A DNA stretch of 43,660 bases, from positions 1 to 43,660 of the forward strand of contig CAYJWZ010000001.1 in the NCBI GenBank assembly GCA_964374055.1, written 5' to 3'. Origin of the DNA: an uncultured Candidatus Saccharibacteria bacterium (lineage in GTDB: Bacteria > Patescibacteriota > Andersenbacteria > UBA10190). This document shows, piece after piece, positions 1 through 43,660 of this stretch; within the stretch, counting starts at the first letter, position 1, and every line of letters begins with the position of its first letter. The position numbers and the translations under genes were made by a program. The notes beneath the pieces are model-generated. The model was given only the letters and a program-made list of their open reading frames with translations. It had not been told where the DNA came from and searched no databases.

Positions 1-13
1 AAATAGTTCACTG

Positions 14-47
14 AACCGCTCTTCGACTTCGCTCAGAGCGGTTTTTT
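14..47 (+). terminator. Rho-independent terminator of a gene ending upstream of the window
   Basis: 9-bp stem AACCGCTCT/AGAGCGGTT (14-22 / 35-43) followed by a T-run. Confidence 0.6.
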
Positions 48-62
48 CTTTTACCATAATTT

Positions 63-115
63 TCTCCCCATGTCCCGCTTTGCGGGATCTCGCGTAGCGA
101 GACCTGAGGGGGAGA
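63..115. repeat. Nested GC-rich hairpin module (outer stem enclosing two hairpins)
   Basis: Outer stem TCTCCCC (63-69) / GGGGAGA (109-115); inner hairpins TCCCGC-ttt-GCGGGA (73-87) and TCTCGC-gta-GCGAGA (88-102). Confidence 0.4.
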
Positions 116-345
116 TCAAGAGGGGGTGGGAGCAATAAAAAAGCAGGTCCCTCTTGCGAAGAACCTGCATATGAAAGTGAACAAAATCATTTCCAGTGAA
201 CAACTCATCAACCAACCACAACGGCCAGTGCGTGCGCTAACGATAGGCAGAAACAGAGCCGCTTGGCAAGCCGAGCCGGGGAGAGTATGGTGTCATGAGG
301 CTTGTTTCTACCTGTTCTTTCAACGCTTTATAGGGAGGACGAAGC

Positions 346-585
346 ATGTCAAAAAAGCGGATAATTGGGATTATGGCCGCGGCCATTGGAGTGATCGCCT
401 TCGTGACATATTGGACTCTAAAAGCCAGCACCGACGAAGCCGGGGCAGTAATTCTACTGCTGATTGCAGTCATTTGTACGTTGACTGCCCACACCATGGC
501 AGACCTAGCCGCTGCCGAAGAACCCGCCGCCCAAGAAGTGGCCGCGGAAGAATCTGAAAGTTTCCTCAACCAAGGCGACGGCTGA
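346..585 (+). CDS. Small membrane protein (79 aa, two hydrophobic helices, acidic tail), hypothetical
   Basis: GGGAGG about 7 nt upstream of the ATG; two hydrophobic segments (IIGIMAAAIGVIAFVTYW, AVILLLIAVICTLTA); terminator downstream. Confidence 0.5.
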   Translation: MSKKRIIGIMAAAIGVIAFVTYWTLKASTDEAGAVILLLIAVICTLTAHTMADLAAAEEPAAQEVAAEESESFLNQGDG

Positions 586-680
586 ACATCTGGCTCAACG
601 ACAACTGACAAGAGCCGATTGAACTGGAAGGGGTTTCTGCGGGCGGTCGAGACTTATCGTAAAAAACTATACTTAAACTA

Positions 681-708
681 AAACTGCCCTTCGCCCTGGC
701 AGTTTTTT
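681..708 (+). terminator. Rho-independent terminator
   Basis: AAACTGCC (681-688) / GGCAGTTT (698-705) stem followed by T-run. Confidence 0.65.
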
Positions 709-742
709 CATAGCCTAATTAAGCCAATAAATAAGCAAAACA

Positions 743-770
743 TTGACAAAACGTCCTAAATGAGTATTAT
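743..770 (+). promoter_or_regulatory. Sigma70-like promoter
   Basis: TTGACA (743-748), 16-nt spacer, TATTAT (765-770), about 45 nt upstream of the ORF at 815. Confidence 0.5.
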
Positions 771-814
771 GTAACAGTGTCCTAATCGCCCGTTCTTTAA
801 CCATAGGAGGACCT

Positions 815-1357
815 ATGGTCCTGTTATTCGTCAGTTTGTTTGCCCGTCTTTGGCAACTGTTTGGCTGCTGCCGAAAACCCAACCCGCTCGACCAGGAAAT
901 GGCCGAAATTCGGGCCCAGCACAAAGCTCAACAGGAGACATGGCGACAAAAAGTCGCCTCCGCCCGTCGTCTCCTGACTGGTCCTGATTGGCGTCATCCG
1001 GGCGGCAAGCAGGAATTTGTCACCGAGGTGTATGGCGGCAAAGTGCCCACCTATTTGTGGTACGCCATCGGTAATCGCCGACCTTCGGAGGAAGAATCCA
1101 GAACTATCGCGGAGTTCTTCTGGGGAAAGGAATTCCCTCCGAACTACACTGACTGGGAGCTTCACCGTTCCCAAAATAGAGGCGTCGGAACTGCCATGCG
1201 GATTCGCCATCCTCGACAGTTCGCTGCCGAAATAATTGTCGGCGGCATGCCATGCCCGCTGTACTTGGCAGGGTATGCCGACATGTTCGGCTATGCCGAG
1301 GGTGAACCCGCCGCACTATTCCTCAATCTCTACGAGGAGCCCCCGGCCAGTCCGTAA
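815..1357 (+). CDS. Hypothetical protein (180 aa)
   Basis: AGGAGG (805-810) 4 nt upstream of the ATG; long ORF; no family recognised by eye. Confidence 0.55.
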   Translation: MVLLFVSLFARLWQLFGCCRKPNPLDQEMAEIRAQHKAQQETWRQKVASARRLLTGPDWRHPGGKQEFVTEVYGGKVPTYLWYAIGNRRPSEEESRTIAEFFWGKEFPPNYTDWELHRSQNRGVGTAMRIRHPRQFAAEIIVGGMPCPLYLAGYADMFGYAEGEPAALFLNLYEEPPASP

Positions 1358-1485
1358 AAACGGCCATGTTCTCTCGAGAGGAGCTCACACCCTGTGATCT
1401 CCTCTCCACTTCCCAATCCCGGAACGGTTCCGAGATTGGGATGGTGGAAACCAGCATGTTCCTTTGTTCGTTTCAGGAGGTTCAC

Positions 1486-2040
1486 ATGAAAAAGTTTCGT
1501 TACCTGGGACTATTGTCACTACTCATGGTTGCTGTGGTGCTAGTCGTTTATGTTTGCCTATGGCATTTCAGGAAGCCCACCTACCCCGTCACTGTGAACT
1601 ACGCGAGAACCGTGGAGGACATTGCAAAGCACGCCGACTTCTATTTGGACAACTGGTACAGACACCACTTTAACTCTCGCGACATCCCAGTCAAACGCAC
1701 GGGCATACACGAAGTCACGGTCGAAATCGTTCATTTCAACCGCGAGATCTCGACCGACGAAGCGCTCCGCGAGCTCGACCGGATGGGACTGCGCCCCGCC
1801 GATCTTCACGAACTTCTCGCCTATGGCGAGAAGTATCGCAAGCCCGATAGTAGCAAGCCGGTAGCAGCACTCGACTCCTTCTGGGTGTGGCCCGGGTATA
1901 ACCTGCGCCACTATCCATACCTCGGTGCAGCAACCTTTAGAGGATGGTCAGAGGACACCGGCCATAAGTGCGGTGAAGTGACACTGTACTATCACGAGAA
2001 CTGGGATAGTATGTTTCGGTTTGCGGCCGTCCGCAAATAA
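1486..2040 (+). CDS. Membrane-anchored hypothetical protein (184 aa)
   Basis: Start moved to ATG 1486 (MKKFRYLGLLSLLMVAVVLVV...), preceded by AGGAGG (1475-1480); N-terminal TM helix; terminator downstream. Confidence 0.6.
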   Translation: MKKFRYLGLLSLLMVAVVLVVYVCLWHFRKPTYPVTVNYARTVEDIAKHADFYLDNWYRHHFNSRDIPVKRTGIHEVTVEIVHFNREISTDEALRELDRMGLRPADLHELLAYGEKYRKPDSSKPVAALDSFWVWPGYNLRHYPYLGAATFRGWSEDTGHKCGEVTLYYHENWDSMFRFAAVRK

Positions 2041-2057
2041 CAATTTTGGCCACCATT

Positions 2058-2084
2058 GGCGAGTCCGCAAGACTCGCCTTTTTC
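2058..2084 (+). terminator. Rho-independent terminator
   Basis: GGCGAGTC-cgcaa-GACTCGCC followed by TTTTTC. Confidence 0.7.
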
Positions 2085-2098
2085 TTGCAAAGCAACAA

Positions 2099-2166
2099 CC
2101 CCGCGAATGCGGGGTGAGGCCACTCACACCCCTCACCCTGACCCTCTCCCCGTTAGGGGCGAGGGG
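2099..2166. repeat. Cluster of GC-rich hairpin repeats (CCCTCTCCCC/GGGGCGAGGG type)
   Basis: CCCCGC-gaat-GCGGGG (2099-2114); GGGGTGAGG / CCTCACCC; CCCTCTCCCC-gtta-GGGGCGAGGG (2142-2166). Related sequences at 8038-8072 and 42391-42500. Confidence 0.6.
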
Positions 2167-2178
2167 AACCAGAGAAGC

Positions 2179-2206
2179 TTGACACAAACCTTGGGATGCG
2201 TATACT
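2179..2206 (+). promoter_or_regulatory. Sigma70-like promoter upstream of the aspS leader
   Basis: TTGACA (2179-2184), 16-nt spacer, TATACT (2201-2206). Confidence 0.5.
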
Positions 2207-2212
2207 TACCAG

Positions 2213-2561
2213 TTGATCTTTTACAGTGGCGAAGTCGTGCTTTTAGCCCGCCTACGCGAAAGCTACGGCGAGGCAAGGCCTGATCTGTGGTGAGGAGGGG
2301 CTCCTGGGCAACACAGGTGGACCAGTTTCGGCTTGTCCACTCTTGAGCCTGGAAAGCTGGTCGTGTATTCCTACTGCTTACGCGACACTTTCCCGCTCAA
2401 GCGGGGATACTCCTCGTCACTGATCAGGCTTTGACTTTTCAAGGCCTTGTTCTTTCCTTTTTATGAGCCCCGTCCGAAGGAGCGGGGCGCATCCTGGGCA
2501 TACGACATCTTTAGTCGCAAGACTTAAAGAACCCGGGAGTGTGCCGGCAAGCTAAAACAGC
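2213..2561 (+). promoter_or_regulatory. About 350-nt structured leader or ncRNA upstream of aspS (class unknown)
   Basis: 20-position long-range helix 2278-2297 / 2410-2429 (one mismatch, two G-U) enclosing hairpins GTGGAC..GTCCAC (2327-2340 region) and CCCGC-tcaa-GCGGG; further hairpin GCCCCG..CGGGGC (2467-2489). Confidence 0.35.
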
Positions 2562-3950
2562 TTGTCTGTAGACTCCTTGGACGCACTCGACTATTCTTTA
2601 GAAGTGCCGAAAACAATCCTCACCCCCAATCAGTATCGCACCCACACCGTGGGCGAATTACGCCAAGACCTTGCCGGACAAACAGTCCGCTTAGCCGGCT
2701 GGGTGCATGCGCTGCGAGCGCAAAGTAAAATTATCTTTCTTGTTTTGCGCGATCGCGACGGTGTAGTCCAGACCGTTATTCTGCCTGATAACGCGAGTGT
2801 TTTTGCGGCTGCCAAAAAACTTCCCGAAGAATCAGTCGTGACCATTGAAGGCACCGTGGTGGCTGCACCGCAAGCGCCGGGCGGCATCGAAGTGCATGTG
2901 CAGCAGCTGGAAATACTTTCAGCCGCTGAACCGCAGTTACCCATACCGATTATCGAAAAGGGTGGCAACGAAACCGACCAGTCGGTTCGCTTGGATTACC
3001 GCTGGTTAGATCTACGCAAGCCGCATAAGCTCTTAATTTTTAAGATATGGACTCTTCTTGAAGAAGCATTCCGCGAATATTTCCTCCAACAAAAATTTTT
3101 GCAAATTCATTCGCCAAAACTGATGAGCACCCCCAGTGAATCGGGAGCGGAAGTGTTTGCAGTCAAATATTTCGAGCGGTCGGCTTATTTGGCGCAGTCG
3201 CCGCAGTTCTATAAACAGATGGCGATGGCCGCTGGTTTTGAGCGAGTGTTTGAGATTGGGCCGGTGTTTCGGGCTGAACCTTCGTTTACCACCCGCCACG
3301 CCACTGAATTCACTGGCTTTGACTTTGAGATGTCATTTATTAGGTCCCCTCAGGAAGTGATGTCAATGTGGGCCGAGGCAATTACTCATATCCTGCAGCG
3401 GGTAGCCGGGGAATATGGCGAACGTATCAAACAGACATACGGCGTTGCTGTGGTTGTACCCACCCTGCCCTTTCCGCAAATGACTATGGCGGAAGCCAAA
3501 GCGCTTTTAGCCAAACACAATATTCAGAGTGAGCGCGCCGGCGATTTAAGCCCCGAGGAAGAACGCGCTCTGGGCGAGTTAATCCGCCGGCAGCATGGTC
3601 ATGAATTTATCTACATCACCGAGTATCCAACGACGGTGCGCCCCTTTTATCATATGCGGGCTGCTAACAATCCGGCAGTCACCTTAAGCTTTGATTTACT
3701 TTGGAAAGGCATGGAAATAACGACTGGTGCCCAACGTGAACATCGCTATGACATTCTGTGCGCGCAAGCTAAGGAAAAGGGCCTTAACCTTGATTTGATC
3801 CAGCACTATCTCAATTTCTTTCGCTACGGATGTCCGCCGCATGGGGGAGCGGGAATTGGCCCCGGCCGCATGCTAATGCTACTGCTCAACCTCGACAGTA
3901 TTCGCGAGACGACATATATTTATCGCGGCGTTAAGCGCCTAACACCATAA
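2562..3950 (+). CDS. aspS: Aspartyl-tRNA synthetase, archaeal/eukaryal type
   Basis: OB-fold N-domain (VRLAGWVHALRAQSKIIFLVLRDRDGVVQ); class II motif 2 GPVFRAEPSFTTRHATEFTGFDFE; motif 3 GGAGIGPGRMLMLL. The 462-aa length implies no bacterial insertion domain. TTG start is uncertain. Confidence 0.9.
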   Translation: MSVDSLDALDYSLEVPKTILTPNQYRTHTVGELRQDLAGQTVRLAGWVHALRAQSKIIFLVLRDRDGVVQTVILPDNASVFAAAKKLPEESVVTIEGTVVAAPQAPGGIEVHVQQLEILSAAEPQLPIPIIEKGGNETDQSVRLDYRWLDLRKPHKLLIFKIWTLLEEAFREYFLQQKFLQIHSPKLMSTPSESGAEVFAVKYFERSAYLAQSPQFYKQMAMAAGFERVFEIGPVFRAEPSFTTRHATEFTGFDFEMSFIRSPQEVMSMWAEAITHILQRVAGEYGERIKQTYGVAVVVPTLPFPQMTMAEAKALLAKHNIQSERAGDLSPEEERALGELIRRQHGHEFIYITEYPTTVRPFYHMRAANNPAVTLSFDLLWKGMEITTGAQREHRYDILCAQAKEKGLNLDLIQHYLNFFRYGCPPHGGAGIGPGRMLMLLLNLDSIRETTYIYRGVKRLTP

Positions 3951-3958
3951 ACAAAAAC

Positions 3959-5185
3959 ATGGAAACATCTCTTCCGGCCACGACTTCACCGGTACCACCG
4001 AGGCGCCCAGCCCGCGCCATACTCGGCATTGTTATTTTGCTCGTCTTTTTCGGTGGCCTATTTATTGGCCGCTACGTGTTGCCTGGCCAGCCGGCACCAG
4101 GCGCCCCGCTGCAATTTGTCAGTGTTCAGGAAGGAAAACGCGAATTGGTTTTTCCTACCTTTTGGGAAGCCTGGGATGTACTGCACGAGAATTTTAACGG
4201 CGCCCTCGACATGCCAAAGCTGTATTACGGGGCGGTCGAAGGCATGGTCCGCGCCGCTGGCGACCCGTACACCGTATTTGCCGACCCGGATGCCACTAAA
4301 CAATTTTCGGAAACCCTCTCCGGCAGTTTTTCCGGCATTGGCATCGAGATCGGTCTCCAGAGTGGAGTGATTACCGTCATTGCCCCGCTGGAAGGCTCCC
4401 CAGCCGCTCAAGCGGGAATTAAAACCAAAGATATCATCATTGCCGTTGACAAAAAACCCATCACCGCTGATGCCAGCCTCGATGAAGTGGTGCGTAAGAT
4501 CCGCGGGCCAAAAGGCAGTACCGTCACCCTGACTGTTTTCCATGAAGGTTCAAAAGAGCCAGTCGATATTGCCATCAAACGCGATACTATCGAAGTCGAA
4601 AGCGTGAAGCTGAAAATTGAAGAGGGGATAGCTCACCTTAGCATTACCAATTTCCGCTCCGATACGACTACTGCTTTCAACAACGCCATTCGCGAAATCC
4701 AACGTGCCAAAGTTAAAGGCATGTTACTCGATCTGCGCGGTAACCCCGGTGGTTTTCTGGAAAGTGCCGTGGAAATCTCTTCGCGTTTCCTGCCCGAGGA
4801 TGCGCTCGTGGTCAGCGAAAAAGGCAAAGAAAATAAAGACTTTAAATCAAAAGGTAGCCACCCACTGCTTGATATACCAACTGTCGTTTTGGTTGATAGC
4901 GGCTCCGCCTCGGCTTCGGAAATCGTTGCCGGCGCCCTGGGTGACATTCGTCATGCCCCGATTGTCGGCACCAAAACGTTTGGCAAAGGCTCGGTGCAGG
5001 AGTTTATCAAATTGAAAGACGGCAGCAGCTTGCGCGTCACCGTTGCCAAGTGGTTCACACCCAGCGGACGATCCATTAATGAACAGGGGATAGCACCGAC
5101 CAGTGAAGTCAAAAACGATCCAAACACTGATACTGACGAAGTGCTCGATCGCGCCCGAGCCGAATTGAAAACCATCATTAAGTAA
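3959..5185 (+). CDS. Carboxy-terminal processing protease (S41 family, PDZ domain)
   Basis: N-terminal TM anchor; GIGIEIG PDZ region; DLRGNPGG; SASASEIVAGAL; TFGKGSVQ. Confidence 0.9.
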   Translation: METSLPATTSPVPPRRPARAILGIVILLVFFGGLFIGRYVLPGQPAPGAPLQFVSVQEGKRELVFPTFWEAWDVLHENFNGALDMPKLYYGAVEGMVRAAGDPYTVFADPDATKQFSETLSGSFSGIGIEIGLQSGVITVIAPLEGSPAAQAGIKTKDIIIAVDKKPITADASLDEVVRKIRGPKGSTVTLTVFHEGSKEPVDIAIKRDTIEVESVKLKIEEGIAHLSITNFRSDTTTAFNNAIREIQRAKVKGMLLDLRGNPGGFLESAVEISSRFLPEDALVVSEKGKENKDFKSKGSHPLLDIPTVVLVDSGSASASEIVAGALGDIRHAPIVGTKTFGKGSVQEFIKLKDGSSLRVTVAKWFTPSGRSINEQGIAPTSEVKNDPNTDTDEVLDRARAELKTIIK

Positions 5186-5201
5186 CCTACGCTTACGTAC
5201 A

Positions 5202-5690
5202 ATGAGCAAAAAAGTCTCCGTGATCCTCTTGGAAGACGTAGCCGGACTGGGCCAAGCCGGCGATATTATTGCCGTCAGCGAAGGCTATGCCCGTAATTTT
5301 TTATTTTTAGAAGGTAAAGCGGCCCTGGCTACAGCCGAAGCTAAAGCCAAACAAGTTGCCCAAACCAAAGCTACTGAAGCCGAGAAGGCGGCCACTACGC
5401 AGGCAGCCCAAGGGTTGGCTCAAACACTCGATGGCACCGAACTAACCCTTAAAGCGCGGGTGAAAGACGGCACTGAAATTTTCGGCCGGATTACTAAAAA
5501 GCAAATCGCCGACGAGTTGAACAAGCAGGCAAAACTCAAACTAACACCAAAACAAGTTGATCTGACCAAACCAATCACCACTATTGGCAGCCAGGATGTG
5601 ACGATCAATTTAACCAGCGACGTTACGGCGACTATTAGGATAACCGTCGAGGCCGACCCAACATCACTGCCAGCCAGCGATGAAGAATAA
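5202..5690 (+). CDS. rplI: 50S ribosomal protein L9
   Basis: N-terminus KVSVILLEDVAGLGQAGDIIAVSEGYARNFLF matches the conserved L9 N-domain; overlaps pyrG by 11 nt. Confidence 0.85.
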   Translation: MSKKVSVILLEDVAGLGQAGDIIAVSEGYARNFLFLEGKAALATAEAKAKQVAQTKATEAEKAATTQAAQGLAQTLDGTELTLKARVKDGTEIFGRITKKQIADELNKQAKLKLTPKQVDLTKPITTIGSQDVTINLTSDVTATIRITVEADPTSLPASDEE

Positions 5691-7299
5691 GCCCAAATTT
5701 ATTTTCGTTACCGGGGGTGTGCTGTCCGGCCTCGGTAAGGGAATAACGGCTGCCTCAATTGGTAATATTTTGAAAGCTCGCGGCTGGAAGGTCAGCATAC
5801 AAAAGTTCGATCAGTATATAAACGTTGACGCCGGCACGCTCAACCCGGCCGAACACGGCGAAGTGTTTGTCACCGACGACGGTGCCGAAACCGACCTTGA
5901 TTTGGGTCATTACGAGCGCTTCTTAAACCAGAAAATGACGAAGAATTCCTCCGTTATGACCGGCCGAATATATAACGAAGTGATTACGCGCGAACGGCGC
6001 GGCGAATATCTCGGCAAAACAGTGCAGGTAATTCCGCATTTAACTGACGAAGTAAAACGGCAAGCTCTGACCGCTGCTAAGCAAAGCGGCTGTGATATTC
6101 ACATTGTGGAAATTGGCGGCACAGTGGGGGATAACGAAGGTTTTCATTTCATTGAAGCCGCCCGGCAGATGCGCCTTGATTTAGGAGAGGATAATGTCCT
6201 CTACGTCCACGTCGTTTTCCTACCGTTTTTAAAAGCCTCCGACGAAGTCAAAACCAAACCAGCTCAAAACAGCGTCCGCGAACTGCGCAGCATTGGTATC
6301 CAGCCCGATGTCTTAATAACACGCACTGATCATGAAGTGCGAGAAGGCATGATTAAAAAGTTGTCACTCTATACTAATGTCGAGCCGGAAGCAATTTTGC
6401 CCCTCGTAACCGCTCAAACCGTTTATGAAGTACCCCTCGTCATGGAACACAACAAACTAGATGAAGTGATACTAAAAAAACTTGGTCTCAAGCCAGCCAA
6501 GCGCGCCAGCACCGAATGGGCTGATTTAGTAACAAAAATTAAAACTGCCAAACCGACCATCACGATTGCCTTAGTGGGGAAGTACACTACCATGCTCGAT
6601 ACCTACGCCAGTTTAGTTGAAGCTCTCAAAGCGGCTGCCTGGCACAACAATCGGGATCTTATTCTGCGCTGGATTGATGCCGAAGAAGTGGAACGGGCGG
6701 GTGCGGAAGAGTTGTTGCGCGCTGCCGCCGGCATTACCGTACCCGGCGGGTTTGGTGTCCGCGGCACCGAAGGCAAGATCAAAGCCATCCAGTACGCCCG
6801 CGAAAATAAAATTCCCTATCTCGGCCTGTGTCTTGGCATGCAACTGGCTGTTATTGAATTTGCCCGTAACGTCGCCGGAATTTCTCAAGCAACCAGCGAA
6901 GAATTTGTCGAAGGAGAAAATAATAAAGCTTCATGTGTTATTCATATTATGGATTCCCAGAAAACCATCACCGACAAAGGCGGTACAATGCGATTGGGCG
7001 GTTGGGACTGTGTACTGACGCCCGGTTCACAAAGTCACAAAGCATATGGCAGTGAAAATATCCGCGAACGCCACCGCCATCGCTACGAATTTAACAACGA
7101 CTTCCGCGACCAGCTTACCAAAGCCGGCATGGCACTCACTGGTACAACAACGGATGAACAATTAGTCGAAATCATCGAAATCCCCAATCATCCCTGGTTT
7201 GTCGGTGTCCAATTCCATCCCGAATTCACCTCCCGACCAATCACTGGCCACCCTCTCTTCAACGCCTTCCTCGCCGCCGCCAAAAAGCACTCCACTTGA
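5680..7299 (+). CDS. pyrG: CTP synthase
   Basis: KFIFVTGGVLSGLGKGITAASIG; C-terminal glutamine amidotransferase with GLCLGMQ and HRHRYEFN. Confidence 0.95.
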   Translation: MKNKPKFIFVTGGVLSGLGKGITAASIGNILKARGWKVSIQKFDQYINVDAGTLNPAEHGEVFVTDDGAETDLDLGHYERFLNQKMTKNSSVMTGRIYNEVITRERRGEYLGKTVQVIPHLTDEVKRQALTAAKQSGCDIHIVEIGGTVGDNEGFHFIEAARQMRLDLGEDNVLYVHVVFLPFLKASDEVKTKPAQNSVRELRSIGIQPDVLITRTDHEVREGMIKKLSLYTNVEPEAILPLVTAQTVYEVPLVMEHNKLDEVILKKLGLKPAKRASTEWADLVTKIKTAKPTITIALVGKYTTMLDTYASLVEALKAAAWHNNRDLILRWIDAEEVERAGAEELLRAAAGITVPGGFGVRGTEGKIKAIQYARENKIPYLGLCLGMQLAVIEFARNVAGISQATSEEFVEGENNKASCVIHIMDSQKTITDKGGTMRLGGWDCVLTPGSQSHKAYGSENIRERHRHRYEFNNDFRDQLTKAGMALTGTTTDEQLVEIIEIPNHPWFVGVQFHPEFTSRPITGHPLFNAFLAAAKKHST

Positions 7300-7370
7300 C
7301 AAAAACTGAAATAGTAATACAATAAAACCAGTTCCCTTCACCTAAAAACCACCACAGAAAGGAGGCCATT

Positions 7371-7697
7371 GTGGCTTACGTCGAAACGATCGGCGTCTCG
7401 TTGGCTATGCTCTTCATCATGCGCTGGCTGATACTTGATCTGCCCACCCTAATATTCGGCCGAAACAGTCTTATGGGATGGGCCTGTGGAAAAGTCCAGC
7501 GACTTCTCTACACCATCCTCATGACGCCAGCCAACATGTTTCGCGATGGTGCGAAAGAAGTCAGGCGAAGTGTTCGCCGCCAACCATGGTGGCAGCAGCT
7601 AACCGCCATCTTCTTCGCGTTACTCCTATGCATTGCTTGGCTGGCTTTTTGGCTCCCAGCCAAAGTAATTGGCCGCCCACCTGGCAAGAAAAAGTAG
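7371..7697 (+). CDS. Hypothetical membrane protein (108 aa)
   Basis: GTG start with AAAGGAGG (7357-7365) upstream; hydrophobic N- and C-terminal segments; terminator follows. Confidence 0.5.
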   Translation: MAYVETIGVSLAMLFIMRWLILDLPTLIFGRNSLMGWACGKVQRLLYTILMTPANMFRDGAKEVRRSVRRQPWWQQLTAIFFALLLCIAWLAFWLPAKVIGRPPGKKK

Positions 7698-7701
7698 CCA
7701 C

Positions 7702-7735
7702 AAACCCCGTTGGGAAACCAGCGGGGTTTCTTTCT
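7702..7735 (+). terminator. Rho-independent terminator between convergent genes
   Basis: AAACCCCG (7702-7709) / CGGGGTTT (7722-7729) followed by CTTTCT. Confidence 0.6.
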
Positions 7736-7746
7736 GCCAAAATTAT

Positions 7747-8022
7747 TTATTTCGCGATCGCGACGACGGTTGTTCGTTTCGTAGCGCCGGTAAATGTTTT
7801 GATCTTTGGCCGGGTGAACTGCACCATGCCTCCCACGGCCGCGTAAAGCGTATCATCGGCGCCCCGGCGTACGTTGAGTCCCGGGCGATAGCGCGTCCCG
7901 CGCTGCCGAATAATGACTTCACCGGCTTGTGCCGGCTGGCCGCTAAAAACCTTGACGCCGAGCCGCTTGGAATGCGAATCGCGCCCGAGACTGGTGGAGC
8001 CGCCTGCTTTCTTATGTGCCAT
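7747..8022 (-). CDS. rpmA: 50S ribosomal protein L27
   Basis: [26 protein letters not shown]... is the canonical L27 N-terminus. Confidence 0.95.
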
Positions 8023-8037
8023 AGATTCTCTGGTTTT

Positions 8038-8072
8038 CCTCGCCCTGGATAGGGAGAGGATTAAGGTGAGGG
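8038..8072. repeat. GC-rich hairpin repeat (CCTCGCCCT/AGGGAGAGG type)
   Basis: CCTCGCCCT-ggat-AGGGAGAGG followed by AAGGTGAGGG; same family as 2142-2166 and 42391-42426. Confidence 0.55.
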
Positions 8073-8079
8073 TTAATAA

Positions 8080-9285
8080 CTACAGCTTTTGCCAAAGAGT
8101 CAGTTCTCGCCCAACTATAGCATCCGGGCGGCTATACACGGCCTCCTCCCGCCTTGACACAAGCTGTTTTCTACCATAGCCAAGCTGAGCCAATTCGTCA
8201 AGAAACGCCTCTTCAAAAAATGACCATGTTCCATCCTGTTGCCTAAAGACCGGCAATAGAAACAGAATAATCCCACCCAGCTTTAAAACTTCTCGTGCAT
8301 TGCCAAAAAACCGTTTGTACAGCTGCCTAAGGGGGAGGCCTGCCCGCCGAAGCTCTAGCGAAGGCGGGGGAGAGGACAGCGGCCGCCCCAAGTACGGCTC
8401 CGTCACGATCGCATCAATTTTCCCGCGCATATTTTCCGGAAACGGCTGCTGCACATCATGCTTGAAAACGCGCGGCAGAGGGCCGCGCTCCGCGTAGCCC
8501 GAGCTGAGCGAGGGCGAAGTGGGGAAGTGCCCAGCCAAGTAAGCAAGATTCTGTTCGCTGGCCGCCACCATCTTCGGGTTACTATCTGACCCCATCATCG
8601 TGTGCCCGAGTAGCCAGCCTTCCTGCAGGACAACCCCCGTGCCACAAAACGGATCGTAGACCACCCGTTCAGGAGCTGGGCCAACGGCGATGTTCAACAT
8701 GATCTGCGCCAGCTTGGGTGGCAGCATTCCTACCTTGGCATCGCGTGCTGGCCGTGCCGTATCACGCATCTCGTACGCTTGAATATCTTGAATCTGAAGC
8801 GTCTTTCCCATGTACTGTCGCCCACCTAACTCAACAAAAACCAGCTCAACATTTTGCGACGTTAGTAGGGAATTGAACAATACCTGAGCCGCGTTCAGGA
8901 GAGGTGCCTTACCCTTCGGGATAATAAAGCGAACCGATTTATTTTGCTGGCGCAGTATTTTCTTTAGCGCACTACCCAGCGACTTAGCTTGAAGAGCGGG
9001 AAGGCCACTAATACCAAGAGTGATCTTTTTTCCTGTCTCGCCAGAGTGGGGGAGTAGTGGGACAGTTTCTTCAGCACTAAATTGATGATCTTGCTCGGCG
9101 ATAATTTCTACAATTCGATCAGTGCCACCAAGCCTTGTCAAAAAATCCCCCGATAGGGGAGTGATGGTATCGATTAACACAAAACGTCCAAGCGGCTCGC
9201 CCATTACCCGGCCTTCTGGTAAAACCGCTTTAATTTCCGCAACGGACAAGGCAGTGTGCCGTCCCAAGACGAATAAATACTGCAT
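8080..9285 (-). CDS. Trm11/Trm-G10-like SAM-dependent RNA (guanine-N2) methyltransferase
   Basis: N-terminus MQYLFVLGRHTALSVAEIKAVL resembles the Trm11 family; SAM motif I DPFCGTGVVLQEG; motif IV-like TEPYLG. Carries an in-frame copy of a 24-nt repeat (8345-8368). Confidence 0.6.
   Translation of the reverse strand: MQYLFVLGRHTALSVAEIKAVLPEGRVMGEPLGRFVLIDTITPLSGDFLTRLGGTDRIVEIIAEQDHQFSAEETVPLLPHSGETGKKITLGISGLPALQAKSLGSALKKILRQQNKSVRFIIPKGKAPLLNAAQVLFNSLLTSQNVELVFVELGGRQYMGKTLQIQDIQAYEMRDTARPARDAKVGMLPPKLAQIMLNIAVGPAPERVVYDPFCGTGVVLQEGWLLGHTMMGSDSNPKMVAASEQNLAYLAGHFPTSPSLSSGYAERGPLPRVFKHDVQQPFPENMRGKIDAIVTEPYLGRPLSSPPPSLELRRAGLPLRQLYKRFFGNAREVLKLGGIILFLLPVFRQQDGTWSFFEEAFLDELAQLGYGRKQLVSRREEAVYSRPDAIVGRELTLWQKL
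8345..8368. repeat. 24-nt exact repeat CGCCGAAGCTCTAGCGAAGGCGGG, copy 1 (inside the methyltransferase CDS)
   Basis: Identical 24-mer at 21296-21319; here it encodes SLELRRAG in frame. Confidence 0.8.
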
Positions 9286-9304
9286 TCTGCTACACTACAT
9301 GTGA

Positions 9305-9781
9305 ATGGCTGATTTAACCAGTTTGCGGGTTTTTGTCCAGCGTCATGGTCACCACGCCGGCTTGGTTATACTTGGCCTTTTATTATTCATCGCTGGCTGG
9401 CAAACCGGCCGTGTCATGTCGCCCTACTACACTGCCCACCCCATTGTCTTTAAAGATGTCGTGGCCAACAATACCGGCGACCCGCAGGCCCTCGCTGCGT
9501 TGCAAGCGAAAGCAACACCCTCTCCTTTACGGGGTGAGGTGCCGCATGCCACTGTTGCCGCCGCTATCGCTACCACTCAACAACCTGCCCCGCGAACCCC
9601 GCCATCGGCGGGGGAAGCGGGGTTTTTTGCGAGCAAGAACTCATCTTTGTACCATCACAAAAATTGCCCGGCTGTAAAGCAAATTAAAGAGGCCAATAAA
9701 ATAGCCTTCGCTTCTCGCGAAGAAGCGGAGAAGGCTGGCTTCTCTCCCTCACAGTGCACCAAACAAAAACTGGGGATTTAA
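9305..9781 (+). CDS. Membrane-anchored protein with C-terminal Ada-like/sunset-type metal-binding domain
   Basis: TM helix (HAGLVILGLLLFIAGW), Pro/Ala-rich linker, C-terminal FFASKNSSLYHHKNCPAVKQIK..AFASREEAEKAGFSPSQC. Confidence 0.5.
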   Translation: MADLTSLRVFVQRHGHHAGLVILGLLLFIAGWQTGRVMSPYYTAHPIVFKDVVANNTGDPQALAALQAKATPSPLRGEVPHATVAAAIATTQQPAPRTPPSAGEAGFFASKNSSLYHHKNCPAVKQIKEANKIAFASREEAEKAGFSPSQCTKQKLGI

Positions 9782-9829
9782 GGTAGGCCGCCCTCTGGGC
9801 GAGCCTCGCCCCATCCGGGGGAGGGGGGG
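9782..9829. repeat. GC-rich repeat, left arm of an imperfect inverted pair
   Basis: GTAGGCCGC..GCGAGCCTCGCCCC..GGGGGAGG matches the reverse complement of 10339-10396 in blocks. Confidence 0.45.
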
Positions 9830-10140
9830 AGTGCCTTACTGTAAAGGAAAGGGGTCACTCAGCACGTATCACGAGAGTTAAAACAATTTTATTAAGAATT
9901 AAAACAAATTGACCAAGACACTAGATGTGGTCTAGCCCAAGAAAACCATAGGGAGTATGAAACGTACAAATGTCGCAAAAGAAATATTGTGCGACGTTAT
10001 CCAAACCTTTCCCCTTTTACTTTCCTAATTCTTTTTTACCCCACCACGTCACCCACCACTTCTTCTCCCTCCCGACCACCACTGCCCCACCGGGGCAGAA
10101 AAATTTTATCTCCCCCTTTTTGTGTCGCTACTATATTTTC

Positions 10141-10329
10141 CTAACTCAGGTATTTGATCACTATCGCACCCAGTATCCCAACAGCTCCTACCAGCAAAAT
10201 CCACTTAAGTGTTTTAAAAATAAACCGCGTAAAAAATAAGGCCAATAAAATGACCGCACCGATAAGGATATATGCCTTGTACGGGCCTTCAATAAGCGAA
10301 ATAAACGTTTCCAGGGTGGGTATAGTCAT
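10141..10329 (-). CDS. Small membrane protein (62 aa), hypothetical
   Basis: GGGGGAGGA 8 nt upstream of the ATG on the minus strand; two hydrophobic helices. Confidence 0.45.
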   Translation of the reverse strand: MTIPTLETFISLIEGPYKAYILIGAVILLALFFTRFIFKTLKWILLVGAVGILGAIVIKYLS

Positions 10330-10338
10330 ACGACAAGT

Positions 10339-10396
10339 CCTCCCCCGCCCAAGGGGAGCGAGGCTCGTCTCGCCCCATAGGGGCAGAGCGGCCTAC
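10339..10396. repeat. GC-rich repeat, right arm of an imperfect inverted pair
   Basis: Its reverse complement shares the GTAGGCCGC, GAGCCTCGC and GGGGGAGG blocks with 9782-9829. Confidence 0.45.
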
Positions 10397-10527
10397 TCAC
10401 TCCGCCGGAAAAGTTCACGCCAGAGAAGGCGCAGGATATAGAAAACAGCATAGAATGGCCCCCAGAGTGGTGAAAAGAATATCAGGATACTATCGAAGAG
10501 ATCATCAATATTATAAAAACTAGACAT
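10393..10527 (-). CDS. Possible 44-aa hydrophobic peptide
   Basis: ATG 5 nt after the stop of the M23 peptidase gene; MSSFYNIDDLFDSILIFFSPLWGPFYAVFYILRLLW...; below the ORF-track size cutoff; no RBS seen. Confidence 0.25.
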   Translation of the reverse strand: MSSFYNIDDLFDSILIFFSPLWGPFYAVFYILRLLWRELFRRSE

Positions 10528-10532
10528 AACAA

Positions 10533-11741
10533 CTAGAGATACTGACGGGGATTAACTGGCACATTATTCTTACGCACCTCAAAGTGCAAATGCGGGCCGG
10601 AGGAAAGCCCTGCCCCCCTACTACCTGGCGCACCGCCCGTGTAGCCGATCACCGTCCCCCGCGTGACCAGTTGTCCTTCTCGAATAGCGCCAAAGCCCGA
10701 GACGTGCCCGTAGACCGTCGAAATGGTATCTCCATGCAACAGCAAGATATAACTATATCCCGACCCCCCGGCATCGTGTAAACGAGCCACATAGCCATCA
10801 GCCGGCGCTTTTATCGGTGTCCCCACATAGGTGGGGATATCAATCCCCGAATGCGGACCGATTAAATAGGCATAGGGGTACCCTTCGCAGTGGAATTCGC
10901 AAGAAACACCAAAAACTGGCTCAATTGGCCAACGGAACGTGCCGACCGAGGGCAATTTGCCAAAACCTTGTTTTTCTAACTCCTCGCGAATCAAGCGATC
11001 CAATTGACTAATTTCTGCCTCGGCTTGCTTATGGGCCTGTTGCGATTGTTGCAGGAGGGCTGTGAATTCTCTTTCCTGTGAGTGGGTAAGATCAAGAATA
11101 CGCTGCTTGGCCCGTTGCTGCGATTCAAGTGTTTTTTGTTGTTGTTCCTGCTGGCGGCGCAGCGCTTCCAGTGTTTCTTTAAAATCCGTTAAGTCGCGGC
11201 GTTTTTCGGTGAGTTCCTTATGTAACGCCTGAATGCGGTTGAGCGTCTCCTGTCCCCTATTTTGTAATTCTTCAAACGTGCTTGCCTCAGTGACCATATC
11301 CGAAAACGTTTGATATTTCAAAAACACCGTCACGGAAGATTGTTGTTCTACGGTATACAACTGCCGAATATATTCAGCTAAAATAGTTTTTTGCCGAGCC
11401 ATTTCTTGTTCCCGATCAACAATTTCAGCCGACACTTCTTCTATCTCCGTACCGGTTTTTCCTATTTCAGCCGTCGTTTTTTCAAGTGATAATTCTAACT
11501 CCTGAATATTATCTTCGATAATCCCAATTTGTCCTTCAAGCGTACGGGCTTCCTTTTTCTTTAACTGAATGTTACCTCTGAACTCCTTGACCCTTTTTTC
11601 AATCGATTCAAGTTGGCCTTTTTTCGACTGCAGCTCTGCCCGTAATTCTTCCACTGTTTTTCCCCACGCTTCAACGGGGAACATCGCGATAGCGACCATC
11701 GCCAGCGCGCCAACCAAAAAAAGACTATAATGCCTAGTCAC
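10533..11741 (-). CDS. M23/LytM peptidase with long N-terminal coiled coil (EnvC-like)
   Basis: N-terminal signal/TM, about 230 aa of Q/E/K-rich coiled coil, C-terminal HSGIDI, HGDTISTVYGH and GPHLHFEV metal-binding motifs. Confidence 0.85.
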   Translation of the reverse strand: MTRHYSLFLVGALAMVAIAMFPVEAWGKTVEELRAELQSKKGQLESIEKRVKEFRGNIQLKKKEARTLEGQIGIIEDNIQELELSLEKTTAEIGKTGTEIEEVSAEIVDREQEMARQKTILAEYIRQLYTVEQQSSVTVFLKYQTFSDMVTEASTFEELQNRGQETLNRIQALHKELTEKRRDLTDFKETLEALRRQQEQQQKTLESQQRAKQRILDLTHSQEREFTALLQQSQQAHKQAEAEISQLDRLIREELEKQGFGKLPSVGTFRWPIEPVFGVSCEFHCEGYPYAYLIGPHSGIDIPTYVGTPIKAPADGYVARLHDAGGSGYSYILLLHGDTISTVYGHVSGFGAIREGQLVTRGTVIGYTGGAPGSRGAGLSSGPHLHFEVRKNNVPVNPRQYL

Positions 11742-11765
11742 GGCCTTCAGTATAGCTTATAGGGC

Positions 11766-11858
11766 CTAGAAGAACGATAGCAGTGTCATGCCAAGGACCA
11801 CCACGGCGGTCACTGTAATTAGAATGATTCGCTGCCAGCGCGGTGTTCGTTTGCTCAT
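11766..11858 (-). CDS. Possible 30-aa single-TM peptide
   Basis: Its ATG overlaps the gltX stop (ATGA); MSKRTPRWQRIILITVTAVVVLGMTLLSFF. Confidence 0.25.
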   Translation of the reverse strand: MSKRTPRWQRIILITVTAVVVLGMTLLSFF

Positions 11859-13171
11859 GGACTTATTTTAGCCAAGGCGGCGCTAATTCGTCGAATAGTA
11901 TCTTCTTTTCCCAGCACAGCCGCCACTTCAAACGGCCCCGGTGAATGTTCTCGGCCCGTCAATGCTACCCGTAGCGGCCACAGCGTCTCTCCCCTACCCA
12001 ACTGCTGAGCATCAATCCAGTCGAGCATTTTTTTCTGTAATACGTCTGGCGAAAAGCCATCACTCTCAGCCTCGAACACCTCCTGGCAAAGTTTTAGCCG
12101 CCGCTGTGCTGCGTCCAGCGTGCTCTTTCTCCAAATCAGCCGCTCGGCTGGATAATCACCCGGTCCACCGGGTAAGAAAAACCGAATTGCCTCCGGCAAT
12201 GCGGCCAGCGTAGCCACGCGCGCCTGTTCCGTCACGAGCGCCGCCTTGAGGCGTGCAGCGTTACTTAAATCAATCCCCGCTTGTTCCAAAAATGGCTTGG
12301 TGCGTTCAAAGAGCACTGCCGGGGAAAGCTGGCCAATATAGTGCTGATTTATGCTATTGAGTTTAAGTAACGAAAAAGCTGCCGACCCCTTCTGGATGCC
12401 TTCGAGCGAAAAAGCTTTAACCAGCTCATCATGGGTAAAAAATTCCTGATCAGTTTTTGGATTCCAGCCGAGCAAAGCCAGGTAGTTAAGTAGTGCTTCC
12501 GGCAAATATCCGTTATCGCGATAACTTAATAAATCCGTATCACCGGCCCGTTTGGAAAGCTTGCGGCGTTTTTCATCCACCAACAGCGGCACGTGCGCAT
12601 AATGAGGTGTTGGGTAACCCAACGCGCGCTGCAGTAAAATCTGCCGCGCCGTATTGCTGATATGATCTTCCCCTCGGATCACATGGGTAATTTCCATCTG
12701 GGCGTCGTCAACCACCACTGCTAAGTGATAAAGCGGATCAGTTACCGATCGCGCAATCACAAAATCACCGCCAAAACTGTCGGTGTGAGTTTTCACCGGC
12801 CCGCGCACGACGTCTTCAAACACCACTTCCTGCGGTTCAACTTTGAGTCGAACCGCTTCCTCCCCTTCTTTCTTATATACCTTGCCCTCGGCCAGTAATC
12901 GCGCTAGTTCTTTCTGATATAGTTCGCCGCGTTCTGATTGCCGAAACGGCCCTTCGTCCCAGATCAAACCCAGCCACTGAAGGCCCTCCAAAATATTCTG
13001 CTCATAGTCTGGCTTGGAGCGCGCCCGATCAGTGTCCTCAAAGCGCAAAATAACCACCCCGCCCTGTGATCGGGCGAAAAATTCATTAAACAAAGCTGTC
13101 CGCGCCGTGCCGACATGCAAATTTCCCGTCGGGCTCGGCGGTATCCGCACCCGGACTTTTTGTTGAGCCAT
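11855..13171 (-). CDS. gltX: Glutamyl-tRNA synthetase
   Basis: PSPTGNLHVGTARTALFN (HIGH-type) and KLSKR (KMSKS-type). Start set to ATG 13171 (MAQQKVRV) rather than the TTG at 13189. Confidence 0.9.
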   Translation of the reverse strand: MAQQKVRVRIPPSPTGNLHVGTARTALFNEFFARSQGGVVILRFEDTDRARSKPDYEQNILEGLQWLGLIWDEGPFRQSERGELYQKELARLLAEGKVYKKEGEEAVRLKVEPQEVVFEDVVRGPVKTHTDSFGGDFVIARSVTDPLYHLAVVVDDAQMEITHVIRGEDHISNTARQILLQRALGYPTPHYAHVPLLVDEKRRKLSKRAGDTDLLSYRDNGYLPEALLNYLALLGWNPKTDQEFFTHDELVKAFSLEGIQKGSAAFSLLKLNSINQHYIGQLSPAVLFERTKPFLEQAGIDLSNAARLKAALVTEQARVATLAALPEAIRFFLPGGPGDYPAERLIWRKSTLDAAQRRLKLCQEVFEAESDGFSPDVLQKKMLDWIDAQQLGRGETLWPLRVALTGREHSPGPFEVAAVLGKEDTIRRISAALAKISP

Positions 13172-13189
13172 AGACTCTTTATATACCAA

Positions 13190-13217
13190 AGACCGTTGCG
13201 GTGCACCGCAACGGTCT
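13190..13217 (-). terminator. Perfect 12-bp palindromic hairpin between two minus-strand genes
   Basis: AGACCGTTGCGG-tgca-CCGCAACGGTCT, followed on the minus strand by TTGGTATAT. Confidence 0.5.
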
Positions 13218-13245
13218 TATCTTTGGCTCCACCGGCTGTTTATTT

Positions 13246-13797
13246 CTATTTTGTATATTTACTCAAATTCTTGAGTTGCTTCTCGTTCAATTCCTTCGCG
13301 GCGGCGACTGCATCAGCTATCAATTTGTAGGAAATCTCCTGCTCTGCCCCTAACCGTAAACCCTTCCGACTGATCTGGTCTTTGATATAATCCTCGATGT
13401 AGATCTTGTGTTCCGCTGTCACCTCGTACCCGGCCTGATTCTCTTGTAACCAGCGTGCGGCAGCCCGTCGCGCCAAGTGCGTTACCCCTTCACCCCGCTG
13501 GGCTACTTCCACAAACGCTGTGTCCGTCCGCCGGGCTTCCGGCAATGGCGTAGCTTCGGCTACTTTCTGCGTTATGGAAGCCGTCGGCGATTCCGGCGTG
13601 GGTGATCCACTGCCCGGCGTAGCCAACTCCGTCGGCGTTGGCGTAACTGCTTCATTAGGAGTTTCGCGCGGCCCCGAAAAAGCGTAAATTGCCGCCGCCA
13701 CAATCAGAATGATAATCAGCGCTGAAACCGTGCGTGGTGATTCTTTAATACGTTGCAATAACCCCTCATCCTGCGGTGTGTTATTCATCGCCGTCAC
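13246..13797 (-). CDS. Membrane-anchored hypothetical protein with Pro/Thr-rich linker (183 aa)
   Basis: TM helix (VSALIIILIVAAAIYAF), PT-rich linker, C-terminal globular region; no family recognised. Confidence 0.6.
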   Translation of the reverse strand: MTAMNNTPQDEGLLQRIKESPRTVSALIIILIVAAAIYAFSGPRETPNEAVTPTPTELATPGSGSPTPESPTASITQKVAEATPLPEARRTDTAFVEVAQRGEGVTHLARRAAARWLQENQAGYEVTAEHKIYIEDYIKDQISRKGLRLGAEQEISYKLIADAVAAAKELNEKQLKNLSKYTK

Positions 13798-13862
13798 CTC
13801 CTTCTACTGCTGCGCTCTCTTTTCTAAGCATCATATCACCTTAGAGAGGGGCGCCAACGAGG

Positions 13863-14648
13863 TCAAACCGACCTTTGCACACCTTTCTTCTGGGCGTGGA
13901 TCAAAATCGGAAAACGCACCGCTGCCTGCCAGATCCGGGGCAAACGGCGCGGCTCCAACGTCAGGCGCCACAACCATTCCAGGTTAAGTTTGCGTAACAC
14001 GTCAGGCGCGCGCGGCCGCTCTTCCGCTAAGATTGCAAATACACCACCCACCCCCACGGCTACTCCATGTAATTTTTTCCGATGGCGTTCAATCCAAATT
14101 GTCTGTCGGGGTGAACCATAGGCGACTAACAACACGGTGGGGTGCTTAGCTGTAATATCTTTGAGAATATCGGCTGGCCCATCGAGCGAAAAAGCATGGG
14201 GGCGCGAAGTAAAAAGCTGCAAGTTCGGAAAATTTCTCTGCAGCGCCGCCGCTGTTCCGGCCACCTGAGCGGCTGTGCCCCCCAAAAGATACATGCTATG
14301 GCCGGCTTCAGAACAACGTTTCGCCAGTTCTTGCACGAGCTCTACCCCCGTCACTCGCTCGGCTGATTGAAACATAAAAGCCAGTAGACTGGGCCCGAGT
14401 GACCAGTAGGTGGAACGCAAATACCACCGCGCCCAAATAATTCCCGCGCCATCAGGAACACGCACATCGGCGGCTGCCACCGCCTCCCGGAAAATCAGGT
14501 TTGTCTGGGCCTGCATTACCATCTCCGGATTAAGGGTGACTACATGATGCAAGCTATCGCCCGTGAGCCAACTGGCCACCTCCGCCCAAAAAGCCTCTGG
14601 CCTAACAAAATCAGCTTCTACCGTGCCGAGCCGTTCTCGTTCGGTCAT
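13863..14648 (-). CDS. WecG/TagA/CpsF-family glycosyltransferase
   Basis: VVTLNPEMVMQA, VPDGAGIIWA, VAYGSPRQTIWI, VGGVFAILAE..RAP, LEWLWRLTLEPRR. Confidence 0.8.
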   Translation of the reverse strand: MTERERLGTVEADFVRPEAFWAEVASWLTGDSLHHVVTLNPEMVMQAQTNLIFREAVAAADVRVPDGAGIIWARWYLRSTYWSLGPSLLAFMFQSAERVTGVELVQELAKRCSEAGHSMYLLGGTAAQVAGTAAALQRNFPNLQLFTSRPHAFSLDGPADILKDITAKHPTVLLVAYGSPRQTIWIERHRKKLHGVAVGVGGVFAILAEERPRAPDVLRKLNLEWLWRLTLEPRRLPRIWQAAVRFPILIHAQKKGVQRSV

Positions 14649-14657
14649 AGTACTACC

Positions 14658-15194
14658 TTACGCAAAGGGGATCGTTCCCTCAATAACATAATCACGCACG
14701 AGCTGCGCCGTCGTTGGCACAAACGTTGTCGCTGGCAATAACCGGTCCGCCAGTGTTGTGGGCTGCTCGTCCGAAAAATCTCCCAGTCGAATATGTGGCA
14801 CCCACGGGCGGTTCGTAGGTAGAACCGGAACATCTGCTCGCTGCAGCCGGGCCAATAACTGCTGTCGCAAATTAATCAACGCTGGCGTGACTTGAACATA
14901 TACCCATAATTGTTTGCCCCTCTTGCCCGCCGTACCTGCCTGCCGGCCAGGCAGGGCCCGGGCGGAGGAGGGCCCGGCGTAACGCAGTGAAATAGTTGGT
15001 AAGAAAGATTGGGAAAGCGGTTGCGTAAGCGCCGGTAACCAACTGGCCACATGCTCGACCTCTCCCAGCCGGACCAGTAGTATATGCCATGTATCACGCG
15101 GCGCCGGCTCAGTCAGTTGAGGTCCAAAAGAATCAATCGTTGTCTGCAAAACAGTCGCCACATGATCAGGAACGAGTACGCCAATAAACAACAT
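14658..15194 (-). CDS. 2H-phosphoesterase (LigT/ThpR-like) protein with degenerate HxT motifs
   Basis: MLFIGVLVP start; WHILLVRLGEV and PHIRLGDF at the positions of the two HxT/S motifs. Confidence 0.45.
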   Translation of the reverse strand: MLFIGVLVPDHVATVLQTTIDSFGPQLTEPAPRDTWHILLVRLGEVEHVASWLPALTQPLSQSFLPTISLRYAGPSSARALPGRQAGTAGKRGKQLWVYVQVTPALINLRQQLLARLQRADVPVLPTNRPWVPHIRLGDFSDEQPTTLADRLLPATTFVPTTAQLVRDYVIEGTIPFA

Positions 15195-15221
15195 AGTTTA
15201 AGATCAGTGTACAATACTCCG

Positions 15222-15725
15222 ATGACCAACCCGACTAAATTAGCCCGTTTAACCACCGAGACCTACCTGTTATATGGCACCCCCCCGGCGTTGCCGGCCC
15301 ATGTGGTGCCTGAACTACTACAACAGCGCGCCTGTTACGTCACGATTCTGGAAAACCCCGGCCGCCTCATCCGCGGCATGAGTGGTTCGCCACTCCCCAC
15401 TCATCTGACACTCGCCGAAGAAATTATCAAACACACCCTGGCCGCTCTCCACCCGCCGCTGCGCCGGGCCGATCTCCCCCACCTCCTCTTTATCGTGGGA
15501 GTCGTGAGCCATATGCAACGTATTAGCGATGCTTCCCACCTCGATCCGCAGCAATTTGGCCTCTATGTTCGCACCGAACAGAATCAGACGGCCACGGTGA
15601 TGCCCCAGCGGCTCGGCATTGAAACCGGCGATGACCAGATTGCCACCGCCTTACGGGAAGCGAATATTAATCCGCGCCACGTACTACCCACCCTCTATCG
15701 TTTTCGCGTCACCTGGTATGAGTGA
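15222..15725 (+). CDS. AMMECR1-like protein (weak call)
   Basis: RACYVTILENPGRLIRGMSGSPLP loosely matches the AMMECR1 core (..FVTL...LRGCIG..PL). Start ATG 15222 sits 6 nt after TACAAT. Confidence 0.35.
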   Translation: MTNPTKLARLTTETYLLYGTPPALPAHVVPELLQQRACYVTILENPGRLIRGMSGSPLPTHLTLAEEIIKHTLAALHPPLRRADLPHLLFIVGVVSHMQRISDASHLDPQQFGLYVRTEQNQTATVMPQRLGIETGDDQIATALREANINPRHVLPTLYRFRVTWYE

Positions 15726-17280
15726 TCGTTTGGTCGAGGTCGCCCCGGCTGTTCCGTTGAACGCGACTGCTCGCCAAACATACACCTATCGCCTCACCGC
15801 CCCGCCGTCCGAACCACTGCTCTACCGCTCTGTCCGTATTTTACTGGGAAGTCGTCGTACGCATGGCTTTATCATCAGCGAAGCTAGCAAGCTACCCAGC
15901 TATCCACTGAAAACCGCCCACCTTTTAGCGACCGTCGCTTTAACCGCCGCCCAGGTTAGCTTCGCCGAATGGTTGCACACCACCCAACGGGGCGGCTTAG
16001 GCTACACCCTTCGCCTTTTTTCCCCGCCGACCGAGCCTATCGCCGTGTCCAGAAAAAAACACCTAACCCAAAAGCCCCGGGCTATCATTCAGGTCAACCC
16101 TGCCAAGCGGTGGGCTGCACTTGGCCGACAACTGCAACCGTATCTCAAGAAAAAACAGCCGGTGTTAATTATTGTTCCCGAAAAATGGCTGCTTGAACCA
16201 CTGGCCGCCGTGCTGGCCAAAAAACTGGCGTGTTCACCGCTCATTATTCACGCTGGCCTCAAAAAAAGTACGCTCCAGCGGGCCATCCATGCTATTACGC
16301 ACCATACCCCACTGATCATCGGCACCCAAAAAGCGCTTTTTCTCCCCTACCCGGCACTCGGCGCCGTGGTCTTAGAAGCAGAAAATTATCAAACACACAA
16401 ATTGTGGGATCAATATCCCCGCCTCTCCAACTGGCATGGAGCGGAGCAAGTGGCCAGTCTCCACCGCGCTACCCTTATCTATAGCACTAGTTTCCCCTCC
16501 GTCCGACTCTATGGCCGCCTTCAGACCGAAAAAATAAAAAGCATCGGCCGGCTGACAACACTCCCCAAAACACACGTGCTACCTCTCTCCTTTTCTGAGC
16601 GTCAACAGAACCATTTTCTTCCCCGGCCGCTTATTAGTTTAATGCGCGGGTGGTTAAAGAAAAAAAATGTTGGGACTATCGGGCTGGTGCACACCCTCTC
16701 ATTAAACCGCGCCAAAGAGCTTCGCCACACCCTGTATACCGCGCTTGGTCGATCAGCCAATCTGATCGTTGGCACACCCTCTGAAATCACTGGCCAAGCA
16801 AAAAGGCCGTATCAGCAGCTTATCTGGCTCTTTCCAGAAACTATTTTACGCTACCCCGACTATCGTAGCCGTGAACAGGCCTATACCCTACTCCAACGTT
16901 TCGCCCAGCTCCTCCCCCGCCAGCAATCTATATATCTGATCACTCGTTTCCCTCGCCAACTTGAACAGGAATTACTCATCCCTCCTGCCGACTATTTCGA
17001 GCAGGAATTAAAAGCTCGTCAGCGGCTGTCCTATCCGCCGTTTGCCGAAGTGGTACGCCTGACCATCACTGACCGTACGGCCAAACAAGCTGAAGCGGCC
17101 GCCGCCAAAGTCCGCCAACAACTAGAAGCCCATGGGCTGGTACGTGGACCACTGGCCGCGCTGCACAACACGAAGTCGGAACGCCATCTTATTCTCCGTG
17201 GGCCGCTGGCCACGCTGACCGCACTCTATCACGATATAAAAATCAGCCGCGCTGACCTTGACCCCTTCAGACTTCTATAA
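15718..17280 (+). CDS. PriA (primosomal protein N')-like protein lacking ATPase and zinc-finger motifs
   Basis: N-terminus VEVAPAVPLNATARQTYTYRL and C-terminal RLSYPPFAEVVRLTI are PriA-like. Expected GSGKT is absent, DEEH is replaced by LEAENY, and there are no CxxC pairs. ATG 15718 overlaps the upstream stop. Confidence 0.55.
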   Translation: MSDRLVEVAPAVPLNATARQTYTYRLTAPPSEPLLYRSVRILLGSRRTHGFIISEASKLPSYPLKTAHLLATVALTAAQVSFAEWLHTTQRGGLGYTLRLFSPPTEPIAVSRKKHLTQKPRAIIQVNPAKRWAALGRQLQPYLKKKQPVLIIVPEKWLLEPLAAVLAKKLACSPLIIHAGLKKSTLQRAIHAITHHTPLIIGTQKALFLPYPALGAVVLEAENYQTHKLWDQYPRLSNWHGAEQVASLHRATLIYSTSFPSVRLYGRLQTEKIKSIGRLTTLPKTHVLPLSFSERQQNHFLPRPLISLMRGWLKKKNVGTIGLVHTLSLNRAKELRHTLYTALGRSANLIVGTPSEITGQAKRPYQQLIWLFPETILRYPDYRSREQAYTLLQRFAQLLPRQQSIYLITRFPRQLEQELLIPPADYFEQELKARQRLSYPPFAEVVRLTITDRTAKQAEAAAAKVRQQLEAHGLVRGPLAALHNTKSERHLILRGPLATLTALYHDIKISRADLDPFRLL

Positions 17281-18241
17281 CCACCGGCGTCAGCGCCGCC
17301 TTGCCATGCAACACTGCTAAGACGTTTTGCGCCGCCAGCTCGGCCATGGCCGAGCGCGTCTCAAGGGTGGCCGAAGCCACATGCGGCGTCAGAATAACAG
17401 CAGTCAATTCACTCAAGCCGGGTGTTAAATGTGGTTCTTTCTCAAAGACATCGAGTGCTGCTCCGCGCAGTAAGCCGGCTTGCAACGCCTCGAGCAAGGC
17501 CGGCTCATCAATCACCGCGCCGCGAGCCGTGTTAATCAGCAAAGCCGTCGGCTTAAGTAATTTTAAGCGCGCTGCCTGCAACAGATGAAACGTACTCGGT
17601 AGCAGAGGCACATGCAGTGATAAGACATCAACTTCCGGCAACAAGCGGTCAAGCTCCGGCACAAATTGGGCCGTGACACCCTGTTGAAATAACGAACTAG
17701 GTTTCAAATCGTTATACATAATCCGCATGCCAAACCCATGCTGAGCGATTCGGGCCGTTTCAAAGCCAATCCGGCCGCCACCGACAATCCCCAGCGTTTT
17801 TCCTCGTAATTCCATACCGAGCAACAATTCCGGCTCCCAGCCGTGGAACTTTCCCGCCCGCGTAAACTGATCGGCTTCAACGAGGCGCCGGGCCAGCGCG
17901 AGCATAAGCGCAATCGCATGCTCGGCTACTGAATACGTCACCACACCCGGCGTGTTTGTTATAACAATTCCCTTAGTTTGTGCCGCCTGAACGTCAATGT
18001 TGTCGTAGCCAGCCGCATAATTGGCAATAACTTTAAGTTGCGAACCGGCTCGGGCCAACATCTCAGCTGTAATCCGGTCACTTAGCAAGGTAAGTAAACC
18101 ATCATAGTCGTTCATCGCTTGTAACAGCTCAACGTGAGTCAGTCGCGCTGTCCCCTGGTGCACCATTACTTCCACGCCTGCCTGTTGCAGTAATTCCACC
18201 GCTCGACCCGGTAATGAGGCTGTTATAAAAACCTTGGCCAT
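17267..18241 (-). CDS. D-isomer-specific 2-hydroxyacid dehydrogenase (glyoxylate/hydroxypyruvate reductase-like)
   Basis: GIVGGGRIGFETARIA, LLINTARGAVIDEPAL, ALDVFEKEP, TPHVASAT. Confidence 0.85.
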   Translation of the reverse strand: MAKVFITASLPGRAVELLQQAGVEVMVHQGTARLTHVELLQAMNDYDGLLTLLSDRITAEMLARAGSQLKVIANYAAGYDNIDVQAAQTKGIVITNTPGVVTYSVAEHAIALMLALARRLVEADQFTRAGKFHGWEPELLLGMELRGKTLGIVGGGRIGFETARIAQHGFGMRIMYNDLKPSSLFQQGVTAQFVPELDRLLPEVDVLSLHVPLLPSTFHLLQAARLKLLKPTALLINTARGAVIDEPALLEALQAGLLRGAALDVFEKEPHLTPGLSELTAVILTPHVASATLETRSAMAELAAQNVLAVLHGKAALTPVVIEV

Positions 18242-18263
18242 AGTAAACTGACCTTACCGTACT

Positions 18264-18737
18264 ATGTTCCAAAAGTTTTGGGAATGGTATGAACGCACCC
18301 TCCCGACCCAGGTAATCATTGTCGCCCTTTTGTTTATCTGGCAGCTCACCCATCTGTACTGGCTGACAACTGACGTTGTACTCCCGCGCCTCTTCGGCTT
18401 TAGTTTGTTTCCCGATTCCCCACTCCTCAAATTTGCCGTTATCGTCGCTGACCATGCGGAAATACCGGCCTTACTGTCCGCTACCCTCTATTACCTCAAT
18501 GAACTGCGTAAAAAGTTCCGTCGACGCTCACTGAGCTATATTATTTTAGTCAATTCGCAGTGGTTGCACTTGTTCTGGATCACCGACACCTTTATTGTCC
18601 ATGTCTTTAGTAACCAGCCCGCTAGCCTACCGGCGTGGTTAGCCTGGATAGCCATTGGTATCGACTATCTGGAACTACCGGTGATCTACGATACCCTCAA
18701 AAAATCACTAGGCTATATACGAACAAAAGTGGCCTAA
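18264..18737 (+). CDS. Polytopic membrane protein (157 aa), hypothetical
   Basis: About four hydrophobic helices; no family recognised. Confidence 0.55.
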   Translation: MFQKFWEWYERTLPTQVIIVALLFIWQLTHLYWLTTDVVLPRLFGFSLFPDSPLLKFAVIVADHAEIPALLSATLYYLNELRKKFRRRSLSYIILVNSQWLHLFWITDTFIVHVFSNQPASLPAWLAWIAIGIDYLELPVIYDTLKKSLGYIRTKVA

Positions 18738-18777
18738 AAAGCCCTTTTAAGCGGTTTTCTACTTATCCACAATCAGC

Positions 18778-18807
18778 TTGACAAACCCAACTTTCATACA
18801 CTATCAT
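18778..18807 (+). promoter_or_regulatory. Sigma70-like promoter of the three-small-ORF operon
   Basis: TTGACA (18778-18783), 18-nt spacer, TATCAT (18802-18807). Confidence 0.45.
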
Positions 18808-18871
18808 ACACATACGAGAAGGTTACGAGCGTACCCTTCACAACTCTCACTTTTCAGAAGGAGGCAGCATC

Positions 18872-19042
18872 ATGAGCGTGTTGCAAAAACTGAAAGAACG
18901 AATGGAAAACGACCCCAGGATTCGCCCCGATCTCTTGCCCTATGGCATCGAAGAGATGCCGGAAATTCAGAAACTCATCCTCGCCTATCTCGATCAAAAC
19001 CACCGGGAGGTGCCCAATGGTTCCGACCATCACGCGTGCTGA
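18872..19042 (+). CDS. Small hypothetical protein (56 aa)
   Basis: GAAGGAGG (18857-18864) 7 nt upstream of the ATG; below the ORF-track cutoff; overlaps the next ORF. Confidence 0.45.
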   Translation: MSVLQKLKERMENDPRIRPDLLPYGIEEMPEIQKLILAYLDQNHREVPNGSDHHAC

Positions 19043-19211
19043 CATCGTGCGGGCTCTCCTGGCTTCACTCGAGAAGCCGGAAAGCGCCCAAGCCAATGCT
19101 CGGCAAAAGCTCGATGCCCAATTGCAACGGCAGCTCAATGACGGCGCCGGCAACATGCCTCCCGGACTCCGCTCCCGAATGCTAATCCTGCAACTCCACA
19201 GGAGGTCATGA
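19017..19211 (+). CDS. Small hypothetical protein (64 aa)
   Basis: GGGAGG (19005-19010) 6 nt upstream of ATG 19017; its stop overlaps the next start (ATGATG). Confidence 0.45.
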   Translation: MVPTITRADIVRALLASLEKPESAQANARQKLDAQLQRQLNDGAGNMPPGLRSRMLILQLHRRS

Positions 19212-19399
19212 TGCTGAAATTTGCGGAACGACTACCCACTGCTGAAAGGCGCCGGTTGGAGCTGGCCCAAACGCTGCTCAAGGAGCTCGAACATGTTCCA
19301 CCAGGAACCGCCTACGACCGAGCTCTCGACGACTACCCACTCAGCAGCGAACGCCAACTCCACCTCGCCCTACAGACCTTCATCGCCCAAAATATCTAA
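19208..19399 (+). CDS. Small hypothetical protein (63 aa)
   Basis: AGGAGG (19200-19205) upstream; ATGA overlap with the previous ORF; terminator follows. Confidence 0.5.
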   Translation: MMLKFAERLPTAERRRLELAQTLLKELEHVPPGTAYDRALDDYPLSSERQLHLALQTFIAQNI

Positions 19400-19417
19400 A
19401 CAAACCCCAACAACATA

Positions 19418-19444
19418 CCCCACCACAGCGCTGGTGGGGTTTTT
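19418..19444 (+). terminator. Rho-independent terminator
   Basis: CCCCACCA-cagcgc-TGGTGGGG followed by TTTTT. Confidence 0.7.
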
Positions 19445-20434
19445 CTATCCGCGCTTTCGTTTGGCCACGCGCAACACCGCCGCCTGAATGGCATCGGCGT
19501 CCATGCGGTACTTTTTCAACAACTGCGCCGGTTCGCCCGATTCACCAAATGAGTTGTGCATGCCGACAAACTCCATCGGCACCGGATACGTCCGCGCCAA
19601 CACCTCGGCAATGGCGCTGCCTACCCCGCCCATCACCTGATGTTCCTCACACGTCACCACCGCCCCACACTCCCGGGCTGCCCGTTCAATCGCCTCTTCG
19701 TCCATCGGCTTAATGCTCGGCGAATTAATCACTCGCACCGAAACCCCGCGTTCAATTAACCGATCCGCCGCCACCAATGCTGAATGAATAATCGGCCCGG
19801 CGCCAATCACGGCGACGTCTTTTCCCTCGCGCAGCGTGAGCGCCTTGCCAATCTTGAACGGTGTCTTTTCCGTCGTGAATAAGGGACTGGCTGAGCGGGC
19901 AAAGCGAAAGTAGACCGGCCCATCAATGGCGGCGACTGCGTGTACTACCTTACGGGTTTCTTCAGCATCAGCCGGCACCAACACCGTCATCCGCGGTAAC
20001 ACGCGAGTAAGCGCTATATCCTCCATTGCCTGATGAGTCGCCCCGTCCGGCCCAACCGAAATGCCGCTATGGGCGCCGGCTAACTTCACATTAGCCTTGT
20101 TGTAACACATGGAAATGCGGATCTGATCCCAATTCCGGCCCGGGCAGAACACGGCGTAGGTAGAAACAAACGGAATTTTCCCGGCTAGCGCCAGCCCCAC
20201 CGCTACCGCCGCCATATTCTGCTCGGCCACACCCATTTCGATAAATCGCTCGGGGAATTTTTCCTGAAACTTGATCGCCCGGGTTGATTCCACTAAGTCG
20301 CCACTTAATACCACGACATCGTCGTTCTGCTCACCCAATTCCACCAGCCCCCGACCATACCCATCCCGCGTGGGCGCGAGCTCTACCTCCTTACTTAACG
20401 TCGCTCGTTTTAGATGAGCACCGTTACTCAACAT
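19445..20434 (-). CDS. tkt: Transketolase, C-terminal (pyrimidine-binding) subunit
   Basis: Split-type transketolase: MGVAEQNM, GPDGATHQAMEDIA, C-terminal domain; overlaps the N-subunit gene by 11 nt. Confidence 0.9.
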   Translation of the reverse strand: MLSNGAHLKRATLSKEVELAPTRDGYGRGLVELGEQNDDVVVLSGDLVESTRAIKFQEKFPERFIEMGVAEQNMAAVAVGLALAGKIPFVSTYAVFCPGRNWDQIRISMCYNKANVKLAGAHSGISVGPDGATHQAMEDIALTRVLPRMTVLVPADAEETRKVVHAVAAIDGPVYFRFARSASPLFTTEKTPFKIGKALTLREGKDVAVIGAGPIIHSALVAADRLIERGVSVRVINSPSIKPMDEEAIERAARECGAVVTCEEHQVMGGVGSAIAEVLARTYPVPMEFVGMHNSFGESGEPAQLLKKYRMDADAIQAAVLRVAKRKRG

Positions 20435-21272
20435 AAATTTTTCCTCCCAAAGTTCTTAGTTGCGTCAGTGCTGCCTTAGCTTGTGTGGCATCAGGCGGTA
20501 CTCCATGCCACTTGAAATCATACTCCATAAATTCCACTCCTTTGCCCGGAATCGTGTGCGCAATAATACAGACCGGCTTCTCCACAATCGCCTTCGCTTC
20601 GTTACAGGCATCAATGATCTGTTCAATATTATGGCCATCAACATCAATCACGTGCCAGCCGAAGGCTTCATACTTTTCCCGCAACGGCTCCAGTGTCATC
20701 ACCTGTTCGGTCGGCCCGTCAATTTGAATATTATTGCGATCAATAATCGCCGTCAGGTGCCCCAAGGTATAGTGTCCGGCAAACATCACTGCTTCCCACG
20801 TCGACCCCTCATCATGTTCGCCGTCTGATAACAGACAATAGGTCTGATATTTTTTTCCATCCAGCTTACCCGCATAGGCGCAGCCGGAGGCGATGCCCAA
20901 CCCTTGCCCCAAACTGGCCGCCGATGATTCCACGCCGGGCGTGGTCAGCCGGTCAATATGCCCTTGCAGGCGAGAACCCAATTTGCGCAGCGTTTTGAGT
21001 TCTGCCACCGGGAAAAATCCGGCGCGGGCCAACACGGCATACCAGATCGGCGCCGTATGCCCGCAGGAAACAAATAAGCGATCGCGATCCGGATCGTGTC
21101 GTTTACGCGGACTCAGATTCAAAACATCAAAATAAAGCGCTGTGGCGATCTCCGCTAAATCCAGCGGCCCGGCCGAGTGCCCCGAGCCGGCCGCCACCAA
21201 CATTTTAATCACATCTTGCCGCAGCGTAGTGGCCATACGCGCGAGCGTTGGAAGATGCTGTGCCTCCCGCAT
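20424..21272 (-). CDS. tkt: Transketolase, N-terminal (TPP-binding) subunit
   Basis: GHSAGPL, GSLGQGLGIASG, LSDGEHDEGSTWEA, IIDRNNIQIDG. Confidence 0.9.
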   Translation of the reverse strand: MREAQHLPTLARMATTLRQDVIKMLVAAGSGHSAGPLDLAEIATALYFDVLNLSPRKRHDPDRDRLFVSCGHTAPIWYAVLARAGFFPVAELKTLRKLGSRLQGHIDRLTTPGVESSAASLGQGLGIASGCAYAGKLDGKKYQTYCLLSDGEHDEGSTWEAVMFAGHYTLGHLTAIIDRNNIQIDGPTEQVMTLEPLREKYEAFGWHVIDVDGHNIEQIIDACNEAKAIVEKPVCIIAHTIPGKGVEFMEYDFKWHGVPPDATQAKAALTQLRTLGGKIYVE

Positions 21273-21295
21273 CGTTTCAGTATATCACTTCGCCT

Positions 21296-21319
21296 CGCCG
21301 AAGCTCTAGCGAAGGCGGG
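21296..21319. repeat. 24-nt exact repeat CGCCGAAGCTCTAGCGAAGGCGGG, copy 2 (provides the stop codon and last codons of rpe)
   Basis: Identical to 8345-8368. Confidence 0.8.
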
Positions 21320-22031
21320 CCATCTCGGCCAATAACTGCAAGTGCTGTAAATTTTCCACCGGATCACCCGCCCCAAAAATTGCCGTATTCGCGGCCAGGC
21401 GCGTGGCGCCACTAGCTACATAACGCCCGACTGTTTCCTTGTTCACGTGCCCATCAACGGCGATTGGGAGGGCTGGATGTCGCGCTTTCCAGCGCGCAAT
21501 CTTATTAAACACCTTTTCGTTTATCGGCTGATTGGCCCACCCCGGGTTGTAGCCCATAAACAAAACGAAATGCAGCCGCCGTACATATTCTTCTAAATAG
21601 TCCGCCGGCGTTTCCGGATTAATCGCCAGCGCCAGTTCAGCCCCTGTCCGTTCGCGCAAGCTTTGGTACAGTCCAATAAGATCATCCGTACCAGCAAAAG
21701 ATTCCAAGTGAAAAATACAGCGTGCCGGATCGAGCGCAACAATTTCCGTCAGATAGTTAATCGGTGTATGCACCATCATGTGCAACTCAATTTTGTCATA
21801 GGACGGCAACTGCTTAAAGCGCGTAATATCCCGAAAGGTTCCCTCGCCAGCGAAAATGCCATCCGTTATATCAATCTGCACATGTAATGCCGCCGTATAA
21901 ACGCGGGCCCAATCAGCCGCTATACCCTCATACGTCCGGCGCAGAATTGCCGGCACCACTTCAACCGTGGCCGCCACCATGTCCACACGAACAGCCGCCG
22001 CTCCCACATGTGCGGCCGTGCTGGCCTTCAT
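21306..22031 (-). CDS. rpe: Ribulose-phosphate 3-epimerase-like protein
   Basis: HVQIDITDGIFAG, ELHMMVHTP, HLES, LAINPETP, VLFMGYNPGWANQ, IAVDGHVN. Start set to ATG 22031 (GGGGGAG 10 nt upstream); ATG 21980 is an alternative. Confidence 0.7.
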   Translation of the reverse strand: MKASTAAHVGAAAVRVDMVAATVEVVPAILRRTYEGIAADWARVYTAALHVQIDITDGIFAGEGTFRDITRFKQLPSYDKIELHMMVHTPINYLTEIVALDPARCIFHLESFAGTDDLIGLYQSLRERTGAELALAINPETPADYLEEYVRRLHFVLFMGYNPGWANQPINEKVFNKIARWKARHPALPIAVDGHVNKETVGRYVASGATRLAANTAIFGAGDPVENLQHLQLLAEMARLR

Positions 22032-22467
22032 ACTGCAACATCTCCCCCACTCGCCGCACATGCCGCTCCGCCGGATCAAACGCCGTCTCCAGAAAAGCTT
22101 CTACTACCGTCTTGGCTGTCTCTTCAGAAATAAAATCAGCACCCAGCGCCAAGATATTAATATCATCATCCTGCCGCGCGGCTTCAGTAATCTTTGGTTC
22201 ATGCATCAAGGCCGCTCGCACACCGGCCACTTTATTTGCCGCCACCGCCATACCGGCGCCGGAACCACAGAGCACTATCCCCCGCCGCTCATGCGGCTGT
22301 TCAGCTACTGCCTCCGCCACTTTAAAAGCGTAATCAGGGTAATCATCTTTCTCATCCATTTTTTCCGCTCCCACATCATGCACCGTATGGCCTTTTCCCG
22401 TGAGCCACTCCCCTATTTTATTTTTCAGCTCCCATCCCCGATGATCCGCCCCCAAATAAATTTCCAT
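21961..22467 (-). CDS. rpiB: Ribose-5-phosphate isomerase B
   Basis: MEIYLGADHRGWELKNKI, GIVLCGSGAGMAVAANKVAGVRAAL; unusual Cys/Gly/His-rich C-terminal tail that overlaps rpe. Confidence 0.85.
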   Translation of the reverse strand: MEIYLGADHRGWELKNKIGEWLTGKGHTVHDVGAEKMDEKDDYPDYAFKVAEAVAEQPHERRGIVLCGSGAGMAVAANKVAGVRAALMHEPKITEAARQDDDINILALGADFISEETAKTVVEAFLETAFDPAERHVRRVGEMLQYEGQHGRTCGSGGCSCGHGGGHG

Positions 22468-22566
22468 TCCCTTATCGTATCAGCCCATTGACCGAATGGC
22501 GAGAGAAGGCCTACGCTGCCTGTAGCCCAGTTTCTGATGGTTGTTTGACAATCAAAAGGAGATGTC

Positions 22567-23454
22567 ATGGCAAAAGCCTACCAACCGACTGATCAGATCA
22601 TCATTGAAAGCCGCCCCGACGGAGAAGAAGTTGCTATCCACAACCTACTCTATGGCGGCCCCGGCGGACGAACCATTTTCCAGGGCAAAGTTCCTTTGAC
22701 GAACTTTGTTTCAGGCCTGGCCCGACACGTTGTAAGCTACGCGCCGCTCAACCTTGGCCTGATTCCAGCTGGCATGACACTCCGGCTGCTGGAGCGCAGC
22801 AATGGCTGGTATCTGTTCGTGGTTGAGGAAACACCCGGTATCCACACCGTTCAATGGGTGCGTGACGATTCGAAGGCAAAATATGGTTCCGGTGCGACTT
22901 ATCGGACGGTTACCCTGGCGTTTCCCTGGATCTATTTCTTCCTGGTATTGTCGCCCACCGGAAACTTCTCCCAGCTCAACAGTGTCTACTTTCGCAACAG
23001 TCCCCTGACCTCGCTTGACGACCCGCTGTATGATCCGCACTTCTTCAACTGCTCAGTTGACGCGTATGGCGGCCATTGTTGGATCTGTGTCCAGTCCACA
23101 CACATTGAGGGTCACTCCTTACTGGCTCGCGTTGAGTCCTTCATTCAGTGGTTTTGGAACTCGGGCTTTAACGCCAGTTCTGAAGCCCATGAAACAGCTA
23201 AAGGCAGCTTCTGGACGTACAACCGTGACCGCATTGCTGATCAACGCGTCCAATCAATCGCTGCCTGGGAAAAGGCGTCGCGTGCCAATCCGAATTTTGC
23301 GGTCACTGTTCCGTGGATCAACTCCAACCACACCCCGCTCACCCTATGCCGGGAATTGACTGTCGCCAGTCTACCCGGTTCAGGATCACCGTGCACAGCG
23401 CGCGGCTTCGCCAACCTGATCCAAAACCTCAGTAAAGAAAAGGAGGACAACTAG
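22567..23454 (+). CDS. E2 (UBC)-like conjugating-enzyme candidate (295 aa)
   Basis: AAGGAG (22556-22561) RBS. Beta-rich core (WYLFVVEE, IHTVQWV, YRTVTLAFPWIYFFLVL, SVYFRN) followed by PHFFN-x9-C171-W-I-C174, reminiscent of HPN...C. First gene of the JAB/E1/Ubl cassette. Assignment is by context and pattern only. Confidence 0.45.
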   Translation: MAKAYQPTDQIIIESRPDGEEVAIHNLLYGGPGGRTIFQGKVPLTNFVSGLARHVVSYAPLNLGLIPAGMTLRLLERSNGWYLFVVEETPGIHTVQWVRDDSKAKYGSGATYRTVTLAFPWIYFFLVLSPTGNFSQLNSVYFRNSPLTSLDDPLYDPHFFNCSVDAYGGHCWICVQSTHIEGHSLLARVESFIQWFWNSGFNASSEAHETAKGSFWTYNRDRIADQRVQSIAAWEKASRANPNFAVTVPWINSNHTPLTLCRELTVASLPGSGSPCTARGFANLIQNLSKEKEDN

Positions 23455-24156
23455 ATGCTCTTACCCCACCCACGCCTTGTGGCGACTAACGATCCCACTG
23501 ACTGGCGCCGGAAGGAGTGGCCTGAATTTGTTGACCACTTGGTGCTGACGCCGGAAGGCGTCTTCTCGATTCGCCGGGAAGGAGGATCCATCTACCGAAG
23601 GCCGGCCCAGGCGGCTGACTTCGAACGCATGTATGGTGCGGCCGTAAAAGAACGGCTTTTCCGGGGTGCGGTGGAGCTGAAACAGCGCGCCCCTTACCAG
23701 TTACTGTTGCAGGCGATCAGCTTCTTTCGCTATGTCTGGCAACAGCAACGTCGGGAGGATATCCTGCTTCTCTATTTTTTTGAGAAGAAGCAGCGCTATC
23801 AACTGGTTCACCCACCACTCAAAACGGCTTCCCATGCTCACGTCGACTATACGTTCCCTCCAACCCCGGAAGAGGCCGTGCGTTTCGGCTCGATTCATTC
23901 CCATGGCGCCGAGCAAGCCTCTCATTCCCCGCAAGATTACAAGGACGACCAGCTCTCGCCCGGCGTGCACGTAATTGTCGGACAGCTCGATCGACTATAT
24001 CAGAGCGTTAAATGCATTGCCTCCGATGGTGCTGGTTGTTTCGAGGTCTCGCTGTGGGATGTGTTTACTGAACCGGACATGCCGAAGTTTCCGCCCACGT
24101 GGTTTATCGACCTTCCCCTCACCCAAAGGAGTACTAAGTATGGTCCCGGTTTCTGA
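23455..24156 (+). CDS. JAB/MPN (JAMM) metalloprotease
   Basis: Exact JAMM motif H148-S-H150-x7-S158-x2-D161 (IHSHGAEQASHSPQD, nt 23896-23937) with upstream E101; AGGAGG (23441-23446) RBS; ATG directly abuts the upstream stop. Confidence 0.8.
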   Translation: MLLPHPRLVATNDPTDWRRKEWPEFVDHLVLTPEGVFSIRREGGSIYRRPAQAADFERMYGAAVKERLFRGAVELKQRAPYQLLLQAISFFRYVWQQQRREDILLLYFFEKKQRYQLVHPPLKTASHAHVDYTFPPTPEEAVRFGSIHSHGAEQASHSPQDYKDDQLSPGVHVIVGQLDRLYQSVKCIASDGAGCFEVSLWDVFTEPDMPKFPPTWFIDLPLTQRSTKYGPGF

Positions 24157-24877
24157 TCGCCCCCTCATCCTGATCGGCTTGGGAGGAATCGCCACCGGCT
24201 ACCTGCCGGCATTAGTGCATTATCACGCCACCGGTGTGCTGCCGTTCGAGATGATCTTGCTGGTTGATGGTAAGCGGTTCCGAAGCGAGAATGCCGCTCG
24301 CCAGCATTTTCTCAAAGAAGAAAACAAGGCGGTCGAGCTTAGCCGCCTGTGGGGACGACACTACCCGCATGTACCACTCCGGGTTCGCCCGGAATTTGTC
24401 ACTCGCGAGAACGTGGCTGAAGTAATCCCGGACCAGTCAGTAGTCCTGCTGGCTCCTGATAATCATGCCACTCGCAAGCTTGTCAGTGATCATGTGGAAA
24501 CAGTGGATGACGTTCTGTTGATCAGTGGCGGCAATGATGCTATTGATGAGAAGACAGGCCAGGACGGTACGGAAGGAGCCGTGTTAGTTCACTTCAGGGT
24601 TGGTGGGCAGAACCTTACGCCACCCATCACTCACTATCATCCGGAGATCGCCCATCCCACCGATGGCTTACCAGCCAATATTGGATGCACCGAGCTCGCC
24701 CAGTCACAGCCGCAACTGGCTGCCACCAATTGGCTGGTTGGTCAAACCATGGCCGAATTGCTCTACCGGTATTGCTGCTTACCCAACGACGAAGCCACTC
24801 AAGTAGTTGAGCGTTGGGTCAACAGTCGCACGCGCGCGCAAGCGGATTACGGACCAGTGGAAAGGTTTGTAATCTAA
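24140..24877 (+). CDS. ThiF/MoeB/E1-like adenylyltransferase (245 aa, minimal)
   Basis: Start ATG 24140 with AAGGAG (24126-24131). GLGGIATG nucleotide loop, LLVDGKRFRSENAARQHF (D..N..RQ), NKA, APDNHATR, Cys183 in NIGCTEL. Overlaps the JAB gene by 17 nt. Confidence 0.8.
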   Translation: MVPVSDRPLILIGLGGIATGYLPALVHYHATGVLPFEMILLVDGKRFRSENAARQHFLKEENKAVELSRLWGRHYPHVPLRVRPEFVTRENVAEVIPDQSVVLLAPDNHATRKLVSDHVETVDDVLLISGGNDAIDEKTGQDGTEGAVLVHFRVGGQNLTPPITHYHPEIAHPTDGLPANIGCTELAQSQPQLAATNWLVGQTMAELLYRYCCLPNDEATQVVERWVNSRTRAQADYGPVERFVI

Positions 24878-24907
24878 ACCATTTCCCTTTTCATGAGGAG
24901 AAGCGTC

Positions 24908-25228
24908 ATGTTTTGCGAAGCCTTGATGCCGCCCCCCACCGTCACCCGAACGGCCAAGATCCAACAGGTGCCGCCCGGCCAGCACCACACCATCGTCCTC
25001 AAGCAGGGTTCCCGGAAGGTCTACCTCGTCTGTGAGGATGCTACCGTCGGCGAAGTACGCGAGTACTACGCCAACCAAGTCGGCGCCGCTGGCGTGGATC
25101 AGCTGGAAGTGGCCATCACCTCGGGCAAGGGCACCAAAACCTATGCCCCCGACAAGGCTGCTTCTCTCCTGGTCACGCCCGACATGAAGGTGCTCGAATT
25201 CCGCGCACCGGCCCCCGCCAAGGGCTAA
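24908..25228 (+). CDS. Ubiquitin-like (beta-grasp) protein candidate ending in Gly (106 aa)
   Basis: GAGGAG (24895-24900) 7 nt upstream of ATG 24908. C-terminus ...EFRAPAPAKG then stop. Alternating beta/alpha pattern; last gene of the cassette; terminator follows. Confidence 0.55.
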   Translation: MFCEALMPPPTVTRTAKIQQVPPGQHHTIVLKQGSRKVYLVCEDATVGEVREYYANQVGAAGVDQLEVAITSGKGTKTYAPDKAASLLVTPDMKVLEFRAPAPAKG

Positions 25229-25267
25229 CTTTGTTCTTTCTCCTGTGTGAACCCATGCAGGTGTGGA

Positions 25268-25306
25268 CCCTCGCAAAGATCCCCAGATCTTCGCGAGGGT
25301 TTTTTC
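25268..25306 (+). terminator. Rho-independent terminator of the Ubl cassette
   Basis: CCCTCGCAAAGATC-ccca-GATCTTCGCGAGGG (one mismatch) followed by TTTTTTC. Confidence 0.8.
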
Positions 25307-25314
25307 TTAGTCAT

Positions 25315-25395
25315 AAAAAAGACCCGTAAAACATCCAATGTTTTACGAGTCGCCCCCCCTATACGTTTAGGCCGATTGCCGTGCGGAATGTACAC
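25315..25395 (-). ncRNA. Candidate ~80-nt small RNA (orphan promoter plus terminator, no ORF)
   Basis: Minus-strand promoter at 25402-25430. Minus-strand terminator GACTCGTAAAACAT-tgg-ATGTTTTACGGGTC (25321-25351) followed directly by TTTTTT (25315-25320). Confidence 0.5.
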
Positions 25396-25401
25396 AGCTA
25401 A

Positions 25402-25430
25402 ACTATAGCACAAATACAAAAAATATGCAA
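25402..25430 (-). promoter_or_regulatory. Near-consensus promoter of the candidate sRNA
   Basis: Minus strand: TTGCAT (25430-25425), 17-nt spacer, TGc-TATAGT (25407-25402, extended -10). Confidence 0.55.
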
Positions 25431-25453
25431 GAGGAGGTATACTAAAATCACGT

Positions 25454-25699
25454 ATGGGTTTTTTAAGTGGTCTTTTCTCACGCCGCGGCTTAAGAAAACA
25501 ACTTTCCGGCCTAGGAGGTCTTAAAAAGAATCGGAGCAACCGGCGCCTGCTCGAAAAACAACTCTACACTAAACGCTCTGGCGGTGTTTCCAAACGAGAA
25601 TTGAATTCGTTGACGCGTGGCATGATAAAAAATAGCAAGGATTCCTTCAAGCCTTTTCAAGCCCGTCGCCTTCGCAAGCAACTCCGCGGCCTACTGTGA
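25454..25699 (+). CDS. Very basic small protein (81 aa), hypothetical
   Basis: About a quarter of residues are K/R; LRKQL motif near both ends (GLRKQLSGL, RLRKQLRGL); TATACT 10 nt upstream of the ATG; no good RBS. Confidence 0.35.
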   Translation: MGFLSGLFSRRGLRKQLSGLGGLKKNRSNRRLLEKQLYTKRSGGVSKRELNSLTRGMIKNSKDSFKPFQARRLRKQLRGLL

Positions 25700-25704
25700 A
25701 CCAC

Positions 25705-26376
25705 ATGCTTATTAGCCTGACGGGCAATACCGGCGTCGGGAAGGACACCATGGCCGATTACATGATGGCTCGATATGGATTTGTTAAAATCAGTATGGCT
25801 GACCCCTTTAAGCGCATTGCCAAAGAAGTATACGATTTTTCTGACGAGCAGTTATGGGGGCCGGCCGAGGCCCGCAATCAAGAGGACAAACGCTATCACC
25901 GCCCAGACGGAACGTTTTTAACCGCCCGTATCGTCACTCAGTTACTAGGCAATGAATTAAGCCGGTTAGCCTATCCCGAGACGTGGATCAACTACATGCA
26001 ACGCGTCGTGAAAAAAATTCGAGCCGGCGGCTTTTATTCCGAGCGACAAGGTGCCTTTCTCCTACCCAACAAAAAATCAAACTACGCCGGCATTATTGTC
26101 AGCAGCTGTCGCTTTCGAAACGAAATTGAAGCCATTAAAGCTATGGGTGGCAGCACTATCCGCCTCAAACGCCCGGCGCTATCAACCAAGAGCTTCACCA
26201 CCACCGGCATTCAAAAGCATGTCAGCGAGACTGAGCAACTCGCTCTCCCCGATGACTTTTTTACCCACGTCATCCAAGTCCCCGAAGGCATCTCCCAGTT
26301 CCATAAAGTTATCGATAGCTTTATGCAAAAATTGACAAATCGAGACAGGACGAAGCCCAACAGCGCCGAGTACTGA
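25705..26376 (+). CDS. P-loop kinase resembling phage-type deoxynucleotide monophosphate kinase
   Basis: N-terminal P-loop LTGNTGVGKDTMADYM; later SSCRFRNEIEAIKAMGGSTIRLKRP and HVSETE, which recall T4 gp1-like dNMP kinases (from memory). GTG 25696 is an alternative start. Confidence 0.45.
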   Translation: MLISLTGNTGVGKDTMADYMMARYGFVKISMADPFKRIAKEVYDFSDEQLWGPAEARNQEDKRYHRPDGTFLTARIVTQLLGNELSRLAYPETWINYMQRVVKKIRAGGFYSERQGAFLLPNKKSNYAGIIVSSCRFRNEIEAIKAMGGSTIRLKRPALSTKSFTTTGIQKHVSETEQLALPDDFFTHVIQVPEGISQFHKVIDSFMQKLTNRDRTKPNSAEY

Positions 26377-26434
26377 TCAAGGCACTAAGCAAGGTGTCAC
26401 AACTAGCAGCAATTTAACAACCTCGAGACGTGCA

Positions 26435-26467
26435 CCCAAGTGAACCACACACTCACTTGGGTTTTTT
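26435..26467 (+). terminator. Rho-independent terminator
   Basis: CCCAAGTG (26435-26442) / CACTTGGG (26454-26461) followed by TTTTTT. Confidence 0.7.
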
Positions 26468-26476
26468 ATTACGGTG

Positions 26477-26547
26477 TTCCGGGACAGGGATTCGAACCCC
26501 AGTTTCCAGGTTCAGAGCCTGGCGTCCTGCCGCTAGACGATCCCGGA
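26477..26547 (-). tRNA. tRNA-Gln (anticodon CUG)
   Basis: Cloverleaf read by hand: acceptor TCCGGGA/TCCCGGA, anticodon stem CCAGG/CCTGG with loop CTCTGAA, T-arm TGGGG-TTCGAAT-CCCTG, discriminator A. No encoded CCA. Confidence 0.8.
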
Positions 26548-26607
26548 ATGTGGTCACACAATACTGAAAAAACCGATTTTTTGCAAATATATGCTATAGT
26601 TGTAACT

Positions 26608-26871
26608 ATGAACTGGACTGGAATACCGTACTGGAAGCGCGGGGGGCGTGTTGGGGTAGTGCTGGCCGGAGTGGTATTTGTACTTGCCCTGCTGTGGAAT
26701 ATCAAGTCATTTGTAGTAAATAACTGGAGTAATGTCGACTGGGCTTTTATTGTTTTCATTCATGGTTTTTTAGCTGTTGTAATTTCGATAGTGATGACTG
26801 TCCCTGCCCTGCTTATCCTTTGGCTTGGTGGCATGGGAATTGGCTGGCTGTACGGCAAAACAAAAACATAA
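26608..26871 (+). CDS. Small membrane protein (87 aa), hypothetical
   Basis: The longer ORF (26440) overlaps the tRNA. ATG 26608 lies 7 nt after TGcTATAGT (26592-26600). Two to three hydrophobic helices. Confidence 0.5.
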   Translation: MNWTGIPYWKRGGRVGVVLAGVVFVLALLWNIKSFVVNNWSNVDWAFIVFIHGFLAVVISIVMTVPALLILWLGGMGIGWLYGKTKT

Positions 26872-27010
26872 AAACCACAAATCTGCCTCCCGGTGCATGA
26901 TGGCATGCTCCAACCCCGCGAATGGATTTATGGCTTACCCATGAAGCTACTCCCGGAAATAGGCATTAAATTCGACGCCATTGAACTTGGAAAGCCAGTT
27001 ACCTATTAAC

Positions 27011-28198
27011 CTAGAAATGCACGCGGGCGCGGCGGCGGGAAGAGTGCCGGTTAAGGGTGTCAGGAACCTTAAATTCAGGGTTCCTGACACCTTCTCTGAC
27101 ACGTGGCGCCTGGGAAACCCGCAGTGGCCCCTTGGCCATGCGTTCAATGAGGCGAACTTTACTGCGCTGATCCGGTGTAATAAACGTAATTGCCCGGCCG
27201 GGTAAACCCGCCCGGCCAGTCCGGCCAATGCGGTGAACATAATCTTCCGGATTATCCGGTAAGTCATAATTCACCACTAGTTCAATATTTTTAACATCAA
27301 TCCCCCGTGCCGCAATATCGGTGGCTACCAGCACCCGATGTTTGTTAGAACGAAAACCTTCCAGCGCTTTACGCCGTTGCGACAAAGATAAATTCGAATG
27401 AATCTCGGCCGCCCGGTGTCCCCCATCCCGCACCACCCGCGCCAGTTTCTTTGCCCCATACTTTGTGCGAGAAAAAACTAACACCGTGCCTTTATATTTT
27501 TCCAGCAACTGATCAAGCACATGCGGCTTGTCGGCTTTCTCCACCATAACCAGTTCCTGCTCCACCTGTTCGGCAATCGTACCGGCCGGGGCCACTTCAA
27601 TCCGTACCGGCATCCGCATGTGTTGGGCAGCAATCTTCATTATTTCGGCCGGCATGGTTGCCGAAAATAACAGTGTTTGTCGCTGCTCCGGCACACTTTT
27701 TAAAATACGTTTGATCTGTGGGGCAAAGCCCATATCGAGCATGCGATCGGCTTCGTCCAACACCAGCACAGAAACAGCCGCCAAACTAACGGTGTGCTGA
27801 TCTAAATGATCAATAATCCGTCCCGGTGTACCAATAATTACATGTGGCCGCTTTCGCAGCGCCTGTAGTTGCTGGGGCATTGAAGCGCCGCCAATCAGCA
27901 CCGCGCGCCGCAGCCCCAGCGTCGCCCCCAACTGGCCTAGTGACTCATCAATCTGTAGTGCCAGCTCACGGGTTGGGGCAATGATCAAGCCGGTTGTTTT
28001 ACTGCGCGCAATTCGTTGTAACAAAGGTATGCCAAAGGCCAGCGTTTTACCGGTTCCCGTCTGCGCAATACCCACTACGTCATTTCCCTCGACTGCTACC
28101 GGAATTGCTTTCGCCTGAATTGGTGTCGGCACCGTAAAATGCAACCGCTGCAGAATATGCAATAGTTTGGGCGCAATGCCTAAATTCGAAAAATCCAT
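27011..28198 (-). CDS. DEAD-box ATP-dependent RNA helicase
   Basis: Q motif TPIQAKAIP, AQTGTGKT, VLDEADRML, SAT, HRIGRTGRAG; basic C-terminal tail. Start set to ATG 28198 (MDFSNLGI...). Confidence 0.9.
   Translation of the reverse strand: MDFSNLGIAPKLLHILQRLHFTVPTPIQAKAIPVAVEGNDVVGIAQTGTGKTLAFGIPLLQRIARSKTTGLIIAPTRELALQIDESLGQLGATLGLRRAVLIGGASMPQQLQALRKRPHVIIGTPGRIIDHLDQHTVSLAAVSVLVLDEADRMLDMGFAPQIKRILKSVPEQRQTLLFSATMPAEIMKIAAQHMRMPVRIEVAPAGTIAEQVEQELVMVEKADKPHVLDQLLEKYKGTVLVFSRTKYGAKKLARVVRDGGHRAAEIHSNLSLSQRRKALEGFRSNKHRVLVATDIAARGIDVKNIELVVNYDLPDNPEDYVHRIGRTGRAGLPGRAITFITPDQRSKVRLIERMAKGPLRVSQAPRVREGVRNPEFKVPDTLNRHSSRRRARVHF
27056..27091. repeat. Perfect 13-bp inverted repeat inside the helicase 3' coding region
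   Basis: GGTGTCAGGAACC (27056-27068), 10-nt loop, GGTTCCTGACACC (27079-27091). Confidence 0.8.
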
Positions 28199-28204
28199 CC
28201 CCTC

Positions 28205-28233
28205 ATAATAAATCAAAGAAATAGTTTTGTCAA
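28205..28233 (-). promoter_or_regulatory. Consensus-like promoter placing the TSS at the helicase start codon (leaderless)
   Basis: Minus strand: TTGACA (28233-28228), 17-nt spacer, TATTAT (28210-28205), then 6 nt to ATG 28198. Confidence 0.55.
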
Positions 28234-28320
28234 CAAAAGCCCTCTTGTTGACCCCGAGTCCGTTGAGGGGCCAAAAGCTACTTTTGACACGGGCAACATA
28301 ATCTGTCATGTTATTAGCTT

Positions 28321-30126
28321 ATGAATATTCGCAATGTAGCCATTATTGCTCACGTCGACCACGGAAAAACCACCCTGGTAGACGGCTTATTGAAGCAATC
28401 CAAAACATTTCGGGCGAATGAAGCCGCTATGCAACAAACGCTGATTATGGATTCCAACGATTTGGAACGCGAACGCGGTATTACTATCCTGGCTAAAAAC
28501 ACCGCCGTTACCTACCGGGACACCAAAATCAATATCATCGACACCCCCGGCCACGCTGACTTTGGCGGTGAGGTGGAACGCACTCTTAACATGGCCGATG
28601 GCGCCCTGCTGATCATCGATGCCCAGGAAGGCCCGATGCCACAAACAAAATTTGTCCTAAAGAAAGCCTTGGAAGTGGGCTTAAAAATTATTGTCGTCAT
28701 CAACAAAATCGACAAGAAGGATGCGCGCGTCGAAGAGGTCATTGAGGAAACCCACACGTTATTTTTGGATATCGCTACCGACCCCGAGCAGCTTGATTTT
28801 CCGGTTTATTACGCCATCGGACGCGCTGGCAAAGCATGGAGTGAACTGCCATCTGATACCAATGCGGATGGTGACCTAACGCCTGTTTTTGACGCTATTA
28901 TTCAACACGTGCCAGCCCCGGAAGTTGCCGAGGGCCCGTTACAAATGCTGGTTACGACGCTCGATTACGATTCCTTTCAAGGTAAATACGCCATCGGCCG
29001 TATCCGTCGGGGCAGTGTTCGTGCCGGCATGAACGTGGTTGTTCTGGGTGACGCCGGCGCCACCCATAACGCCCGCATCGCCAAAGTGTTCGTCAGCCAG
29101 GGTCTCAAACGTGCGGAAGTAACCGAAGCTACCGCTGGTGATATTGTGCACCTGACCGGTATCGAGGACAGCAACATTGGCGACACCGTCGCCGACGCCA
29201 CCGATCCGGAAGCTTTGCCGCGGATCAGTGTGGCCGAGCCAACCTTAAAGATGGCCGTGGGCGTAAACACCTCTCCCGGTGCTGGCCGCGAAGGCAAATT
29301 CGTCACCGGCCGGCAATTACTGGATCGGATTAAGCGTGAACTGGAAACGAACGTTTCGCTGCGCATGGAAACGGGCGAGGCTAATGAATATATTTTATCC
29401 GGCCGCGGCGAACTGCACCTAGCTATTTTTATCGAAACGCTGCGGCGCGAAGGCTATGAATTGCAAGTCGGTAAACCGCGCGTCATCACTAAAATCATTG
29501 AGGGTGTGGAAGTTGAACCAGTTGAAGAATTAACGATCGATGTCGCCACCGACAAAGTGGGCGCCGTCACCAGCGAAGTTGGCCGGCGCAAAGGCATAAT
29601 GCTGGTACAAACCGAAAACACTGACGGTAGCACCCGCCTCATGTTTGAAATCACCACCCGCGGCTTGCTCGGGCTGCGCAATCAGTTACTAACCATCTCT
29701 CGCGGCACCGCCGTAATGCACTCGGCTTGGCTGCGCTACGACCCGGTGGGCTCGGCCATCCCCAAATTACGCAACGGCGTCCTGATTGCCTCCCATAGCG
29801 GCCAAGCCGTTGCCTATGGCTTGAATATCGCCCAAGGTCGCGGCAGTACCTTTATTCCCGCTCAAACAGCTGTCTATGAAGGTATGATTATCGGCCTCAA
29901 CGCCCGCGAGGAAGATATCGCTATTAACGTTACGAAAGAAAAGAAACTAACCAATATGCGCTCCTCCAACGCCGATGCGCCGCTCATCATGACGCCGCCG
30001 ACTATCTTAAGTTTGGAACAAGCCCTAAGCTTTTTGGAAGAAGACGAGCTACTGGAGGTAACGCCGGCCAATCTTCGCCTGCGTAAAAAATTGTTATCCG
30101 CCACCGCCCGAGCTCGCTCGAAGTAA
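28321..30126 (+). CDS. typA: Translational GTPase TypA/BipA
   Basis: IRNVAIIAHVDHGKTTLVD, DTPGHADFGGEVER, NKIDK; 601 aa with the EF-G-like domain order. Confidence 0.95.
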   Translation: MNIRNVAIIAHVDHGKTTLVDGLLKQSKTFRANEAAMQQTLIMDSNDLERERGITILAKNTAVTYRDTKINIIDTPGHADFGGEVERTLNMADGALLIIDAQEGPMPQTKFVLKKALEVGLKIIVVINKIDKKDARVEEVIEETHTLFLDIATDPEQLDFPVYYAIGRAGKAWSELPSDTNADGDLTPVFDAIIQHVPAPEVAEGPLQMLVTTLDYDSFQGKYAIGRIRRGSVRAGMNVVVLGDAGATHNARIAKVFVSQGLKRAEVTEATAGDIVHLTGIEDSNIGDTVADATDPEALPRISVAEPTLKMAVGVNTSPGAGREGKFVTGRQLLDRIKRELETNVSLRMETGEANEYILSGRGELHLAIFIETLRREGYELQVGKPRVITKIIEGVEVEPVEELTIDVATDKVGAVTSEVGRRKGIMLVQTENTDGSTRLMFEITTRGLLGLRNQLLTISRGTAVMHSAWLRYDPVGSAIPKLRNGVLIASHSGQAVAYGLNIAQGRGSTFIPAQTAVYEGMIIGLNAREEDIAINVTKEKKLTNMRSSNADAPLIMTPPTILSLEQALSFLEEDELLEVTPANLRLRKKLLSATARARSK

Positions 30127-32166
30127 AGCACCGGCATCAAATTCTTTTAGGCCGTAGCCTTCAAACACCGCGCTGACCGTAATACCACGCACTTCAATCA
30201 CCACCCCACGGCCGAAGTGCGGATGCTGCAATAAATCACCGTTTTGCAATTCAGTCAGATTTAGTGCCTCACTGTCTGACCAATCAAGCGTTTCGCGGGC
30301 CGTGCCGGCTTCCGGCAGCGCTTCCAGAAAACGCGACGGTAGTTGCGAATGCAACTCACCGCGCACAAAGCGAGTGGCCGCGTGTATAATCGTGAGCGTG
30401 TGTCGGGCGCGCGTCATACCCACATACATAAGCCGTCGTTCTTCCTCCAGCTGGGCGGCGCTATCCAGACTATTAATATGCGGCAACAATCCTTCCTCGC
30501 ATCCCACCAGAAAAACGTGCTTAAATTCCAAACCCTTCGACGCATGCAGCGTCATGCACGTTACCCGATCATGTTCCCGCTCCAGCGTATCGACATCCGC
30601 CAGCAGGGCAATTTCTTCCAGGAAGACATCCGGATCAACATAGGTGGCTGTCACATTCAGCAATTCATCAATGTTCTGCTGTCGCTCTTCTCCATCCGGT
30701 TGGCGCTCCAGCCAAGTTACATACTGGCTCTTACTTAAGAGATGCTTTAATAAATCGGCCACGGTGGCAAAAGACTGCCGCCGACCGCTGCTAAAAGCCC
30801 GCAGTACTGGCCCGATTATCGGCTGCCCGGTGAATTGCGTGGAGAGGTATTCTTCGAGTGATTGTTCGACCGCCGCACTGGCCGCTTCCCAGCGACTAAT
30901 TGTTTTCGGTCCAACTCCTCGCCACAGCGCATCGGCAATCCGTCGCAAACCAAGTGACGATCGTGGGTTTACCCAGAACTGCAAAAAAGCCAAGGCATCT
31001 TTAATTTCCCGGCGCTCATAAAAGCGCCACCCACCCACAATTACATACGGCACTCGATAAGCCAGAAATTCTTCTTCAAAGGCTCGTGACTGGGCATTCG
31101 TGCGGTACAACACCACGCACTCGCTAAGCTTCCCGCCGTCTGATCGCACCTGCTCAATGGCTTGCCGGACAAACCGCGCTTCTTCCCGATCAGAACCCAG
31201 CGCAATAATCTGAACTGGTTCTCCCTGCGTTGCCGCCGTCCATAATTTTTTATGCTTCTGATCGCTATTTTCGGCAATCACGGTATTGGCTGCCTCCAGA
31301 ATAGTCGGCGTCGAACGGTAATTTTGGGTTAAATAAACAACCGCACAACCCGGAAATTCTCTCTCGAAGCGCAAAATATGATCGACTTTAGCTCCCCGCC
31401 AGGAATAAATTGCCTGATAATCATCACCCACCACGCAAATATTTTTTTCTTTTCCCAACAACAATTTCAACAAGCGATCCTGCGGCGGATTGGTATCCTG
31501 ATATTCATCCACCGAAATAAAGCGCCACCGATTTTGATAGGCCGCGCGCACCGTTGCTTCTCGTTCCAGCAGTTTCAACGGCTCGAGCAGTAAATCATCG
31601 AAATCAAAGGCATCATGTTTAGCCAGTAACGCCTCATAACGAGCGTACACCCGGGCCAACACTTCGTCCCCCGGCCGCCGGGCCACACCTTCAACATCTT
31701 CCGGCGTTTGCCCGGCGTTCTTAGCGCCGGAAATTCGTGTCTTGAGTAACGCCGGCTGCCACTCGCGCGATGATAAGCCAAGTTCCGATAACGCTAAACG
31801 GATCAAGCGTTCGCTATCAGACGCGTCGCACACCGTAAAATGGGCCGTGCGCGGCAGGTGGCTAGGATGTTCACGCAATATTCGCGCCCCCAAACTATGA
31901 AAAGTGCTGATCGCCGTCGGGACGCTGATCGGTCGCGGCAATAGTAGCTGCACCCGCTGCTTCATCTCCTGCGCCGCTTTTTTTGTAAACGTTACCGCCA
32001 GAATTTCTGACGGTCGCGCCAGGTGTTGTTCCAGTAAATAGGCTACCCGGTGCGTTAAGGCGCGTGTTTTACCCGAACCAGCCCCGGCCAGCACCAGCAC
32101 CGGCCCATGGATCGTCTCCACTACCTGACGTTGTTCCGGATTGAGTTCCGTTAACAGCTTGCTCAC
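30094..32166 (-). CDS. pcrA: UvrD/PcrA-family ATP-dependent DNA helicase
   Basis: LNPEQRQVV, AGAGSGKTRALTHRVAYL, VDEYQDTN, QNYRST, VGMTRAR; 3' end overlaps typA by 33 nt (convergent). Confidence 0.9.
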   Translation of the reverse strand: MSKLLTELNPEQRQVVETIHGPVLVLAGAGSGKTRALTHRVAYLLEQHLARPSEILAVTFTKKAAQEMKQRVQLLLPRPISVPTAISTFHSLGARILREHPSHLPRTAHFTVCDASDSERLIRLALSELGLSSREWQPALLKTRISGAKNAGQTPEDVEGVARRPGDEVLARVYARYEALLAKHDAFDFDDLLLEPLKLLEREATVRAAYQNRWRFISVDEYQDTNPPQDRLLKLLLGKEKNICVVGDDYQAIYSWRGAKVDHILRFEREFPGCAVVYLTQNYRSTPTILEAANTVIAENSDQKHKKLWTAATQGEPVQIIALGSDREEARFVRQAIEQVRSDGGKLSECVVLYRTNAQSRAFEEEFLAYRVPYVIVGGWRFYERREIKDALAFLQFWVNPRSSLGLRRIADALWRGVGPKTISRWEAASAAVEQSLEEYLSTQFTGQPIIGPVLRAFSSGRRQSFATVADLLKHLLSKSQYVTWLERQPDGEERQQNIDELLNVTATYVDPDVFLEEIALLADVDTLEREHDRVTCMTLHASKGLEFKHVFLVGCEEGLLPHINSLDSAAQLEEERRLMYVGMTRARHTLTIIHAATRFVRGELHSQLPSRFLEALPEAGTARETLDWSDSEALNLTELQNGDLLQHPHFGRGVVIEVRGITVSAVFEGYGLKEFDAGALLRASSGGGG

Positions 32167-32174
32167 GCCGCCGT

Positions 32175-32918
32175 CTAACGTAGTTCGTAGGTAATCGTCA
32201 CCGTCGCCTTTAGTTCTTCCATTCCGGAAGGTACTGGTAATTTAGCGTCACCGCCCACAGCGGCTTCGGCTCGCCCAAAAATCGGTGGCCCGCCGCCTAC
32301 CGCATCAACTTTGAACGATTTTACTGAACCCAACCGGACACCAAGCGTTTTTGCCAGGCGCTCCGCTTTCTCACGGGCATCTTCAATCGCTTTTGTTTGG
32401 GCTTCTTCCTGTAGGGCTGTTGGGTCGTCCACTTCAAAAGCCACCCCGCCGGCTTGATTAGCCCCGGCCGCCGTGCCCTGTGTCAGCACGTCACCCACCC
32501 GCTCCAAATCACGAATGGTCACTGTCACTGTTTCATTGGCTTCAAAACCGCGCAGTGTTCGCCCGGTTTGGAAATCATAGGCCGGGTTTACGGACACGTT
32601 ACTTGTTTTAATATCGTCTTTCTTGATGCCGGTTGCCTCCAAAGCTTTTTGCACTGCCGAAAACTTCGTGGCCAACTGATCAATCGCTTGCTTGGCAGTC
32701 GGTTGTGCTTCTATCTGAACTCCCAAAGTTAAACGGGCCACATCCGGCTTACTCGTCACCTCGCCTGTGCCCTGGACACTAATTTCCCGGTTCGCTTCAG
32801 TTTCCTGTTTAATGCGCTGCGGCTGCGAGGTGATATACTGACCGGCCAAGTAAAAAAGTCCGGCCAGTACCACCACTCCCACCCAACCCGGATTGCGCAA
32901 CGAGGTGCCTTCAAACAT
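32175..32918 (-). CDS. SIMPL-domain (DUF541) protein
   Basis: Start set to ATG 32918 (MFEGTS.., TM helix). ISVQGTGEVTSKPDVARLTLGV, RGFEANETVTVTIRD, AIEDAREKAERLAKTLG. Confidence 0.75.
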   Translation of the reverse strand: MFEGTSLRNPGWVGVVVLAGLFYLAGQYITSQPQRIKQETEANREISVQGTGEVTSKPDVARLTLGVQIEAQPTAKQAIDQLATKFSAVQKALEATGIKKDDIKTSNVSVNPAYDFQTGRTLRGFEANETVTVTIRDLERVGDVLTQGTAAGANQAGGVAFEVDDPTALQEEAQTKAIEDAREKAERLAKTLGVRLGSVKSFKVDAVGGGPPIFGRAEAAVGGDAKLPVPSGMEELKATVTITYELR

Positions 32919-32937
32919 ACTATCACCATACCCTATT

Positions 32938-33489
32938 ATGTCCGGGCATTCCAAGTGGGCGCAGATCAAACGCCAAAAAGCGGTCGTTGACTTGAAGCGC
33001 GGCCAGGCCTTCACCAAACTGGCCCGGGCCATCACCGTAGCCGCTCGCCACGGTGCCAACCCCACCATGAACGCCGCCCTACAACGCGCCATTGATCAAG
33101 CGCGCGCGGCCAACATGCCTAAAGACAACATCGATCACGCTATCCAACGCGCCGCCGATACTAGCGCCGCTCAACTCGAACAGTTATTACTTGAAGCCTA
33201 CGGCCCCGGTGGTGTCGGCATACTCATCAGTGTTGCCACCGATAACCATAACCGTACGATTGCCGAGCTACGACATCTTTTAACTGAACATCGGGCTTCA
33301 CTTGGCACCACCGGCAGCGTGCTCTGGCAATTTGAACGACAGGGATCTGCCTGGCAACCAAAGCAATCACTCCCGCTCGACGATACAAGTAAAAAACAAC
33401 TCACTAATCTTATAGCCGCCCTCGAACAGAGCGACGACGTGATTGATGTTACTACGAATGCGAAGGGAGGTGACTCATATGACAGCTAA
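32938..33489 (+). CDS. yebC: YebC/PmpR-family protein (short form, 183 aa)
   Basis: MSGHSKWAQIKRQKAVVDLKRGQAFTKL, ANMPKDNIDHAIQRA, YGPGGVGILISVATDNHNRT; shorter than typical members (about 240 aa). Confidence 0.85.
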   Translation: MSGHSKWAQIKRQKAVVDLKRGQAFTKLARAITVAARHGANPTMNAALQRAIDQARAANMPKDNIDHAIQRAADTSAAQLEQLLLEAYGPGGVGILISVATDNHNRTIAELRHLLTEHRASLGTTGSVLWQFERQGSAWQPKQSLPLDDTSKKQLTNLIAALEQSDDVIDVTTNAKGGDSYDS

Positions 33490-33706
33490 ACAACGTCTAA
33501 GTCTTACCGCCAGCGCCGCTCTCACCGGACTGTTACTCGCGGGTGCCGCCTTGGCTGACAACGAAGTGCCGCCCGGTGGCCCATGCGATCCGCTGACCAA
33601 TACTTTCAAAAACCATGGGAAGTACGTCTCGTGTGTTGCCCATAATGAGCCGCCTGGCAGCGGCGCCATAATCTCCGCCGCCGGCCGATCAGGCGTCGGC
33701 AAATAA
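33479..33706 (+). CDS. Small secreted protein (75 aa), hypothetical
   Basis: GGGAGGTG RBS; signal-peptide-like MTAKQRLSLTASAALTGLLLAGAALA; two Cys. Confidence 0.45.
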   Translation: MTAKQRLSLTASAALTGLLLAGAALADNEVPPGGPCDPLTNTFKNHGKYVSCVAHNEPPGSGAIISAAGRSGVGK

Positions 33707-33713
33707 TACCTGC

Positions 33714-33959
33714 TTATCGTCCAAACACTTTTTGCTCGAGCCGCGTGACGCGCGCCGGAATGTCTTGCAACGGCTTCAGCATCGCCTCAATCCGCTGTAG
33801 GGTATCCAGAATTTTGTCTATCGTTACCTCGACCCGGTCAAGCCTGGCCTCTACCTTATCTATTCGCCCGCCCAAGTCACTTCTCGCATCGTTAATCGAA
33901 GACTGCAGCTGCTCGGTTACTTCCCGAAACTCTCGCCTTGTAATTGGCCCATCATCCAT
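33714..33959 (-). CDS. Small coiled-coil protein (81 aa), hypothetical
   Basis: Heptad-like pattern; ends with RLEQK; divergent from a similar small ORF at 34093. Confidence 0.45.
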   Translation of the reverse strand: MDDGPITRREFREVTEQLQSSINDARSDLGGRIDKVEARLDRVEVTIDKILDTLQRIEAMLKPLQDIPARVTRLEQKVFGR

Positions 33960-34092
33960 TCCAGTAGTATACCATGTGTCCCCGGTTGAACGTTAATCGA
34001 ACCATTCTTGACTCAACCAAGCTCCGGCAGTTTCTTAGTGTGCAACAACACATGATTTGCTCCTCATCTTCGCCCGTGGAATAATACAAGCA

Positions 34093-34350
34093 ATGACCAA
34101 GAAGAAACCCACCAACCAGCCACCCGTTACCCACGATCAGTTGAAAGCCGTGGTTGCTGCGGCCGAAGCTCGCCTCCTCGCCAAGATCGAAGACAGTGGC
34201 GAAGAAACCCGACGCCACCTGGCTGTCGCCGTTGAAACCATCTCCAGTGAAGTCCGTGGCGCCTTCCACGATGCCACTGCCGTCCTGACTGATAAAGTCC
34301 AAGATCACGAGAGCCGCCTCACCGCCCTCGAACACCAGCCACGCCGCTAG
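34093..34350 (+). CDS. Small coiled-coil protein (85 aa), hypothetical
   Basis: ATG 34093 lies 7 nt after TGgAATAAT (34077-34085); helical, ends RLTALEHQ. Confidence 0.45.
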   Translation: MTKKKPTNQPPVTHDQLKAVVAAAEARLLAKIEDSGEETRRHLAVAVETISSEVRGAFHDATAVLTDKVQDHESRLTALEHQPRR

Positions 34351-34497
34351 ATCAGGGAGTAGGCGTCGCTCTGAATTCGCCCGCCTGAGGCAGTATCTGC
34401 TTGTGATAATCATGTCCACGCAGTGTGCCGCGTTTTGGCACTAGCCCTACTTCTCCGCTGGGTTGAGAGCAGCTTGCGAGGTCATTACTGTGCGGTG

Positions 34498-34570
34498 TGT
34501 CCCCGGCAGGATTCGAACCTGCGGCCTTTGGCTTCGGAGGCCAACGCTCTATCCACTGAGCTACGAGGAC
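34498..34570 (-). tRNA. tRNA-Arg (anticodon CCG)
   Basis: Cloverleaf read by hand: GTCCTCG/CGGGGAC acceptor, GCTC-AGTGGATA-GAGC D-arm, TTGGC-CTCCGAA-GCCAA anticodon arm, GCAGG-TTCGAAT-CCTGC T-arm, discriminator A. No encoded CCA. Confidence 0.9.
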
Positions 34571-34637
34571 CTGCCCCCAGTGTTACCGCAAACTGACAGG
34601 TTACTCAAGTTTTATAACGGCCTGTGGAAAACATTTC

Positions 34638-34646
34638 TGCTATGAT
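34638..34646 (+). promoter_or_regulatory. Possible extended -10 promoter of the riboswitch transcript
   Basis: TGc-TATGAT; no convincing -35. Confidence 0.3.
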
Positions 34647-34659
34647 AACCATGCTCCTT

Positions 34660-34810
34660 TGAACTTCGATAGAACACGTGGTTCGCTGCCACGCTTAGTC
34701 CGCCAGCTGGCGGATAGGTCCAGGGAAAGTCGGTGCAAATCCGACGCTGGTATGCCGCAACTGTAATTTCTGCTACCAAGCAGAATAAGTCAGAGCGCCT
34801 GGGTTCTTAA
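34660..34810 (+). promoter_or_regulatory. Cobalamin (B12) riboswitch aptamer
   Basis: Core matches the RF00174 consensus as I recall it: AGGGAA (34722-34727), GTC-GGTGCAAATCC-GAC (34732-34742), GCTGG..GCCGCAACTGTAA (34754-34766), P6-like hairpin TTCTGC-taccaa-GCAGAA, B12-box-like AAGTCAGAGCGCCTGGG (34787-34803). Confidence 0.75.
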
Positions 34811-34851
34811 TACTGTTACCTTCGTGCATAAGGATATTTTTTTATTTGTGT

Positions 34852-34887
34852 AAACTCCTTGTGCGCTCGCCAAGGAGTTTTTGTTTT
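34852..34887 (+). terminator. Riboswitch expression platform: terminator hairpin that also sequesters the RBS
   Basis: AAACTCCTTG (34852-34861) / CAAGGAGTTT (34871-34880) followed by TTGTTTT. The AAGGAG in the 3' arm is the only RBS for ATG 34888. Confidence 0.7.
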
Positions 34888-37800
34888 ATGAGTGAAATCC
34901 AAACACCCGACCTTGAAATGCTAGAAGAATTGCCAGAAGTGGCTGCTTTTGATTCGAAGAAAGAAGATGAGCCCGACGAAGATAAGAAAACAGAAGAAAA
35001 AGAACAGGTTGAAGATGAGGAAGCGGCAGACTTTGAAGCCGCCGAGGAGGAGCTCATGGCCATAGCTGGCTGCAGTCGGCTCGAGATAGTATCAGCTGCC
35101 GAAACATACGAAGTGACGGTCGAGCCCGATGGCCGCGCTTATATCGGCACGAGTCTGATTCCCAATTTTGTCCCGGAGCCCAGCCACGTTGGGGTCGATG
35201 ACAAAGGCATAGAACACGGCATGTACGCCAGAGTTATGACGGGCCAGCGCACCGAGGGCGATAAAAAAATATACACCTTCATGGTACAGAACTACCGAAT
35301 ACCCGAAACCGAGCAACCAGCTGAAGAAGTTTCCAAAGAAGAACTATTACTTACCGAACCATTGATCATGGAACAACCGGGTGAACAGGTATGGAGTGAA
35401 GAAGAGAACCTCGCTCCAGCCGAACAAGTTGAAAATAAAGCAGCTGGATATGCGACTGATGCAGTAGAATTGCCCGGGGAAATAACCGAAGAAGTTGTTA
35501 TCGAAGCGTCGCCGCTAGTAGCCGAAACTGATCTAGAAACGAGCATTATTGTACCCCTGCCTAAAACAAGTGCTATCGAGGCTCCCCTACCAACCGGTGT
35601 CGAACAACCAATAGCCATTCCCCCAGTCGAAACAATACTCCAAGAAAGCGACAAAAAGCCAGACATACCTCAAGGAATTGAGGTTATTGCTGATGTTCGA
35701 GAACAAGAAGCAACACCACCAAAAAGCATTGAAGTGCCGATCGTAGAAAACACCCTAGAACAATCAGAGATCATTAGTCAGCCACAGGTTGAAATCACGA
35801 CCCTTGAAACCCCAGCTAAGCCCCCTGTTCAAAATTATGAGGTGAATACGGTTGTGCCAGTTGAAGTAAAAAGCAAAAAGTTTAAAGTTACTGAAATTGT
35901 CGTGCCGCAGGAGGTAACAAAGATAGAAAAAAATACGGTGACAGTTGAGCAAGCTCCCCCTCAACCAAAAAGTATCATGGCTGAAGTAACAGCACGTGAG
36001 ACAACTCCAATCTCTATAACCCCTAGCGAAAATCTGAGCACCACAAAAGAAACACAGGCACCTGAGAATGATTTCGTTCCCAAAGAGTTGTCACCCACAC
36101 CAGCAATCACCGCACCAGGCCACAACGAAGTACAAGTGCCAATAGAAACAAGAAAGTTACAACCAGTAGTAGTTGAGTCAGCAAGTACTGAGTTACCTAT
36201 CACTGTCCCTATAAGCGCAACAGAAAAACCCACAATTCTTGTGGATGATTTAGCAGTTACCTACGAACCGTCGCCTTCACGTCTCGTGGTGCCGGAAGTA
36301 ACAATAAACGATGATTCAGTAGCTACTCTTGAAGTGTCGCCAAAGCCAGCGCAGGCAATTGAAAGATCACCCAAAACTATCAAGCAAACCCCAAGCAATA
36401 TTTCTCAACCTATTTCTGTCTCAAAAGTCGAAACGCATGCTCAACCACCTGTCGTAGAGAAAACTACACCAGTCTCTAGCGAAGTACCTGTTACCACTAT
36501 TGAAGTAATTTCAGTTGACCAACCAGAACAAGACAGAATAGTTGAAGATGACTTTGTAATCACACAAGAGCCTGCGCCTGTCTTCAACAGTGAAAAAGTG
36601 CCCTTTGTCAATGAAGTGCCATCTCAAAAAGTAGCCATATCAGAAACAGTAGTTGAGTCAGCAAGTACTGAGTTACCTATCACTGTCCCTATAAGCGCAA
36701 CAGAAAAACCCACAATTCTTGTGGATGATTTAGCAGTTACCTACGAACCGTCGCCTTCACGTCTCGTGGTGCCGGAAGTAACAATAAACGATGATTCAGT
36801 AGCTACTCTTGAAGTGTCGCCAAAGCCAGCGCAGGCAATTGAAAGATCACCCAAAACTATCAAGCAAACCCCAAGCAATATTTCTCAACCTATTTCTGTC
36901 TCAAAAGTCGAAACGCATGCTCAACCACCTGTCGTAGAGAAAACTACACCAGTCTCTAGCGAAGTACCTGTTACCACTATTGAAGTAATTTCAGTTGACC
37001 AACCAGAACAAGACAGAATAAAAGTAGCCATATCAGAAACAAGCGAGTCACCAACAAAAAACATGGAACCAATCCATGTTATTCCTGTTAATGAGCCAAA
37101 GGTACCGCCACTGGTAGCACCCGAAGCCATTACTCAAGAAAAAACTAGCAACCCTGACATAACTCCCCCAGAAATAGTTGTTGATCTTGTGCAGCCAATT
37201 CTTAAAGTGGAGTCGCCCGCGCCCATTGCACCAACTGAAATGGTTGAAACTCAGCCGTCCCCAACAACAGTTTCGCCTGTTGTATTCACGCCACCTGAAA
37301 CAAAGTCACCACCGGCAATCACCGAACAAGCACCAACAACCGCACCAGAGCTAACAACCTTTAATCCACAAACCGACATAAAAGAACCTGCCCCGGCCGC
37401 ACCCCCTGTCCCATTACAAGCGCCAACTACACCAGCGCCGCTGGTAACACCACCCCCACCACAGAATTTCACACCCCAACCCCCAATGCCCCCAGTGAGC
37501 ACTAAGTTTGTAATTCCGGAAGCAATCAGTCAGTTAACCCCACCCGAAATAATAAGTGCTGTCTCGCAACCCTCTTCTTCACCAGAATCATTCGTACCAA
37601 TCCCGCCCGAAAGACCCCAACCAGAAGTTCGTCCACTCTCTCCAGAAGTAGCCGAAGAAATTACTGAAATCATGCAAACCCCGCCGATCGTTCAACAAGA
37701 AAATACTCCACCACTGTTCCCGCCCGAAATAATCATTCGCGACCGCAAAGGCATCATTACGCAGCCGTTCTATGAAGTTATGGCCGCCCTCGAAGCCGCG

Positions 37801-38250
37801 CCACGCGGCACCACTATTGAAGTAGTCGGCCCCGTTGATGAAGACGGTAAAGTGCAAGATGTTACTGTATTGGAGCACATACAGGATAGCCAAACCGGTG
37901 AACCAATAATTCAACAACGCTTTTTTGAACGTCCGGTAGCCGAGCAAAGCGAAGCCACGCCCCCGGCAACTAATTGGGAGGTGGCCACGGTTGCTACCGG
38001 TGTGTTTGCAGTCCAAAGCGAAAAACAGACTTTCTCGCCTATTGTTATTACTGAGCGCGACCTGATCACCGTGGCCGAAACTGCCAGTAGTCGTACTACC
38101 AAAGCGCCGCGAGGTGCAAAACAAGAAGCCGCTCCTTTCGCTACCAAACCGCAACCAGCGCTCGTACTTACTGTATCTGATCAAACCACCACAGCCACGG
38201 CCGCAACGACCGTTCCACCAATCAGTATAAGAACCTATGCCGCAAACTAA
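34888..38250 (+). CDS. Giant acidic, Pro/Glu/Val/Thr-rich repeat protein (1120 aa), hypothetical
   Basis: ATG 34888 (MSEIQTPD...) with AAGGAG 11 nt upstream. Single long ORF; no signal peptide or TM seen; 160-aa in-frame duplication; Pro-rich stretch near residues 800-900. Confidence 0.7.
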   Translation: MSEIQTPDLEMLEELPEVAAFDSKKEDEPDEDKKTEEKEQVEDEEAADFEAAEEELMAIAGCSRLEIVSAAETYEVTVEPDGRAYIGTSLIPNFVPEPSHVGVDDKGIEHGMYARVMTGQRTEGDKKIYTFMVQNYRIPETEQPAEEVSKEELLLTEPLIMEQPGEQVWSEEENLAPAEQVENKAAGYATDAVELPGEITEEVVIEASPLVAETDLETSIIVPLPKTSAIEAPLPTGVEQPIAIPPVETILQESDKKPDIPQGIEVIADVREQEATPPKSIEVPIVENTLEQSEIISQPQVEITTLETPAKPPVQNYEVNTVVPVEVKSKKFKVTEIVVPQEVTKIEKNTVTVEQAPPQPKSIMAEVTARETTPISITPSENLSTTKETQAPENDFVPKELSPTPAITAPGHNEVQVPIETRKLQPVVVESASTELPITVPISATEKPTILVDDLAVTYEPSPSRLVVPEVTINDDSVATLEVSPKPAQAIERSPKTIKQTPSNISQPISVSKVETHAQPPVVEKTTPVSSEVPVTTIEVISVDQPEQDRIVEDDFVITQEPAPVFNSEKVPFVNEVPSQKVAISETVVESASTELPITVPISATEKPTILVDDLAVTYEPSPSRLVVPEVTINDDSVATLEVSPKPAQAIERSPKTIKQTPSNISQPISVSKVETHAQPPVVEKTTPVSSEVPVTTIEVISVDQPEQDRIKVAISETSESPTKNMEPIHVIPVNEPKVPPLVAPEAITQEKTSNPDITPPEIVVDLVQPILKVESPAPIAPTEMVETQPSPTTVSPVVFTPPETKSPPAITEQAPTTAPELTTFNPQTDIKEPAPAAPPVPLQAPTTPAPLVTPPPPQNFTPQPPMPPVSTKFVIPEAISQLTPPEIISAVSQPSSSPESFVPIPPERPQPEVRPLSPEVAEEITEIMQTPPIVQQENTPPLFPPEIIIRDRKGIITQPFYEVMAALEAAPRGTTIEVVGPVDEDGKVQDVTVLEHIQDSQTGEPIIQQRFFERPVAEQSEATPPATNWEVATVATGVFAVQSEKQTFSPIVITERDLITVAETASSRTTKAPRGAKQEAAPFATKPQPALVLTVSDQTTTATAATTVPPISIRTYAAN
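36168..36540 (+). repeat. 373-bp direct repeat, copy 1 (100% identical to copy 2)
   Basis: Line-by-line comparison with 36648-37020; offset is exactly 480 bp (in frame). Confidence 0.95.
36648..37020 (+). repeat. 373-bp direct repeat, copy 2
   Basis: Identical to 36168-36540. A 21-nt motif AAAGTAGCCATATCAGAAACA flanks it on both sides (36628-36648 and 37021-37041). Confidence 0.95.
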
Positions 38251-39916
38251 CACCCCGCTCCGGATCCGCGATCTGCTGCGCGAAGATATAGGTTATGAAC
38301 GCCTGCCACTCATCGAACGCCAGGCTGAACTTGACCGCTTGGCCCGTCGCTTGCGCCAACGTCGCCACAATAATCTCATTATCACTGGCCCGGCTGGTTG
38401 TGGTAAAACTGCCCTCTTCCACGGTTTTGTTGAAAAGCTTGCCACCGGCGCCTACCGCCAGCTAGTCGCCATGCCATACCTTAGTATATCCGCCACCGAG
38501 CTCAGTCGGCGCTTACTTGAGGCCCCGGATCGGGAAACAGTTTGTAACTATCTGGCCGCTGCCTTCAGGACATTGCCGACCGTAACCGTACTCATTGACG
38601 ATGCCGAACTTATCCTCGATGAACTGCACAGCCGTTCAGAGTTTACTCAAATCTTCGAAACTTTTTTGATCTCTGCCCGTTGCCGCCTCGTGCTCGTTCT
38701 TCCTCAACATCGTCTAACGATCATAAAAGAAAAATTCGATGCCGCCCTCACCAGTTTCGATATCCTCACCCTTGATCCACTCTCTAGTGCCGCCACCGAA
38801 CAACTCGTCATCCAACAGACTCCTCTGCTCGCTCAGCGCTATCACCTCCGCATGACCCGCGATGCCATCCAGACAATTGTTGAATTCAGTCAGCAACTAC
38901 CCATGCACTACGCCTTGCCCGAACGTGCCCTGCGCTTTTTTGAAGAAGTCTGCGCGGCTACTTCACTTCAGAATAAATCTGTCGTGGAGCGTAGCGATGT
39001 CCAAGCAGTGTTTCGCCAGCACGTTGGCCTACCGGCCCTTCAGCAAAATTCTGAACAAACCAATCGTTTACGTCAGCTGCCCGATATTCTAGCCAGCCAC
39101 GTGCACGGCCAGGCACACGCCGTTACCATAGTAGCTAAAACCGTTCAAGCCTCATGGCTCGGCCTGAAAGACGGTCGCCGCCCCTTTGGCTCTTTTTTAT
39201 TCCTCGGGCCCTCCGGTGTCGGCAAAACTGAACTGGCCAAAGTGCTGGCTCGTGAAGTGTTTGGTAGTGAGCAAACTTTTCTGCGCTTGGATATGTCAGA
39301 ATTTGCCGAGTCACATAACGCGCAGCGTCTTCTCGGTGCCCCACCCGGCTATGTCGGCTATGAAGCCGGTGGCCAGTTAACCAGCTTTGTGGAGCAACAC
39401 CCCTTTTCGTTGATTTTGCTCGACGAAATTGAAAAAGCGCATCCCTCTCTTTTTGATTTGTTCCTGCAAATTCTGGACGATGGTCGCTTAACCGATGGGC
39501 ACGGCCAGACAATCGATTTCACCAAAACCATCATTGTTGCTACTTCGAATGTCGGCACTTCTTACATCGTCGATGAAGCTGAACAAGGAAAAGATATCAC
39601 CAGTCATTCCTGGTTTAATGAGTATCTTTTGCCGCTCCTCTTGGAACGGTTCCGCCCCGAGTTTATTAATCGCTTCTCCGCCACCCTGGTCTTTAAGCCA
39701 CTCTCTGATGAAACGCTCTTGGCCATTGCTCACCAGGAACTACGTCGTCTCGAGCACCAAGTGCGACCACGCGGTATCACCTTACAATTTTCTGATGACT
39801 GGCTGCGTCAGCAAGTGCACCACTACCGCCACCCGCTTTTTGGTGCCCGTCCGTTGAAACGTTTCCTGGAACAAACATGTGAAAATCTTGTAACCGCTAA
39901 ATTATTACAACTATGA
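38237..39916 (+). CDS. Truncated Clp/Hsp100-type double AAA+ ATPase (559 aa; no N-domain or middle domain)
   Basis: D1: NNLIITGPAGCGKTAL, VLIDDAELI. D2: FLFLGPSGVGKTELAKVLA, PPGYVGYEAGGQLT, LILLDEIEKAH, ATSNVG, FRPEFINRFSATLVFKPL, GARPLKRFLE. ATG overlaps the upstream gene by 14 nt. Confidence 0.8.
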   Translation: MPQTNTPLRIRDLLREDIGYERLPLIERQAELDRLARRLRQRRHNNLIITGPAGCGKTALFHGFVEKLATGAYRQLVAMPYLSISATELSRRLLEAPDRETVCNYLAAAFRTLPTVTVLIDDAELILDELHSRSEFTQIFETFLISARCRLVLVLPQHRLTIIKEKFDAALTSFDILTLDPLSSAATEQLVIQQTPLLAQRYHLRMTRDAIQTIVEFSQQLPMHYALPERALRFFEEVCAATSLQNKSVVERSDVQAVFRQHVGLPALQQNSEQTNRLRQLPDILASHVHGQAHAVTIVAKTVQASWLGLKDGRRPFGSFLFLGPSGVGKTELAKVLAREVFGSEQTFLRLDMSEFAESHNAQRLLGAPPGYVGYEAGGQLTSFVEQHPFSLILLDEIEKAHPSLFDLFLQILDDGRLTDGHGQTIDFTKTIIVATSNVGTSYIVDEAEQGKDITSHSWFNEYLLPLLLERFRPEFINRFSATLVFKPLSDETLLAIAHQELRRLEHQVRPRGITLQFSDDWLRQQVHHYRHPLFGARPLKRFLEQTCENLVTAKLLQL

Positions 39917-40125
39917 CTGATCCGGCCGCCGCTTTCCAAAAAGTTAAGCCACTCCTCTCGCCAGCAGTCGTGGCGGAGATTGAACAGCGCCTCAAACGTT
40001 TTCGGGCTCGTCATGTTGAGCAACACCGAGCTGCCACAAAGCGCGCGCCGGTAGTAACGACCCCTTGGGTTATGCGCCCCAAGGCTCCGCCCCGTCCCCT
40101 TAATCGTTCCTACTTTACCCTATGA
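39913..40125 (+). CDS. Small hypothetical protein (70 aa)
   Basis: ATGA overlaps at both ends (39913-39916 and 40122-40125) indicate translational coupling. Confidence 0.5.
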   Translation: MTDPAAAFQKVKPLLSPAVVAEIEQRLKRFRARHVEQHRAATKRAPVVTTPWVMRPKAPPRPLNRSYFTL

Positions 40126-41423
40126 ACCACCGTGTCCTCTTGGGTAAAACTACCTTTCGTAATGAAGAATATAACGTCTCACTCAGCCCGTCGGATCGGC
40201 TGCGGCATGTCTACCTCATCGGCAAAACCGGCACCGGAAAATCTACCCTGTACCAAAACATGATGCGCCAGGATATCTTGGCCGGTGCCGGCTGCTGTTT
40301 CGTGGACCCCCACGGCGAAGCCATTGACTGGCTGCTCGGAACTATCCCGCCGCACCGTCTCGAAGACGTGGTTGTGTTTGATCCCTCCGACACCGACTGG
40401 CCGCTCAGCCTCAATTTGCTGGAGTGGCATACTCCCACTGAAAAAGATTTTCTGGTCGCTGAAGCCATTGAAATTTTCTACAAACTATTTGATCCGGAAA
40501 AAACCGGCGTCATCGGGCCGCAATTTGAGCACTGGATGCGCAACGCCGCGCTCACGGTGATGGCCGATCCCGACGGCGGTACGTTGATTGAGATCCCGCG
40601 TTTGTTTACCGACCCGGCCTTTGAAGTGAAAAAACGCCGTTTCGTGACTGATCCGGTCGTCAAAGCCTTCTGGGAACAACAAATGACAAAAACCTCCGCT
40701 TTTCATCGTTCCGAAATGCTGAATTACTTCACTTCCAAATTTGGCCGCTTTACGACCAACAGCTTAATGCGTAATATTATTGGCCAGCGCCAGAGCACTA
40801 TTTCACTGGCCGATGCCCTGGAACAGCAAAAAATTGTGCTGGTCAACTTATCGAAAGGTGAAATCGGCGAGACCAACGCTTTTATGCTCGGCCTTATTCT
40901 CATGACGAAACTCCAGATGGCCGTCATGAAGCGGGCCTCGGTACCAGTCGAAGAACGCACCCCCTTCTATCTCTATGTCGATGAGTTCCATAATGTCATG
41001 ACTGATGCCTTTATTGACATGCTATCCGAGGCGCGTAAATATGGCCTGGCCGTACACCTGGCCAATCAATATATTACTCAGCTCACCGAATCAGTCCGCA
41101 ATGCCGTACTGGGTAACGCCGGTACCCTCATCGCCTTTCAAGTCGGCGCCCAGGATACCGCCGTGCTGCTCCGCGAATTTGATACCCAGCAAGGCAAGCG
41201 CCGCTCTGACCAATTAAAAGAAGACGACTTCTTATATTTAGCCCGCCACCATTTCTACATTCGCCCGGTCATTGAAGGCATAACCCGCCAACCGTTTCGC
41301 TGTGTCGGTTTTCCACCCGAAGCGGCCACCGGCAATTTGTCAGCCAATGATGTTCGCACTGTCTCCCGCCTCCGCTTCGGCCTGCCTGTCCGGCAGGCAG
41401 GCCTCCCCAGTGCTATACTATAA
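40122..41423 (+). CDS. Soluble VirD4/TraD/TraG-like (type IV coupling protein-type) P-loop ATPase
   Basis: HVYLIGKTGTGKSTL..FVDPHGE (Walker A context), FYLYVDEFHN (Walker B), EARKYGLAVHLANQYITQL. No N-terminal TM helices. The 3' end runs through a 21-nt palindromic repeat. Confidence 0.65.
   Translation: MNHRVLLGKTTFRNEEYNVSLSPSDRLRHVYLIGKTGTGKSTLYQNMMRQDILAGAGCCFVDPHGEAIDWLLGTIPPHRLEDVVVFDPSDTDWPLSLNLLEWHTPTEKDFLVAEAIEIFYKLFDPEKTGVIGPQFEHWMRNAALTVMADPDGGTLIEIPRLFTDPAFEVKKRRFVTDPVVKAFWEQQMTKTSAFHRSEMLNYFTSKFGRFTTNSLMRNIIGQRQSTISLADALEQQKIVLVNLSKGEIGETNAFMLGLILMTKLQMAVMKRASVPVEERTPFYLYVDEFHNVMTDAFIDMLSEARKYGLAVHLANQYITQLTESVRNAVLGNAGTLIAFQVGAQDTAVLLREFDTQQGKRRSDQLKEDDFLYLARHHFYIRPVIEGITRQPFRCVGFPPEAATGNLSANDVRTVSRLRFGLPVRQAGLPSAIL
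41381..41401. repeat. 21-nt palindrome CCTGCCTGTCCGGCAGGCAGG, copy 1 (inside a CDS 3' end)
   Basis: Identical copy at 42452-42472; encodes LPVRQAG in frame. Confidence 0.85.
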
Positions 41424-41426
41424 AGC

Positions 41427-42383
41427 GTGTCGTCTCCCTCTCATTTCGTCGAGCTTAACAAGGTTGCGGCCGGCTTTAACGCCCCGCCTTCCTTCTTCGC
41501 GCGGCTAAAAGGCACCCGACCTCCTGAACTCAATGTCCTGCGTGACATTAGTTTTAGCCTGCAAGCCGGGGAACAAATAACACTCTTTGGGTTGGAAGCG
41601 GCCGGTAAATCAACCCTGCTCCGCTTATTGGCCGGGGCACTGCGCCCCGCCAAGGGTACTATTCTAATAAACGGCCAAGCGCCACACCGTATACTCCATG
41701 CCGCCGCCGGCTATGTTTCCAGCGAAGAAACTGAACCCAATGGAGAAACCGCCATCCAAATTTTACATGCCTTTGGCAAAACACACGGGCTTACCAACTT
41801 ACCATCCCGCCTTGGTGAACTAACCGAACCACTGAAACTCGCTACTATCCTGCATCGCCCCGTCGGCAGTTTGTCGACTATCGAACGGTTGCGGTTAAAC
41901 GTAGCCAAAGCTGCTTTATCAAAGGCTCCCGTAATCCTATTAGACGATGTCGCTGATGCTCTTGGCCCCGAAGAAGTAAAAAAACTCTGCCGTACTGTGT
42001 TTGATCATCGCACGCTCGTTGTGGCCACGCGCGTTGCCACTACGGCCGATACACTCGCCTTACCGATACTGATATTGGAACATGGTACCCTCGCCCGGCA
42101 CGGCACCATTGCGGAACTAGCCGAAGAAGTAAATTGCCCAACCACCGTTGATATTTATGTTGAGGGACTACGGTACGGCCTATTACGGCAAATCAAAAAT
42201 CATCCCGGCGTGAAGAACGTCCGCCTGCTGCCCAGCACCGATTTTGCCGGCCAGCGTCTGCAAATTCACTTGGCATCCCAACACTACTTGCCTGCCCTCT
42301 ACGACCTCATCACCCAAGCGCCTCTCTTACGTATCGAAGAACACCCCATTTCCCTGGCCGACATCCTCCGGCATCTTTCCTGA
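41427..42383 (+). CDS. ABC-type ATPase with degenerate signature and Walker B motifs (DrrA-like with C-terminal domain)
   Basis: GLEAAGKSTLLRLLAG (Walker A), LSTIERLRL in place of LSGGQ, VILLDDVADAL (DD instead of DE). GTG start 3 nt after the upstream stop. No permease gene on this strand. Confidence 0.6.
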   Translation: MSSPSHFVELNKVAAGFNAPPSFFARLKGTRPPELNVLRDISFSLQAGEQITLFGLEAAGKSTLLRLLAGALRPAKGTILINGQAPHRILHAAAGYVSSEETEPNGETAIQILHAFGKTHGLTNLPSRLGELTEPLKLATILHRPVGSLSTIERLRLNVAKAALSKAPVILLDDVADALGPEEVKKLCRTVFDHRTLVVATRVATTADTLALPILILEHGTLARHGTIAELAEEVNCPTTVDIYVEGLRYGLLRQIKNHPGVKNVRLLPSTDFAGQRLQIHLASQHYLPALYDLITQAPLLRIEEHPISLADILRHLS

Positions 42384-42390
42384 CCCCTTC

Positions 42391-42500
42391 CCCTCTCCCT
42401 GTATAGGGAGAGGGTAGGGTGAGGGCAGTTTCTGATACTCAAACCCTCATCCCTGCCTGTCCGGCAGGCAGGCTGACCTTCTCCCTATCCAGGGAGAAGG
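42391..42500. repeat. Array of four different GC-rich hairpins in a convergent intergenic region
   Basis: CCCTCTCCCT-gtat-AGGGAGAGGG (42391-42414); GGGTGAGGG..CCCTCATCC (42417-42452); CCTGCCTG-tccgg-CAGGCAGG (42452-42472); CCTTCTCCCT-atcc-AGGGAGAAGG (42477-42500). Confidence 0.75.
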
Positions 42501-42509
42501 GATACAAAG

Positions 42510-43436
42510 CTAATTCCGCAAATAGCGCCGAATGCCGATCATGCTGCTGACAACCGCCAGCGCAACGGCTAACAATGTTTGCAAGCCAATGACTTTAGCC
42601 CAGTTAGCCGTCGCATAAGCGTACAGGTTAAACGGCTGCCCGCCCTGGTCAAAGAAAAATCGCTCTATTGGCGCTGAGACGCCCCGCAAGCTGAAATACA
42701 ACAAAGTTGTGGAAATAGCCACCGCCACCAAAGCGACCAGCACGGATTCAACAATAAACGGACCCTGAATGAACCAGTTCCCGGCTCCCACCAGGCGCAT
42801 AATATCAATCTCTTCCCGAAAACTGTAGATAGCCAGCCGCACGGTATTAAACATAATGAGCATCGCCAGCCCGGCAAAGGTCACCGTAATCAGTAACCCG
42901 ATCTGCTTGGTGGCGCCAATGACGCCGATCAGCCGCTCAATAATTGGCCGGGAGTCCTCAAAATTCACCTTATCAACGAACGCCTTATATTTTTCGGCTT
43001 CTAACTGTTTCGAAATCGCCTGATACTGCTGCGGATCTTTGGCCACGATAAACATACTGGCCGGTAACGGGTTGTCTTCCAGCTCCTGCAACGATTCGGC
43101 AATAAACGGATCATCCGTATGACGATCACGGAATTCTTCAAGGGCCTGCTGACTGGTGATCACCCGAACGCTTTCCACGTCCGGCCGGGTTTTAATCTCG
43201 GCCGCAATTGAATTGAGATATTGCTCCGTTACTTTCGGCTTAAACGTCACCGACAAATCAACCTTCTGTTCAATATTATGCAGCACCGCACCGCCTAATA
43301 CTGTCGCAAAGTATAAAAACGTAACCATGAGCAGTGTTATTACCATAATTACGGTCGTGGCAATCGACAACCAAATATTCCGCCAGAAATTGTGCCAGGC
43401 CGCGCGTATAACACGCCAAAAGGAAATACCAATCAT
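42510..43436 (-). CDS. ftsX: Cell-division ABC transporter permease FtsX
   Basis: Typical N-terminus (AWHNFWRNIWLSIATTVIMVITLL), periplasmic domain, three C-terminal TM helices. ATGA overlap with ftsE. Confidence 0.85.
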   Translation of the reverse strand: MIGISFWRVIRAAWHNFWRNIWLSIATTVIMVITLLMVTFLYFATVLGGAVLHNIEQKVDLSVTFKPKVTEQYLNSIAAEIKTRPDVESVRVITSQQALEEFRDRHTDDPFIAESLQELEDNPLPASMFIVAKDPQQYQAISKQLEAEKYKAFVDKVNFEDSRPIIERLIGVIGATKQIGLLITVTFAGLAMLIMFNTVRLAIYSFREEIDIMRLVGAGNWFIQGPFIVESVLVALVAVAISTTLLYFSLRGVSAPIERFFFDQGGQPFNLYAYATANWAKVIGLQTLLAVALAVVSSMIGIRRYLRN

Positions 43437-43660
43437 AGCTTATACGTCCCGCCCTGCTGATCAGCTGCTACCTTTCCCTTAGTAAGCGTAATCACCCGCT
43501 TCTTGAGAGCATTCACAATATCGTCATTATGCGTGGCCAGCAGCACCGTCGTCCCCAGCTTATTAATCTTAATCAACAGCTGTACAATATCCCACGAATG
43601 CAGAGCATCCAGGTTTCCGGTTGGTTCATCGGCCAGTAAAATTTGCGGCTTATAGGCCAG
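43433..43660 (-). CDS. ftsE: Cell-division ATP-binding protein FtsE (C-terminal 75 aa; 5' end lies outside the window)
   Basis: Minus-strand translation LAYKPQILLADEPTGNLD..LLATHN..TLTKGKV (Walker B, D-loop, H-loop); stop overlaps the ftsX ATG. Confidence 0.85.
   Translation of the reverse strand: MAYKPQILLADEPTGNLDALHSWDIVQLLIKINKLGTTVLLATHNDDIVNALKKRVITLTKGKVAADQQGGTYKL

Follow-up and report, generated by a model that had tools for sequence, protein, structure and literature searches.

Gene arrangement at the locus

In the window analysed here, a stretch of 43,660 nucleotides from an uncultured Candidatus Saccharibacteria bacterium, four tightly packed co-directional open reading frames occupy positions 22567-25228 on the plus strand (Table 1). 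ORF1 and ORF2 adjoin with 0 nt between them, ORF2 and ORF3 overlap by 17 nt, and 30 nt separate ORF3 from ORF4. AGGAG-type ribosome binding sites can be read from the sequence 6-11 nt before each of the four ATG codons, the one of ORF1 being AAGGAG at 22556-22561. Within the divergent intergenic region preceding the unit (22468..22566) a simple consensus scan retrieved no match to a sigma-70-like promoter. The hairpin that follows ORF4 (25265-25302) and its U-run fold with -24 kcal/mol (z = -5.7), and none of 200 shuffled sequences folds as well. A simple consensus scan overlooks this terminator because of one internal mismatch. The first-pass annotation had described four co-directional frames with these junctions, a ribosome binding site for each, a 99-bp gap and a terminator, and all of this was found again, as were the motifs it had quoted for ORF1, ORF2 and ORF3, down to residue and nucleotide.

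Table 1. Genes and transcription-related features of the four-gene cassette
Feature	Position	Strand	Remarks
Divergent intergenic region, rpiB (minus strand) to ORF1	22468..22566	+	99 bp; presumed promoter region
ORF1	22567-23454	+	295 aa
ORF2	23455-24156	+	233 aa
ORF3	24140-24877	+	245 aa, counted from ATG at 24140
ORF4	24908-25228	+	106 aa, end ...PAKG*
Intrinsic terminator	25265..25305	+	16-bp interrupted stem, 4-nt loop, UUUUUU

Predicted modifier, activating enzyme and peptidase

The ORF4 protein ends with ...APAKG106 and carries no extension, its glycine codon residing at 25223-25225. An AF2 model (pLDDT 83.5) exhibits a beta-grasp with the topology bb-a-bb-(a)-b, and a Foldseek search with this model returned ubiquitin-like domains at probabilities of 0.9-1.0. 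All 14 relatives of ORF4 likewise terminate with K-G and lack a tail. Comparison by hhalign relates ORF4 to a family of ubiquitin-like proteins (Ubl) with an 'AGEKG' motif (P=1.9e-4; observed score 27.0, control maximum 12.2). An (A/S)-x-K-G end is common to 38 small proteins encoded directly upstream of ORF1-like genes, and PRTRC protein C (Prok_Ub) finishes with AGAKG+3. The earlier proposal of a Ubl ending in glycine is thus borne out by the model, the structural matches and the terminal Gly in 14/14 relatives, and ORF4 is a predicted beta-grasp ubiquitin-like protein with a free terminal glycine.

ORF3 contains the motifs G13-L-G-G, D43-x7-N51-x2-R54-Q, N62-K-A and A105-PDNHATR. The GxGG motif as well as D43, N51, R54, K63, D107 and R112 are invariant in 39/39 homologues, and so is Cys183 (nt 24686-24688). 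The protein scores 34.4 bits against Pfam ThiF, exceeding the gathering cut-off of 28.1, and a profile of its family matches Uba4, ThiF, MoeB, TcdA, SAE2 and UBA5 with E values down to 7e-12, covering the N-terminal (adenylation) half only. The equivalog models for ThiF and MoeB yield 11-26 bits versus cut-offs of 152-449 (e.g. 26 versus 275). The ThiF score and the invariant residues substantiate the assignment as an E1-like protein with adenylation signature and Cys183, and by its sequence ORF3 is a small single-domain adenylase of the E1 superfamily.

In ORF2, the JAMM site consists of E101 and H148-x-H150-x7-S158-x2-D161 (nt 23896-23937). An exact JAMM signature with an upstream Glu had been noted before; the site is intact, and E101, H148, H150, S158 and D161 are kept in 37/37 homologues. 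Scores against available models are low: ORF2 reaches 19.8 bits with Prok-JAB, which is under the gathering cut-off of 25, and 25.8 bits with PRTRC_A, its best NCBIfam match, for which the cut-off is 101.8. The homologue in locus L021 attains 25.9 and 40.8 bits with the two models, respectively, and the JAB protein of PRTRC is connected with ORF2 and its relatives by tblastn (E=1e-5). By its site ORF2 is a JAMM metalloprotease, which presumably serves as deconjugase.

ORF1, a candidate carrier protein

ORF1 features the motif PHFFN161-x9-C171-x2-C174, in which Asn161 is encoded by nt 23047-23049 and Cys174 by nt 23086-23088. Cys174 is present in 154/154 relatives and Asn161 in 153 of them, while C171 and C162 are limited to a close clade. 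Of the two cysteines originally emphasized, C171 and C174, only the latter therefore stands as a conserved residue. Natural fusions of a Ubl with ORF1 occur in 44 of the 154 relatives, the junction lying directly behind '...GEKG'. A profile search for the ORF1 family retrieves 1139 representative clusters.

Established models do not recognize the protein. ORF1 has no match in Pfam, NCBIfam, PADLOC or PDB, and the Prok-E2 and UQ_con/UBC HMMs match none of 100 members of its family. The gathering score of Prok-E2_D (PF14460) is not attained, and at E<=0.05 this model likewise matches 0/100 members. The AF2 model of ORF1 (pLDDT 82.7) resembles uncharacterised phage proteins, and Foldseek did not detect a UBC fold for it in the PDB: the best match has E=0.09 and the sole E2 listed, with E=1.1, is noise. 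A link emerges from profile-profile comparison. When the ORF1 family is compared by hhalign with seven Prok-E2_D proteins from plasmids, which themselves match PRTRC_B at E=3.7e-10, 202 columns align collinearly (P=0.0012), N161 and C174 of ORF1 are placed on the Asn and Cys of family D, and 0/19 controls attain the score. This link is weak, with P=0.005-0.03 for a merged set, and the ORF1 profile against PRTRC_B alone is not significant.

The initial description of ORF1 as E2-like with a UBC-type site has indirect support. The Asn...Cys pair, the natural Ubl fusions and the weak connection with Prok-E2_D speak for an E2; a UBC fold in the PDB and a match to an E2 HMM were not found. We regard ORF1 as a candidate for a highly diverged E2-type carrier that may be distant kin of Prok-E2_D/PRTRC protein B.

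Distribution, larger cassettes and genomic setting

ORF1, JAB and ThiF follow one another in this order in about 40 loci, which represent at least six phyla. The catalytic residues are each invariant over 37-154 homologues and the gene order is found in about 40 independent loci, so that chance does not account for the observation. Among named relatives, the one closest to the cassette is present in a Candidatus Saccharibacteria metagenome-assembled genome. Outside the CPR, relatives additionally encode an AAA ATPase of the proteasomal type, a canonical UBC E2 (family F5) and a second Ubl and JAB. Such larger cassettes occur in Planctomycetota, Verrucomicrobiota, Acidobacteriota and others, which led us to reject the notion that the cassette is peculiar to CPR bacteria. 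Minimal cassettes lack the canonical E2 and always retain ORF1. The cassette in our window is the core, in reduced form, of this larger system, which is widespread in bacteria and apparently undescribed. Because a canonical UBC E2 is also encoded in the larger systems, ORF1-like proteins could act downstream of E2 there.

In three related genomes the cassette occupies the same chromosomal site, sharing genes for a 2-hydroxyacid dehydrogenase, transketolase, rpe and rpiB on the upstream side. Downstream in the window follow genes for a dNMP kinase, tRNA-Gln, a DEAD-box helicase and BipA. Both flanks consist of housekeeping genes and bear no resemblance to a defence island, and neither defence nor mobility genes adjoin the cassette in the window or in the three related genomes. 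No homologues of the cassette were detected in PLSDB plasmids, GenBank phages or IMG/VR, and no PADLOC model matches any of the four proteins. The cassette proteins share 57-77% identity compared with 82-94% for their syntenic neighbours, indicating faster divergence. At loci L005 and L046 the cassette adjoins a PrkA-YeaH-SpoVR stress operon, and the distant relative L003 resides in a phage- or plasmid-like setting with ParB_N and HNH.

Proposed function and alternatives

Next to the candidate carrier ORF1, the cassette encodes a modifier with C-terminal Gly, a protein with E1 motifs and the corresponding cysteine, for which catalysis is predicted, and a peptidase with an intact site. We consider it probable, with some reservation, that the four genes form one operon for a self-contained Ubl conjugation/deconjugation module. 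A complete module of this kind had been suggested at the outset; direct tests uphold JAB, E1-like protein and Ubl, and the E2 role of ORF1 has indirect support. Folds, motifs, conservation, synteny and fusions are what the data show; in the scheme that follows, the chemical steps, the way in which transfer runs and the protein targets themselves are inferred. ORF3 would bind ATP and adenylate the C-terminal Gly106 of ORF4, which would then be held on Cys183 of ORF3 as a thioester. From there ORF4 would move to Cys174 of ORF1, with Asn161 as the counterpart of the Asn in the 'HPN' motif of E2 enzymes, and ORF1 would hand it to lysines of target proteins. ORF2 would strip the tag from the targets. 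As ORF4 already ends in Gly, ORF2 should not be needed for its maturation; where relatives have a Ubl with a tail or a fusion partner, the JAMM protein would be required for this step.

ORF1 need not be the carrier. SAMP/UbaA/HvJAMM1 systems operate without an E2, and tagging as in archaeal sampylation would have ORF3 alone conjugate ORF4 and ORF2 reverse the reaction, leaving ORF1 as substrate receptor, as principal target or as an enzyme, Cys-dependent and E3-like or of another kind, that follows E1 or, in the larger systems, the canonical E2. The Foldseek result without UBC fold, the E2 HMMs that pass over ORF1 and the canonical UBC E2 (family F5) already present in larger relatives agree with this idea. 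We nevertheless judge it improbable, since cassettes devoid of the canonical E2 always keep ORF1, and the Asn...Cys pair, the frequent Ubl fusions and the collinearity with Prok-E2_D fit an E2 and would be unexpected for a mere target. Even less credence is given to a sulfur carrier pathway of the ThiS, MoaD, CysO or QbsE type, in which a thiocarboxylate on ORF4 would provide sulfur for a small molecule or tRNA, the ORF1 cysteine would relay persulfide or be biosynthetic and the JAMM protein would, like Mec+ and QbsD, hydrolyse an adduct of the carrier. ThiF, MoeB and Uba4 are indeed the best sequence matches of ORF3, ORF4 is small with a beta-grasp and terminal Gly, and in the CysO and Qbs pathways JAMM enzymes act together with sulfur carriers. 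However, the ThiF/MoeB equivalog scores lie far under the cut-offs and the similarity of ORF3 is confined to the shared adenylation half; ORF4 ends with K-G, not G-G; ThiG, MoaE, CysM, rhodanese and cysteine desulfurase genes are missing in and beside the cassettes in the seven contexts examined; and relatives show Ubl-ORF1 fusions and a module that comes together with an unfoldase of the proteasomal type and a UBC E2.

A different question is what conjugation is for. With the chemistry unchanged, the module could function not in housekeeping but in defence against phages or mobile elements, as Bil does, or in maintenance of a mobile element, as has been proposed for PRTRC-type cassettes. Those bacterial Ubl systems that have been characterised, Bil and type II CBASS, serve in defence (PMC11601596; 10.1101/2023.09.26.559546). 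Along with these precedents, the faster divergence of the cassette relative to its neighbours, the setting of L003, the similarity of the ORF1 model to phage proteins and the location of the nearest described relatives on plasmids would suit such a role. It is difficult to reconcile with the lack of PADLOC matches for all four proteins, the fixed housekeeping site in three related genomes without adjacent defence or mobility genes, the absence of homologues from PLSDB plasmids, GenBank phages and IMG/VR and the stress operon next to the cassettes of L005 and L046, and we consider it rather unlikely.

Taken together with the larger cassettes, conjugation with ORF1 as carrier permits a wider reading that we offer tentatively, as a possibility about which we have considerable doubts. 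ORF1 would found a large new family of Ubl carriers of the E2 type (at least 1100 clusters at 50% identity) that defines an undescribed bacterial Ubl system. In its full form this system would work with an AAA unfoldase of the proteasomal type, a canonical UBC E2 and a second Ubl and JAB. Reduced genomes of the Saccharibacteria type would retain the four-gene core alone, at a constant housekeeping site, to regulate endogenous proteins. If true, this would constitute a bacterial analogue of ubiquitin-dependent unfolding or degradation that is independent of Pup.

Just three bacterial families of Ubl conjugation, type II CBASS, Bil and Bub, have been elucidated, and for each of them a link with phage defence is established or proposed. 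The cassette would represent a fourth lineage, compact enough for reconstitution, in which E1, Ubl and JAB are recognisable and the candidate carrier ORF1 is captured by no current model and lacks a relative of solved structure. The cassette occupies a housekeeping site of a reduced genome, probably of the Saccharibacteria type, and its larger relatives join the core to a proteasomal-type ATPase. Should the chemistry be confirmed, the structural range known for E2-like enzymes would widen, an entry point into the uncharacterised world of PRTRC and Prok-E2_D would be gained, and the combination of a ubiquitin-type tag with an unfoldase would become testable in bacteria beyond Actinobacteria and Nitrospirae.

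Relationship to described systems

SAMP/UbaA/HvJAMM1 and the pairs ThiS/MoaD-ThiF/MoeB resemble the cassette in their small single-domain E1, among which the closest sequence matches of ORF3 are found, in a beta-grasp protein with terminal Gly and in the JAMM partner. They differ in having no E2-like partner, in the G-G end and in being tied to sulfur chemistry. Identity with a ThiS/MoaD-ThiF/MoeB pair was rejected in view of the unattained equivalog cut-offs, the K-G end and the absence of thiamine, Moco and cysteine biosynthesis genes from seven contexts. Type II CBASS (Cap2/Cap3) was dismissed as well: E1 and E2-like protein are separate genes here, a nucleotidyltransferase (CD-NTase) is missing and PADLOC gives no match.

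The four activities of Bil (BilABCD; '6C/CEHH'), namely Ubl, E2, JAB deubiquitinase and E1, are alike, and the Bil E2 (CEHH) is also a diverged E2 that previously went unrecognised (10.1101/2023.09.26.559546). BilD is a multidomain E1 compared with 245 aa here, the gene order differs and the setting of our cassette is not one of defence. Neither PADLOC nor Foldseek linked a cassette protein to Bil, bearing in mind that PADLOC 2.0 may hold no Bil models. The single-domain E1, the missing PADLOC match and the failure of Foldseek to connect ORF1 with a solved E2 led us to reject membership. In BubAB and BubCD, Ubl and E2 are naturally fused and a JAB peptidase processes the fusion (PMC11601596, PMC11601603), and the BubAB architecture matches that of the Ubl-ORF1 fusions in our relatives. 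Bub ('6E/DUF6527') forms Ser/Tyr oxyester intermediates without catalytic cysteines, whereas Cys183 and Cys174 of the cassette are invariant; for this reason, and because the operon has no fifth gene for a DUF6527 serine protease, it cannot be assigned to Bub.

PRTRC, for which we know of no experimental characterisation, comes closer. At a true PRTRC locus the genes are arranged as ParB - E - C (Prok_Ub) - F (alpha-hel2) - B (Prok-E2_D) - A (DUF2016 + Prok-JAB) - ThiF, so that the order B-A-ThiF given in the first-pass annotation is correct; PRTRC_B is identical with Pfam Prok-E2_D. PRTRC equals class '6d' of Iyer, Burroughs & Aravind 2006 and resides on proteobacterial plasmids. The core order of E2-like protein, JAB and ThiF is identical, the E1 is small and single-domain in both, the Ubl has an A-K-G end comparable to the AGAKG of PRTRC_C, and ORF1 is weakly collinear with Prok-E2_D with Asn and Cys aligned. 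On the other hand, ParB, protein E and the alpha-hel2 protein (F) are missing from our cassette, which is bounded by rpiB and the terminator, Asn and Cys of ORF1 are spaced by 13 residues instead of eight, the Ubl gene is located downstream of that for E1 and encodes no tail, and the location of the cassette is chromosomal and non-mobile. The PRTRC_B, PRTRC_C and PRTRC_ThiF models match no protein of the window at E<=1, and PRTRC_B matches 0/100 ORF1 relatives. With the models (NCBIfam TIGR03734-03742) far under cut-off or unmatched and the ParB/E/F partners absent, membership in PRTRC was rejected.

Cassettes on plasmids of Firmicutes and Rubrobacter, exemplified by Alicyclobacillus p1 and the 235-kb Bacillus thuringiensis israelensis plasmid pAM65-52-3-235K, follow the arrangement dnaN - x - x - Prok-E2_D - (Prok_Ub+JAB) - ThiF. 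Their JAB carries the Ubl as an N-terminal fusion, their E2_D just attains the Pfam cut-off whereas the model does not match ORF1 at all, and they are plasmid-borne beside replication genes and uncharacterised. They share the order of E2-like protein, JAB and ThiF with our cassette and provide the best profile link for ORF1, the comparison with P=0.0012 reported above.

Organization of the cassette and its surroundings

The four co-directional genes that the first-pass annotation had read as an E2-like/JAB/E1-like/Ubl conjugation module at 22567-25228 are a real feature with parts largely as proposed, ORF1 being a likely E2. Coordinates, junctions, ribosome-binding sites and the terminator hairpin were borne out, and every motif quoted was found in its place. 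Consecutive genes abut (0 nt), overlap by 17 nt and are spaced by 30 nt, all four starts are preceded by an AGGAG-like site, and 99 bp separate the cassette from the divergent rpiB. Its GC content (0.54-0.56) is the same as that of the surroundings. Genes for a 2-hydroxyacid dehydrogenase, a split transketolase, rpe and rpiB lie on one side; a dNMP kinase, tRNA-Gln, a DEAD-box helicase and BipA are encoded on the other.

Some details of the flanks deserve mention. The transketolase is divided into an N-terminal ORF of 282 aa and a C-terminal ORF of 329 aa that overlap by 11 nt (19445-21272). In the rpe/rpiB region (21306-22467), the longest rpe ORF, with TTG 22079 as its start, shares 119 nt with rpiB and has probably been called too long, because the orthologues on the related contigs L057 and L047 comprise 222-226 aa. 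A minus-strand terminator-like hairpin (25321-25351) is located directly beyond the operon terminator, followed by a conserved, very basic 81-aa ORF (25454-25699) that also occurs in L045 and overlaps the following dNMP-kinase gene by 4 nt. A 143-aa ORF call (26440-26871) runs across tRNA-Gln(CTG), which lies on the other strand (26476-26547); the 5' portion of this ORF is unlikely to be coding.

Features of the cassette and of its relatives
Feature	Location	Strand	Properties
ORF1 (candidate E2-like carrier)	22567-23454	+	295 aa
ORF2 (JAB/JAMM)	23455-24156	+	233 aa
ORF3 (ThiF/E1-like)	24140-24877	+	245 aa, counted from ATG at 24140
ORF4 (Ubl)	24908-25228	+	106 aa, C-terminus PAKG-stop
Hairpin and U-run terminating the cassette	25265-25305	+	-24 kcal/mol, z = -5.7 versus shuffles
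Larger cassette: canonical UBC E2			HPNV...LCLG; PDB 2e2c at E=1e-3
Larger cassette: unknown protein			
Larger cassette: second Ubl			ends HLG
Larger cassette: second JAB			CxxC...C insert
Larger cassette: AAA ATPase, proteasomal-type (Mpa/PAN-like)			~600 aa; pup_AAA 123 bits; Prot_ATP_ID_OB_C
Larger cassette: second AAA protein			sometimes present
Larger cassette: final block			Ubl(AGEKG), ORF1-like, JAB, ThiF
AGEKG-type Ubl-ORF1 fusion (P0015)	L003:8001-9131
AGEKG-type Ubl-ORF1 fusion	L022:5364-6560
AGEKG-type Ubl-ORF1 fusion	L026:5632-6777
AGEKG-type Ubl-ORF1 fusion	L034:5443-6663

The E1-like, JAB and ubiquitin-like proteins

ORF3 exceeds the Pfam ThiF gathering score (34.4 versus 28.1), and a profile of its family (22 sequences) matches Uba4, ThiF, MoeB, TcdA, SAE2, UBA5 and MccB with E-values down to 7e-12, in each case within the adenylation half. 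The PDB entries 9egb, 9egc and 9egd were weak hits of ThiF type. Residues G13, G15, G16, D43, N51, R54, K63, D107, R112 and Cys183 are invariant in 39 of 39 homologues. For ORF2, Prok-JAB stays under threshold at 19.8 bits and PRTRC_A gives a weak match of 25.8 bits; its counterparts in other phyla reach 25.9 and 40.8, respectively, and the full JAMM set E101, H148, H150, S158 and D161 is invariant among 37 homologues from related loci. The JAB and E1-like assignments of the first-pass annotation thus hold.

The same applies to ORF4 as Ubl. HMM searches gave no match for this protein, but its AlphaFold2 model (pLDDT 83.5, 14 relatives as input) is of beta-grasp type, with the order beta-beta-alpha-beta-beta-(alpha)-beta and a free C-terminal tail, and Foldseek retrieved ubiquitin variants, ubiquilin, the UBLs of TBCE and BAG6, SUMO, ISG15 and FERM F1 lobes (probability 0.9-1.0, E 4.6e-4 to 5e-2). 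K-G forms the extreme C-terminus in all 14 relatives. Small Ubls encoded upstream of, or fused to, ORF1-like proteins make up the 'AGEKG' family, whose HMM detects neither ORF4 nor any other protein of the window; only profile-profile comparison connects the two families, aligning them through the terminal K-G (P 1.9e-4; score 27.0 versus at most 12.2 for shuffles). The 'AGEKG' family also aligns with PRTRC_C/Prok_Ub, which ends in AGAKG plus three residues.

ORF1, a candidate carrier enzyme

ORF1 is without match in Pfam, NCBIfam, PADLOC and PDB sequences. Single-sequence PDB searches returned nothing but noise (gamma-crystallin, RCC1). Searching 100 relatives against Pfam and NCBIfam yielded no recurrent family, and their profile found nothing among PDB sequences. 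The family is nevertheless large: when its profile was run against 1.84 billion representatives, 1139 matched at E<=1e-3, including 503 at E<=1e-10. No relatives of ORF1 or of P0015, the Ubl-fused ORF1-like protein of L003, were found by tblastn in PLSDB plasmids and GenBank phages, and a pattern scan of IMG/VR yielded none either.

The AF2 model (pLDDT 82.7, pTM 0.71) starts with a beta-beta-beta-alpha unit, continues with a meander of five strands and a hairpin bearing the conserved Asn and Cys, and ends in helices; this predicted order of elements resembles UBC. Since whole-chain Foldseek against the PDB returned nothing under E=0.09 and no real E2 match, a UBC fold is not claimed. In BFVD, the model matches the uncharacterized phage proteins A0A6J5P0Y8 (E=3e-13, TM 0.60) and A0A7R7G2H5 (E=2e-9) as well as A0A172Q0C7 from Acinetobacter phage vB_AbaM_ME3 (E=4e-5), so the fold recurs, though unannotated.

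Three lines of sequence evidence, i.e. conserved residues, fusions to Ubls and profile similarity to Prok-E2_D, make it likely that ORF1 is an E2-type enzyme. Cys174 occurs in every one of 154 relatives and Asn161 in 153 of them; P120, W234 and S214 are likewise essentially fixed. A papain-like enzyme is disfavored because no His is conserved in this set. In 44 of the 154, a Ubl of ~95 aa ending in (A/S)G(E/V)KG is naturally fused N-terminally to the ORF1-like domain. A Ubl of the same type is encoded directly upstream of the ORF1-like gene in 38 loci: 17 end exactly at Gly, most others carry tails of 1-15 residues and four are Ubl-ORF1 fusions. L024 and L035 feature two tandem Ubl genes. A Ubl-E2 fusion cleaved by a JAB protein is the architecture of BubAB (PMC11601596, PMC11601603). 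The idea that residues 1-64 of ORF1 represent a vestigial Ubl was rejected, as the Ubl of the natural fusion P0015 precedes the segment aligning with these residues.

The third line stems from plasmid cassettes retrieved via ThiF and JAB of the cassette relatives. Their protein at the ORF1 position belongs to Pfam Prok-E2_D (25-26 bits in Firmicute plasmids, 173-187 bits for PRTRC protein B). Hhalign aligned the ORF1 family with seven plasmid E2_D proteins over 202 collinear columns (P=0.0012), placing Asn161 opposite the Asn of FSN and Cys174 opposite the invariant family-D Cys; reversed, unrelated ThiF and 17 column-shuffled controls reached at most 19.6 versus 32.7 observed. A merged E2_D and PRTRC_B profile gave a weaker result (P=0.005-0.028) that still exceeded 20 shuffles. 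Neither PRTRC_B alone nor the canonical E2 family of the larger relative cassettes aligned significantly, with the top local alignment on the Asn161/Cys174 region in both cases; PRTRC_B pairs Cys174 with Cys94 (TWWC) and not with the E2_D Asn/Cys, while the canonical E2s, unlike PRTRC_B, pair both residues with the HPN Asn and the catalytic Cys.

Related cassettes in other genomes

Scanning GTDB species representatives revealed 39 loci with related cassettes, the closest in a Candidatus Saccharibacteria MAG (39% identity). Further hosts are Planctomycetota, Verrucomicrobiota, Acidobacteriota, Deltaproteobacteria, Spirochaetales, Alcaligenaceae and a Bifidobacteriaceae MAG. Nearly all loci have the ORF1-like, JAB and ThiF genes side by side and in one direction. 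A close clade, consisting of the window, L001 (one contig with L002 and L006), L004, L005, L046, L047 and L057, retains the four-gene form with a K-G Ubl 3' of the E1. The non-CPR relatives from other phyla (L007-L044) carry a longer cassette of about nine genes (e.g. L021:127-8373, L029:56-8605), whose extra components have no homologue in the window, the sole match being an unrelated AAA protein at 38231-39916.

L003, a JGI 3300020046 contig and the most distant sequence relative, contains two tandem ORF1 paralogues (7111-7872, 8001-9131) 3' of an AAA ATPase; with many small ORFs and ParB_N and HNH genes nearby, its context is phage- or plasmid-like. In L005 (3688-7570) and L046 (8491-13367), the four-gene cassette sits directly upstream of, and co-directional with, PrkA-DUF444(YeaH)-SpoVR, a stress or sporulation-type operon.

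Proposed function and comparison with described systems

The model with the best support is a relay of thioesters, every chemical step of which we infer. ORF3 would adenylate Gly106 of ORF4, which would move onto Cys183 of ORF3 and then, aided by Asn161, onto Cys174 of ORF1, from where it would be passed to target lysines; ORF2 would undo the modification. ORF4 itself should need no processing, while in relatives with tailed or fused Ubls the JAB protein would also have to mature the Ubl.

As one rival, ORF4 could be attached by E2-independent, sampylation-like tagging with ORF1 in another role; the structural searches found no UBC match for ORF1, and its Asn/Cys pair, Ubl fusions and E2_D similarity point at the relay. 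A sulfur-carrier pathway is another conceivable reading: ThiF and MoeB are among the profile matches of ORF3, but because the protein comes near none of the ThiF/MoeB equivalog cut-offs, it classifies by annotation standards as a distinct small E1 and not as a sulfur-carrier activator. The same chemistry could also serve defence or a mobile element. PADLOC matched none of the four proteins, and the upstream synteny shared by the window, L047 and L057 (2-hydroxyacid dehydrogenase, transketolase, rpe, rpiB), together with the housekeeping flanks, shows that the cassette is vertically inherited at this site, outside any defence island. It evolves faster than its flanks, as its proteins are 57-77% identical among the window (stretch 17267-25228), L057 and L047 versus 82-94% for the 2-hydroxyacid dehydrogenase, a 157-aa ORF and both transketolase subunits; rpiB shows 68-79%.

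The cassette does not exhibit the defining features of Bil, Bub or type II CBASS. PRTRC, class 6d of Iyer et al. 2006 (PMC1779556), is the nearest described system. Its order ParB-E-C-F-B-A-ThiF, of which the first-pass annotation had given B-A-ThiF, was confirmed on pBC201. Common to both are the order E2-like, JAB, ThiF, the kinship of the JAB proteins, the A-K-G end of the Ubl and a small E1, but the cassette falls below every PRTRC model cut-off and is devoid of ParB, protein E and protein F. Literature searches retrieved no description of the cassette or of its larger form, nor of a Ubl system from Patescibacteria. An eLife 2020 paper (PMC7159879) mentions that Planctomycetes have a tri-ligase Ubl system coupled to conjugation of Pup, with which the large cassette may overlap; that paper does not describe the ORF1 family. 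The surprising elements are the candidate carrier-enzyme family of ORF1 and the tie to an unfoldase in relatives.

Among the plasmid cassettes, those on Firmicute plasmids L048, L054, L055 and L056 show a Prok-E2_D-(Ubl+JAB)-ThiF arrangement three genes downstream of plasmid-borne dnaN. The Rubrobacter plasmid L051 carries a cassette of the same type on a stretch too short to cover dnaN, and in Lysinibacillus pBsph (L059) a JAB-ThiF pair is followed by dnaX and holB; these arrangements suggest a connection with plasmid replication genes.

Follow-up and report, generated by a model that had tools for sequence, protein, structure and literature searches.

To our knowledge, experimental proof of Ubl conjugation in bacteria is limited to CBASS Cap2, Bil and Bub. 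The BilABCD and CBASS Cap2/Cap3 systems consist of the same parts as the locus described here, namely an E1, an E2, a JAB peptidase and either a Ubl or a target with a Ubl-like end; their E1s have several domains or are E2-fused, and their E2s belong to the CEHH proteins or match the Prok-E2_A/B models (PMC10557695). In the Type I Bub system 6E.1 (BubAB, BubCD, BubE; Ye et al. 2024, PMC11601596), the protein in the E2 position carries the Ubl as an N-terminal fusion, the JAB and E1 are fused to each other, and conjugation proceeds through Ser/oxyester intermediates with no catalytic Cys. A further class, type 6d or Prok-E2_D/PRTRC_B, was predicted in 2006: Prok-E2_D lies upstream of a JAB with an N-terminal extra domain, and a minimal ThiF-like E1 follows (Iyer, Burroughs & Aravind 2006, PMC1779556). 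In the open-access text searched, we found no biochemical test of a 6d/PRTRC system, nor any description of the protein family reported below or of an E1/E2_D-like/JAB/Mpa-like AAA+ operon.

In the window (the whole stretch of 43,660 nucleotides that was analysed), the slot of Prok-E2_D is held by a protein of 295 residues, hereafter X, whose gene opens a compact run of four (X, JAB, E1 and Ubl). The layout of this cassette, in window positions, is as follows.

22556-22561, + strand: strong Shine-Dalgarno sequence AAGGAG, read from the sequence, 5 nt ahead of the ATG of X
22567-23454, + strand: gene for protein X (P0001 in the ORF list), 295 aa
23455-24156, + strand: JAMM/JAB peptidase gene, 233 aa, with an N-terminal extra domain of about 95 aa
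24143-24877, + strand: minimal ThiF-type E1 gene, about 245 aa from the ATG at 24143
24893-25228, + strand: ThiS-like Ubl gene, 106-111 aa depending on the start codon chosen

The JAB gene begins one base past the stop codon of X, and the E1 reading frame opens at 23975, its likely ATG at 24143 giving a 14-nt overlap with the JAB gene. The JAB matches Prok-JAB (Pfam, E 7.7e-4) and, weakly, PRTRC_A TIGR03735 (E 6.7e-6; 25.8 bits against a cut-off of 101.8), and its E101 and H148-x-H150-x7-S158-x2-D161 are kept (39 loci compared). The E1 matches ThiF (Pfam, E 2.6e-8) and carries a GLGG nucleotide loop, a DNxxTR motif and a Cys within 'NIGCTEL' (codon 24686-24688), the loop, the DNxxTR motif and this Cys being retained in at least 95% of loci. 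The Ubl ends in ...APAKG with the stop codon immediately after, and aligns collinearly but weakly with the Ubls of relatives (P 0.0027). The placement of X as the E2-position component of an E1/JAB/Ubl cassette is supported. As in Bub, the JAB would have to cut the Ubl free where it is fused to the E2-position protein, the E1 is of the homodimer type and no E3 is encoded; in contrast to Bub, JAB and E1 are separate genes, and both X (at C174, see below) and the window E1 keep a conserved Cys. The DUF6527 protease, a Bub feature, had no Pfam match among the window proteins, and the solved Bub chains showed no sequence match to X.

The initial annotation had read this gene as a possible E2, had singled out the stretch LYDPHFFNCSVDAYGGHCWICVQS, which is present in its translation, as the candidate catalytic region, and had recognised no family by eye. 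On this last point the library searches agree: X returned 0 matches in Pfam, PADLOC and NCBIfam at E<=1, PADLOC had zero model matches for any of the four window proteins, the X domain of 145 relatives had no match in Pfam, NCBIfam or PADLOC, and PDB sequence searches with X, with an X profile and with an E2_D profile found nothing. Neither PF14460 nor TIGR03737 matched any of the 145 relatives at E<=0.1; TIGR03737 found nothing in 5 X-bearing genomes and no PRTRC_B sequence in 301 genomes, and none of the cluster names of X relatives was informative. A word-indexed search returned 15 close relatives and an exhaustive profile search returned 1,139 representative homologues at E<=1e-3 (503 of them at <=1e-10), so X is not a chance ORF. 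Judged from these sequence comparisons and those given below, the family is large, has no name in any library and is a strongly diverged branch of a predicted class. Within the Patescibacteria the gene is sporadic, occurring in 6 of 401 sampled genomes and in 1 of the 19 others of the same family, and in the closest relative (72% identity) it lies at an equivalent place, beside rpiB. A few relatives carry an N-terminal extension that matches ThiS or TGS, Pfam ThiS being matched by three members. No match to a Ubl-X fusion was found by tblastn against phage and plasmid collections, and a pattern scan of IMG/VR found none.

The conservation of residues was read from an alignment of 145 family members, whose mean column identity is 12%. 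The features concerned are the following.

23047-23049, + strand: codon of Asn161, in the motif P-x-L-L-N-x-S, conserved in 144/145
23086-23088, + strand: codon of Cys174, in the motif W-x-C-T/V-Q, conserved in 144/145
23164-23208, + strand: motif GFNASSEAHETAKGS (residues 200-214), family consensus GFNxSSExHEGxS

N161 and C174 are the only near-universal polar residues of the family (144/145 each), and the sole member without C174 has a Cys two residues away. Near-invariant positions further comprise P90, W97, P120 (145/145), L154 and W172, followed by F201, N202, S204, S214, W234, F244 and W250; the most conserved motifs of the family include GFNxSSExHEGxS together with W234, F244 and W250, and within GFNASSEAHETAKGS the residues F201, N202, S204 and S214 each reach a conservation of at least 90%. 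Three candidate cysteines had been proposed beforehand, C162, C171 and C174, the codons of the last two (23077-23079 and 23086-23088) agreeing with codon arithmetic. Only C174 is conserved among the homologues: C162 is Cys in 66/145, and C171 is Cys in 24/145, as a clade-specific trait, with Ser in 64 and Ala in 37. C171 as a catalytic residue, or as half of a C171/C174 pair, was ruled out on this count. Likewise, of the PHFFN loop to which the initial annotation had pointed, the Asn (N161) stands and the His does not, position 158 being Ala in 54, Asn in 51 and His in 12 of the 145 members. The region singled out at the start stands, with N161 and C174 as its critical residues rather than C171 or C162. 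The Ubl is likely to be carried on C174, as a thioester, and N161 is a candidate counterpart of the Asn in the E2 'HPN' motif. N161 lies 13 residues upstream of C174, an arrangement that resembles the HPN...C of UBC/E2 proteins, and C174 lies 11 residues before a helix (185-198). In UBE2D-type E2s the HPN Asn is found 8 residues before the Cys. The register of the predicted hairpin (strands 162-166 and 169-173) should put C162 beside residues 173/174, and we can only speculate that C162, where present, could form a regulatory disulfide with C174.

A conserved Cys followed by a frequent His and Glu also brings to mind a cysteine hydrolase or transpeptidase that would process or remove the Ubl, with C174 acting together with the His/Glu of SSExHEG: H208 is His in 93/145 and Asn in 20, and E209 is Glu in 121/145. 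We consider this very improbable, as H208 gives way to Asn, Ser or Asp in roughly one third of members, the cassette already has an intact JAMM peptidase, and no papain-like or other thiol peptidase appears among the top 50 Foldseek matches. Prok-E2_D is described as having an absolutely conserved His downstream of its Cys (Iyer et al. 2006; PMC1779556); the best candidate for it in X is H208, and no other downstream His was seen among the conserved columns of X.

Beyond the shared slot, the X cassette and type 6d/PRTRC have in common a small Ubl ending in Gly; X and Prok-E2_D also agree in having a single conserved Cys and in lacking a conserved His where the HPN motif would place it. Among plasmid E1s, those closest to the window E1 sit on Firmicute megaplasmids, and on those plasmids the order is Prok-E2_D (PF14460), (Prok_Ub-)JAB, ThiF, with E2_D in the position of X; this order corresponds to type 6d, a class that later became known as PRTRC. 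There are also differences: X is longer than Prok-E2_D by 30-60 residues and has signature motifs of its own (ExPPxxRxxxW, WxCTQ and GFNxSSExHEGxS), the Ubl that goes with it has an xKG terminus and is frequently joined to X in one protein, most X relatives have an extra Mpa/ARC-like AAA+ ATPase, and the ParB, PRTRC D/E and '6d alpha-helical protein' features of 6d/PRTRC were not found in the four window genes or among conserved neighbours. A ParB_N gene was seen only at one distant locus (L003), 5 kb downstream; the same locus has a second X paralogue without the WxC-Q and SSE motifs.

For a direct comparison of the two families, deep profiles of 145 X sequences (Neff 6.2) and of 30 E2_D sequences taken from Firmicute plasmids (Neff 4.1) were aligned with HHalign. 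Residues 4-257 of X aligned with 1-233 of E2_D over 210 collinear columns with a score of 40.6, and a probability of 74.6% in local and 85.8% in global mode (P 2.7e-5 and 6e-7, respectively), as opposed to scores of 9.9-18.4 for reversed and 20 column-shuffled controls; with thin profiles no signal was obtained. The motifs LPxG/LPERT, LALPY/IPFP, LLN161xS/PFS[NH]V and WxC174/VCW are paired in X and E2_D, respectively, so that C174 falls on the invariant C168 of E2_D and N161 on the N/H of PFS[NH]V, and GFNxSSE of X is paired with TPNNxDLY(G) of Prok-E2_D. A natural intermediate was found in the Bacillus phage vB_BceM_WH1, in which gp214 (241 aa) directly precedes a JAB (gp215) and a ThiF protein (gp216): gp214 is matched by the E2_D profile (8.9e-15), PFSNC...ICW included, and by the X profile (5.5e-8), which covers its residues 9-88 via the N-terminal unit and a TTPPGIRKV motif. 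When jackhmmer was started from gp214 against 2,939 sequences, of which about 2,700 were decoy ORFs, round 1 gathered 4 E2_D sequences, round 2 all 28 E2_D and 3 X sequences, and by round 5 all 167 X sequences had been recovered, with 0 decoy ORFs in every round. A Foldseek search of the full X model against viral models gave E-values of 4.7e-13, 3e-9, 3e-8 and 4e-5, one of the matches being a 241-aa protein (TM 0.61) that we infer, from its length only, to be gp214. From these comparisons we conclude that X, whose homology to Prok-E2_D is remote yet reproducible, represents a strongly diverged branch of a superfamily with Prok-E2_D/PRTRC protein B.

The predicted structure of X, modelled with AF2 (full-length pLDDT 82.8), is divided as follows.

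22567-22695, + strand: N-terminal three-stranded beta unit, residues 1-43 (strands 8-15, 21-29 and 35-43)
22684-23331, + strand: core domain, residues 40-255 (AF2 pLDDT 90.4, pTM 0.85)

The N-terminal beta unit is kept in many relatives and is paired with the N-terminus of Prok-E2_D proteins, the HHalign alignment covering X 4-57 in this part. The core comprises, in order, a helix (44-58), a beta-meander (71-128), a strand (139-143), a hairpin (162-173), Cys174, the helix 185-198 and then short helices; the four strands predicted within the meander (72-78, 81-88, 91-98 and 112-128) correspond to the four hydrophobic beta-like segments already noticed upstream of the cysteines. The model confidently predicts that residues 40-255 fold as one rigid domain. 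Although X, at 295 aa against 150 aa, is indeed twice the size of a minimal UBC domain, as had been remarked, the idea that about 80 N-terminal and about 110 C-terminal residues are E3-like add-ons does not hold: since X (4-257) is collinear with whole-length E2_D (1-233) and the model shows a single confident fold, both ends, which are conserved in the family, are part of one family-wide domain. This includes the Trp-rich segment, and the end parts carry the most conserved motifs of the family, GFNxSSExHEGxS, W234, F244 and W250.

With respect to canonical UBC/E2 proteins (UQ_con, PF00179), homologues of which occur in 51/401 genomes of one phylum in bacteria, the order of elements is the same as in X (helix, four-strand meander, Cys loop, helices), and this order in the X models fits the E2 layout given in PMC1779556. 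X differs in having a beta-hairpin inserted before the Cys, about 215 residues rather than about 150, and no HPN His. Foldseek searches of PDB with the full and core models found nothing significant, UBC/E2 structures included. Ubc2 appeared at rank 48 (E 1.3) and rank 4 (E 0.18, TM 0.26-0.33) and the E2-variant FTS at rank 9 (E 0.31), all non-significant, these two E2-fold proteins figuring among the longest alignments. HHalign against 29 harvested bacterial UQ_con homologues was equally at noise level, with scores of 14.2 for X and 13.4 for E2_D as against 18.5-20.1 for reversed controls. As no UBC structural or profile match was obtained, the E2 assignment of X rests on remote homology to a predicted E2 family and on context; and as the UBC comparisons of E2_D gave noise too, the statement that E2_D is an E2 rests in turn on Iyer et al. 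2006 and on the name given by Pfam. Prok-E2_C, a sister Pfam family, has been found to be an adenylation domain without activity rather than an E2 (PMC10557695).

It is in the light of these structural searches that X could be seen as a non-catalytic partner, whether as the Ubl's own dedicated substrate or as an adaptor that brings targets or Ubl to E1 and JAB, with a Cys of structural or regulatory importance. The lack of E2-fold confirmation from Foldseek/PDB and from the UQ_con HHalign is consistent with such a role, inactive E2-like/RWD-like partners are described in type 6e bacterial Ubl operons (PMC1779556), and the L003 paralogue, having neither WxC-Q nor SSE, indicates that non-canonical copies occur. 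Nevertheless, this reading appears unlikely to us, for the retention of one Cys and one Asn in 144/145 very divergent sequences argues for catalysis rather than scaffolding, C174 is aligned with the invariant Cys of Prok-E2_D, and direct transfer from E1 to target would leave that Cys without a role.

The genomic context of relatives was examined in 38 loci fetched from species-representative genomes (GTDB), which span at least 8 phylum-level groups and include Planctomycetota, Verrucomicrobiota, Acidobacteriota, Deltaproteobacteria, Spirochaetales, 'Alcaligenaceae', Bifidobacteriaceae and Eiseniibacteriota. The order X, JAB, E1 was found in all of them (38/38) and also in metagenome relatives. 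Many loci have, just upstream of X, a ThiS-like ORF of about 100 aa ending in ...GEKG, ...IKG or ...AKG followed by the stop codon, and in the CPR clade, window included, the Ubl is found downstream of E1. Of 167 family members, 44 carry the Ubl as an N-terminal fusion to X, and these fused domains end in xKG (EKG in 23, VKG in 11). Two extra genes precede the Ubl in 31/38 loci; one encodes a protein of about 400 aa and the other an AAA+ ATPase of about 600 aa, whose best solved relatives are the Mpa/ARC proteasome-associated ATPases (E 5e-26, in a match that spans the OB and AAA domains). At one locus the Ubl is fused to the C-terminus of this ATPase. The 400-aa protein had no Pfam or PDB match, and PafA/Dop was dropped as a candidate identity for it for that reason. 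CPR cassettes are without both genes, and a search of the genome of the window for the AAA+ ATPase returned nothing at E<=1e-5, which is a weak negative.

These neighbours bear on whether the cassette could instead be a sulfur carrier system of the ThiS/MoaD/CysO type, in which the E1 would turn the Ubl into a thiocarboxylate, Cys174 of X would serve as a persulfide or acceptor, the JAB would act like Mec+/QbsD, and the product would be a small thio-metabolite. Such a system would accord with a ThiS-like Ubl, a single-domain E1 related to ThiF/MoeB and the existence of sulfur operons combining JAB, ThiS-like and E1 genes (PMC1779556, Table 1, rows 4a-4e). However, the Ubl C-terminus is xKG and not the GG of sulfur carriers, a rhodanese domain is missing from the E1, the neighbourhood has no conserved biosynthetic enzyme, the Mpa/ARC-like unfoldase in 31/38 of the relatives' loci fits protein tagging, and the fusions of Ubl to X and to the AAA+ ATPase fit proteolytic release of a tag. 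We therefore regard a sulfur carrier as improbable.

Taken together, the gene context, the conservation of C174 and N161, the homology to Prok-E2_D and the order of structural elements lead us to favour, with moderate confidence, X as the Ubl-carrier (E2-like) enzyme of a four-gene Ubl conjugation cassette. The minimal ThiF-type E1 would adenylate the C-terminal Gly of the Ubl (...AKG) and may load the Ubl onto its own conserved Cys; the Ubl would then move as a thioester to Cys174 of X, at the end of the beta-hairpin between the meander and the long helix, with Asn161 acting as oxyanion stabiliser in the role of the E2 'HPN' Asn, and X would deliver it to a target lysine. Because no E3 is encoded, the contacts with E1, Ubl and/or target are probably supplied by X itself, through its family-specific N-terminal sheet and C-terminal helical part. 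The JAB peptidase would undo the conjugation and, in relatives with a Ubl-X fusion, would begin by cleaving behind xKG so that the tag is released. A precedent for such maturation of a Ubl-E2 fusion has been characterised in Bub, where BubC matures the Ubl of BubAB (PMC11601596).

As regards the family as a whole, X extends the 6d/PRTRC class, a prediction of 2006, by a large wing invisible to the libraries, with more than 1,100 sequence clusters spanning Planctomycetota, Verrucomicrobiota, Acidobacteriota, Deltaproteobacteria, CPR bacteria and phages, and annotation pipelines need a new family model for it. The alignment offers a single-residue hypothesis for the predicted catalysis (C174 and N161), and the natural Ubl-carrier fusions, along with the frequent link to a proteasome-type unfoldase, offer a set of constructs for a hypothesis of thioester-based tagging and unfolding. 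We also put forward, as a tentative and rather doubtful proposal, that the X/Prok-E2_D clade may be an independent cysteine-carrier fold of about 215 residues, distinct from UBC, which would merge E2 function with E3-like target selection and, in most phyla, would feed tagged proteins to the Mpa/ARC-like unfoldase. If true, bacteria would possess a ubiquitin-type 'tag-and-unfold' pathway that runs in parallel with Pup-Mpa and with the ubiquitin-proteasome system, of which the CPR cassette described here would be a stripped-down form.

Two additional genes precede Ubl-X-JAB-E1 in 31 of the 38 loci that hold relatives of X, the 295-aa E2-position protein of the cassette (loci within L005-L039), as in the following examples:

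L021:1182-4326, two-gene upstream extension
L016:1282-4341, two-gene upstream extension

One of these genes encodes an AAA+ ATPase of about 600 aa, whose closest solved relatives are the Mpa/ARC proteasome-associated ATPases (E 5e-26) and which also gave weak Prot_ATP_ID_OB matches; the product of the other, about 400 aa long, had no match in Pfam or PDB. The CPR cassettes are devoid of both genes. Small conserved ORFs recur upstream of the gene for the 400-aa protein (about 100 aa in 7 loci and about 130-270 aa in 5), and the first gene of the extended L021 operon (L021:5-811) showed a weak, below cut-off match to the YbjN family (E 0.0011).

At L028, the AAA+ ORF (L028:2695-4785) displays an apparent C-terminal Ubl domain (residues 596-692, ending xKG), and a separate Ubl gene is absent from this locus. 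The Ubl-bearing ORF could be a true AAA+-Ubl fusion, or could reflect a missed stop or a frameshift.

Two X paralogues lie in tandem at L003, a 57-kb contig with many small ORFs and a ParB_N gene 5 kb downstream:

L003:5111-5872, first X paralogue
L003:6001-7131, second X paralogue

The first (253 aa) keeps the Asn, has a shifted Cys (NLMNVGVQGYTCVHPE) and lacks the WxC-Q and SSExHEG motifs, an arrangement also seen in another X-family protein, P0158; the second is a Ubl-X fusion.

Prok-E2_D (PF14460), a predicted E2 family remotely related to X, was found in Prok-E2_D-JAB-ThiF sets on Firmicute megaplasmids (140 plasmid records matched) and in jumbo Bacillus phages:

L043, Alicyclobacillus plasmid p1
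L044, B. thuringiensis plasmid pAM65-52-3
L045, Bacillus phage vB_BceM_WH1

The L043 JAB protein has a Prok_Ub-like N-terminus, and the gene after ThiF in phage WH1 belongs to the NADAR family. Of 401 genomes sampled from the bacterial phylum of G005, 51 contained canonical E2 homologues (UQ_con, PF00179) with intact HPN...C motifs (L052-L081), several of these homologues lying within long ORFs (open frames reaching about 1,000 aa).

A short way downstream of the window's Ubl gene, and convergent with the cassette, lies a terminator-like element:

Window 25321-25351, minus strand, 14-bp stem followed by a T-run

This element may stop a transcript read from the minus strand, or serve the cassette operon as a terminator working in both directions.

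In the CPR-centred clade, the hairpin preceding the candidate thioester Cys, C174 (residues 162-174; window 23050-23088), carries two additional cysteines, C162 and C171, and usually His170, giving the pattern C-x7-H-C-x2-C; the rest of the X family has Val and Ser/Ala at the positions of C162 and C171. C162, C171 and His170 could form a redox or metal microsite, peculiar to this clade, adjoining the candidate catalytic Cys.

Follow-up and report, generated by a model that had tools for sequence, protein, structure and literature searches.

The DNA analysed here, a 43,660-nt stretch from a CPR/Patescibacteria bacterium (the window), carries a five-gene operon on its forward strand, preceded by a predicted cobalamin-type riboswitch leader at positions 34671–34887 (Table 1). 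The first-pass annotation had listed a set of B12-aptamer motifs, followed by a 10-bp hairpin with a Shine-Dalgarno sequence in its 3' arm, a T-run and an ATG, and each of these elements was found where it had been placed. P13 with its loop L13, the antiterminator, two 5' hairpins and a probable P1 had been overlooked. The annotation likewise gave no account of switching through an L5–L13 kissing loop and an antiterminator. Of the two 5' hairpins, hairpin A has an invariant stem and a varying loop in the window, L189, L190 and L191 and is also present in L009, while hairpin B covaries fully in the alignment (CACUUC/GAGGUG in L189, GCUUGC/GCGAGU in L190, CCCCGC/GUGGGG in L191 and CACU/AGUG in L009). 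All five pairs of the 5-bp candidate P1 are standard and invariant among four close relatives, and its equivalent in L009, AGGAUU/AAUCCU, adds a single compensatory event that lends weak support. Upstream of the leader, TTTCTGCTATGAT of a candidate −10 element is kept in L190 and L191, both of them close relatives; a scan for the sigma-70 consensus returned no full promoter.

Table 1. Features of the riboswitch leader and the downstream operon (window positions).
Feature	Position	Strand	Basis or remark
Candidate extended −10 promoter element TGCTATGAT	34638–34646	+	read from sequence; inferred
Candidate P1, 5' strand AGAAC	34671–34675	+	pairs with GUUCU 34803–34807
5' hairpin A, CGUGG-loop-CCACG	34677–34693	+	comparison with relatives
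5' hairpin B, UCCGCC-AGCU-GGCGGA	34699–34714	+	covariation
Cobalamin aptamer core P3–P6	34717–34805	+	RF01689, R1, covariation, Rfam-passing orthologues
P3	34720–34724 with 34798–34802	+	aptamer core
AGGGAA	34722–34727	+	read from sequence
P4, GTCGG-TGCAAAT-CCGAC	34729–34745	+	read from sequence
GCTG..GCCGCAACTGTAA	34746–34766	+	read from sequence
P5/L5	34748–34759 (L5 34750–34757)	+	aptamer core
P6a	34761–34763 with 34791–34793	+	aptamer core
Short P6 hairpin TTCTGCT/AGCAGAA (P6b)	34768–34785	+	read from sequence
B12-box-like AAGTCAGAGCGCCTGGG	34787–34803	+	read from sequence
B12-box J6/3	34787–34797	+	aptamer core
Candidate P1, 3' strand GUUCU	34803–34807	+	pairs with AGAAC 34671–34675
P13 hairpin CCUU/AAGG, loop L13 CGUGCAU (34823–34829)	34819–34833	+	L5 complementarity
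Antiterminator 5' strand GUGCAUAAGGA	34824–34834	+	pairs with UCCUUGUGCGC 34856–34866, 11 bp
Terminator/sequestrator hairpin, 10 bp, 9-nt loop	34852–34880	+	arms 34852–34861/34871–34880
Shine-Dalgarno AAGGAG	34872–34877	+	in 3' arm of terminator hairpin
U-run UUUUUGUUUU (DNA TTTTTGTTTT)	34878–34887	+	stops 1 nt before start codon ATG 34888
Gene 1	34888–38250	+	1120-aa acidic protein (pI 4.3), P/T/E-rich, mostly low-complexity, C-terminus -YAAN
Gene 2	38237–39916	+	559-aa ClpA/ClpB-like double AAA+ protein, without N-domain or M-domain
Gene 3	39913–40125	+	70-aa basic ORF, translational coupling to genes 2 and 4
Gene 4	40122–41423	+	433-aa VirD4/TrwB/HerA-like ATPase
Gene 5	41427–42383	+	318-aa ABC-type ATPase, no permease adjacent

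The product of gene 1 is a fast-evolving, disordered, acidic protein with no match in Pfam, NCBIfam or PADLOC. An exhaustive HMMER search of 1.84 billion representatives returned three relatives, and a word-index search the protein itself alone; its C-terminal domain was modelled by AF2 with a mean pLDDT of 46.9 and gave nothing better than E = 0.39 against the PDB in Foldseek, and homology between the gene-1 families of different clades went undetected (hhalign probability 1.7%). Gene 2 encodes a pair of AAA+ modules together with a D2-small domain, features that characterize the Hsp100/Clp proteins ClpA, ClpB, ClpC and ClpV (AAA_2, 4e-55; ClpB_D2-small, 7e-13), aligning with ClpA residues 187–714 and also with the ClpB D2 module. 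It differs from these proteins in its size and missing domains (Table 1) and in its D2 region, where we presume the ClpP-docking loop of ClpA to lie and where no IG[FL] tripeptide was found; all its NCBIfam equivalog scores fall well short of their cutoffs, the best reaching 352 bits where 1232 are required, and it is not an equivalog of ClpA, ClpB, ClpC or ClpV. A small ORF occupies the slot of gene 3 in relatives as well. Gene 4 shares with the VirD4/TrwB coupling proteins the domains TrwB_AAD_bind (2.7e-10, 40.1 bits versus a cutoff of 20.5), TraG-D_C (31 versus 22) and DUF87, and retrieves TrwB from the PDB at 3e-4. It lacks their N-terminal membrane anchor, as no TM segment was found, and no virB4, T4SS or relaxase genes lie within the window; we therefore call it VirD4-like rather than a T4CP. 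Gene 5 is present within the clade to which the window belongs (L189, L190, L192 and the P0012 contig).

Comparison with Pfam, NCBIfam, PADLOC and the PDB gave no match between any of the five products and an enzyme, binding protein or transporter connected with B12, in keeping with the earlier remark that the downstream genes have no known B12 link, and the operon thus falls outside B12 transport, B12 biosynthesis and the B12-independent isozymes that make up the known cobalamin regulon. The nearby tRNA and the AAA+ and HerA-like genes might also suggest a defence system. PADLOC returned only generic ATPase-domain matches, and we rejected this reading, as the operon is chromosomal, lies amid housekeeping genes and keeps its synteny with ftsEX and prfB from one relative to the next.

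The significant RF00174 match that the first-pass annotation had anticipated did not appear: at Rfam gathering thresholds, the window yielded two tRNAs only. Its best Rfam model was RF01689 (AdoCbl-II), matched over its full length at 34710–34808 (E = 6e-4, Rfam in E-value mode) with 26.4 bits against a gathering threshold of 36.5, and the window stayed below every threshold of the cobalamin clan. A gathering threshold is an operational cut-off and not a biological feature; as the window copy misses it, membership in the clan was argued via homology to leaders that pass. Seven orthologous leaders, located at the equivalent place in front of this operon, reach the threshold of RF00174 or RF01482, five of them exceeding the 31.5 bits of RF00174 (L002 45.4, L006 38.2, L003 36.2, L195 34.0 and L193 32.2 bits) and two, L004 and L007, scoring about 54 bits versus 50 for RF01482. 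A covariance model made from four other orthologous leaders, with the window excluded (R1), matched positions 34717–34805 at 52 bits (E = 3e-11, 1.14 Mb searched), and the fold of the leader was better than that of all 200 dinucleotide shuffles (z = −3.3).

The shortfall in Rfam stems from insertions, of 24 nt in P6 and of 8 nt in L5, and from the weakness of P1, not from mismatches in the core. The core of the cobalamin clan CL00101 (GGGAA in J3/4, GGUG-AA-UCC in L4, GCCGCAACUGUAA and the B12 box AAGUCAG..CC) is complete and in order, its motifs align to the uppercase RF01689 consensus and are invariant across orthologous leaders, and the window copy retains every position found to be invariant in the first alignment, which comprised six leaders. 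Alongside the window, L009, L005, L189–L192 and L194 are missed at the same cut-offs, meaning that Rfam thresholds overlook an entire sub-clade of these leaders. Judged from such sequence comparisons, the stretch 34671–34887 is best identified as a genuine but divergent cobalamin-type riboswitch leader. As an RNA, it adds one more member to a textbook riboswitch class; its regulon has not been reported.

Two samples drawn blind to the riboswitch, one via gene 4 and one via gene 2, yielded seven and five operons, respectively, that have this architecture and whose upstream DNA is present. The aptamer lay immediately 5' of gene 1 in 7/7 and 5/5 of these cases. The absence of the leader from homologous operons, which the first-pass annotation had held to speak against its proposal, was therefore encountered in none of the 12; the weak case among them is L197, with a degenerate aptamer of 18.5 bits. 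Overall, at least 19 operons have the element at the orthologous position. All of the relatives are MAGs from CPR/Patescibacteria; L189 and L190 occur in the samples SRR22387945 and SRR22388145. None of 60 VirD4-like loci of other architecture carried a riboswitch, even with a broader model (R2).

Covariation supports the aptamer at two depths. Among eight operon leaders, pairing is kept in 98.6% of cells and compensatory change is seen at 11 of 18 pairs, a result equalled by 0 of 500 shuffles; among 95 distinct sequences, 96.1% of cells pair, with 471 double changes versus 137 expected, again 0 of 500 shuffles equal and slid controls reaching at most 44% pairing, both alignments having been fitted to the model and the figures accordingly being somewhat inflated. 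In four close relatives every aptamer helix is intact, with P6b changing from U-A to C-G and a C in L5 changing to U to give U.G. The platform helices in these relatives are compatible and nearly invariant, and 170 and 366 of 500 shuffles did as well; statistical covariation is absent here because the four closest relatives vary too little. What these comparisons demonstrate is the sequence itself, its homology, the covariation of the aptamer and the conserved linkage of riboswitch and operon.

Downstream of the aptamer, the sequence of L13 complements that of L5 (UAUGCCG) apart from a single bulged nucleotide at 34825. Published work on kissing loops requires L13 to lie in a stem-loop and to contribute at least one unpaired nucleotide (PMC5028336), and the predicted L13 of the window would fit both. 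The best L5–platform duplex falls at P13 in seven of eight leaders, that of L005 lying elsewhere, with a duplex energy no better than that obtained with shuffled L5. Across lineages, the type of L5 co-varies with the type of L13: of 119 aptamers whose L5 is UGCCG, 95 are followed by the L13 motif CG-N-GCA, compared with 54 of 416 background segments, and the extended L5 GUAUGCCG (window, L189–L191, L009 and L192–L194) always occurs with an extended L13, CG-N-GCAUA. Within the proposed duplex, the pair 34755–34826 changes from C-G to U.G in L190.

For the nascent transcript up to position 34870, the predicted MFE structure is the antiterminator (−15.2 kcal/mol), whose pair 34825–34865 is U.G in two of the four relatives, U-A in another and C-G in the last. 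The 10-bp hairpin further downstream (−11.5 kcal/mol, invariant in close relatives) contains G+C and is directly followed by the U-run, as in rho-independent terminators; a consensus terminator scan gave no match, since the hairpin loop measures 9 nt and the scan allows a maximum of 8. The arrangement of GGAG in the 3' arm, U-run and ATG recurs in identical design in L009, L124, L148 and L149, and L098/L161, L181, L193 and L194 also show a U-run followed by ATG, with weaker SD-like arms. Over the full length, the MFE structure includes the terminator without ligand (−19.1 versus −16.1 kcal/mol with the antiterminator forced), so that the ON state would require kinetic control.

These observations are best accommodated by a cobalamin-sensing riboswitch that would switch the five-gene operon OFF, a reading to which we assign a probability of roughly 85% on comparative grounds. 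The aptamer would form a four-way junction P3–P6 of the short-P6 type, with the two clade-specific hairpins on its 5' side. With B12 bound, L5 is proposed to kiss L13 (CG-U-GCAU), the loop of P13, a weak hairpin of 4 bp; this contact would sequester GUGCAUAAGGA and let the 10-bp hairpin form, acting as an intrinsic terminator through the U-run and at the same time masking the sole Shine-Dalgarno sequence. When B12 is lacking, GUGCAUAAGGA would pair with UCCUUGUGCGC in the 5' arm of the terminator once this is transcribed, and the resulting 11-bp antiterminator would permit readthrough and leave the Shine-Dalgarno sequence free. The OFF switch through a joint terminator and SD-sequestering hairpin that had been suggested at first pass is thus supported by the comparative data, while the identity of the ligand, the direction of switching, its kinetic control and any function of the operon are inferred.

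Among known systems, the leader most resembles the AdoCbl-II or 'AdoCbl-variant' class (RF01689; prototype env8HyCbl, PMC5028336), with which it shares a compact four-way junction whose P6 is short, GAGCGCC as the sequence of J6/3, and an L5 that kisses, in our proposal, a downstream L13 stem-loop with an unpaired nucleotide. It differs from RF01689 in its longer L5 (8 nt), the P6 insertion, the weak P1 and the two added 5' hairpins. Moreover, the ribosome-binding site of env8 lies within L13, whereas L13 of the window would govern the choice between antiterminator and terminator, with the Shine-Dalgarno sequence in the 3' arm of the latter. With the terminator riboswitches of RF00174 and RF01482, which act OFF via intrinsic terminators, it has the core in common (GGGAA, GGUGxAAxUCC, GCCGCAACUGUAA and B12 box) but not the large P6 extension, and its genes stand outside the known B12 regulon. 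The B12 riboswitch of M. tuberculosis ppe2 likewise precedes a gene of uncertain function, although neither the organism nor the genes behind it nor the platform is related, and uORF translation is reported to be involved there (PMC11260477).

The alternative that fares best retains the fold and changes the effector. Cobalamin riboswitch classes differ in selectivity, and the window clade, with its extended kissing loop and RF01689-like J6/3, could sense a different corrinoid, for instance MeCbl or HyCbl in place of AdoCbl, or some other ligand. Its J6/3, GAGCGCC, is 1 nt longer than the GAUACC of Doudnabacteria-type leaders, and its best Rfam model is RF01689 as opposed to RF00174 or RF01482 for the other leaders. 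One operon is nevertheless regulated in both clades, which argues for a single physiological signal. We regard a shift in selectivity as conceivable, though a good deal less probable than not, and as a refinement of the cobalamin-sensing reading that does not contradict it; a non-corrinoid ligand is unsupported.

It is improbable that control is purely translational, with a hairpin that masks only the Shine-Dalgarno sequence and a U-run that simply reflects the AT richness around the start codon. The placement of this sequence in the 3' arm and of the ATG right behind the U-run would fit such control, as would the env8-type riboswitches, which act chiefly at ribosome loading (PMC5028336). In Doudnabacteria-type leaders, however, the hairpin and U-run are located 20–30 nt 5' of the start codon and contain no Shine-Dalgarno sequence, so that only a terminator is possible there, and the window hairpin is the positional equivalent.

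Slightly less probable still is a relic, that is, a descendant of a cobalamin riboswitch which has lost B12 binding and left the hairpin as a constitutive or otherwise controlled attenuator. The sub-threshold Rfam score, the presence of the terminator in the full-length MFE whatever the ligand, and L197, which proves that degeneration can occur in this operon family, would all be compatible with it. Against this, the window keeps the invariant positions of the six-leader alignment and all aptamer helices, the loss in Rfam was traced to insertions and the weak P1 while the core matches, and the whole leader is kept in four close relatives with changes that preserve pairing. A mere chance likeness to a B12 aptamer in a structured intergenic region beside a tRNA gene, which could appeal to the missing match at gathering threshold, is refuted to within a very small residual probability by the R1 E-value, the covariation and the presence of the element at the equivalent place in at least 19 operons.

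If B12 switches the operon OFF through a cobalamin-sensing riboswitch, as we prefer, the operon would represent a B12-starvation response of this CPR/Patescibacteria bacterium. The organism itself may be unable to make B12, as suggested at first pass; no cob/cbi genes lie within the 43-kb window. Elsewhere, the same aptamer subtype is found 5' of genes for BtuF-like, TonB-receptor, DUF4430/transcobalamin-like, NrdB and NrdD proteins, a context that speaks for the cobalamin class of ligand. In a second architecture (L124, L148 and L149), it precedes a family termed X together with a membrane-anchored VirD4-like ATPase, and this unit adjoins nrdJ in L124 and L148 and also a PduO-type adenosyltransferase in L124. 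Apart from a C-terminal zinc ribbon, family X has no match in Pfam, NCBIfam or PDB, and it showed no homology to the gene-1 families (hhalign 0.2%; hmmsearch). Supported by this second architecture, we tentatively suggest that the operon might encode a hitherto unrecognised unfold-and-translocate module of CPR bacteria, driven by ATP and induced by B12 starvation. Its role would be to obtain or spare cobalamin: the acidic protein might, for example, be exported or deployed so as to take corrinoid from the host, or the module might offset a failed B12-dependent NrdJ. We hold this to be possible rather than likely.

In Patescibacteria, 5,713 VirD4-like homologues have been counted in 2,918 genomes, 148 of them near virB4, and exaptation has been suggested; the portion of that study available to us draws no link from orphan VirD4-like ATPases to a riboswitch or a ClpB-like partner (PMC12102498). 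CPR/Patescibacteria genomes contain many conserved genes without assigned function, including thousands of such 'orphan' ATPases outside T4SS (PMC12102498). In the literature searched, we found no paper that connects cobalamin riboswitches with CPR bacteria; PMC10409787 deals with TPP riboswitches of Variovorax and has no bearing on them. Orphan B12 riboswitches have previously led to new B12 binders and transporters. Here, the riboswitch may serve as a functional tag that offers a first clue to the function of the operon: a conserved cobalamin riboswitch ahead of it implies that its genes would be needed when B12 is scarce, which provides a testable hypothesis on the B12 economy of obligate epibionts that are unable to make cofactors.

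The leader is bounded by a tRNA-Arg(CCG) gene and the start codon of gene 1 at 34888, and a sequence reading of this intergenic region located all of the B12-aptamer motifs that the first-pass annotation had listed, each at the position claimed. A 241-nt leader folded better than 200 of 200 dinucleotide shuffles (z = −3.3). The significant RF00174 match predicted by the same annotation was not obtained, as only two tRNAs were recovered in the window at Rfam gathering thresholds. The best match in E-value mode was to the full AdoCbl-II model RF01689 (26.4 bits, E = 6e-4), which lies below the gathering score of 36.5 bits; the conserved core positions of the model agree in the window copy, and the loss of score is explained by a 24-nt P6 insertion, an 8-nt L5 and a poor P1.

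As gene 1 is nearly an orphan, gene 4 was used as bait for related loci (numbered with the prefix L), yielding 68 among GTDB species representatives, all of them CPR/Patescibacteria MAGs. The covariance model R1, built from four orthologous leaders with the window left out, matched the window leader with 52 bits (E = 3e-11 in 1.14 Mb) as well as seven loci, always directly 5' of the gene that opens the same operon. Five of the R1-matched leaders reach curated Rfam thresholds, three by RF00174 (45.4, 38.2 and 36.2 bits; threshold 31.5) and two by RF01482 (53.5 and 53.8 bits; threshold 50). Across eight operon leaders, 98.6% of cells were paired with compensatory changes in 11 of 18 pairs, while none of 500 shuffles was as good and slid registers reached at most 48%. 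A further 120 loci came from scanning metagenomes with a pattern specific to the subtype. Among 95 distinct sequences, 96.1% of cells were paired and 471 were compensatory (expected, 137); both alignments were model-fitted, so that these figures are somewhat inflated, yet the margin over the controls is large.

Elsewhere, the same aptamer subtype precedes classic members of the B12 regulon, namely genes for DUF4430 plus alpha/alpha-toroid, BtuF-like, TonB receptor, NrdB and NrdD proteins, a pattern in favour of a corrinoid ligand; in transcobalamin-type binders, DUF4430 forms the C-terminal domain (PMC4350170). We consider it highly probable (roughly 85%) that the leader works as an OFF switch responding to cobalamin. 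As an RNA it adds a divergent member to a known class, and its proposed mechanism is the canonical one. L148 and L097 each carry a second, lower-scoring aptamer match (R1, 37-39 bits), suggesting that B12 controls a further unit nearby.

The contigs of three gene-1 relatives (L189-L191) supplied closely related copies of the entire leader. Changes among them preserve pairing, with a U-A to C-G exchange in P6b (L191) and C-G to U.G in P3 (L189), and a C to U change in L5 of L190 creates a U.G pair with L13. In all, 170 of 500 shuffles equalled the observed covariation value, as this set is too invariant for statistical covariation, and its helices are accordingly rated as compatible, not proven. 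Close relatives also have a tRNA gene at the position of the divergent one 5' of the leader, which argues for chromosomal synteny rather than an integration scar.

Coordinates of the leader, the operon and related loci (window positions unless a locus is named)
Feature	Position	Remarks
tRNA gene, divergent (tRNA-Arg-CCG in the window)	34497-34570 (-); L191:724-796 (-); L189:1-45 (-)	5' of leader
Candidate extended -10 element TGCTATGAT	34638-34646	conserved in close relatives
Candidate P1, 5 bp	34671-34675 with 34803-34807	encloses the rest; one compensatory event, in L009
Hairpin A	34677-34693	stem invariant
Hairpin B	34699-34714	full covariation in five sequences
RF01689 match	34710-34808	
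Four-way junction (P3-P6)	34717-34805	aptamer core
R1 match	34717-34805	
P13, weak 4-bp hairpin	34819-34833	-1.4 kcal/mol; downstream of aptamer
Antiterminator, 11 bp	34824-34834 with 34856-34866	
AAGGAG	34872-34877	
Gene 1		1120 aa, acidic, pI 4.3, rich in P, T, E; no family match
Gene 1 direct duplication	36168-36540 and 36648-37020	373 nt, 100% identity, spacing 480 nt
Gene 1 C-terminus	38230-38250	
Gene 2		559-aa ClpA/B-like double AAA+ protein without N-domain or M-domain
Gene 3		70-aa basic protein
Gene 4		VirD4/TrwB/HerA-like ATPase, TM-less
Gene 5		ABC ATPase, no adjacent permease
Transketolase, two ORFs	19445-21272 (-)	TPP-binding N-terminal half 282 aa; Pyr/C-terminal half 329 aa
Second aptamer matches	L148:8549-8613 (+); L097:5960-6040 (+)	
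Degenerate-looking aptamer	L197:3884-3976	
PaaX_M neighbour	L004:4937-5422; L181:2200-2721; L195:3434-3961	
Family X examples	L112:2663-3889(-); L114:2034-3572(-); L102:9068-10462(-); L124:4664-5806	plus 42 other loci
nrdJ 5' of riboswitch-X	L124:1411-4498; L083, L106, L143, L148, L151, L169	Ribonuc_red_lgC + TSCPD
VirD4-like gene after X	L124:6304-8664; L148:12078-14438	
VirD4-like, other CPR lineages	L010:8804-11317	and similar

Downstream of the aptamer, the P13 loop CGUGCAU and L5 (UAUGCCG) are complementary apart from one bulged nucleotide (34825), and the best duplex between L5 and the platform falls in the P13 loop in seven of eight operon leaders, all but L005. The energy of this duplex alone was no better than that obtained with shuffled L5. 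The motif CG-N-GCA occurs just downstream in 95 of the 119 leaders with L5 = UGCCG (background, 54 of 416 segments) and is flanked by a stem in 85 of those 95. The extended L5 GUAUGCCG is accompanied by the matching extended L13, CG-N-GCAUA, in each of the eight leaders that have it (window, L189-L191, L009, L192-L194). According to Polaski et al. (PMC5028336), L13 must be displayed in a stem-loop, and at least one nucleotide of the kissing loop is always left unpaired. The motif enrichment, the matched extension of both loops and these requirements together provide independent support for the L5-L13 contact.

For the nascent RNA, before the 3' arm of the terminator has been made, the minimum free energy structure is the antiterminator (−15.2 kcal/mol), built with six of the seven nucleotides of the L13 loop (34824-34829), the 3' arm of P13 and base 34834, whereas in the full-length RNA the terminator wins with −19.1 versus −16.1 kcal/mol when the antiterminator is forced. 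The antiterminator pair 34825-34865 reads U.G, U.G, U-A and C-G in four relatives, which is suggestive only. We infer a canonical switching logic, in which B12 would stabilise the L5-L13 contact and P13, the antiterminator could then not nucleate, and the terminator would form, also burying AAGGAG and placing its U-run against the ATG. A consensus terminator scan of the window found nothing, because the hairpin loop has 9 nt and the scan allows 8. The proposal of a dual terminator and RBS-sequestering platform holds for the clade of the window, as the order of GGAG in the 3' arm, U-run and ATG recurs in L009, L124, L148 and L149, and a U-run followed by ATG with weaker SD-like arms was found in L098/L161, L181, L193 and L194. 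In Doudnabacteria-type leaders the terminator lies 20-30 nt before the start codon, leaving termination as the sole option there.

Genes 1-5 form one operon, since their junctions overlap or abut (38237/38250, 39913/39916, 40122/40125, 41423/41427), and none of them has a known B12 role. The rest of the window is ordinary chromosome (aminoacyl-tRNA synthetases, CTP synthase, split transketolase, BipA, UvrD, ftsX), with no B12 enzymes or transporters within it. No IG[FL] tripeptide was present in the part of the gene 2 D2 region that corresponds to the ClpP-docking loop of ClpA. Gene 1 is conserved between clades in position but not in sequence (hhalign probability 1.7%); nearly every gene-1 protein inspected is acidic, and lengths are mostly 600-1100 aa. 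Among 19 complete proteins, including those of the window and of orthologs in L002-L007, L098, L181, L183, L192, L195 and L197, 11 end in -AA and three in -AAN, though the families are not mutually alignable, and these ends beside a ClpA/B-like unfoldase gene recall an ssrA-type C-terminal degron. The perfect direct duplication within gene 1 repeats about 124 aa and is either a very recent event or an assembly artefact.

Linkage between riboswitch and operon was assessed in two samples picked blind to the riboswitch, via gene 4 and via gene 2. In the former, nine of 68 loci showed the architecture of gene 1, ClpB-like, small ORF and standalone VirD4-like gene, and the aptamer was present in all seven of this architecture with upstream DNA. 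The remaining approximately 60 loci, which in those inspected carry the VirD4-like domain fused in proteins of ~590-850 aa, yielded no aptamer even with the broader model R2. The gene-2 sample comprised seven homologs (38-49% identity), all in the same architecture, and the aptamer lay 5' of gene 1 in 5/5 with upstream DNA (four at 49-70 bits, L197 at 18.5), two of them also passing RF00174. The L197 copy lacks GGGAA and the L4 motif while keeping GCAACUGUGA...AAGCCAGA, and may represent decay or a riboswitch variant. Joined, the blind samples give 12 of 12 operons with an aptamer (L197 weakly), and at least 19 operons are reached when the window, L189-L191, the metagenomic L098/L116/L161, L181 and L183 are added. 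In Doudnabacteria-type loci, a gene for a 161-175-aa PaaX_M (Cas2-like) protein is conserved directly 5' of the riboswitch, and the operon is followed by one for an OmpR-type response regulator; PaaX_M was verified in L004 and L195, assigned in L181 and L183 by BLAST match to L004, and judged in L002, L006 and L007 by size and position of a 161-aa ORF only.

The commonest gene directly 3' of the aptamer subtype in metagenomic loci (46 of 98 first ORFs) encodes the unannotated family X, soluble proteins of 350-590 aa with a C-terminal CxxC...CxxC zinc ribbon, for which Pfam, NCBIfam and the PDB contain no relative. The gene often stands alone as a monocistronic unit. Directly 5' of riboswitch-X, on the same strand, at least seven loci have nrdJ (class II RNR), and L124 has a gene for a PduO-type cob(I)alamin adenosyltransferase (TIGR00636, 1.4e-59) between nrdJ and the riboswitch. 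Downstream of X, L124, L148 and L149 have a small ORF and then a VirD4-like gene, whose product in L124 and L148 is 786 aa long and carries a TM anchor at its N-terminus, so that the VirD4-like ATPase appears under B12-riboswitch control in two architectures. In other CPR lineages the VirD4-like domain forms the C-terminal half of 786-850-aa proteins with one N-terminal TM, and a few kb downstream there is often a second paralog of 1040-1150 aa. Most VirD4 homologues of Patescibacteria are not near virB4 and may be exapted, according to PMC12102498.

Taken by its parts, an unfoldase that looks independent of ClpP, a translocase of the FtsK/HerA/VirD4 type and a disordered protein whose short C-terminus is conserved, the operon could constitute a B12-starvation-induced, ATP-driven unfold-and-translocate module with gene 1 as cargo or scaffold. 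It may capture corrinoid from the host or the environment, make up for a failing B12-dependent NrdJ, or act as a more general starvation-triggered host-interaction device; that the operon directly serves B12 acquisition or sparing seems possible but less likely than not. No report of the regulon, that is riboswitch plus operon, was found in the literature searched, and it is this regulon, not the RNA class, that is of interest, the switch itself being ordinary. For a CPR operon that is widespread but of unknown function, the riboswitch is a strictly conserved entry point that lends itself to experiment.

What the first reader, a model, noticed from the sequence alone, without database searches (positions are those of the whole stretch)
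34888..42383. Riboswitch-gated, translationally coupled operon: giant disordered protein + Clp-like unfoldase + 70-aa protein + T4CP-like ATPase + degenerate ABC ATPase
Five co-directional genes have junctions of -14, -4 (ATGA), -4 (ATGA) and +3 nt. I found no internal terminator. The unit ends in a four-hairpin array (42391-42500). The combination is unusual. It includes a 1120-aa acidic Pro/Glu/Val/Thr-rich protein without a signal peptide. It also has three different P-loop ATPases: a Clp/Hsp100-type double AAA+, a VirD4/TraD-like enzyme lacking its membrane anchor, and an ABC ATPase with LSTIER in place of LSGGQ and DD in place of DE. There is no membrane component at all. Inference, and speculative: this could be a dedicated unfolding, handover or export pathway for the giant protein, or a cytoplasmic remodelling machine. 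It would be expressed when B12 is scarce, possibly as part of scavenging from a host cell in an episymbiont. I know of no described system with this composition.
Basis: inference. Interest (0 to 1): 0.8.

Follow-up and report, generated by a model that had tools for sequence, protein, structure and literature searches.

The report
B12-riboswitch operon with twin ATPases
A vitamin-B12-sensing RNA switch controls a gene cluster, conserved across many ultra-small (CPR/Patescibacteria) bacteria, that encodes a fast-evolving acidic protein with a degradation-tag-like tail, a Clp-type unfolding motor and a soluble secretion-type motor; I found no description of this combination, and it ties an 'orphan' motor family to B12 supply.

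Summary
Five co-directional genes have junctions of -14, -4, -4 and +3 nt. They follow a cobalamin-riboswitch-like element (34704-34840) and a terminator/SD-sequestering hairpin, and end in a strongly structured hairpin array.

The window's riboswitch is below Rfam threshold (26.4 vs 36.5 bits). A covariance model built without its clade still scores it 61.6 bits. Orthologous elements in other loci pass Rfam thresholds.

The element sits in front of the same cluster in 49 of 50 related loci with intact upstream DNA. The conserved core has four genes:
- a hypervariable acidic protein (median pI 4.5, no TM; 35 of 58 end in Ala-Ala);
- a ClpB-like ATPase with no N-domain, M-domain or ClpP loop;
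- a small coiled-coil protein;
- a soluble T4CP-like ATPase (TM-score 0.61-0.67 to TrwB/Cagβ).

The degenerate ABC ATPase occurs only in the window's narrow clade.

In one lineage nrdR, nrdJ (B12-dependent reductase) and a cobA-like gene follow directly. The same riboswitch subtype also precedes genes for DUF4430, the transcobalamin C-terminal domain.

Best reading, inferred: a module induced when B12 is scarce, in which the two ring ATPases thread the tail-tagged acidic protein, probably for export. No paper in the library I searched describes it.

The parts
34622..34703 (+). Conserved 5' leader, probably holding the promoter, with a small hairpin GTGGTTCGCTGCCAC
   Evidence: Near-identical in L001 and partly conserved in L002 (sequences; alignment). 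No consensus sigma-70 promoter was called here, so the promoter assignment is inference.
34704..34840 (+). Cobalamin-riboswitch-clade aptamer plus 3' regulatory hairpin (CCTT-CGTGCAT-AAGG, 34819-34833)
   Evidence: Rfam AdoCbl-II 26.4 bits, below GA 36.5. CM R2, built without the window clade, scores 61.6 bits, E 5.5e-13. Covariation across 30 homologues: 77.9% of cells paired, score 0.397 against at most 0.187 for slid controls. Orthologous elements pass Rfam GA.
34852..34887 (+). Expression platform: hairpin AAACTCCTTG/CAAGGAGTTT followed by a T-run. Its 3' arm contains the SD AAGGAG (34873-34878).
   Evidence: Sequence and fold. Hairpin dG is -15.7. Its 5' arm is complementary to the 3' hairpin region of the aptamer (duplex -18.1 kcal/mol, z = -4.9). 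A hairpin plus T-run is found in 35 of 39 orthologous leaders.
34888..38250 (+). Gene 1: 1120-aa acidic, Pro/Glu/Val/Thr-rich, largely low-complexity protein ending ...PISIRTYAAN
   Evidence: No Pfam, NCBIfam, PHROG or PADLOC match. Positional orthologues are acidic (median pI 4.47), have no TM segment, and 35 of 58 end in -AA.
36168..37020 (+). Two exact 373-nt copies (36168-36540 and 36648-37020) inside gene 1
   Evidence: The L001 orthologue is about 150 aa shorter. This is either a recent duplication or an assembly artefact.
38237..39916 (+). Gene 2: 559-aa ClpB/ClpA-like double AAA+ ATPase. D1 is divergent and D2 canonical. It has a D2-small domain but no N-domain, M-domain or ClpP-docking loop.
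   Evidence: Pfam AAA_2 186.7 bits and ClpB_D2-small. PDB ClpB E 5.5e-87 over residues 247-557. NCBIfam ClpB 352 bits, far below the 1232 cutoff. Conservation profile over 56 orthologues.
39913..40125 (+). Gene 3: 70-aa protein with the C-terminal motif LNRSYF, a member of a family of roughly 70-125-aa predicted coiled-coil proteins
   Evidence: Present between the Clp-like and T4CP-like genes in 44 loci. An HMM of the family aligns the window protein over KPLLS...LNRSYF (9.7 bits), which is weak. No TM segment.
40122..41423 (+). Gene 4: 433-aa soluble T4CP (VirD4/TrwB/TraD)-like hexameric-type ATPase
   Evidence: Pfam TrwB_AAD_bind 40.1 bits, above GA 20.5. More than 6000 homologues at 57-89% identity. 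AF2 pLDDT 93.6. Foldseek: TrwBdeltaN70 TM 0.61-0.62, Cagbeta TMq 0.67, HerA 0.54-0.57.
41427..42383 (+). Gene 5: 318-aa non-canonical ABC ATPase (LSTIER, LLDD, no H-loop His). It is a clade-specific accessory gene.
   Evidence: Pfam ABC_tran 71 bits. The degenerate motifs are conserved in L001 and L002. It is absent from the other loci.
42389..42502 (.). Array of four G+C-rich hairpins between the convergent ABC and ftsX genes; likely a bidirectional terminator
   Evidence: MFE -73.1 kcal/mol, z = -6.58, with 0 of 200 shuffles as stable. Sequence. The terminator function is inferred.

Best explanation
This is the window's copy of a widespread Patescibacterial (CPR) operon controlled by a cobalamin riboswitch.

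Shown:
- The leader carries a cobalamin-clade aptamer followed by a terminator hairpin that also buries the Shine-Dalgarno sequence.
- The aptamer, an acidic protein, a Clp-like ATPase, a small protein and a T4CP-like ATPase are co-conserved.
- The acidic proteins are hypervariable except for a C-terminal tail ending in Ala-Ala.

Inferred:
1. When B12 is bound, the conserved 3' hairpin is held by the aptamer and the terminator forms, which switches the operon OFF. When B12 is scarce, that segment pairs with the 5' arm of the terminator, and the operon is transcribed and translated through coupled junctions.
2. The acidic, largely unstructured gene-1 protein is the dedicated client. Its ssrA-like C-terminal tail is engaged by the pore of the ClpB-like ring. 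That ring has no ClpP-docking loop, so it threads the protein rather than degrading it.
3. The soluble T4CP-like hexamer, with the small coiled-coil protein as adaptor or regulator, takes over the unfolded chain. It most likely delivers the chain to an envelope channel encoded elsewhere. The chromosomal Patescibacterial T4SS is the obvious candidate.
4. The purpose is tied to B12 supply for the AdoCbl-dependent ribonucleotide reductase NrdJ. Examples would be export of a fast-evolving corrinoid-scavenging or host-directed protein.
5. In the window's clade a catalytically degenerate ABC ATPase has been added as an accessory subunit.
For: Riboswitch:
- Independent CM score of 61.6 bits for the window.
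- Covariation in helices 2-4, with 90-100% of cells paired and compensatory changes.
- Orthologous elements pass Rfam GA: AdoCbl 53.5 and 67.3 bits (GA 50), AdoCbl-II 42 and 37.9 (GA 36.5), Cobalamin 38.2 and 31.8 (GA 31.5).
- The same subtype precedes DUF4430 genes. DUF4430 is the C-terminal domain of transcobalamins (PMC4350170).

Association with the cluster:
- One CM hit per locus, always on the coding strand directly 5' of gene 1, in 49 of 50 loci with intact upstream DNA. There are none in the 21 loci that carry the long membrane-anchored paralogue.

OFF logic:
- A hairpin plus T-run in 35 of 39 leaders.
- Strong complementarity between the conserved 3' hairpin and the terminator's 5' arm in the window clade.

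Client hypothesis:
- 35 of 58 gene-1 products end in -AA and 45 of 58 end in -A, with the motif G-I-T-L/M-R/K-R/I-A-A. About 2% of other long ORFs end in -AA.
- 11 further metagenomic examples with a Clp-like gene downstream all end in -AA.
- All are acidic and lack TM segments.
- The Clp-like D2 has intact Walker A and B motifs and the GYVGY pore loop and is highly conserved. No IGL/IGF-type loop is present.

T4CP-like fold.

Link to B12 use:
- In L031, nrdR, nrdJ (TIGR02504, 581.9 bits, cutoff 399.95) and a cobA-like adenosyltransferase follow the T4CP-like gene directly.

Literature:
- 5,713 T4CP homologues were found in Patescibacteria, only 148 of them near virB4.
- The T4CP homologue of Ca. 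S. epibionticum was not essential for epibiotic growth, and exaptation of t4cp 'cannot be ruled out' (PMC12102498). I did not establish which subfamily that homologue belongs to.

Not viral or defence-related.
Against: - No ligand, binding partner or transport was tested. Steps 2-4 are inference from sequence features.
- The window's own tail is ...TYAAN, not -AA, and 23 of 58 tails deviate.
- No channel, relaxase or T4SS gene is in the cluster. The T4CP-like protein lacks the N-terminal membrane anchor that canonical coupling proteins use.
- The published survey finds these T4CP genes far from virB4.
- No B12-binding domain was detected in the acidic proteins.
- The window riboswitch fails Rfam's threshold.
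- ON versus OFF logic was deduced from complementarity only. That signal is moderate outside the window clade (16 of 39 with z < -1.5).
- nrdJ adjacency was seen in one lineage only (L031 and L063 are 96% identical).
Confidence: 0.4

Rival explanations
1. A purely cytoplasmic B12-economy machine. The Clp-like and T4CP-like rings remodel or strip cofactor from proteins, or service NrdJ and its cofactor. The acidic protein would be an adaptor, scaffold or regulator that plugs its tail into a ring. Nothing is exported.
For: No membrane protein or signal peptide occurs anywhere in the cluster. The T4CP-like protein is soluble. nrdR, nrdJ and cobA lie directly downstream in L031. AAA+ activases that pull on tails of client enzymes are an established mechanism (general knowledge, e.g. 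CbbX-type Rubisco activase).
Against: Hypervariability and length plasticity of gene 1 (27 sequence clusters among 58) are more typical of surface, secreted or host-facing proteins than of housekeeping adaptors. T4CP-like ATPases are known as substrate receptors for secretion. No homology to known B12 chaperones or reactivases was found.
Confidence: 0.2
2. A DNA or nucleotide-salvage device. When B12 is low NrdJ fails, and the T4CP/HerA-like hexamer acts as a DNA translocase to take up or process DNA as a deoxynucleotide source. The polyanionic gene-1 protein would act as a DNA mimic or regulator, and the Clp-like ring as its remodeller.
For: The closest folds are DNA-pumping ATPases (TrwB, HerA). 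Pfam names the matched region a DNA-binding domain. B12 riboswitches classically switch on B12-independent substitutes for B12-dependent steps (general knowledge). NrdJ is present in these lineages. The gene-1 proteins are strongly polyanionic.
Against: No nuclease, competence or DNA-binding gene is in the cluster. The conserved Ala-Ala tail and the protein-threading Hsp100 point to a protein client. The structure match does not show that DNA is the substrate.
Confidence: 0.12
3. A remnant of a conjugative or mobile element, or a chance gene neighbourhood, with a spurious riboswitch call.
For: The T4CP-like fold. The long-form paralogue matches a PHROG family. The window's riboswitch is below Rfam's threshold.
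Against: The same order recurs in 60 or more loci from many lineages. The flanks are conserved housekeeping genes: uvrD, SIMPL and yebC on one side, and ftsX, ftsE and prfB on the other. No relaxase or integrase is present and there are no relatives in viral contigs. The riboswitch is supported by an independent CM, by covariation and by Rfam hits in orthologues.
Confidence: 0.02

Closest known systems
Type IV coupling proteins (VirD4/TrwB/TraD/Cagbeta) and their small partners (e.g. CagZ-Cagbeta, PDB 8dol)
   Same: The nucleotide-binding domain with Walker A and B motifs plus a helical inserted domain. TM-score is 0.61-0.67 to TrwBdeltaN70 and Cagbeta. Pfam TrwB_AAD_bind is above GA. A small helical protein is encoded immediately upstream and is translationally coupled; the resemblance to CagZ is a lead from the PDB title and from memory.
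   Different: There is no N-terminal transmembrane anchor. No T4SS, relaxase or oriT genes are nearby. Scores are far below every NCBIfam T4CP cutoff (56.5 vs 366). The protein is paired with an Hsp100 and placed under a B12 riboswitch. Family identity is very high (57-89%), which is typical of a housekeeping gene.
Class-1 Hsp100 unfoldases dedicated to a secretion machine or client (ClpB, ClpA, and ClpV/TssH of type VI secretion)
   Same: The D2 AAA_2 module, the GYVGY pore loop and the D2-small domain. E = 5.5e-87 to ClpB structures. The NCBIfam ClpB, ClpA and ClpV models all hit at around 1e-93 to 1e-105. Like ClpB and ClpV, it lacks a ClpP-binding loop.
   Different: 559 aa only, with no N-domain and no M-domain coiled coil. 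D1 is poorly conserved. Scores are far below the equivalog cutoffs. The genomic partner is a T4CP-like ATPase, not a T6SS sheath or DnaK.
ssrA/tmRNA degron recognised by ClpX/ClpA (C-terminal ...LAA-COOH)
   Same: The gene-1 products end in hydrophobic/basic-Ala-Ala-COOH in 35 of 58 cases, against a background of about 2%.
   Different: The tail is genetically encoded rather than added by tmRNA. The neighbouring unfoldase has no protease-docking loop. The window's tail carries an extra Asn (YAAN). Recognition is untested.
Cobalamin riboswitches (Rfam clan CL00101: Cobalamin RF00174, AdoCbl RF01482, AdoCbl-II RF01689)
   Same: The conserved core GGGAA / GGTG..TCC hairpin / GCCGCAACTGTAA / AAGTCAG. 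The 3' regulatory hairpin. A terminator platform. It regulates B12-binder homologues elsewhere.
   Different: The downstream genes are none of the known classes (transport, biosynthesis or B12-independent isozymes). The window copy falls below the curated thresholds.
ESX/type VII secretion and the M. tuberculosis B12-riboswitch-controlled PPE2-cobQ-cobU operon (from memory, not tested here)
   Same: An AAA+ ATPase (EccA) and an FtsK/HerA-superfamily ATPase (EccC) act on Pro/Glu-rich substrates that carry C-terminal signals. One PPE gene is under a cobalamin riboswitch.
   Different: There is no homology of the substrates. EccB, EccD, EccE and MycP membrane components are absent. EccC is a membrane-anchored multi-domain protein. 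This is an analogy only.

Membership tests
Cobalamin riboswitch (Rfam CL00101) | Score at or above the curated gathering threshold of a clan member | tested here: not met
   The window scores AdoCbl-II 26.4 bits against GA 36.5. Orthologous elements in L004, L017, L038, L041, L010 and L055 do pass.
Cobalamin riboswitch (Rfam CL00101) | Conserved core sequence and helices supported by covariation; homology to elements that are members | tested here: met
   Alignment A2. 77.9% of cells paired, covariation 0.397 against at most 0.187 for slid controls, 0 of 500 shuffles as high. CM R2, built without the window clade, scores the window at 61.6 bits, E 5.5e-13.
Cobalamin riboswitch (Rfam CL00101) | Binds a corrinoid and changes expression | not testable with these tools
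   Indirect evidence only: a terminator platform, and the same subtype lies upstream of DUF4430 genes and near nrdJ and cobA.
Type IV coupling protein (VirD4/TraD/TrwB) | FtsK/HerA-type nucleotide-binding domain with Walker A and B motifs plus an all-alpha inserted domain | tested here: met
   GKTGTGKS and YVDEF are invariant. AF2 pLDDT is 93.6, with a helical block at residues 105-234. TM-score 0.61-0.67 to TrwB and Cagbeta. Pfam PF10412 is above GA.
Type IV coupling protein (VirD4/TraD/TrwB) | N-terminal transmembrane anchor | tested here: not met
   The protein starts about 30 residues before Walker A, and the model has no hydrophobic N-terminal helices. The 850-aa paralogue in other lineages does carry one.
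Type IV coupling protein (VirD4/TraD/TrwB) | Encoded with a T4SS or relaxase; passes curated family cutoffs | tested here: not met
   No such genes lie within +/-9 kb. The best NCBIfam hit is SXT_TraD at 56.5 bits against a cutoff of 366.
ClpB/Hsp104 disaggregase | N-domain, two AAA+ modules, M-domain coiled coil; equivalog score | tested here: not met
   The match covers only ClpB residues 525-832 (D2). The score is 352 bits against a cutoff of 1232. D1 is divergent. At 559 aa there is no room for N- and M-domains.
ClpA/ClpC/ClpX-type protease partner | ClpP-docking (I/L/V)-G-(F/L) loop | tested here: not met
   No such conserved tripeptide occurs between sensor-1 (ATSN) and FRPEFINRF in 56 orthologues (by inspection).
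ABC transporter ATPase | Walker A, LSGGQ signature, Walker B D-E, H-loop His, and a cognate permease | tested here: not met
   Walker A is present. The signature is LSTIER, Walker B is LLDD, and ATR replaces the H-loop. All three are conserved in three orthologues. No permease is in the locus. Pfam ABC_tran is above GA.
ssrA-like C-terminal degron | C-terminal ...(hydrophobic)-Ala-Ala-COOH | tested here: inconclusive
   In the family, 35 of 58 end in -AA and 45 of 58 end in -A. The window ends in ...RTYAAN. Recognition by any AAA+ protein is untested.
Anti-phage defence system or phage module | Match to a known defence system or viral context | tested here: not met
   PADLOC gives only generic ATPase hits. 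There are no relatives in viral contigs. The flanks are housekeeping genes.

The most novel reading that the evidence does not exclude
Patescibacteria have a previously unrecognised, B12-starvation-induced protein-delivery pathway. A cytoplasmic tandem motor (a minimal Hsp100 ring plus a soluble, exapted type-IV coupling ATPase) recognises an encoded ssrA-like tail. It exports a hypervariable polyanionic protein through the chromosomal T4SS, either to capture corrinoids or to make the host release them. This would feed the AdoCbl-dependent ribonucleotide reductase on which DNA synthesis in these organisms depends.
Probability: 0.25. Interest if true: 0.9.

Novelty: categorically new. Interest (0 to 1): 0.8.

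Why it matters
Patescibacteria make up a large share of bacterial diversity. They live on other cells and cannot make most cofactors, and how they obtain them is largely unknown.

[quoted passage not shown] This finding gives that family three things:
- a conserved genetic context (an acidic tail-tagged protein, a minimal Hsp100 and a small partner);
- a regulatory input (cobalamin);
- in one lineage, direct adjacency to nrdR, nrdJ and cobA.

That turns an open question into testable ones:
- Does the leader bind B12?
- Does the Clp-like ring thread the tail-tagged protein?
- Is the protein exported?
- Is the operon needed only when B12 is limiting?

It also shows that the cobalamin regulon of these organisms consists largely of uncharacterised proteins. 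A natural, compact B12-responsive switch could serve as a genetic tool in Patescibacteria.

Tried and rejected
1. Pfam, NCBIfam, PHROGs and PADLOC on the big and small proteins gave no family, even at E <= 10 for N- and C-terminal pieces of six orthologues.
2. Database homologues of the big protein: the full-length query returned only itself. The C-terminal 241-aa query returned nothing. No alignment could therefore be made for folding.
3. AF2 on the C-terminal 216 aa as a single sequence gave pLDDT 43, which is unusable. I did not search folds with it.
4. A roughly 93-aa N-module HMM shared by at least 28 orthologues does not detect the window, L001, L002 or L013 proteins. Homology of the window's modules to the main group is unproven.
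5. An HMM of riboswitch-linked DUF4430 proteins finds nothing in the acidic proteins, so the B12-binding idea is unsupported.
6. I looked for tmRNA genes in 60 loci to compare native ssrA tags with the tail and found none.
7. Exact-protein look-ups of the window proteins found no contig on record. The organism's name was not recovered. The CPR assignment rests on the names of homologues.
8. A viral-contig scan found no relatives.
9. Neighbours of the long-form paralogue (Pfam) were uninformative.
10. Literature searches for riboswitch plus CPR, Patescibacteria or Parcubacteria and for VirD4 or ClpB found no description of this operon.
11. Rejected: defence system, prophage, conjugative remnant and chance juxtaposition (see rivals).

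Full report
**1. What is in the window**

The ORF list confirms five co-directional genes on the + strand:
- 34888-38250, 1120 aa. The mechanical ORF begins at TTG 34846, but ATG 34888 follows an AAGGAG box by 10 nt and is the conserved start in L001.
- 38237-39916, 559 aa.
- 39913-40125, 70 aa.
- 40122-41423, 433 aa.
- 41427-42383, 318 aa, GTG start.

The junctions are -14, -4 (ATGA), -4 (ATGA) and +3 nt. Terminator-like and promoter-like consensus hits inside the unit are no more frequent than in shuffled sequence (14 vs 11.9 +/- 4.2 and 11 vs 8.3 +/- 3.5).

The 127-nt spacer before the convergent ftsX gene folds into four G+C-rich hairpins (-73.1 kcal/mol, z = -6.6). Flanking genes are ordinary housekeeping genes: uvrD, a SIMPL protein, yebC and tRNA-Arg upstream, and ftsX downstream.

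**2. The proteins**

*Gene 1.* The product is 48% Pro+Glu+Val+Thr, has pI 4.3 and shows no TM-like stretch. It matches no Pfam, NCBIfam, PHROG or PADLOC family. It contains two exact 373-nt copies (36168-36540 and 36648-37020), so part of its 'giant' size is a very recent duplication or an assembly artefact.

*Gene 2.* This is a ClpB/ClpA-like protein.
- Its D2 module and D2-small domain match ClpB structures at E = 5.5e-87.
- The protein is too short for an N-domain or an M-domain.
- It scores far below the ClpB, ClpA and ClpV equivalog cutoffs.
- In 56 orthologues D2 is highly conserved (GPSGVGKT, LLDEIEKA, GYVGY pore loop) while D1 is poorly conserved.
- I see no conserved ClpP-docking tripeptide.

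*Gene 4.* This is a T4CP-like ATPase.
- Pfam TrwB_AAD_bind and TraG-D_C are above threshold.
- The AlphaFold model from 67 sequences has pLDDT 93.6.
- Its best PDB matches are TrwBdeltaN70 (TM 0.61-0.62), Cagbeta (TMq 0.67) and HerA (0.54-0.57).
- It has no N-terminal membrane anchor.

*Gene 5.* This is an ABC-type ATPase with LSTIER, LLDD and no H-loop histidine. These oddities are conserved at 54-82% identity in two orthologues, so they are selected rather than decay.

**3. The riboswitch**

Rfam at gathering thresholds finds no riboswitch in the window. At relaxed threshold, AdoCbl-II matches 34710-34808 with 26.4 bits (GA 36.5, E = 0.0011). Taken alone that would be weak.

Related loci settle the question.
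- The equivalent leader in a Doudnabacteria genome (L004) reaches AdoCbl 53.5 bits against GA 50.
- Five of seven further loci pass the thresholds of AdoCbl (67.3), AdoCbl-II (42, 37.9) or Cobalamin (38.2, 31.8).
- An alignment of 30 leaders shows the cobalamin core: GGGAA, a GGTG...TCC hairpin, GCCGCAACTGTAA, a variable hairpin and AAGTCAG. A conserved 3' hairpin follows (TCCCGAGCAGGA; CCTTCGTGCATAAGG in the window clade).
- On my stated structure, 77.9% of cells pair. Helices 2-4 pair at 90-100% with compensatory changes. The covariation score is 0.397 against at most 0.187 when partners are slid, and 0 of 500 shuffles reach it.
- A covariance model built only from 35 leaders outside the window's clade scores the window at 61.6 bits, E = 5.5e-13, at 34704-34840.

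The riboswitch call therefore stands, as a divergent member of the cobalamin clan.

**4. Expression platform**

In the window, the hairpin AAACTCCTTG/CAAGGAGTTT (34852-34880) plus a T-run ends at the start codon. Its 3' arm contains the Shine-Dalgarno box. Its 5' arm is complementary to the 3' hairpin region of the aptamer (-18.1 kcal/mol, z = -4.9).

A hairpin plus T-run follows the aptamer in 35 of 39 leaders. The complementarity is strong in the window clade and moderate elsewhere (16 of 39 with z < -1.5).

The conserved 3' segment is almost invariant across lineages while its downstream partners vary. I infer that ligand binding locks this segment to the aptamer and lets the terminator/sequestor form, which is a classical OFF switch. 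This is inference, not measurement.

**5. Conservation**

The T4CP-like protein has more than 6000 database relatives at 57-89% identity. The named ones are from Parcubacteria, Doudnabacteria, Portnoybacteria, Wolfebacteria and similar groups. Gene neighbourhoods and 80 loci from species-representative genomes show two architectures.

*Type (a)* has a soluble T4CP-like protein of about 425 aa. The order is: leader, variable acidic gene (about 300-1120 aa), Clp-like gene (about 553 aa), small gene (about 70-125 aa), T4CP-like gene.

*Type (b)* has a protein of about 850 aa with an N-terminal TM helix. It sits among large unknown genes and has neither a Clp-like gene nor a riboswitch.

The covariance model finds exactly one hit per type-(a) locus. 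Each hit is on the coding strand directly upstream of gene 1. Hits occur in 49 of the 50 loci whose upstream region is on the contig. L045 has a degenerate look-alike. There are no hits in type-(b) loci.

The ABC gene occurs only in the window, L001 and L002/L003, so it is a clade-specific addition. The cluster is absent from viral contigs.

**6. The first gene as a family**

The 58 positional orthologues fall into 27 sequence clusters and range widely in length, but they share several properties.
- They are all acidic apart from two outliers, one of them a truncated ORF (L005) (median pI 4.47, 16-29% Asp+Glu), poor in aromatic residues and free of TM segments.
- At least 28 share an N-terminal module of about 93 aa. 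I could not detect that module in the window protein.
- Their C-termini are conserved: 35 of 58 end in Ala-Ala and 45 of 58 in Ala. The motif is G-I-T-L/M-R/K-R/I-A-A. About 2% of other long ORFs in the same loci end in -AA (after subtracting the first genes).
- Eleven further examples recovered independently through the riboswitch pattern, each with a Clp-like gene downstream, all end in -AA.

The window ends in ...PISIRTYAAN and its nearest relative is the same. L002 ends in ...QMAA.

A C-terminal hydrophobic-Ala-Ala carboxylate is the hallmark of the ssrA degron that Clp unfoldases engage (established knowledge). Encoded next to a Clp-like ring that lacks a protease-docking loop, it suggests a dedicated client that is threaded rather than degraded.

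The small proteins share a C-terminal YF-containing motif (YFEQKF, NYFxKK; LNRSYF in the window).

**7. Link to B12 biology**

I scanned metagenome contigs for the riboswitch subtype and obtained 97 matches.
- About a quarter lead into the acidic/Clp/T4CP cluster.
- Others lead into DUF4430 proteins. DUF4430 is the C-terminal domain of transcobalamin-type B12 binders (PMC4350170).
- Another leads, via a small basic ORF, into a 545-aa gene that from its sequence looks like a transcobalamin-type binder (not scanned against any family library).
- Several lead into families of Cys-rich, zinc-ribbon-like proteins with no annotation.

nrdR, nrdJ or cobA lie on 12 of these short contigs.

In the type-(a) locus L031, the T4CP-like gene is followed directly by three genes:
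- nrdR (179.8 bits, cutoff 124.65);
- nrdJ (TIGR02504, 581.9 bits, cutoff 399.95);
- a cobA-like corrinoid adenosyltransferase (149 bits, below its 167.75 cutoff).

L063 is a 96%-identical relative, so this counts as one lineage.

These organisms therefore depend on imported cobalamin for deoxynucleotide synthesis, and the operon sits within their B12 regulon.

**8. Interpretation**

Three things are shown:
- a conserved, riboswitch-led, translationally coupled unit;
- a tail-tagged hypervariable acidic protein;
- two ring-type ATPases with no membrane part.

The rest is inferred. I think the operon is induced when B12 is scarce. I think the Clp-like ring engages the tail and unfolds the acidic protein. 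The T4CP-like hexamer, helped by the small protein, then passes it on, most plausibly to the chromosomal Patescibacterial T4SS.

That T4SS is widespread. Its coupling-protein homologues are mostly encoded far from virB4 and were suggested to be possibly exapted (5,713 homologues, 148 near virB4; PMC12102498).

Acidic, unstructured proteins with C-terminal signals and fast evolution fit the general picture of substrates of C-terminal-signal secretion systems (general knowledge). They also fit host-facing proteins. However, export is not demonstrated, no channel is in the cluster, and the T4CP-like protein lacks a membrane anchor.

The rivals are a purely cytoplasmic B12-economy or remodelling machine, and a DNA or deoxynucleotide-salvage translocase. 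A mobile-element remnant or a chance neighbourhood is contradicted by the conservation data.

**9. Novelty**

Each part belongs to a known superfamily. The assembly does not match any system I could find:
- it fails defining features of T4SS coupling proteins (anchor, T4SS context, family cutoffs);
- it fails those of ClpB (N- and M-domains, cutoffs);
- it fails those of ABC transporters (signature, catalytic residues, permease);
- its downstream genes are in none of the usual classes controlled by cobalamin riboswitches.

Full-text searches returned no description. I therefore rate it as a new kind of system. The caveat is that its function is inferred.

Noticed in passing
L098, L111, L100, L097, L087, L110 and others (metagenome contigs): The same cobalamin-riboswitch subtype precedes several unannotated families of proteins (roughly 320-610 aa) with a C-terminal Cys-rich zinc-ribbon (CxxC...CxxC). 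In L098 and L111 these are followed by nrdR-nrdJ. They have no Pfam family except a weak Prok-RING hit. This looks like a second uncharacterised part of the B12 regulon in these organisms.
   Followed up: partly
L014, L018, L032, L036, L043, L047, L053, L056, L057, L071-L076, L078, L079, L081, L083, L084; L135: A long (about 850 aa) paralogue of the T4CP-like ATPase has an N-terminal TM helix and a 400-aa unknown domain. It sits among very large unknown genes (up to 2043 aa; some carry Metallophos). It has no Clp-like gene and, in the GTDB loci, no riboswitch, and it matches phrog_5156. In L135 one lies about 2.2 kb downstream of a riboswitch-led zinc-ribbon gene.
   Followed up: partly
L031:10531-14827 (and L063): nrdR, the AdoCbl-dependent reductase nrdJ and a cobA-like corrinoid adenosyltransferase lie directly downstream of the T4CP-like gene on the same strand.
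   Followed up: yes
window 36168-36540 and 36648-37020: There is an exact 373-nt duplication inside the big gene, with a 107-nt spacer. The closest orthologue (L001) is about 150 aa shorter. This is either a recent duplication or an assembly artefact.
   Followed up: partly
window 42389-42502: Four consecutive G+C-rich hairpins without T-runs lie between the convergent ABC and ftsX genes (z = -6.6). This is a possible bidirectional, non-canonical terminator.
   Followed up: partly
window 3959-5185 (+): An S41 tail-specific (Ctp-type) protease with a PDZ domain. Such enzymes recognise non-polar C-terminal tails, including ssrA-like ones, so it could also act on the Ala-Ala-tailed protein. There is no positional link to the operon.
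   Followed up: no
L141 (oriented copy: riboswitch end 4296; ORFs at +59, +1629, +2884): An acidic 504-aa protein ending in ...PQAA follows the riboswitch. It is followed by two paralogous membrane proteins (362 and 334 aa) instead of Clp-like and T4CP-like genes. This is a possible alternative partner set for the tail-tagged protein.
   Followed up: no
window 34622-34695; L001 90-165; L002 5960-6035: A conserved sequence block with a small hairpin (GTGGTTCGCTGCCAC) lies upstream of the aptamer. It is shared by the window clade and is presumably the promoter and start of the leader. No consensus promoter was called.
   Followed up: no
window 15619-17280 (+), 22567-23454 (+), 1366-2040 (+), 33714-33959 (-), 34057-34350 (+): Five ORFs have no Pfam family. 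The last two lie between yebC and the tRNA-Arg, just upstream of the operon.
   Followed up: no
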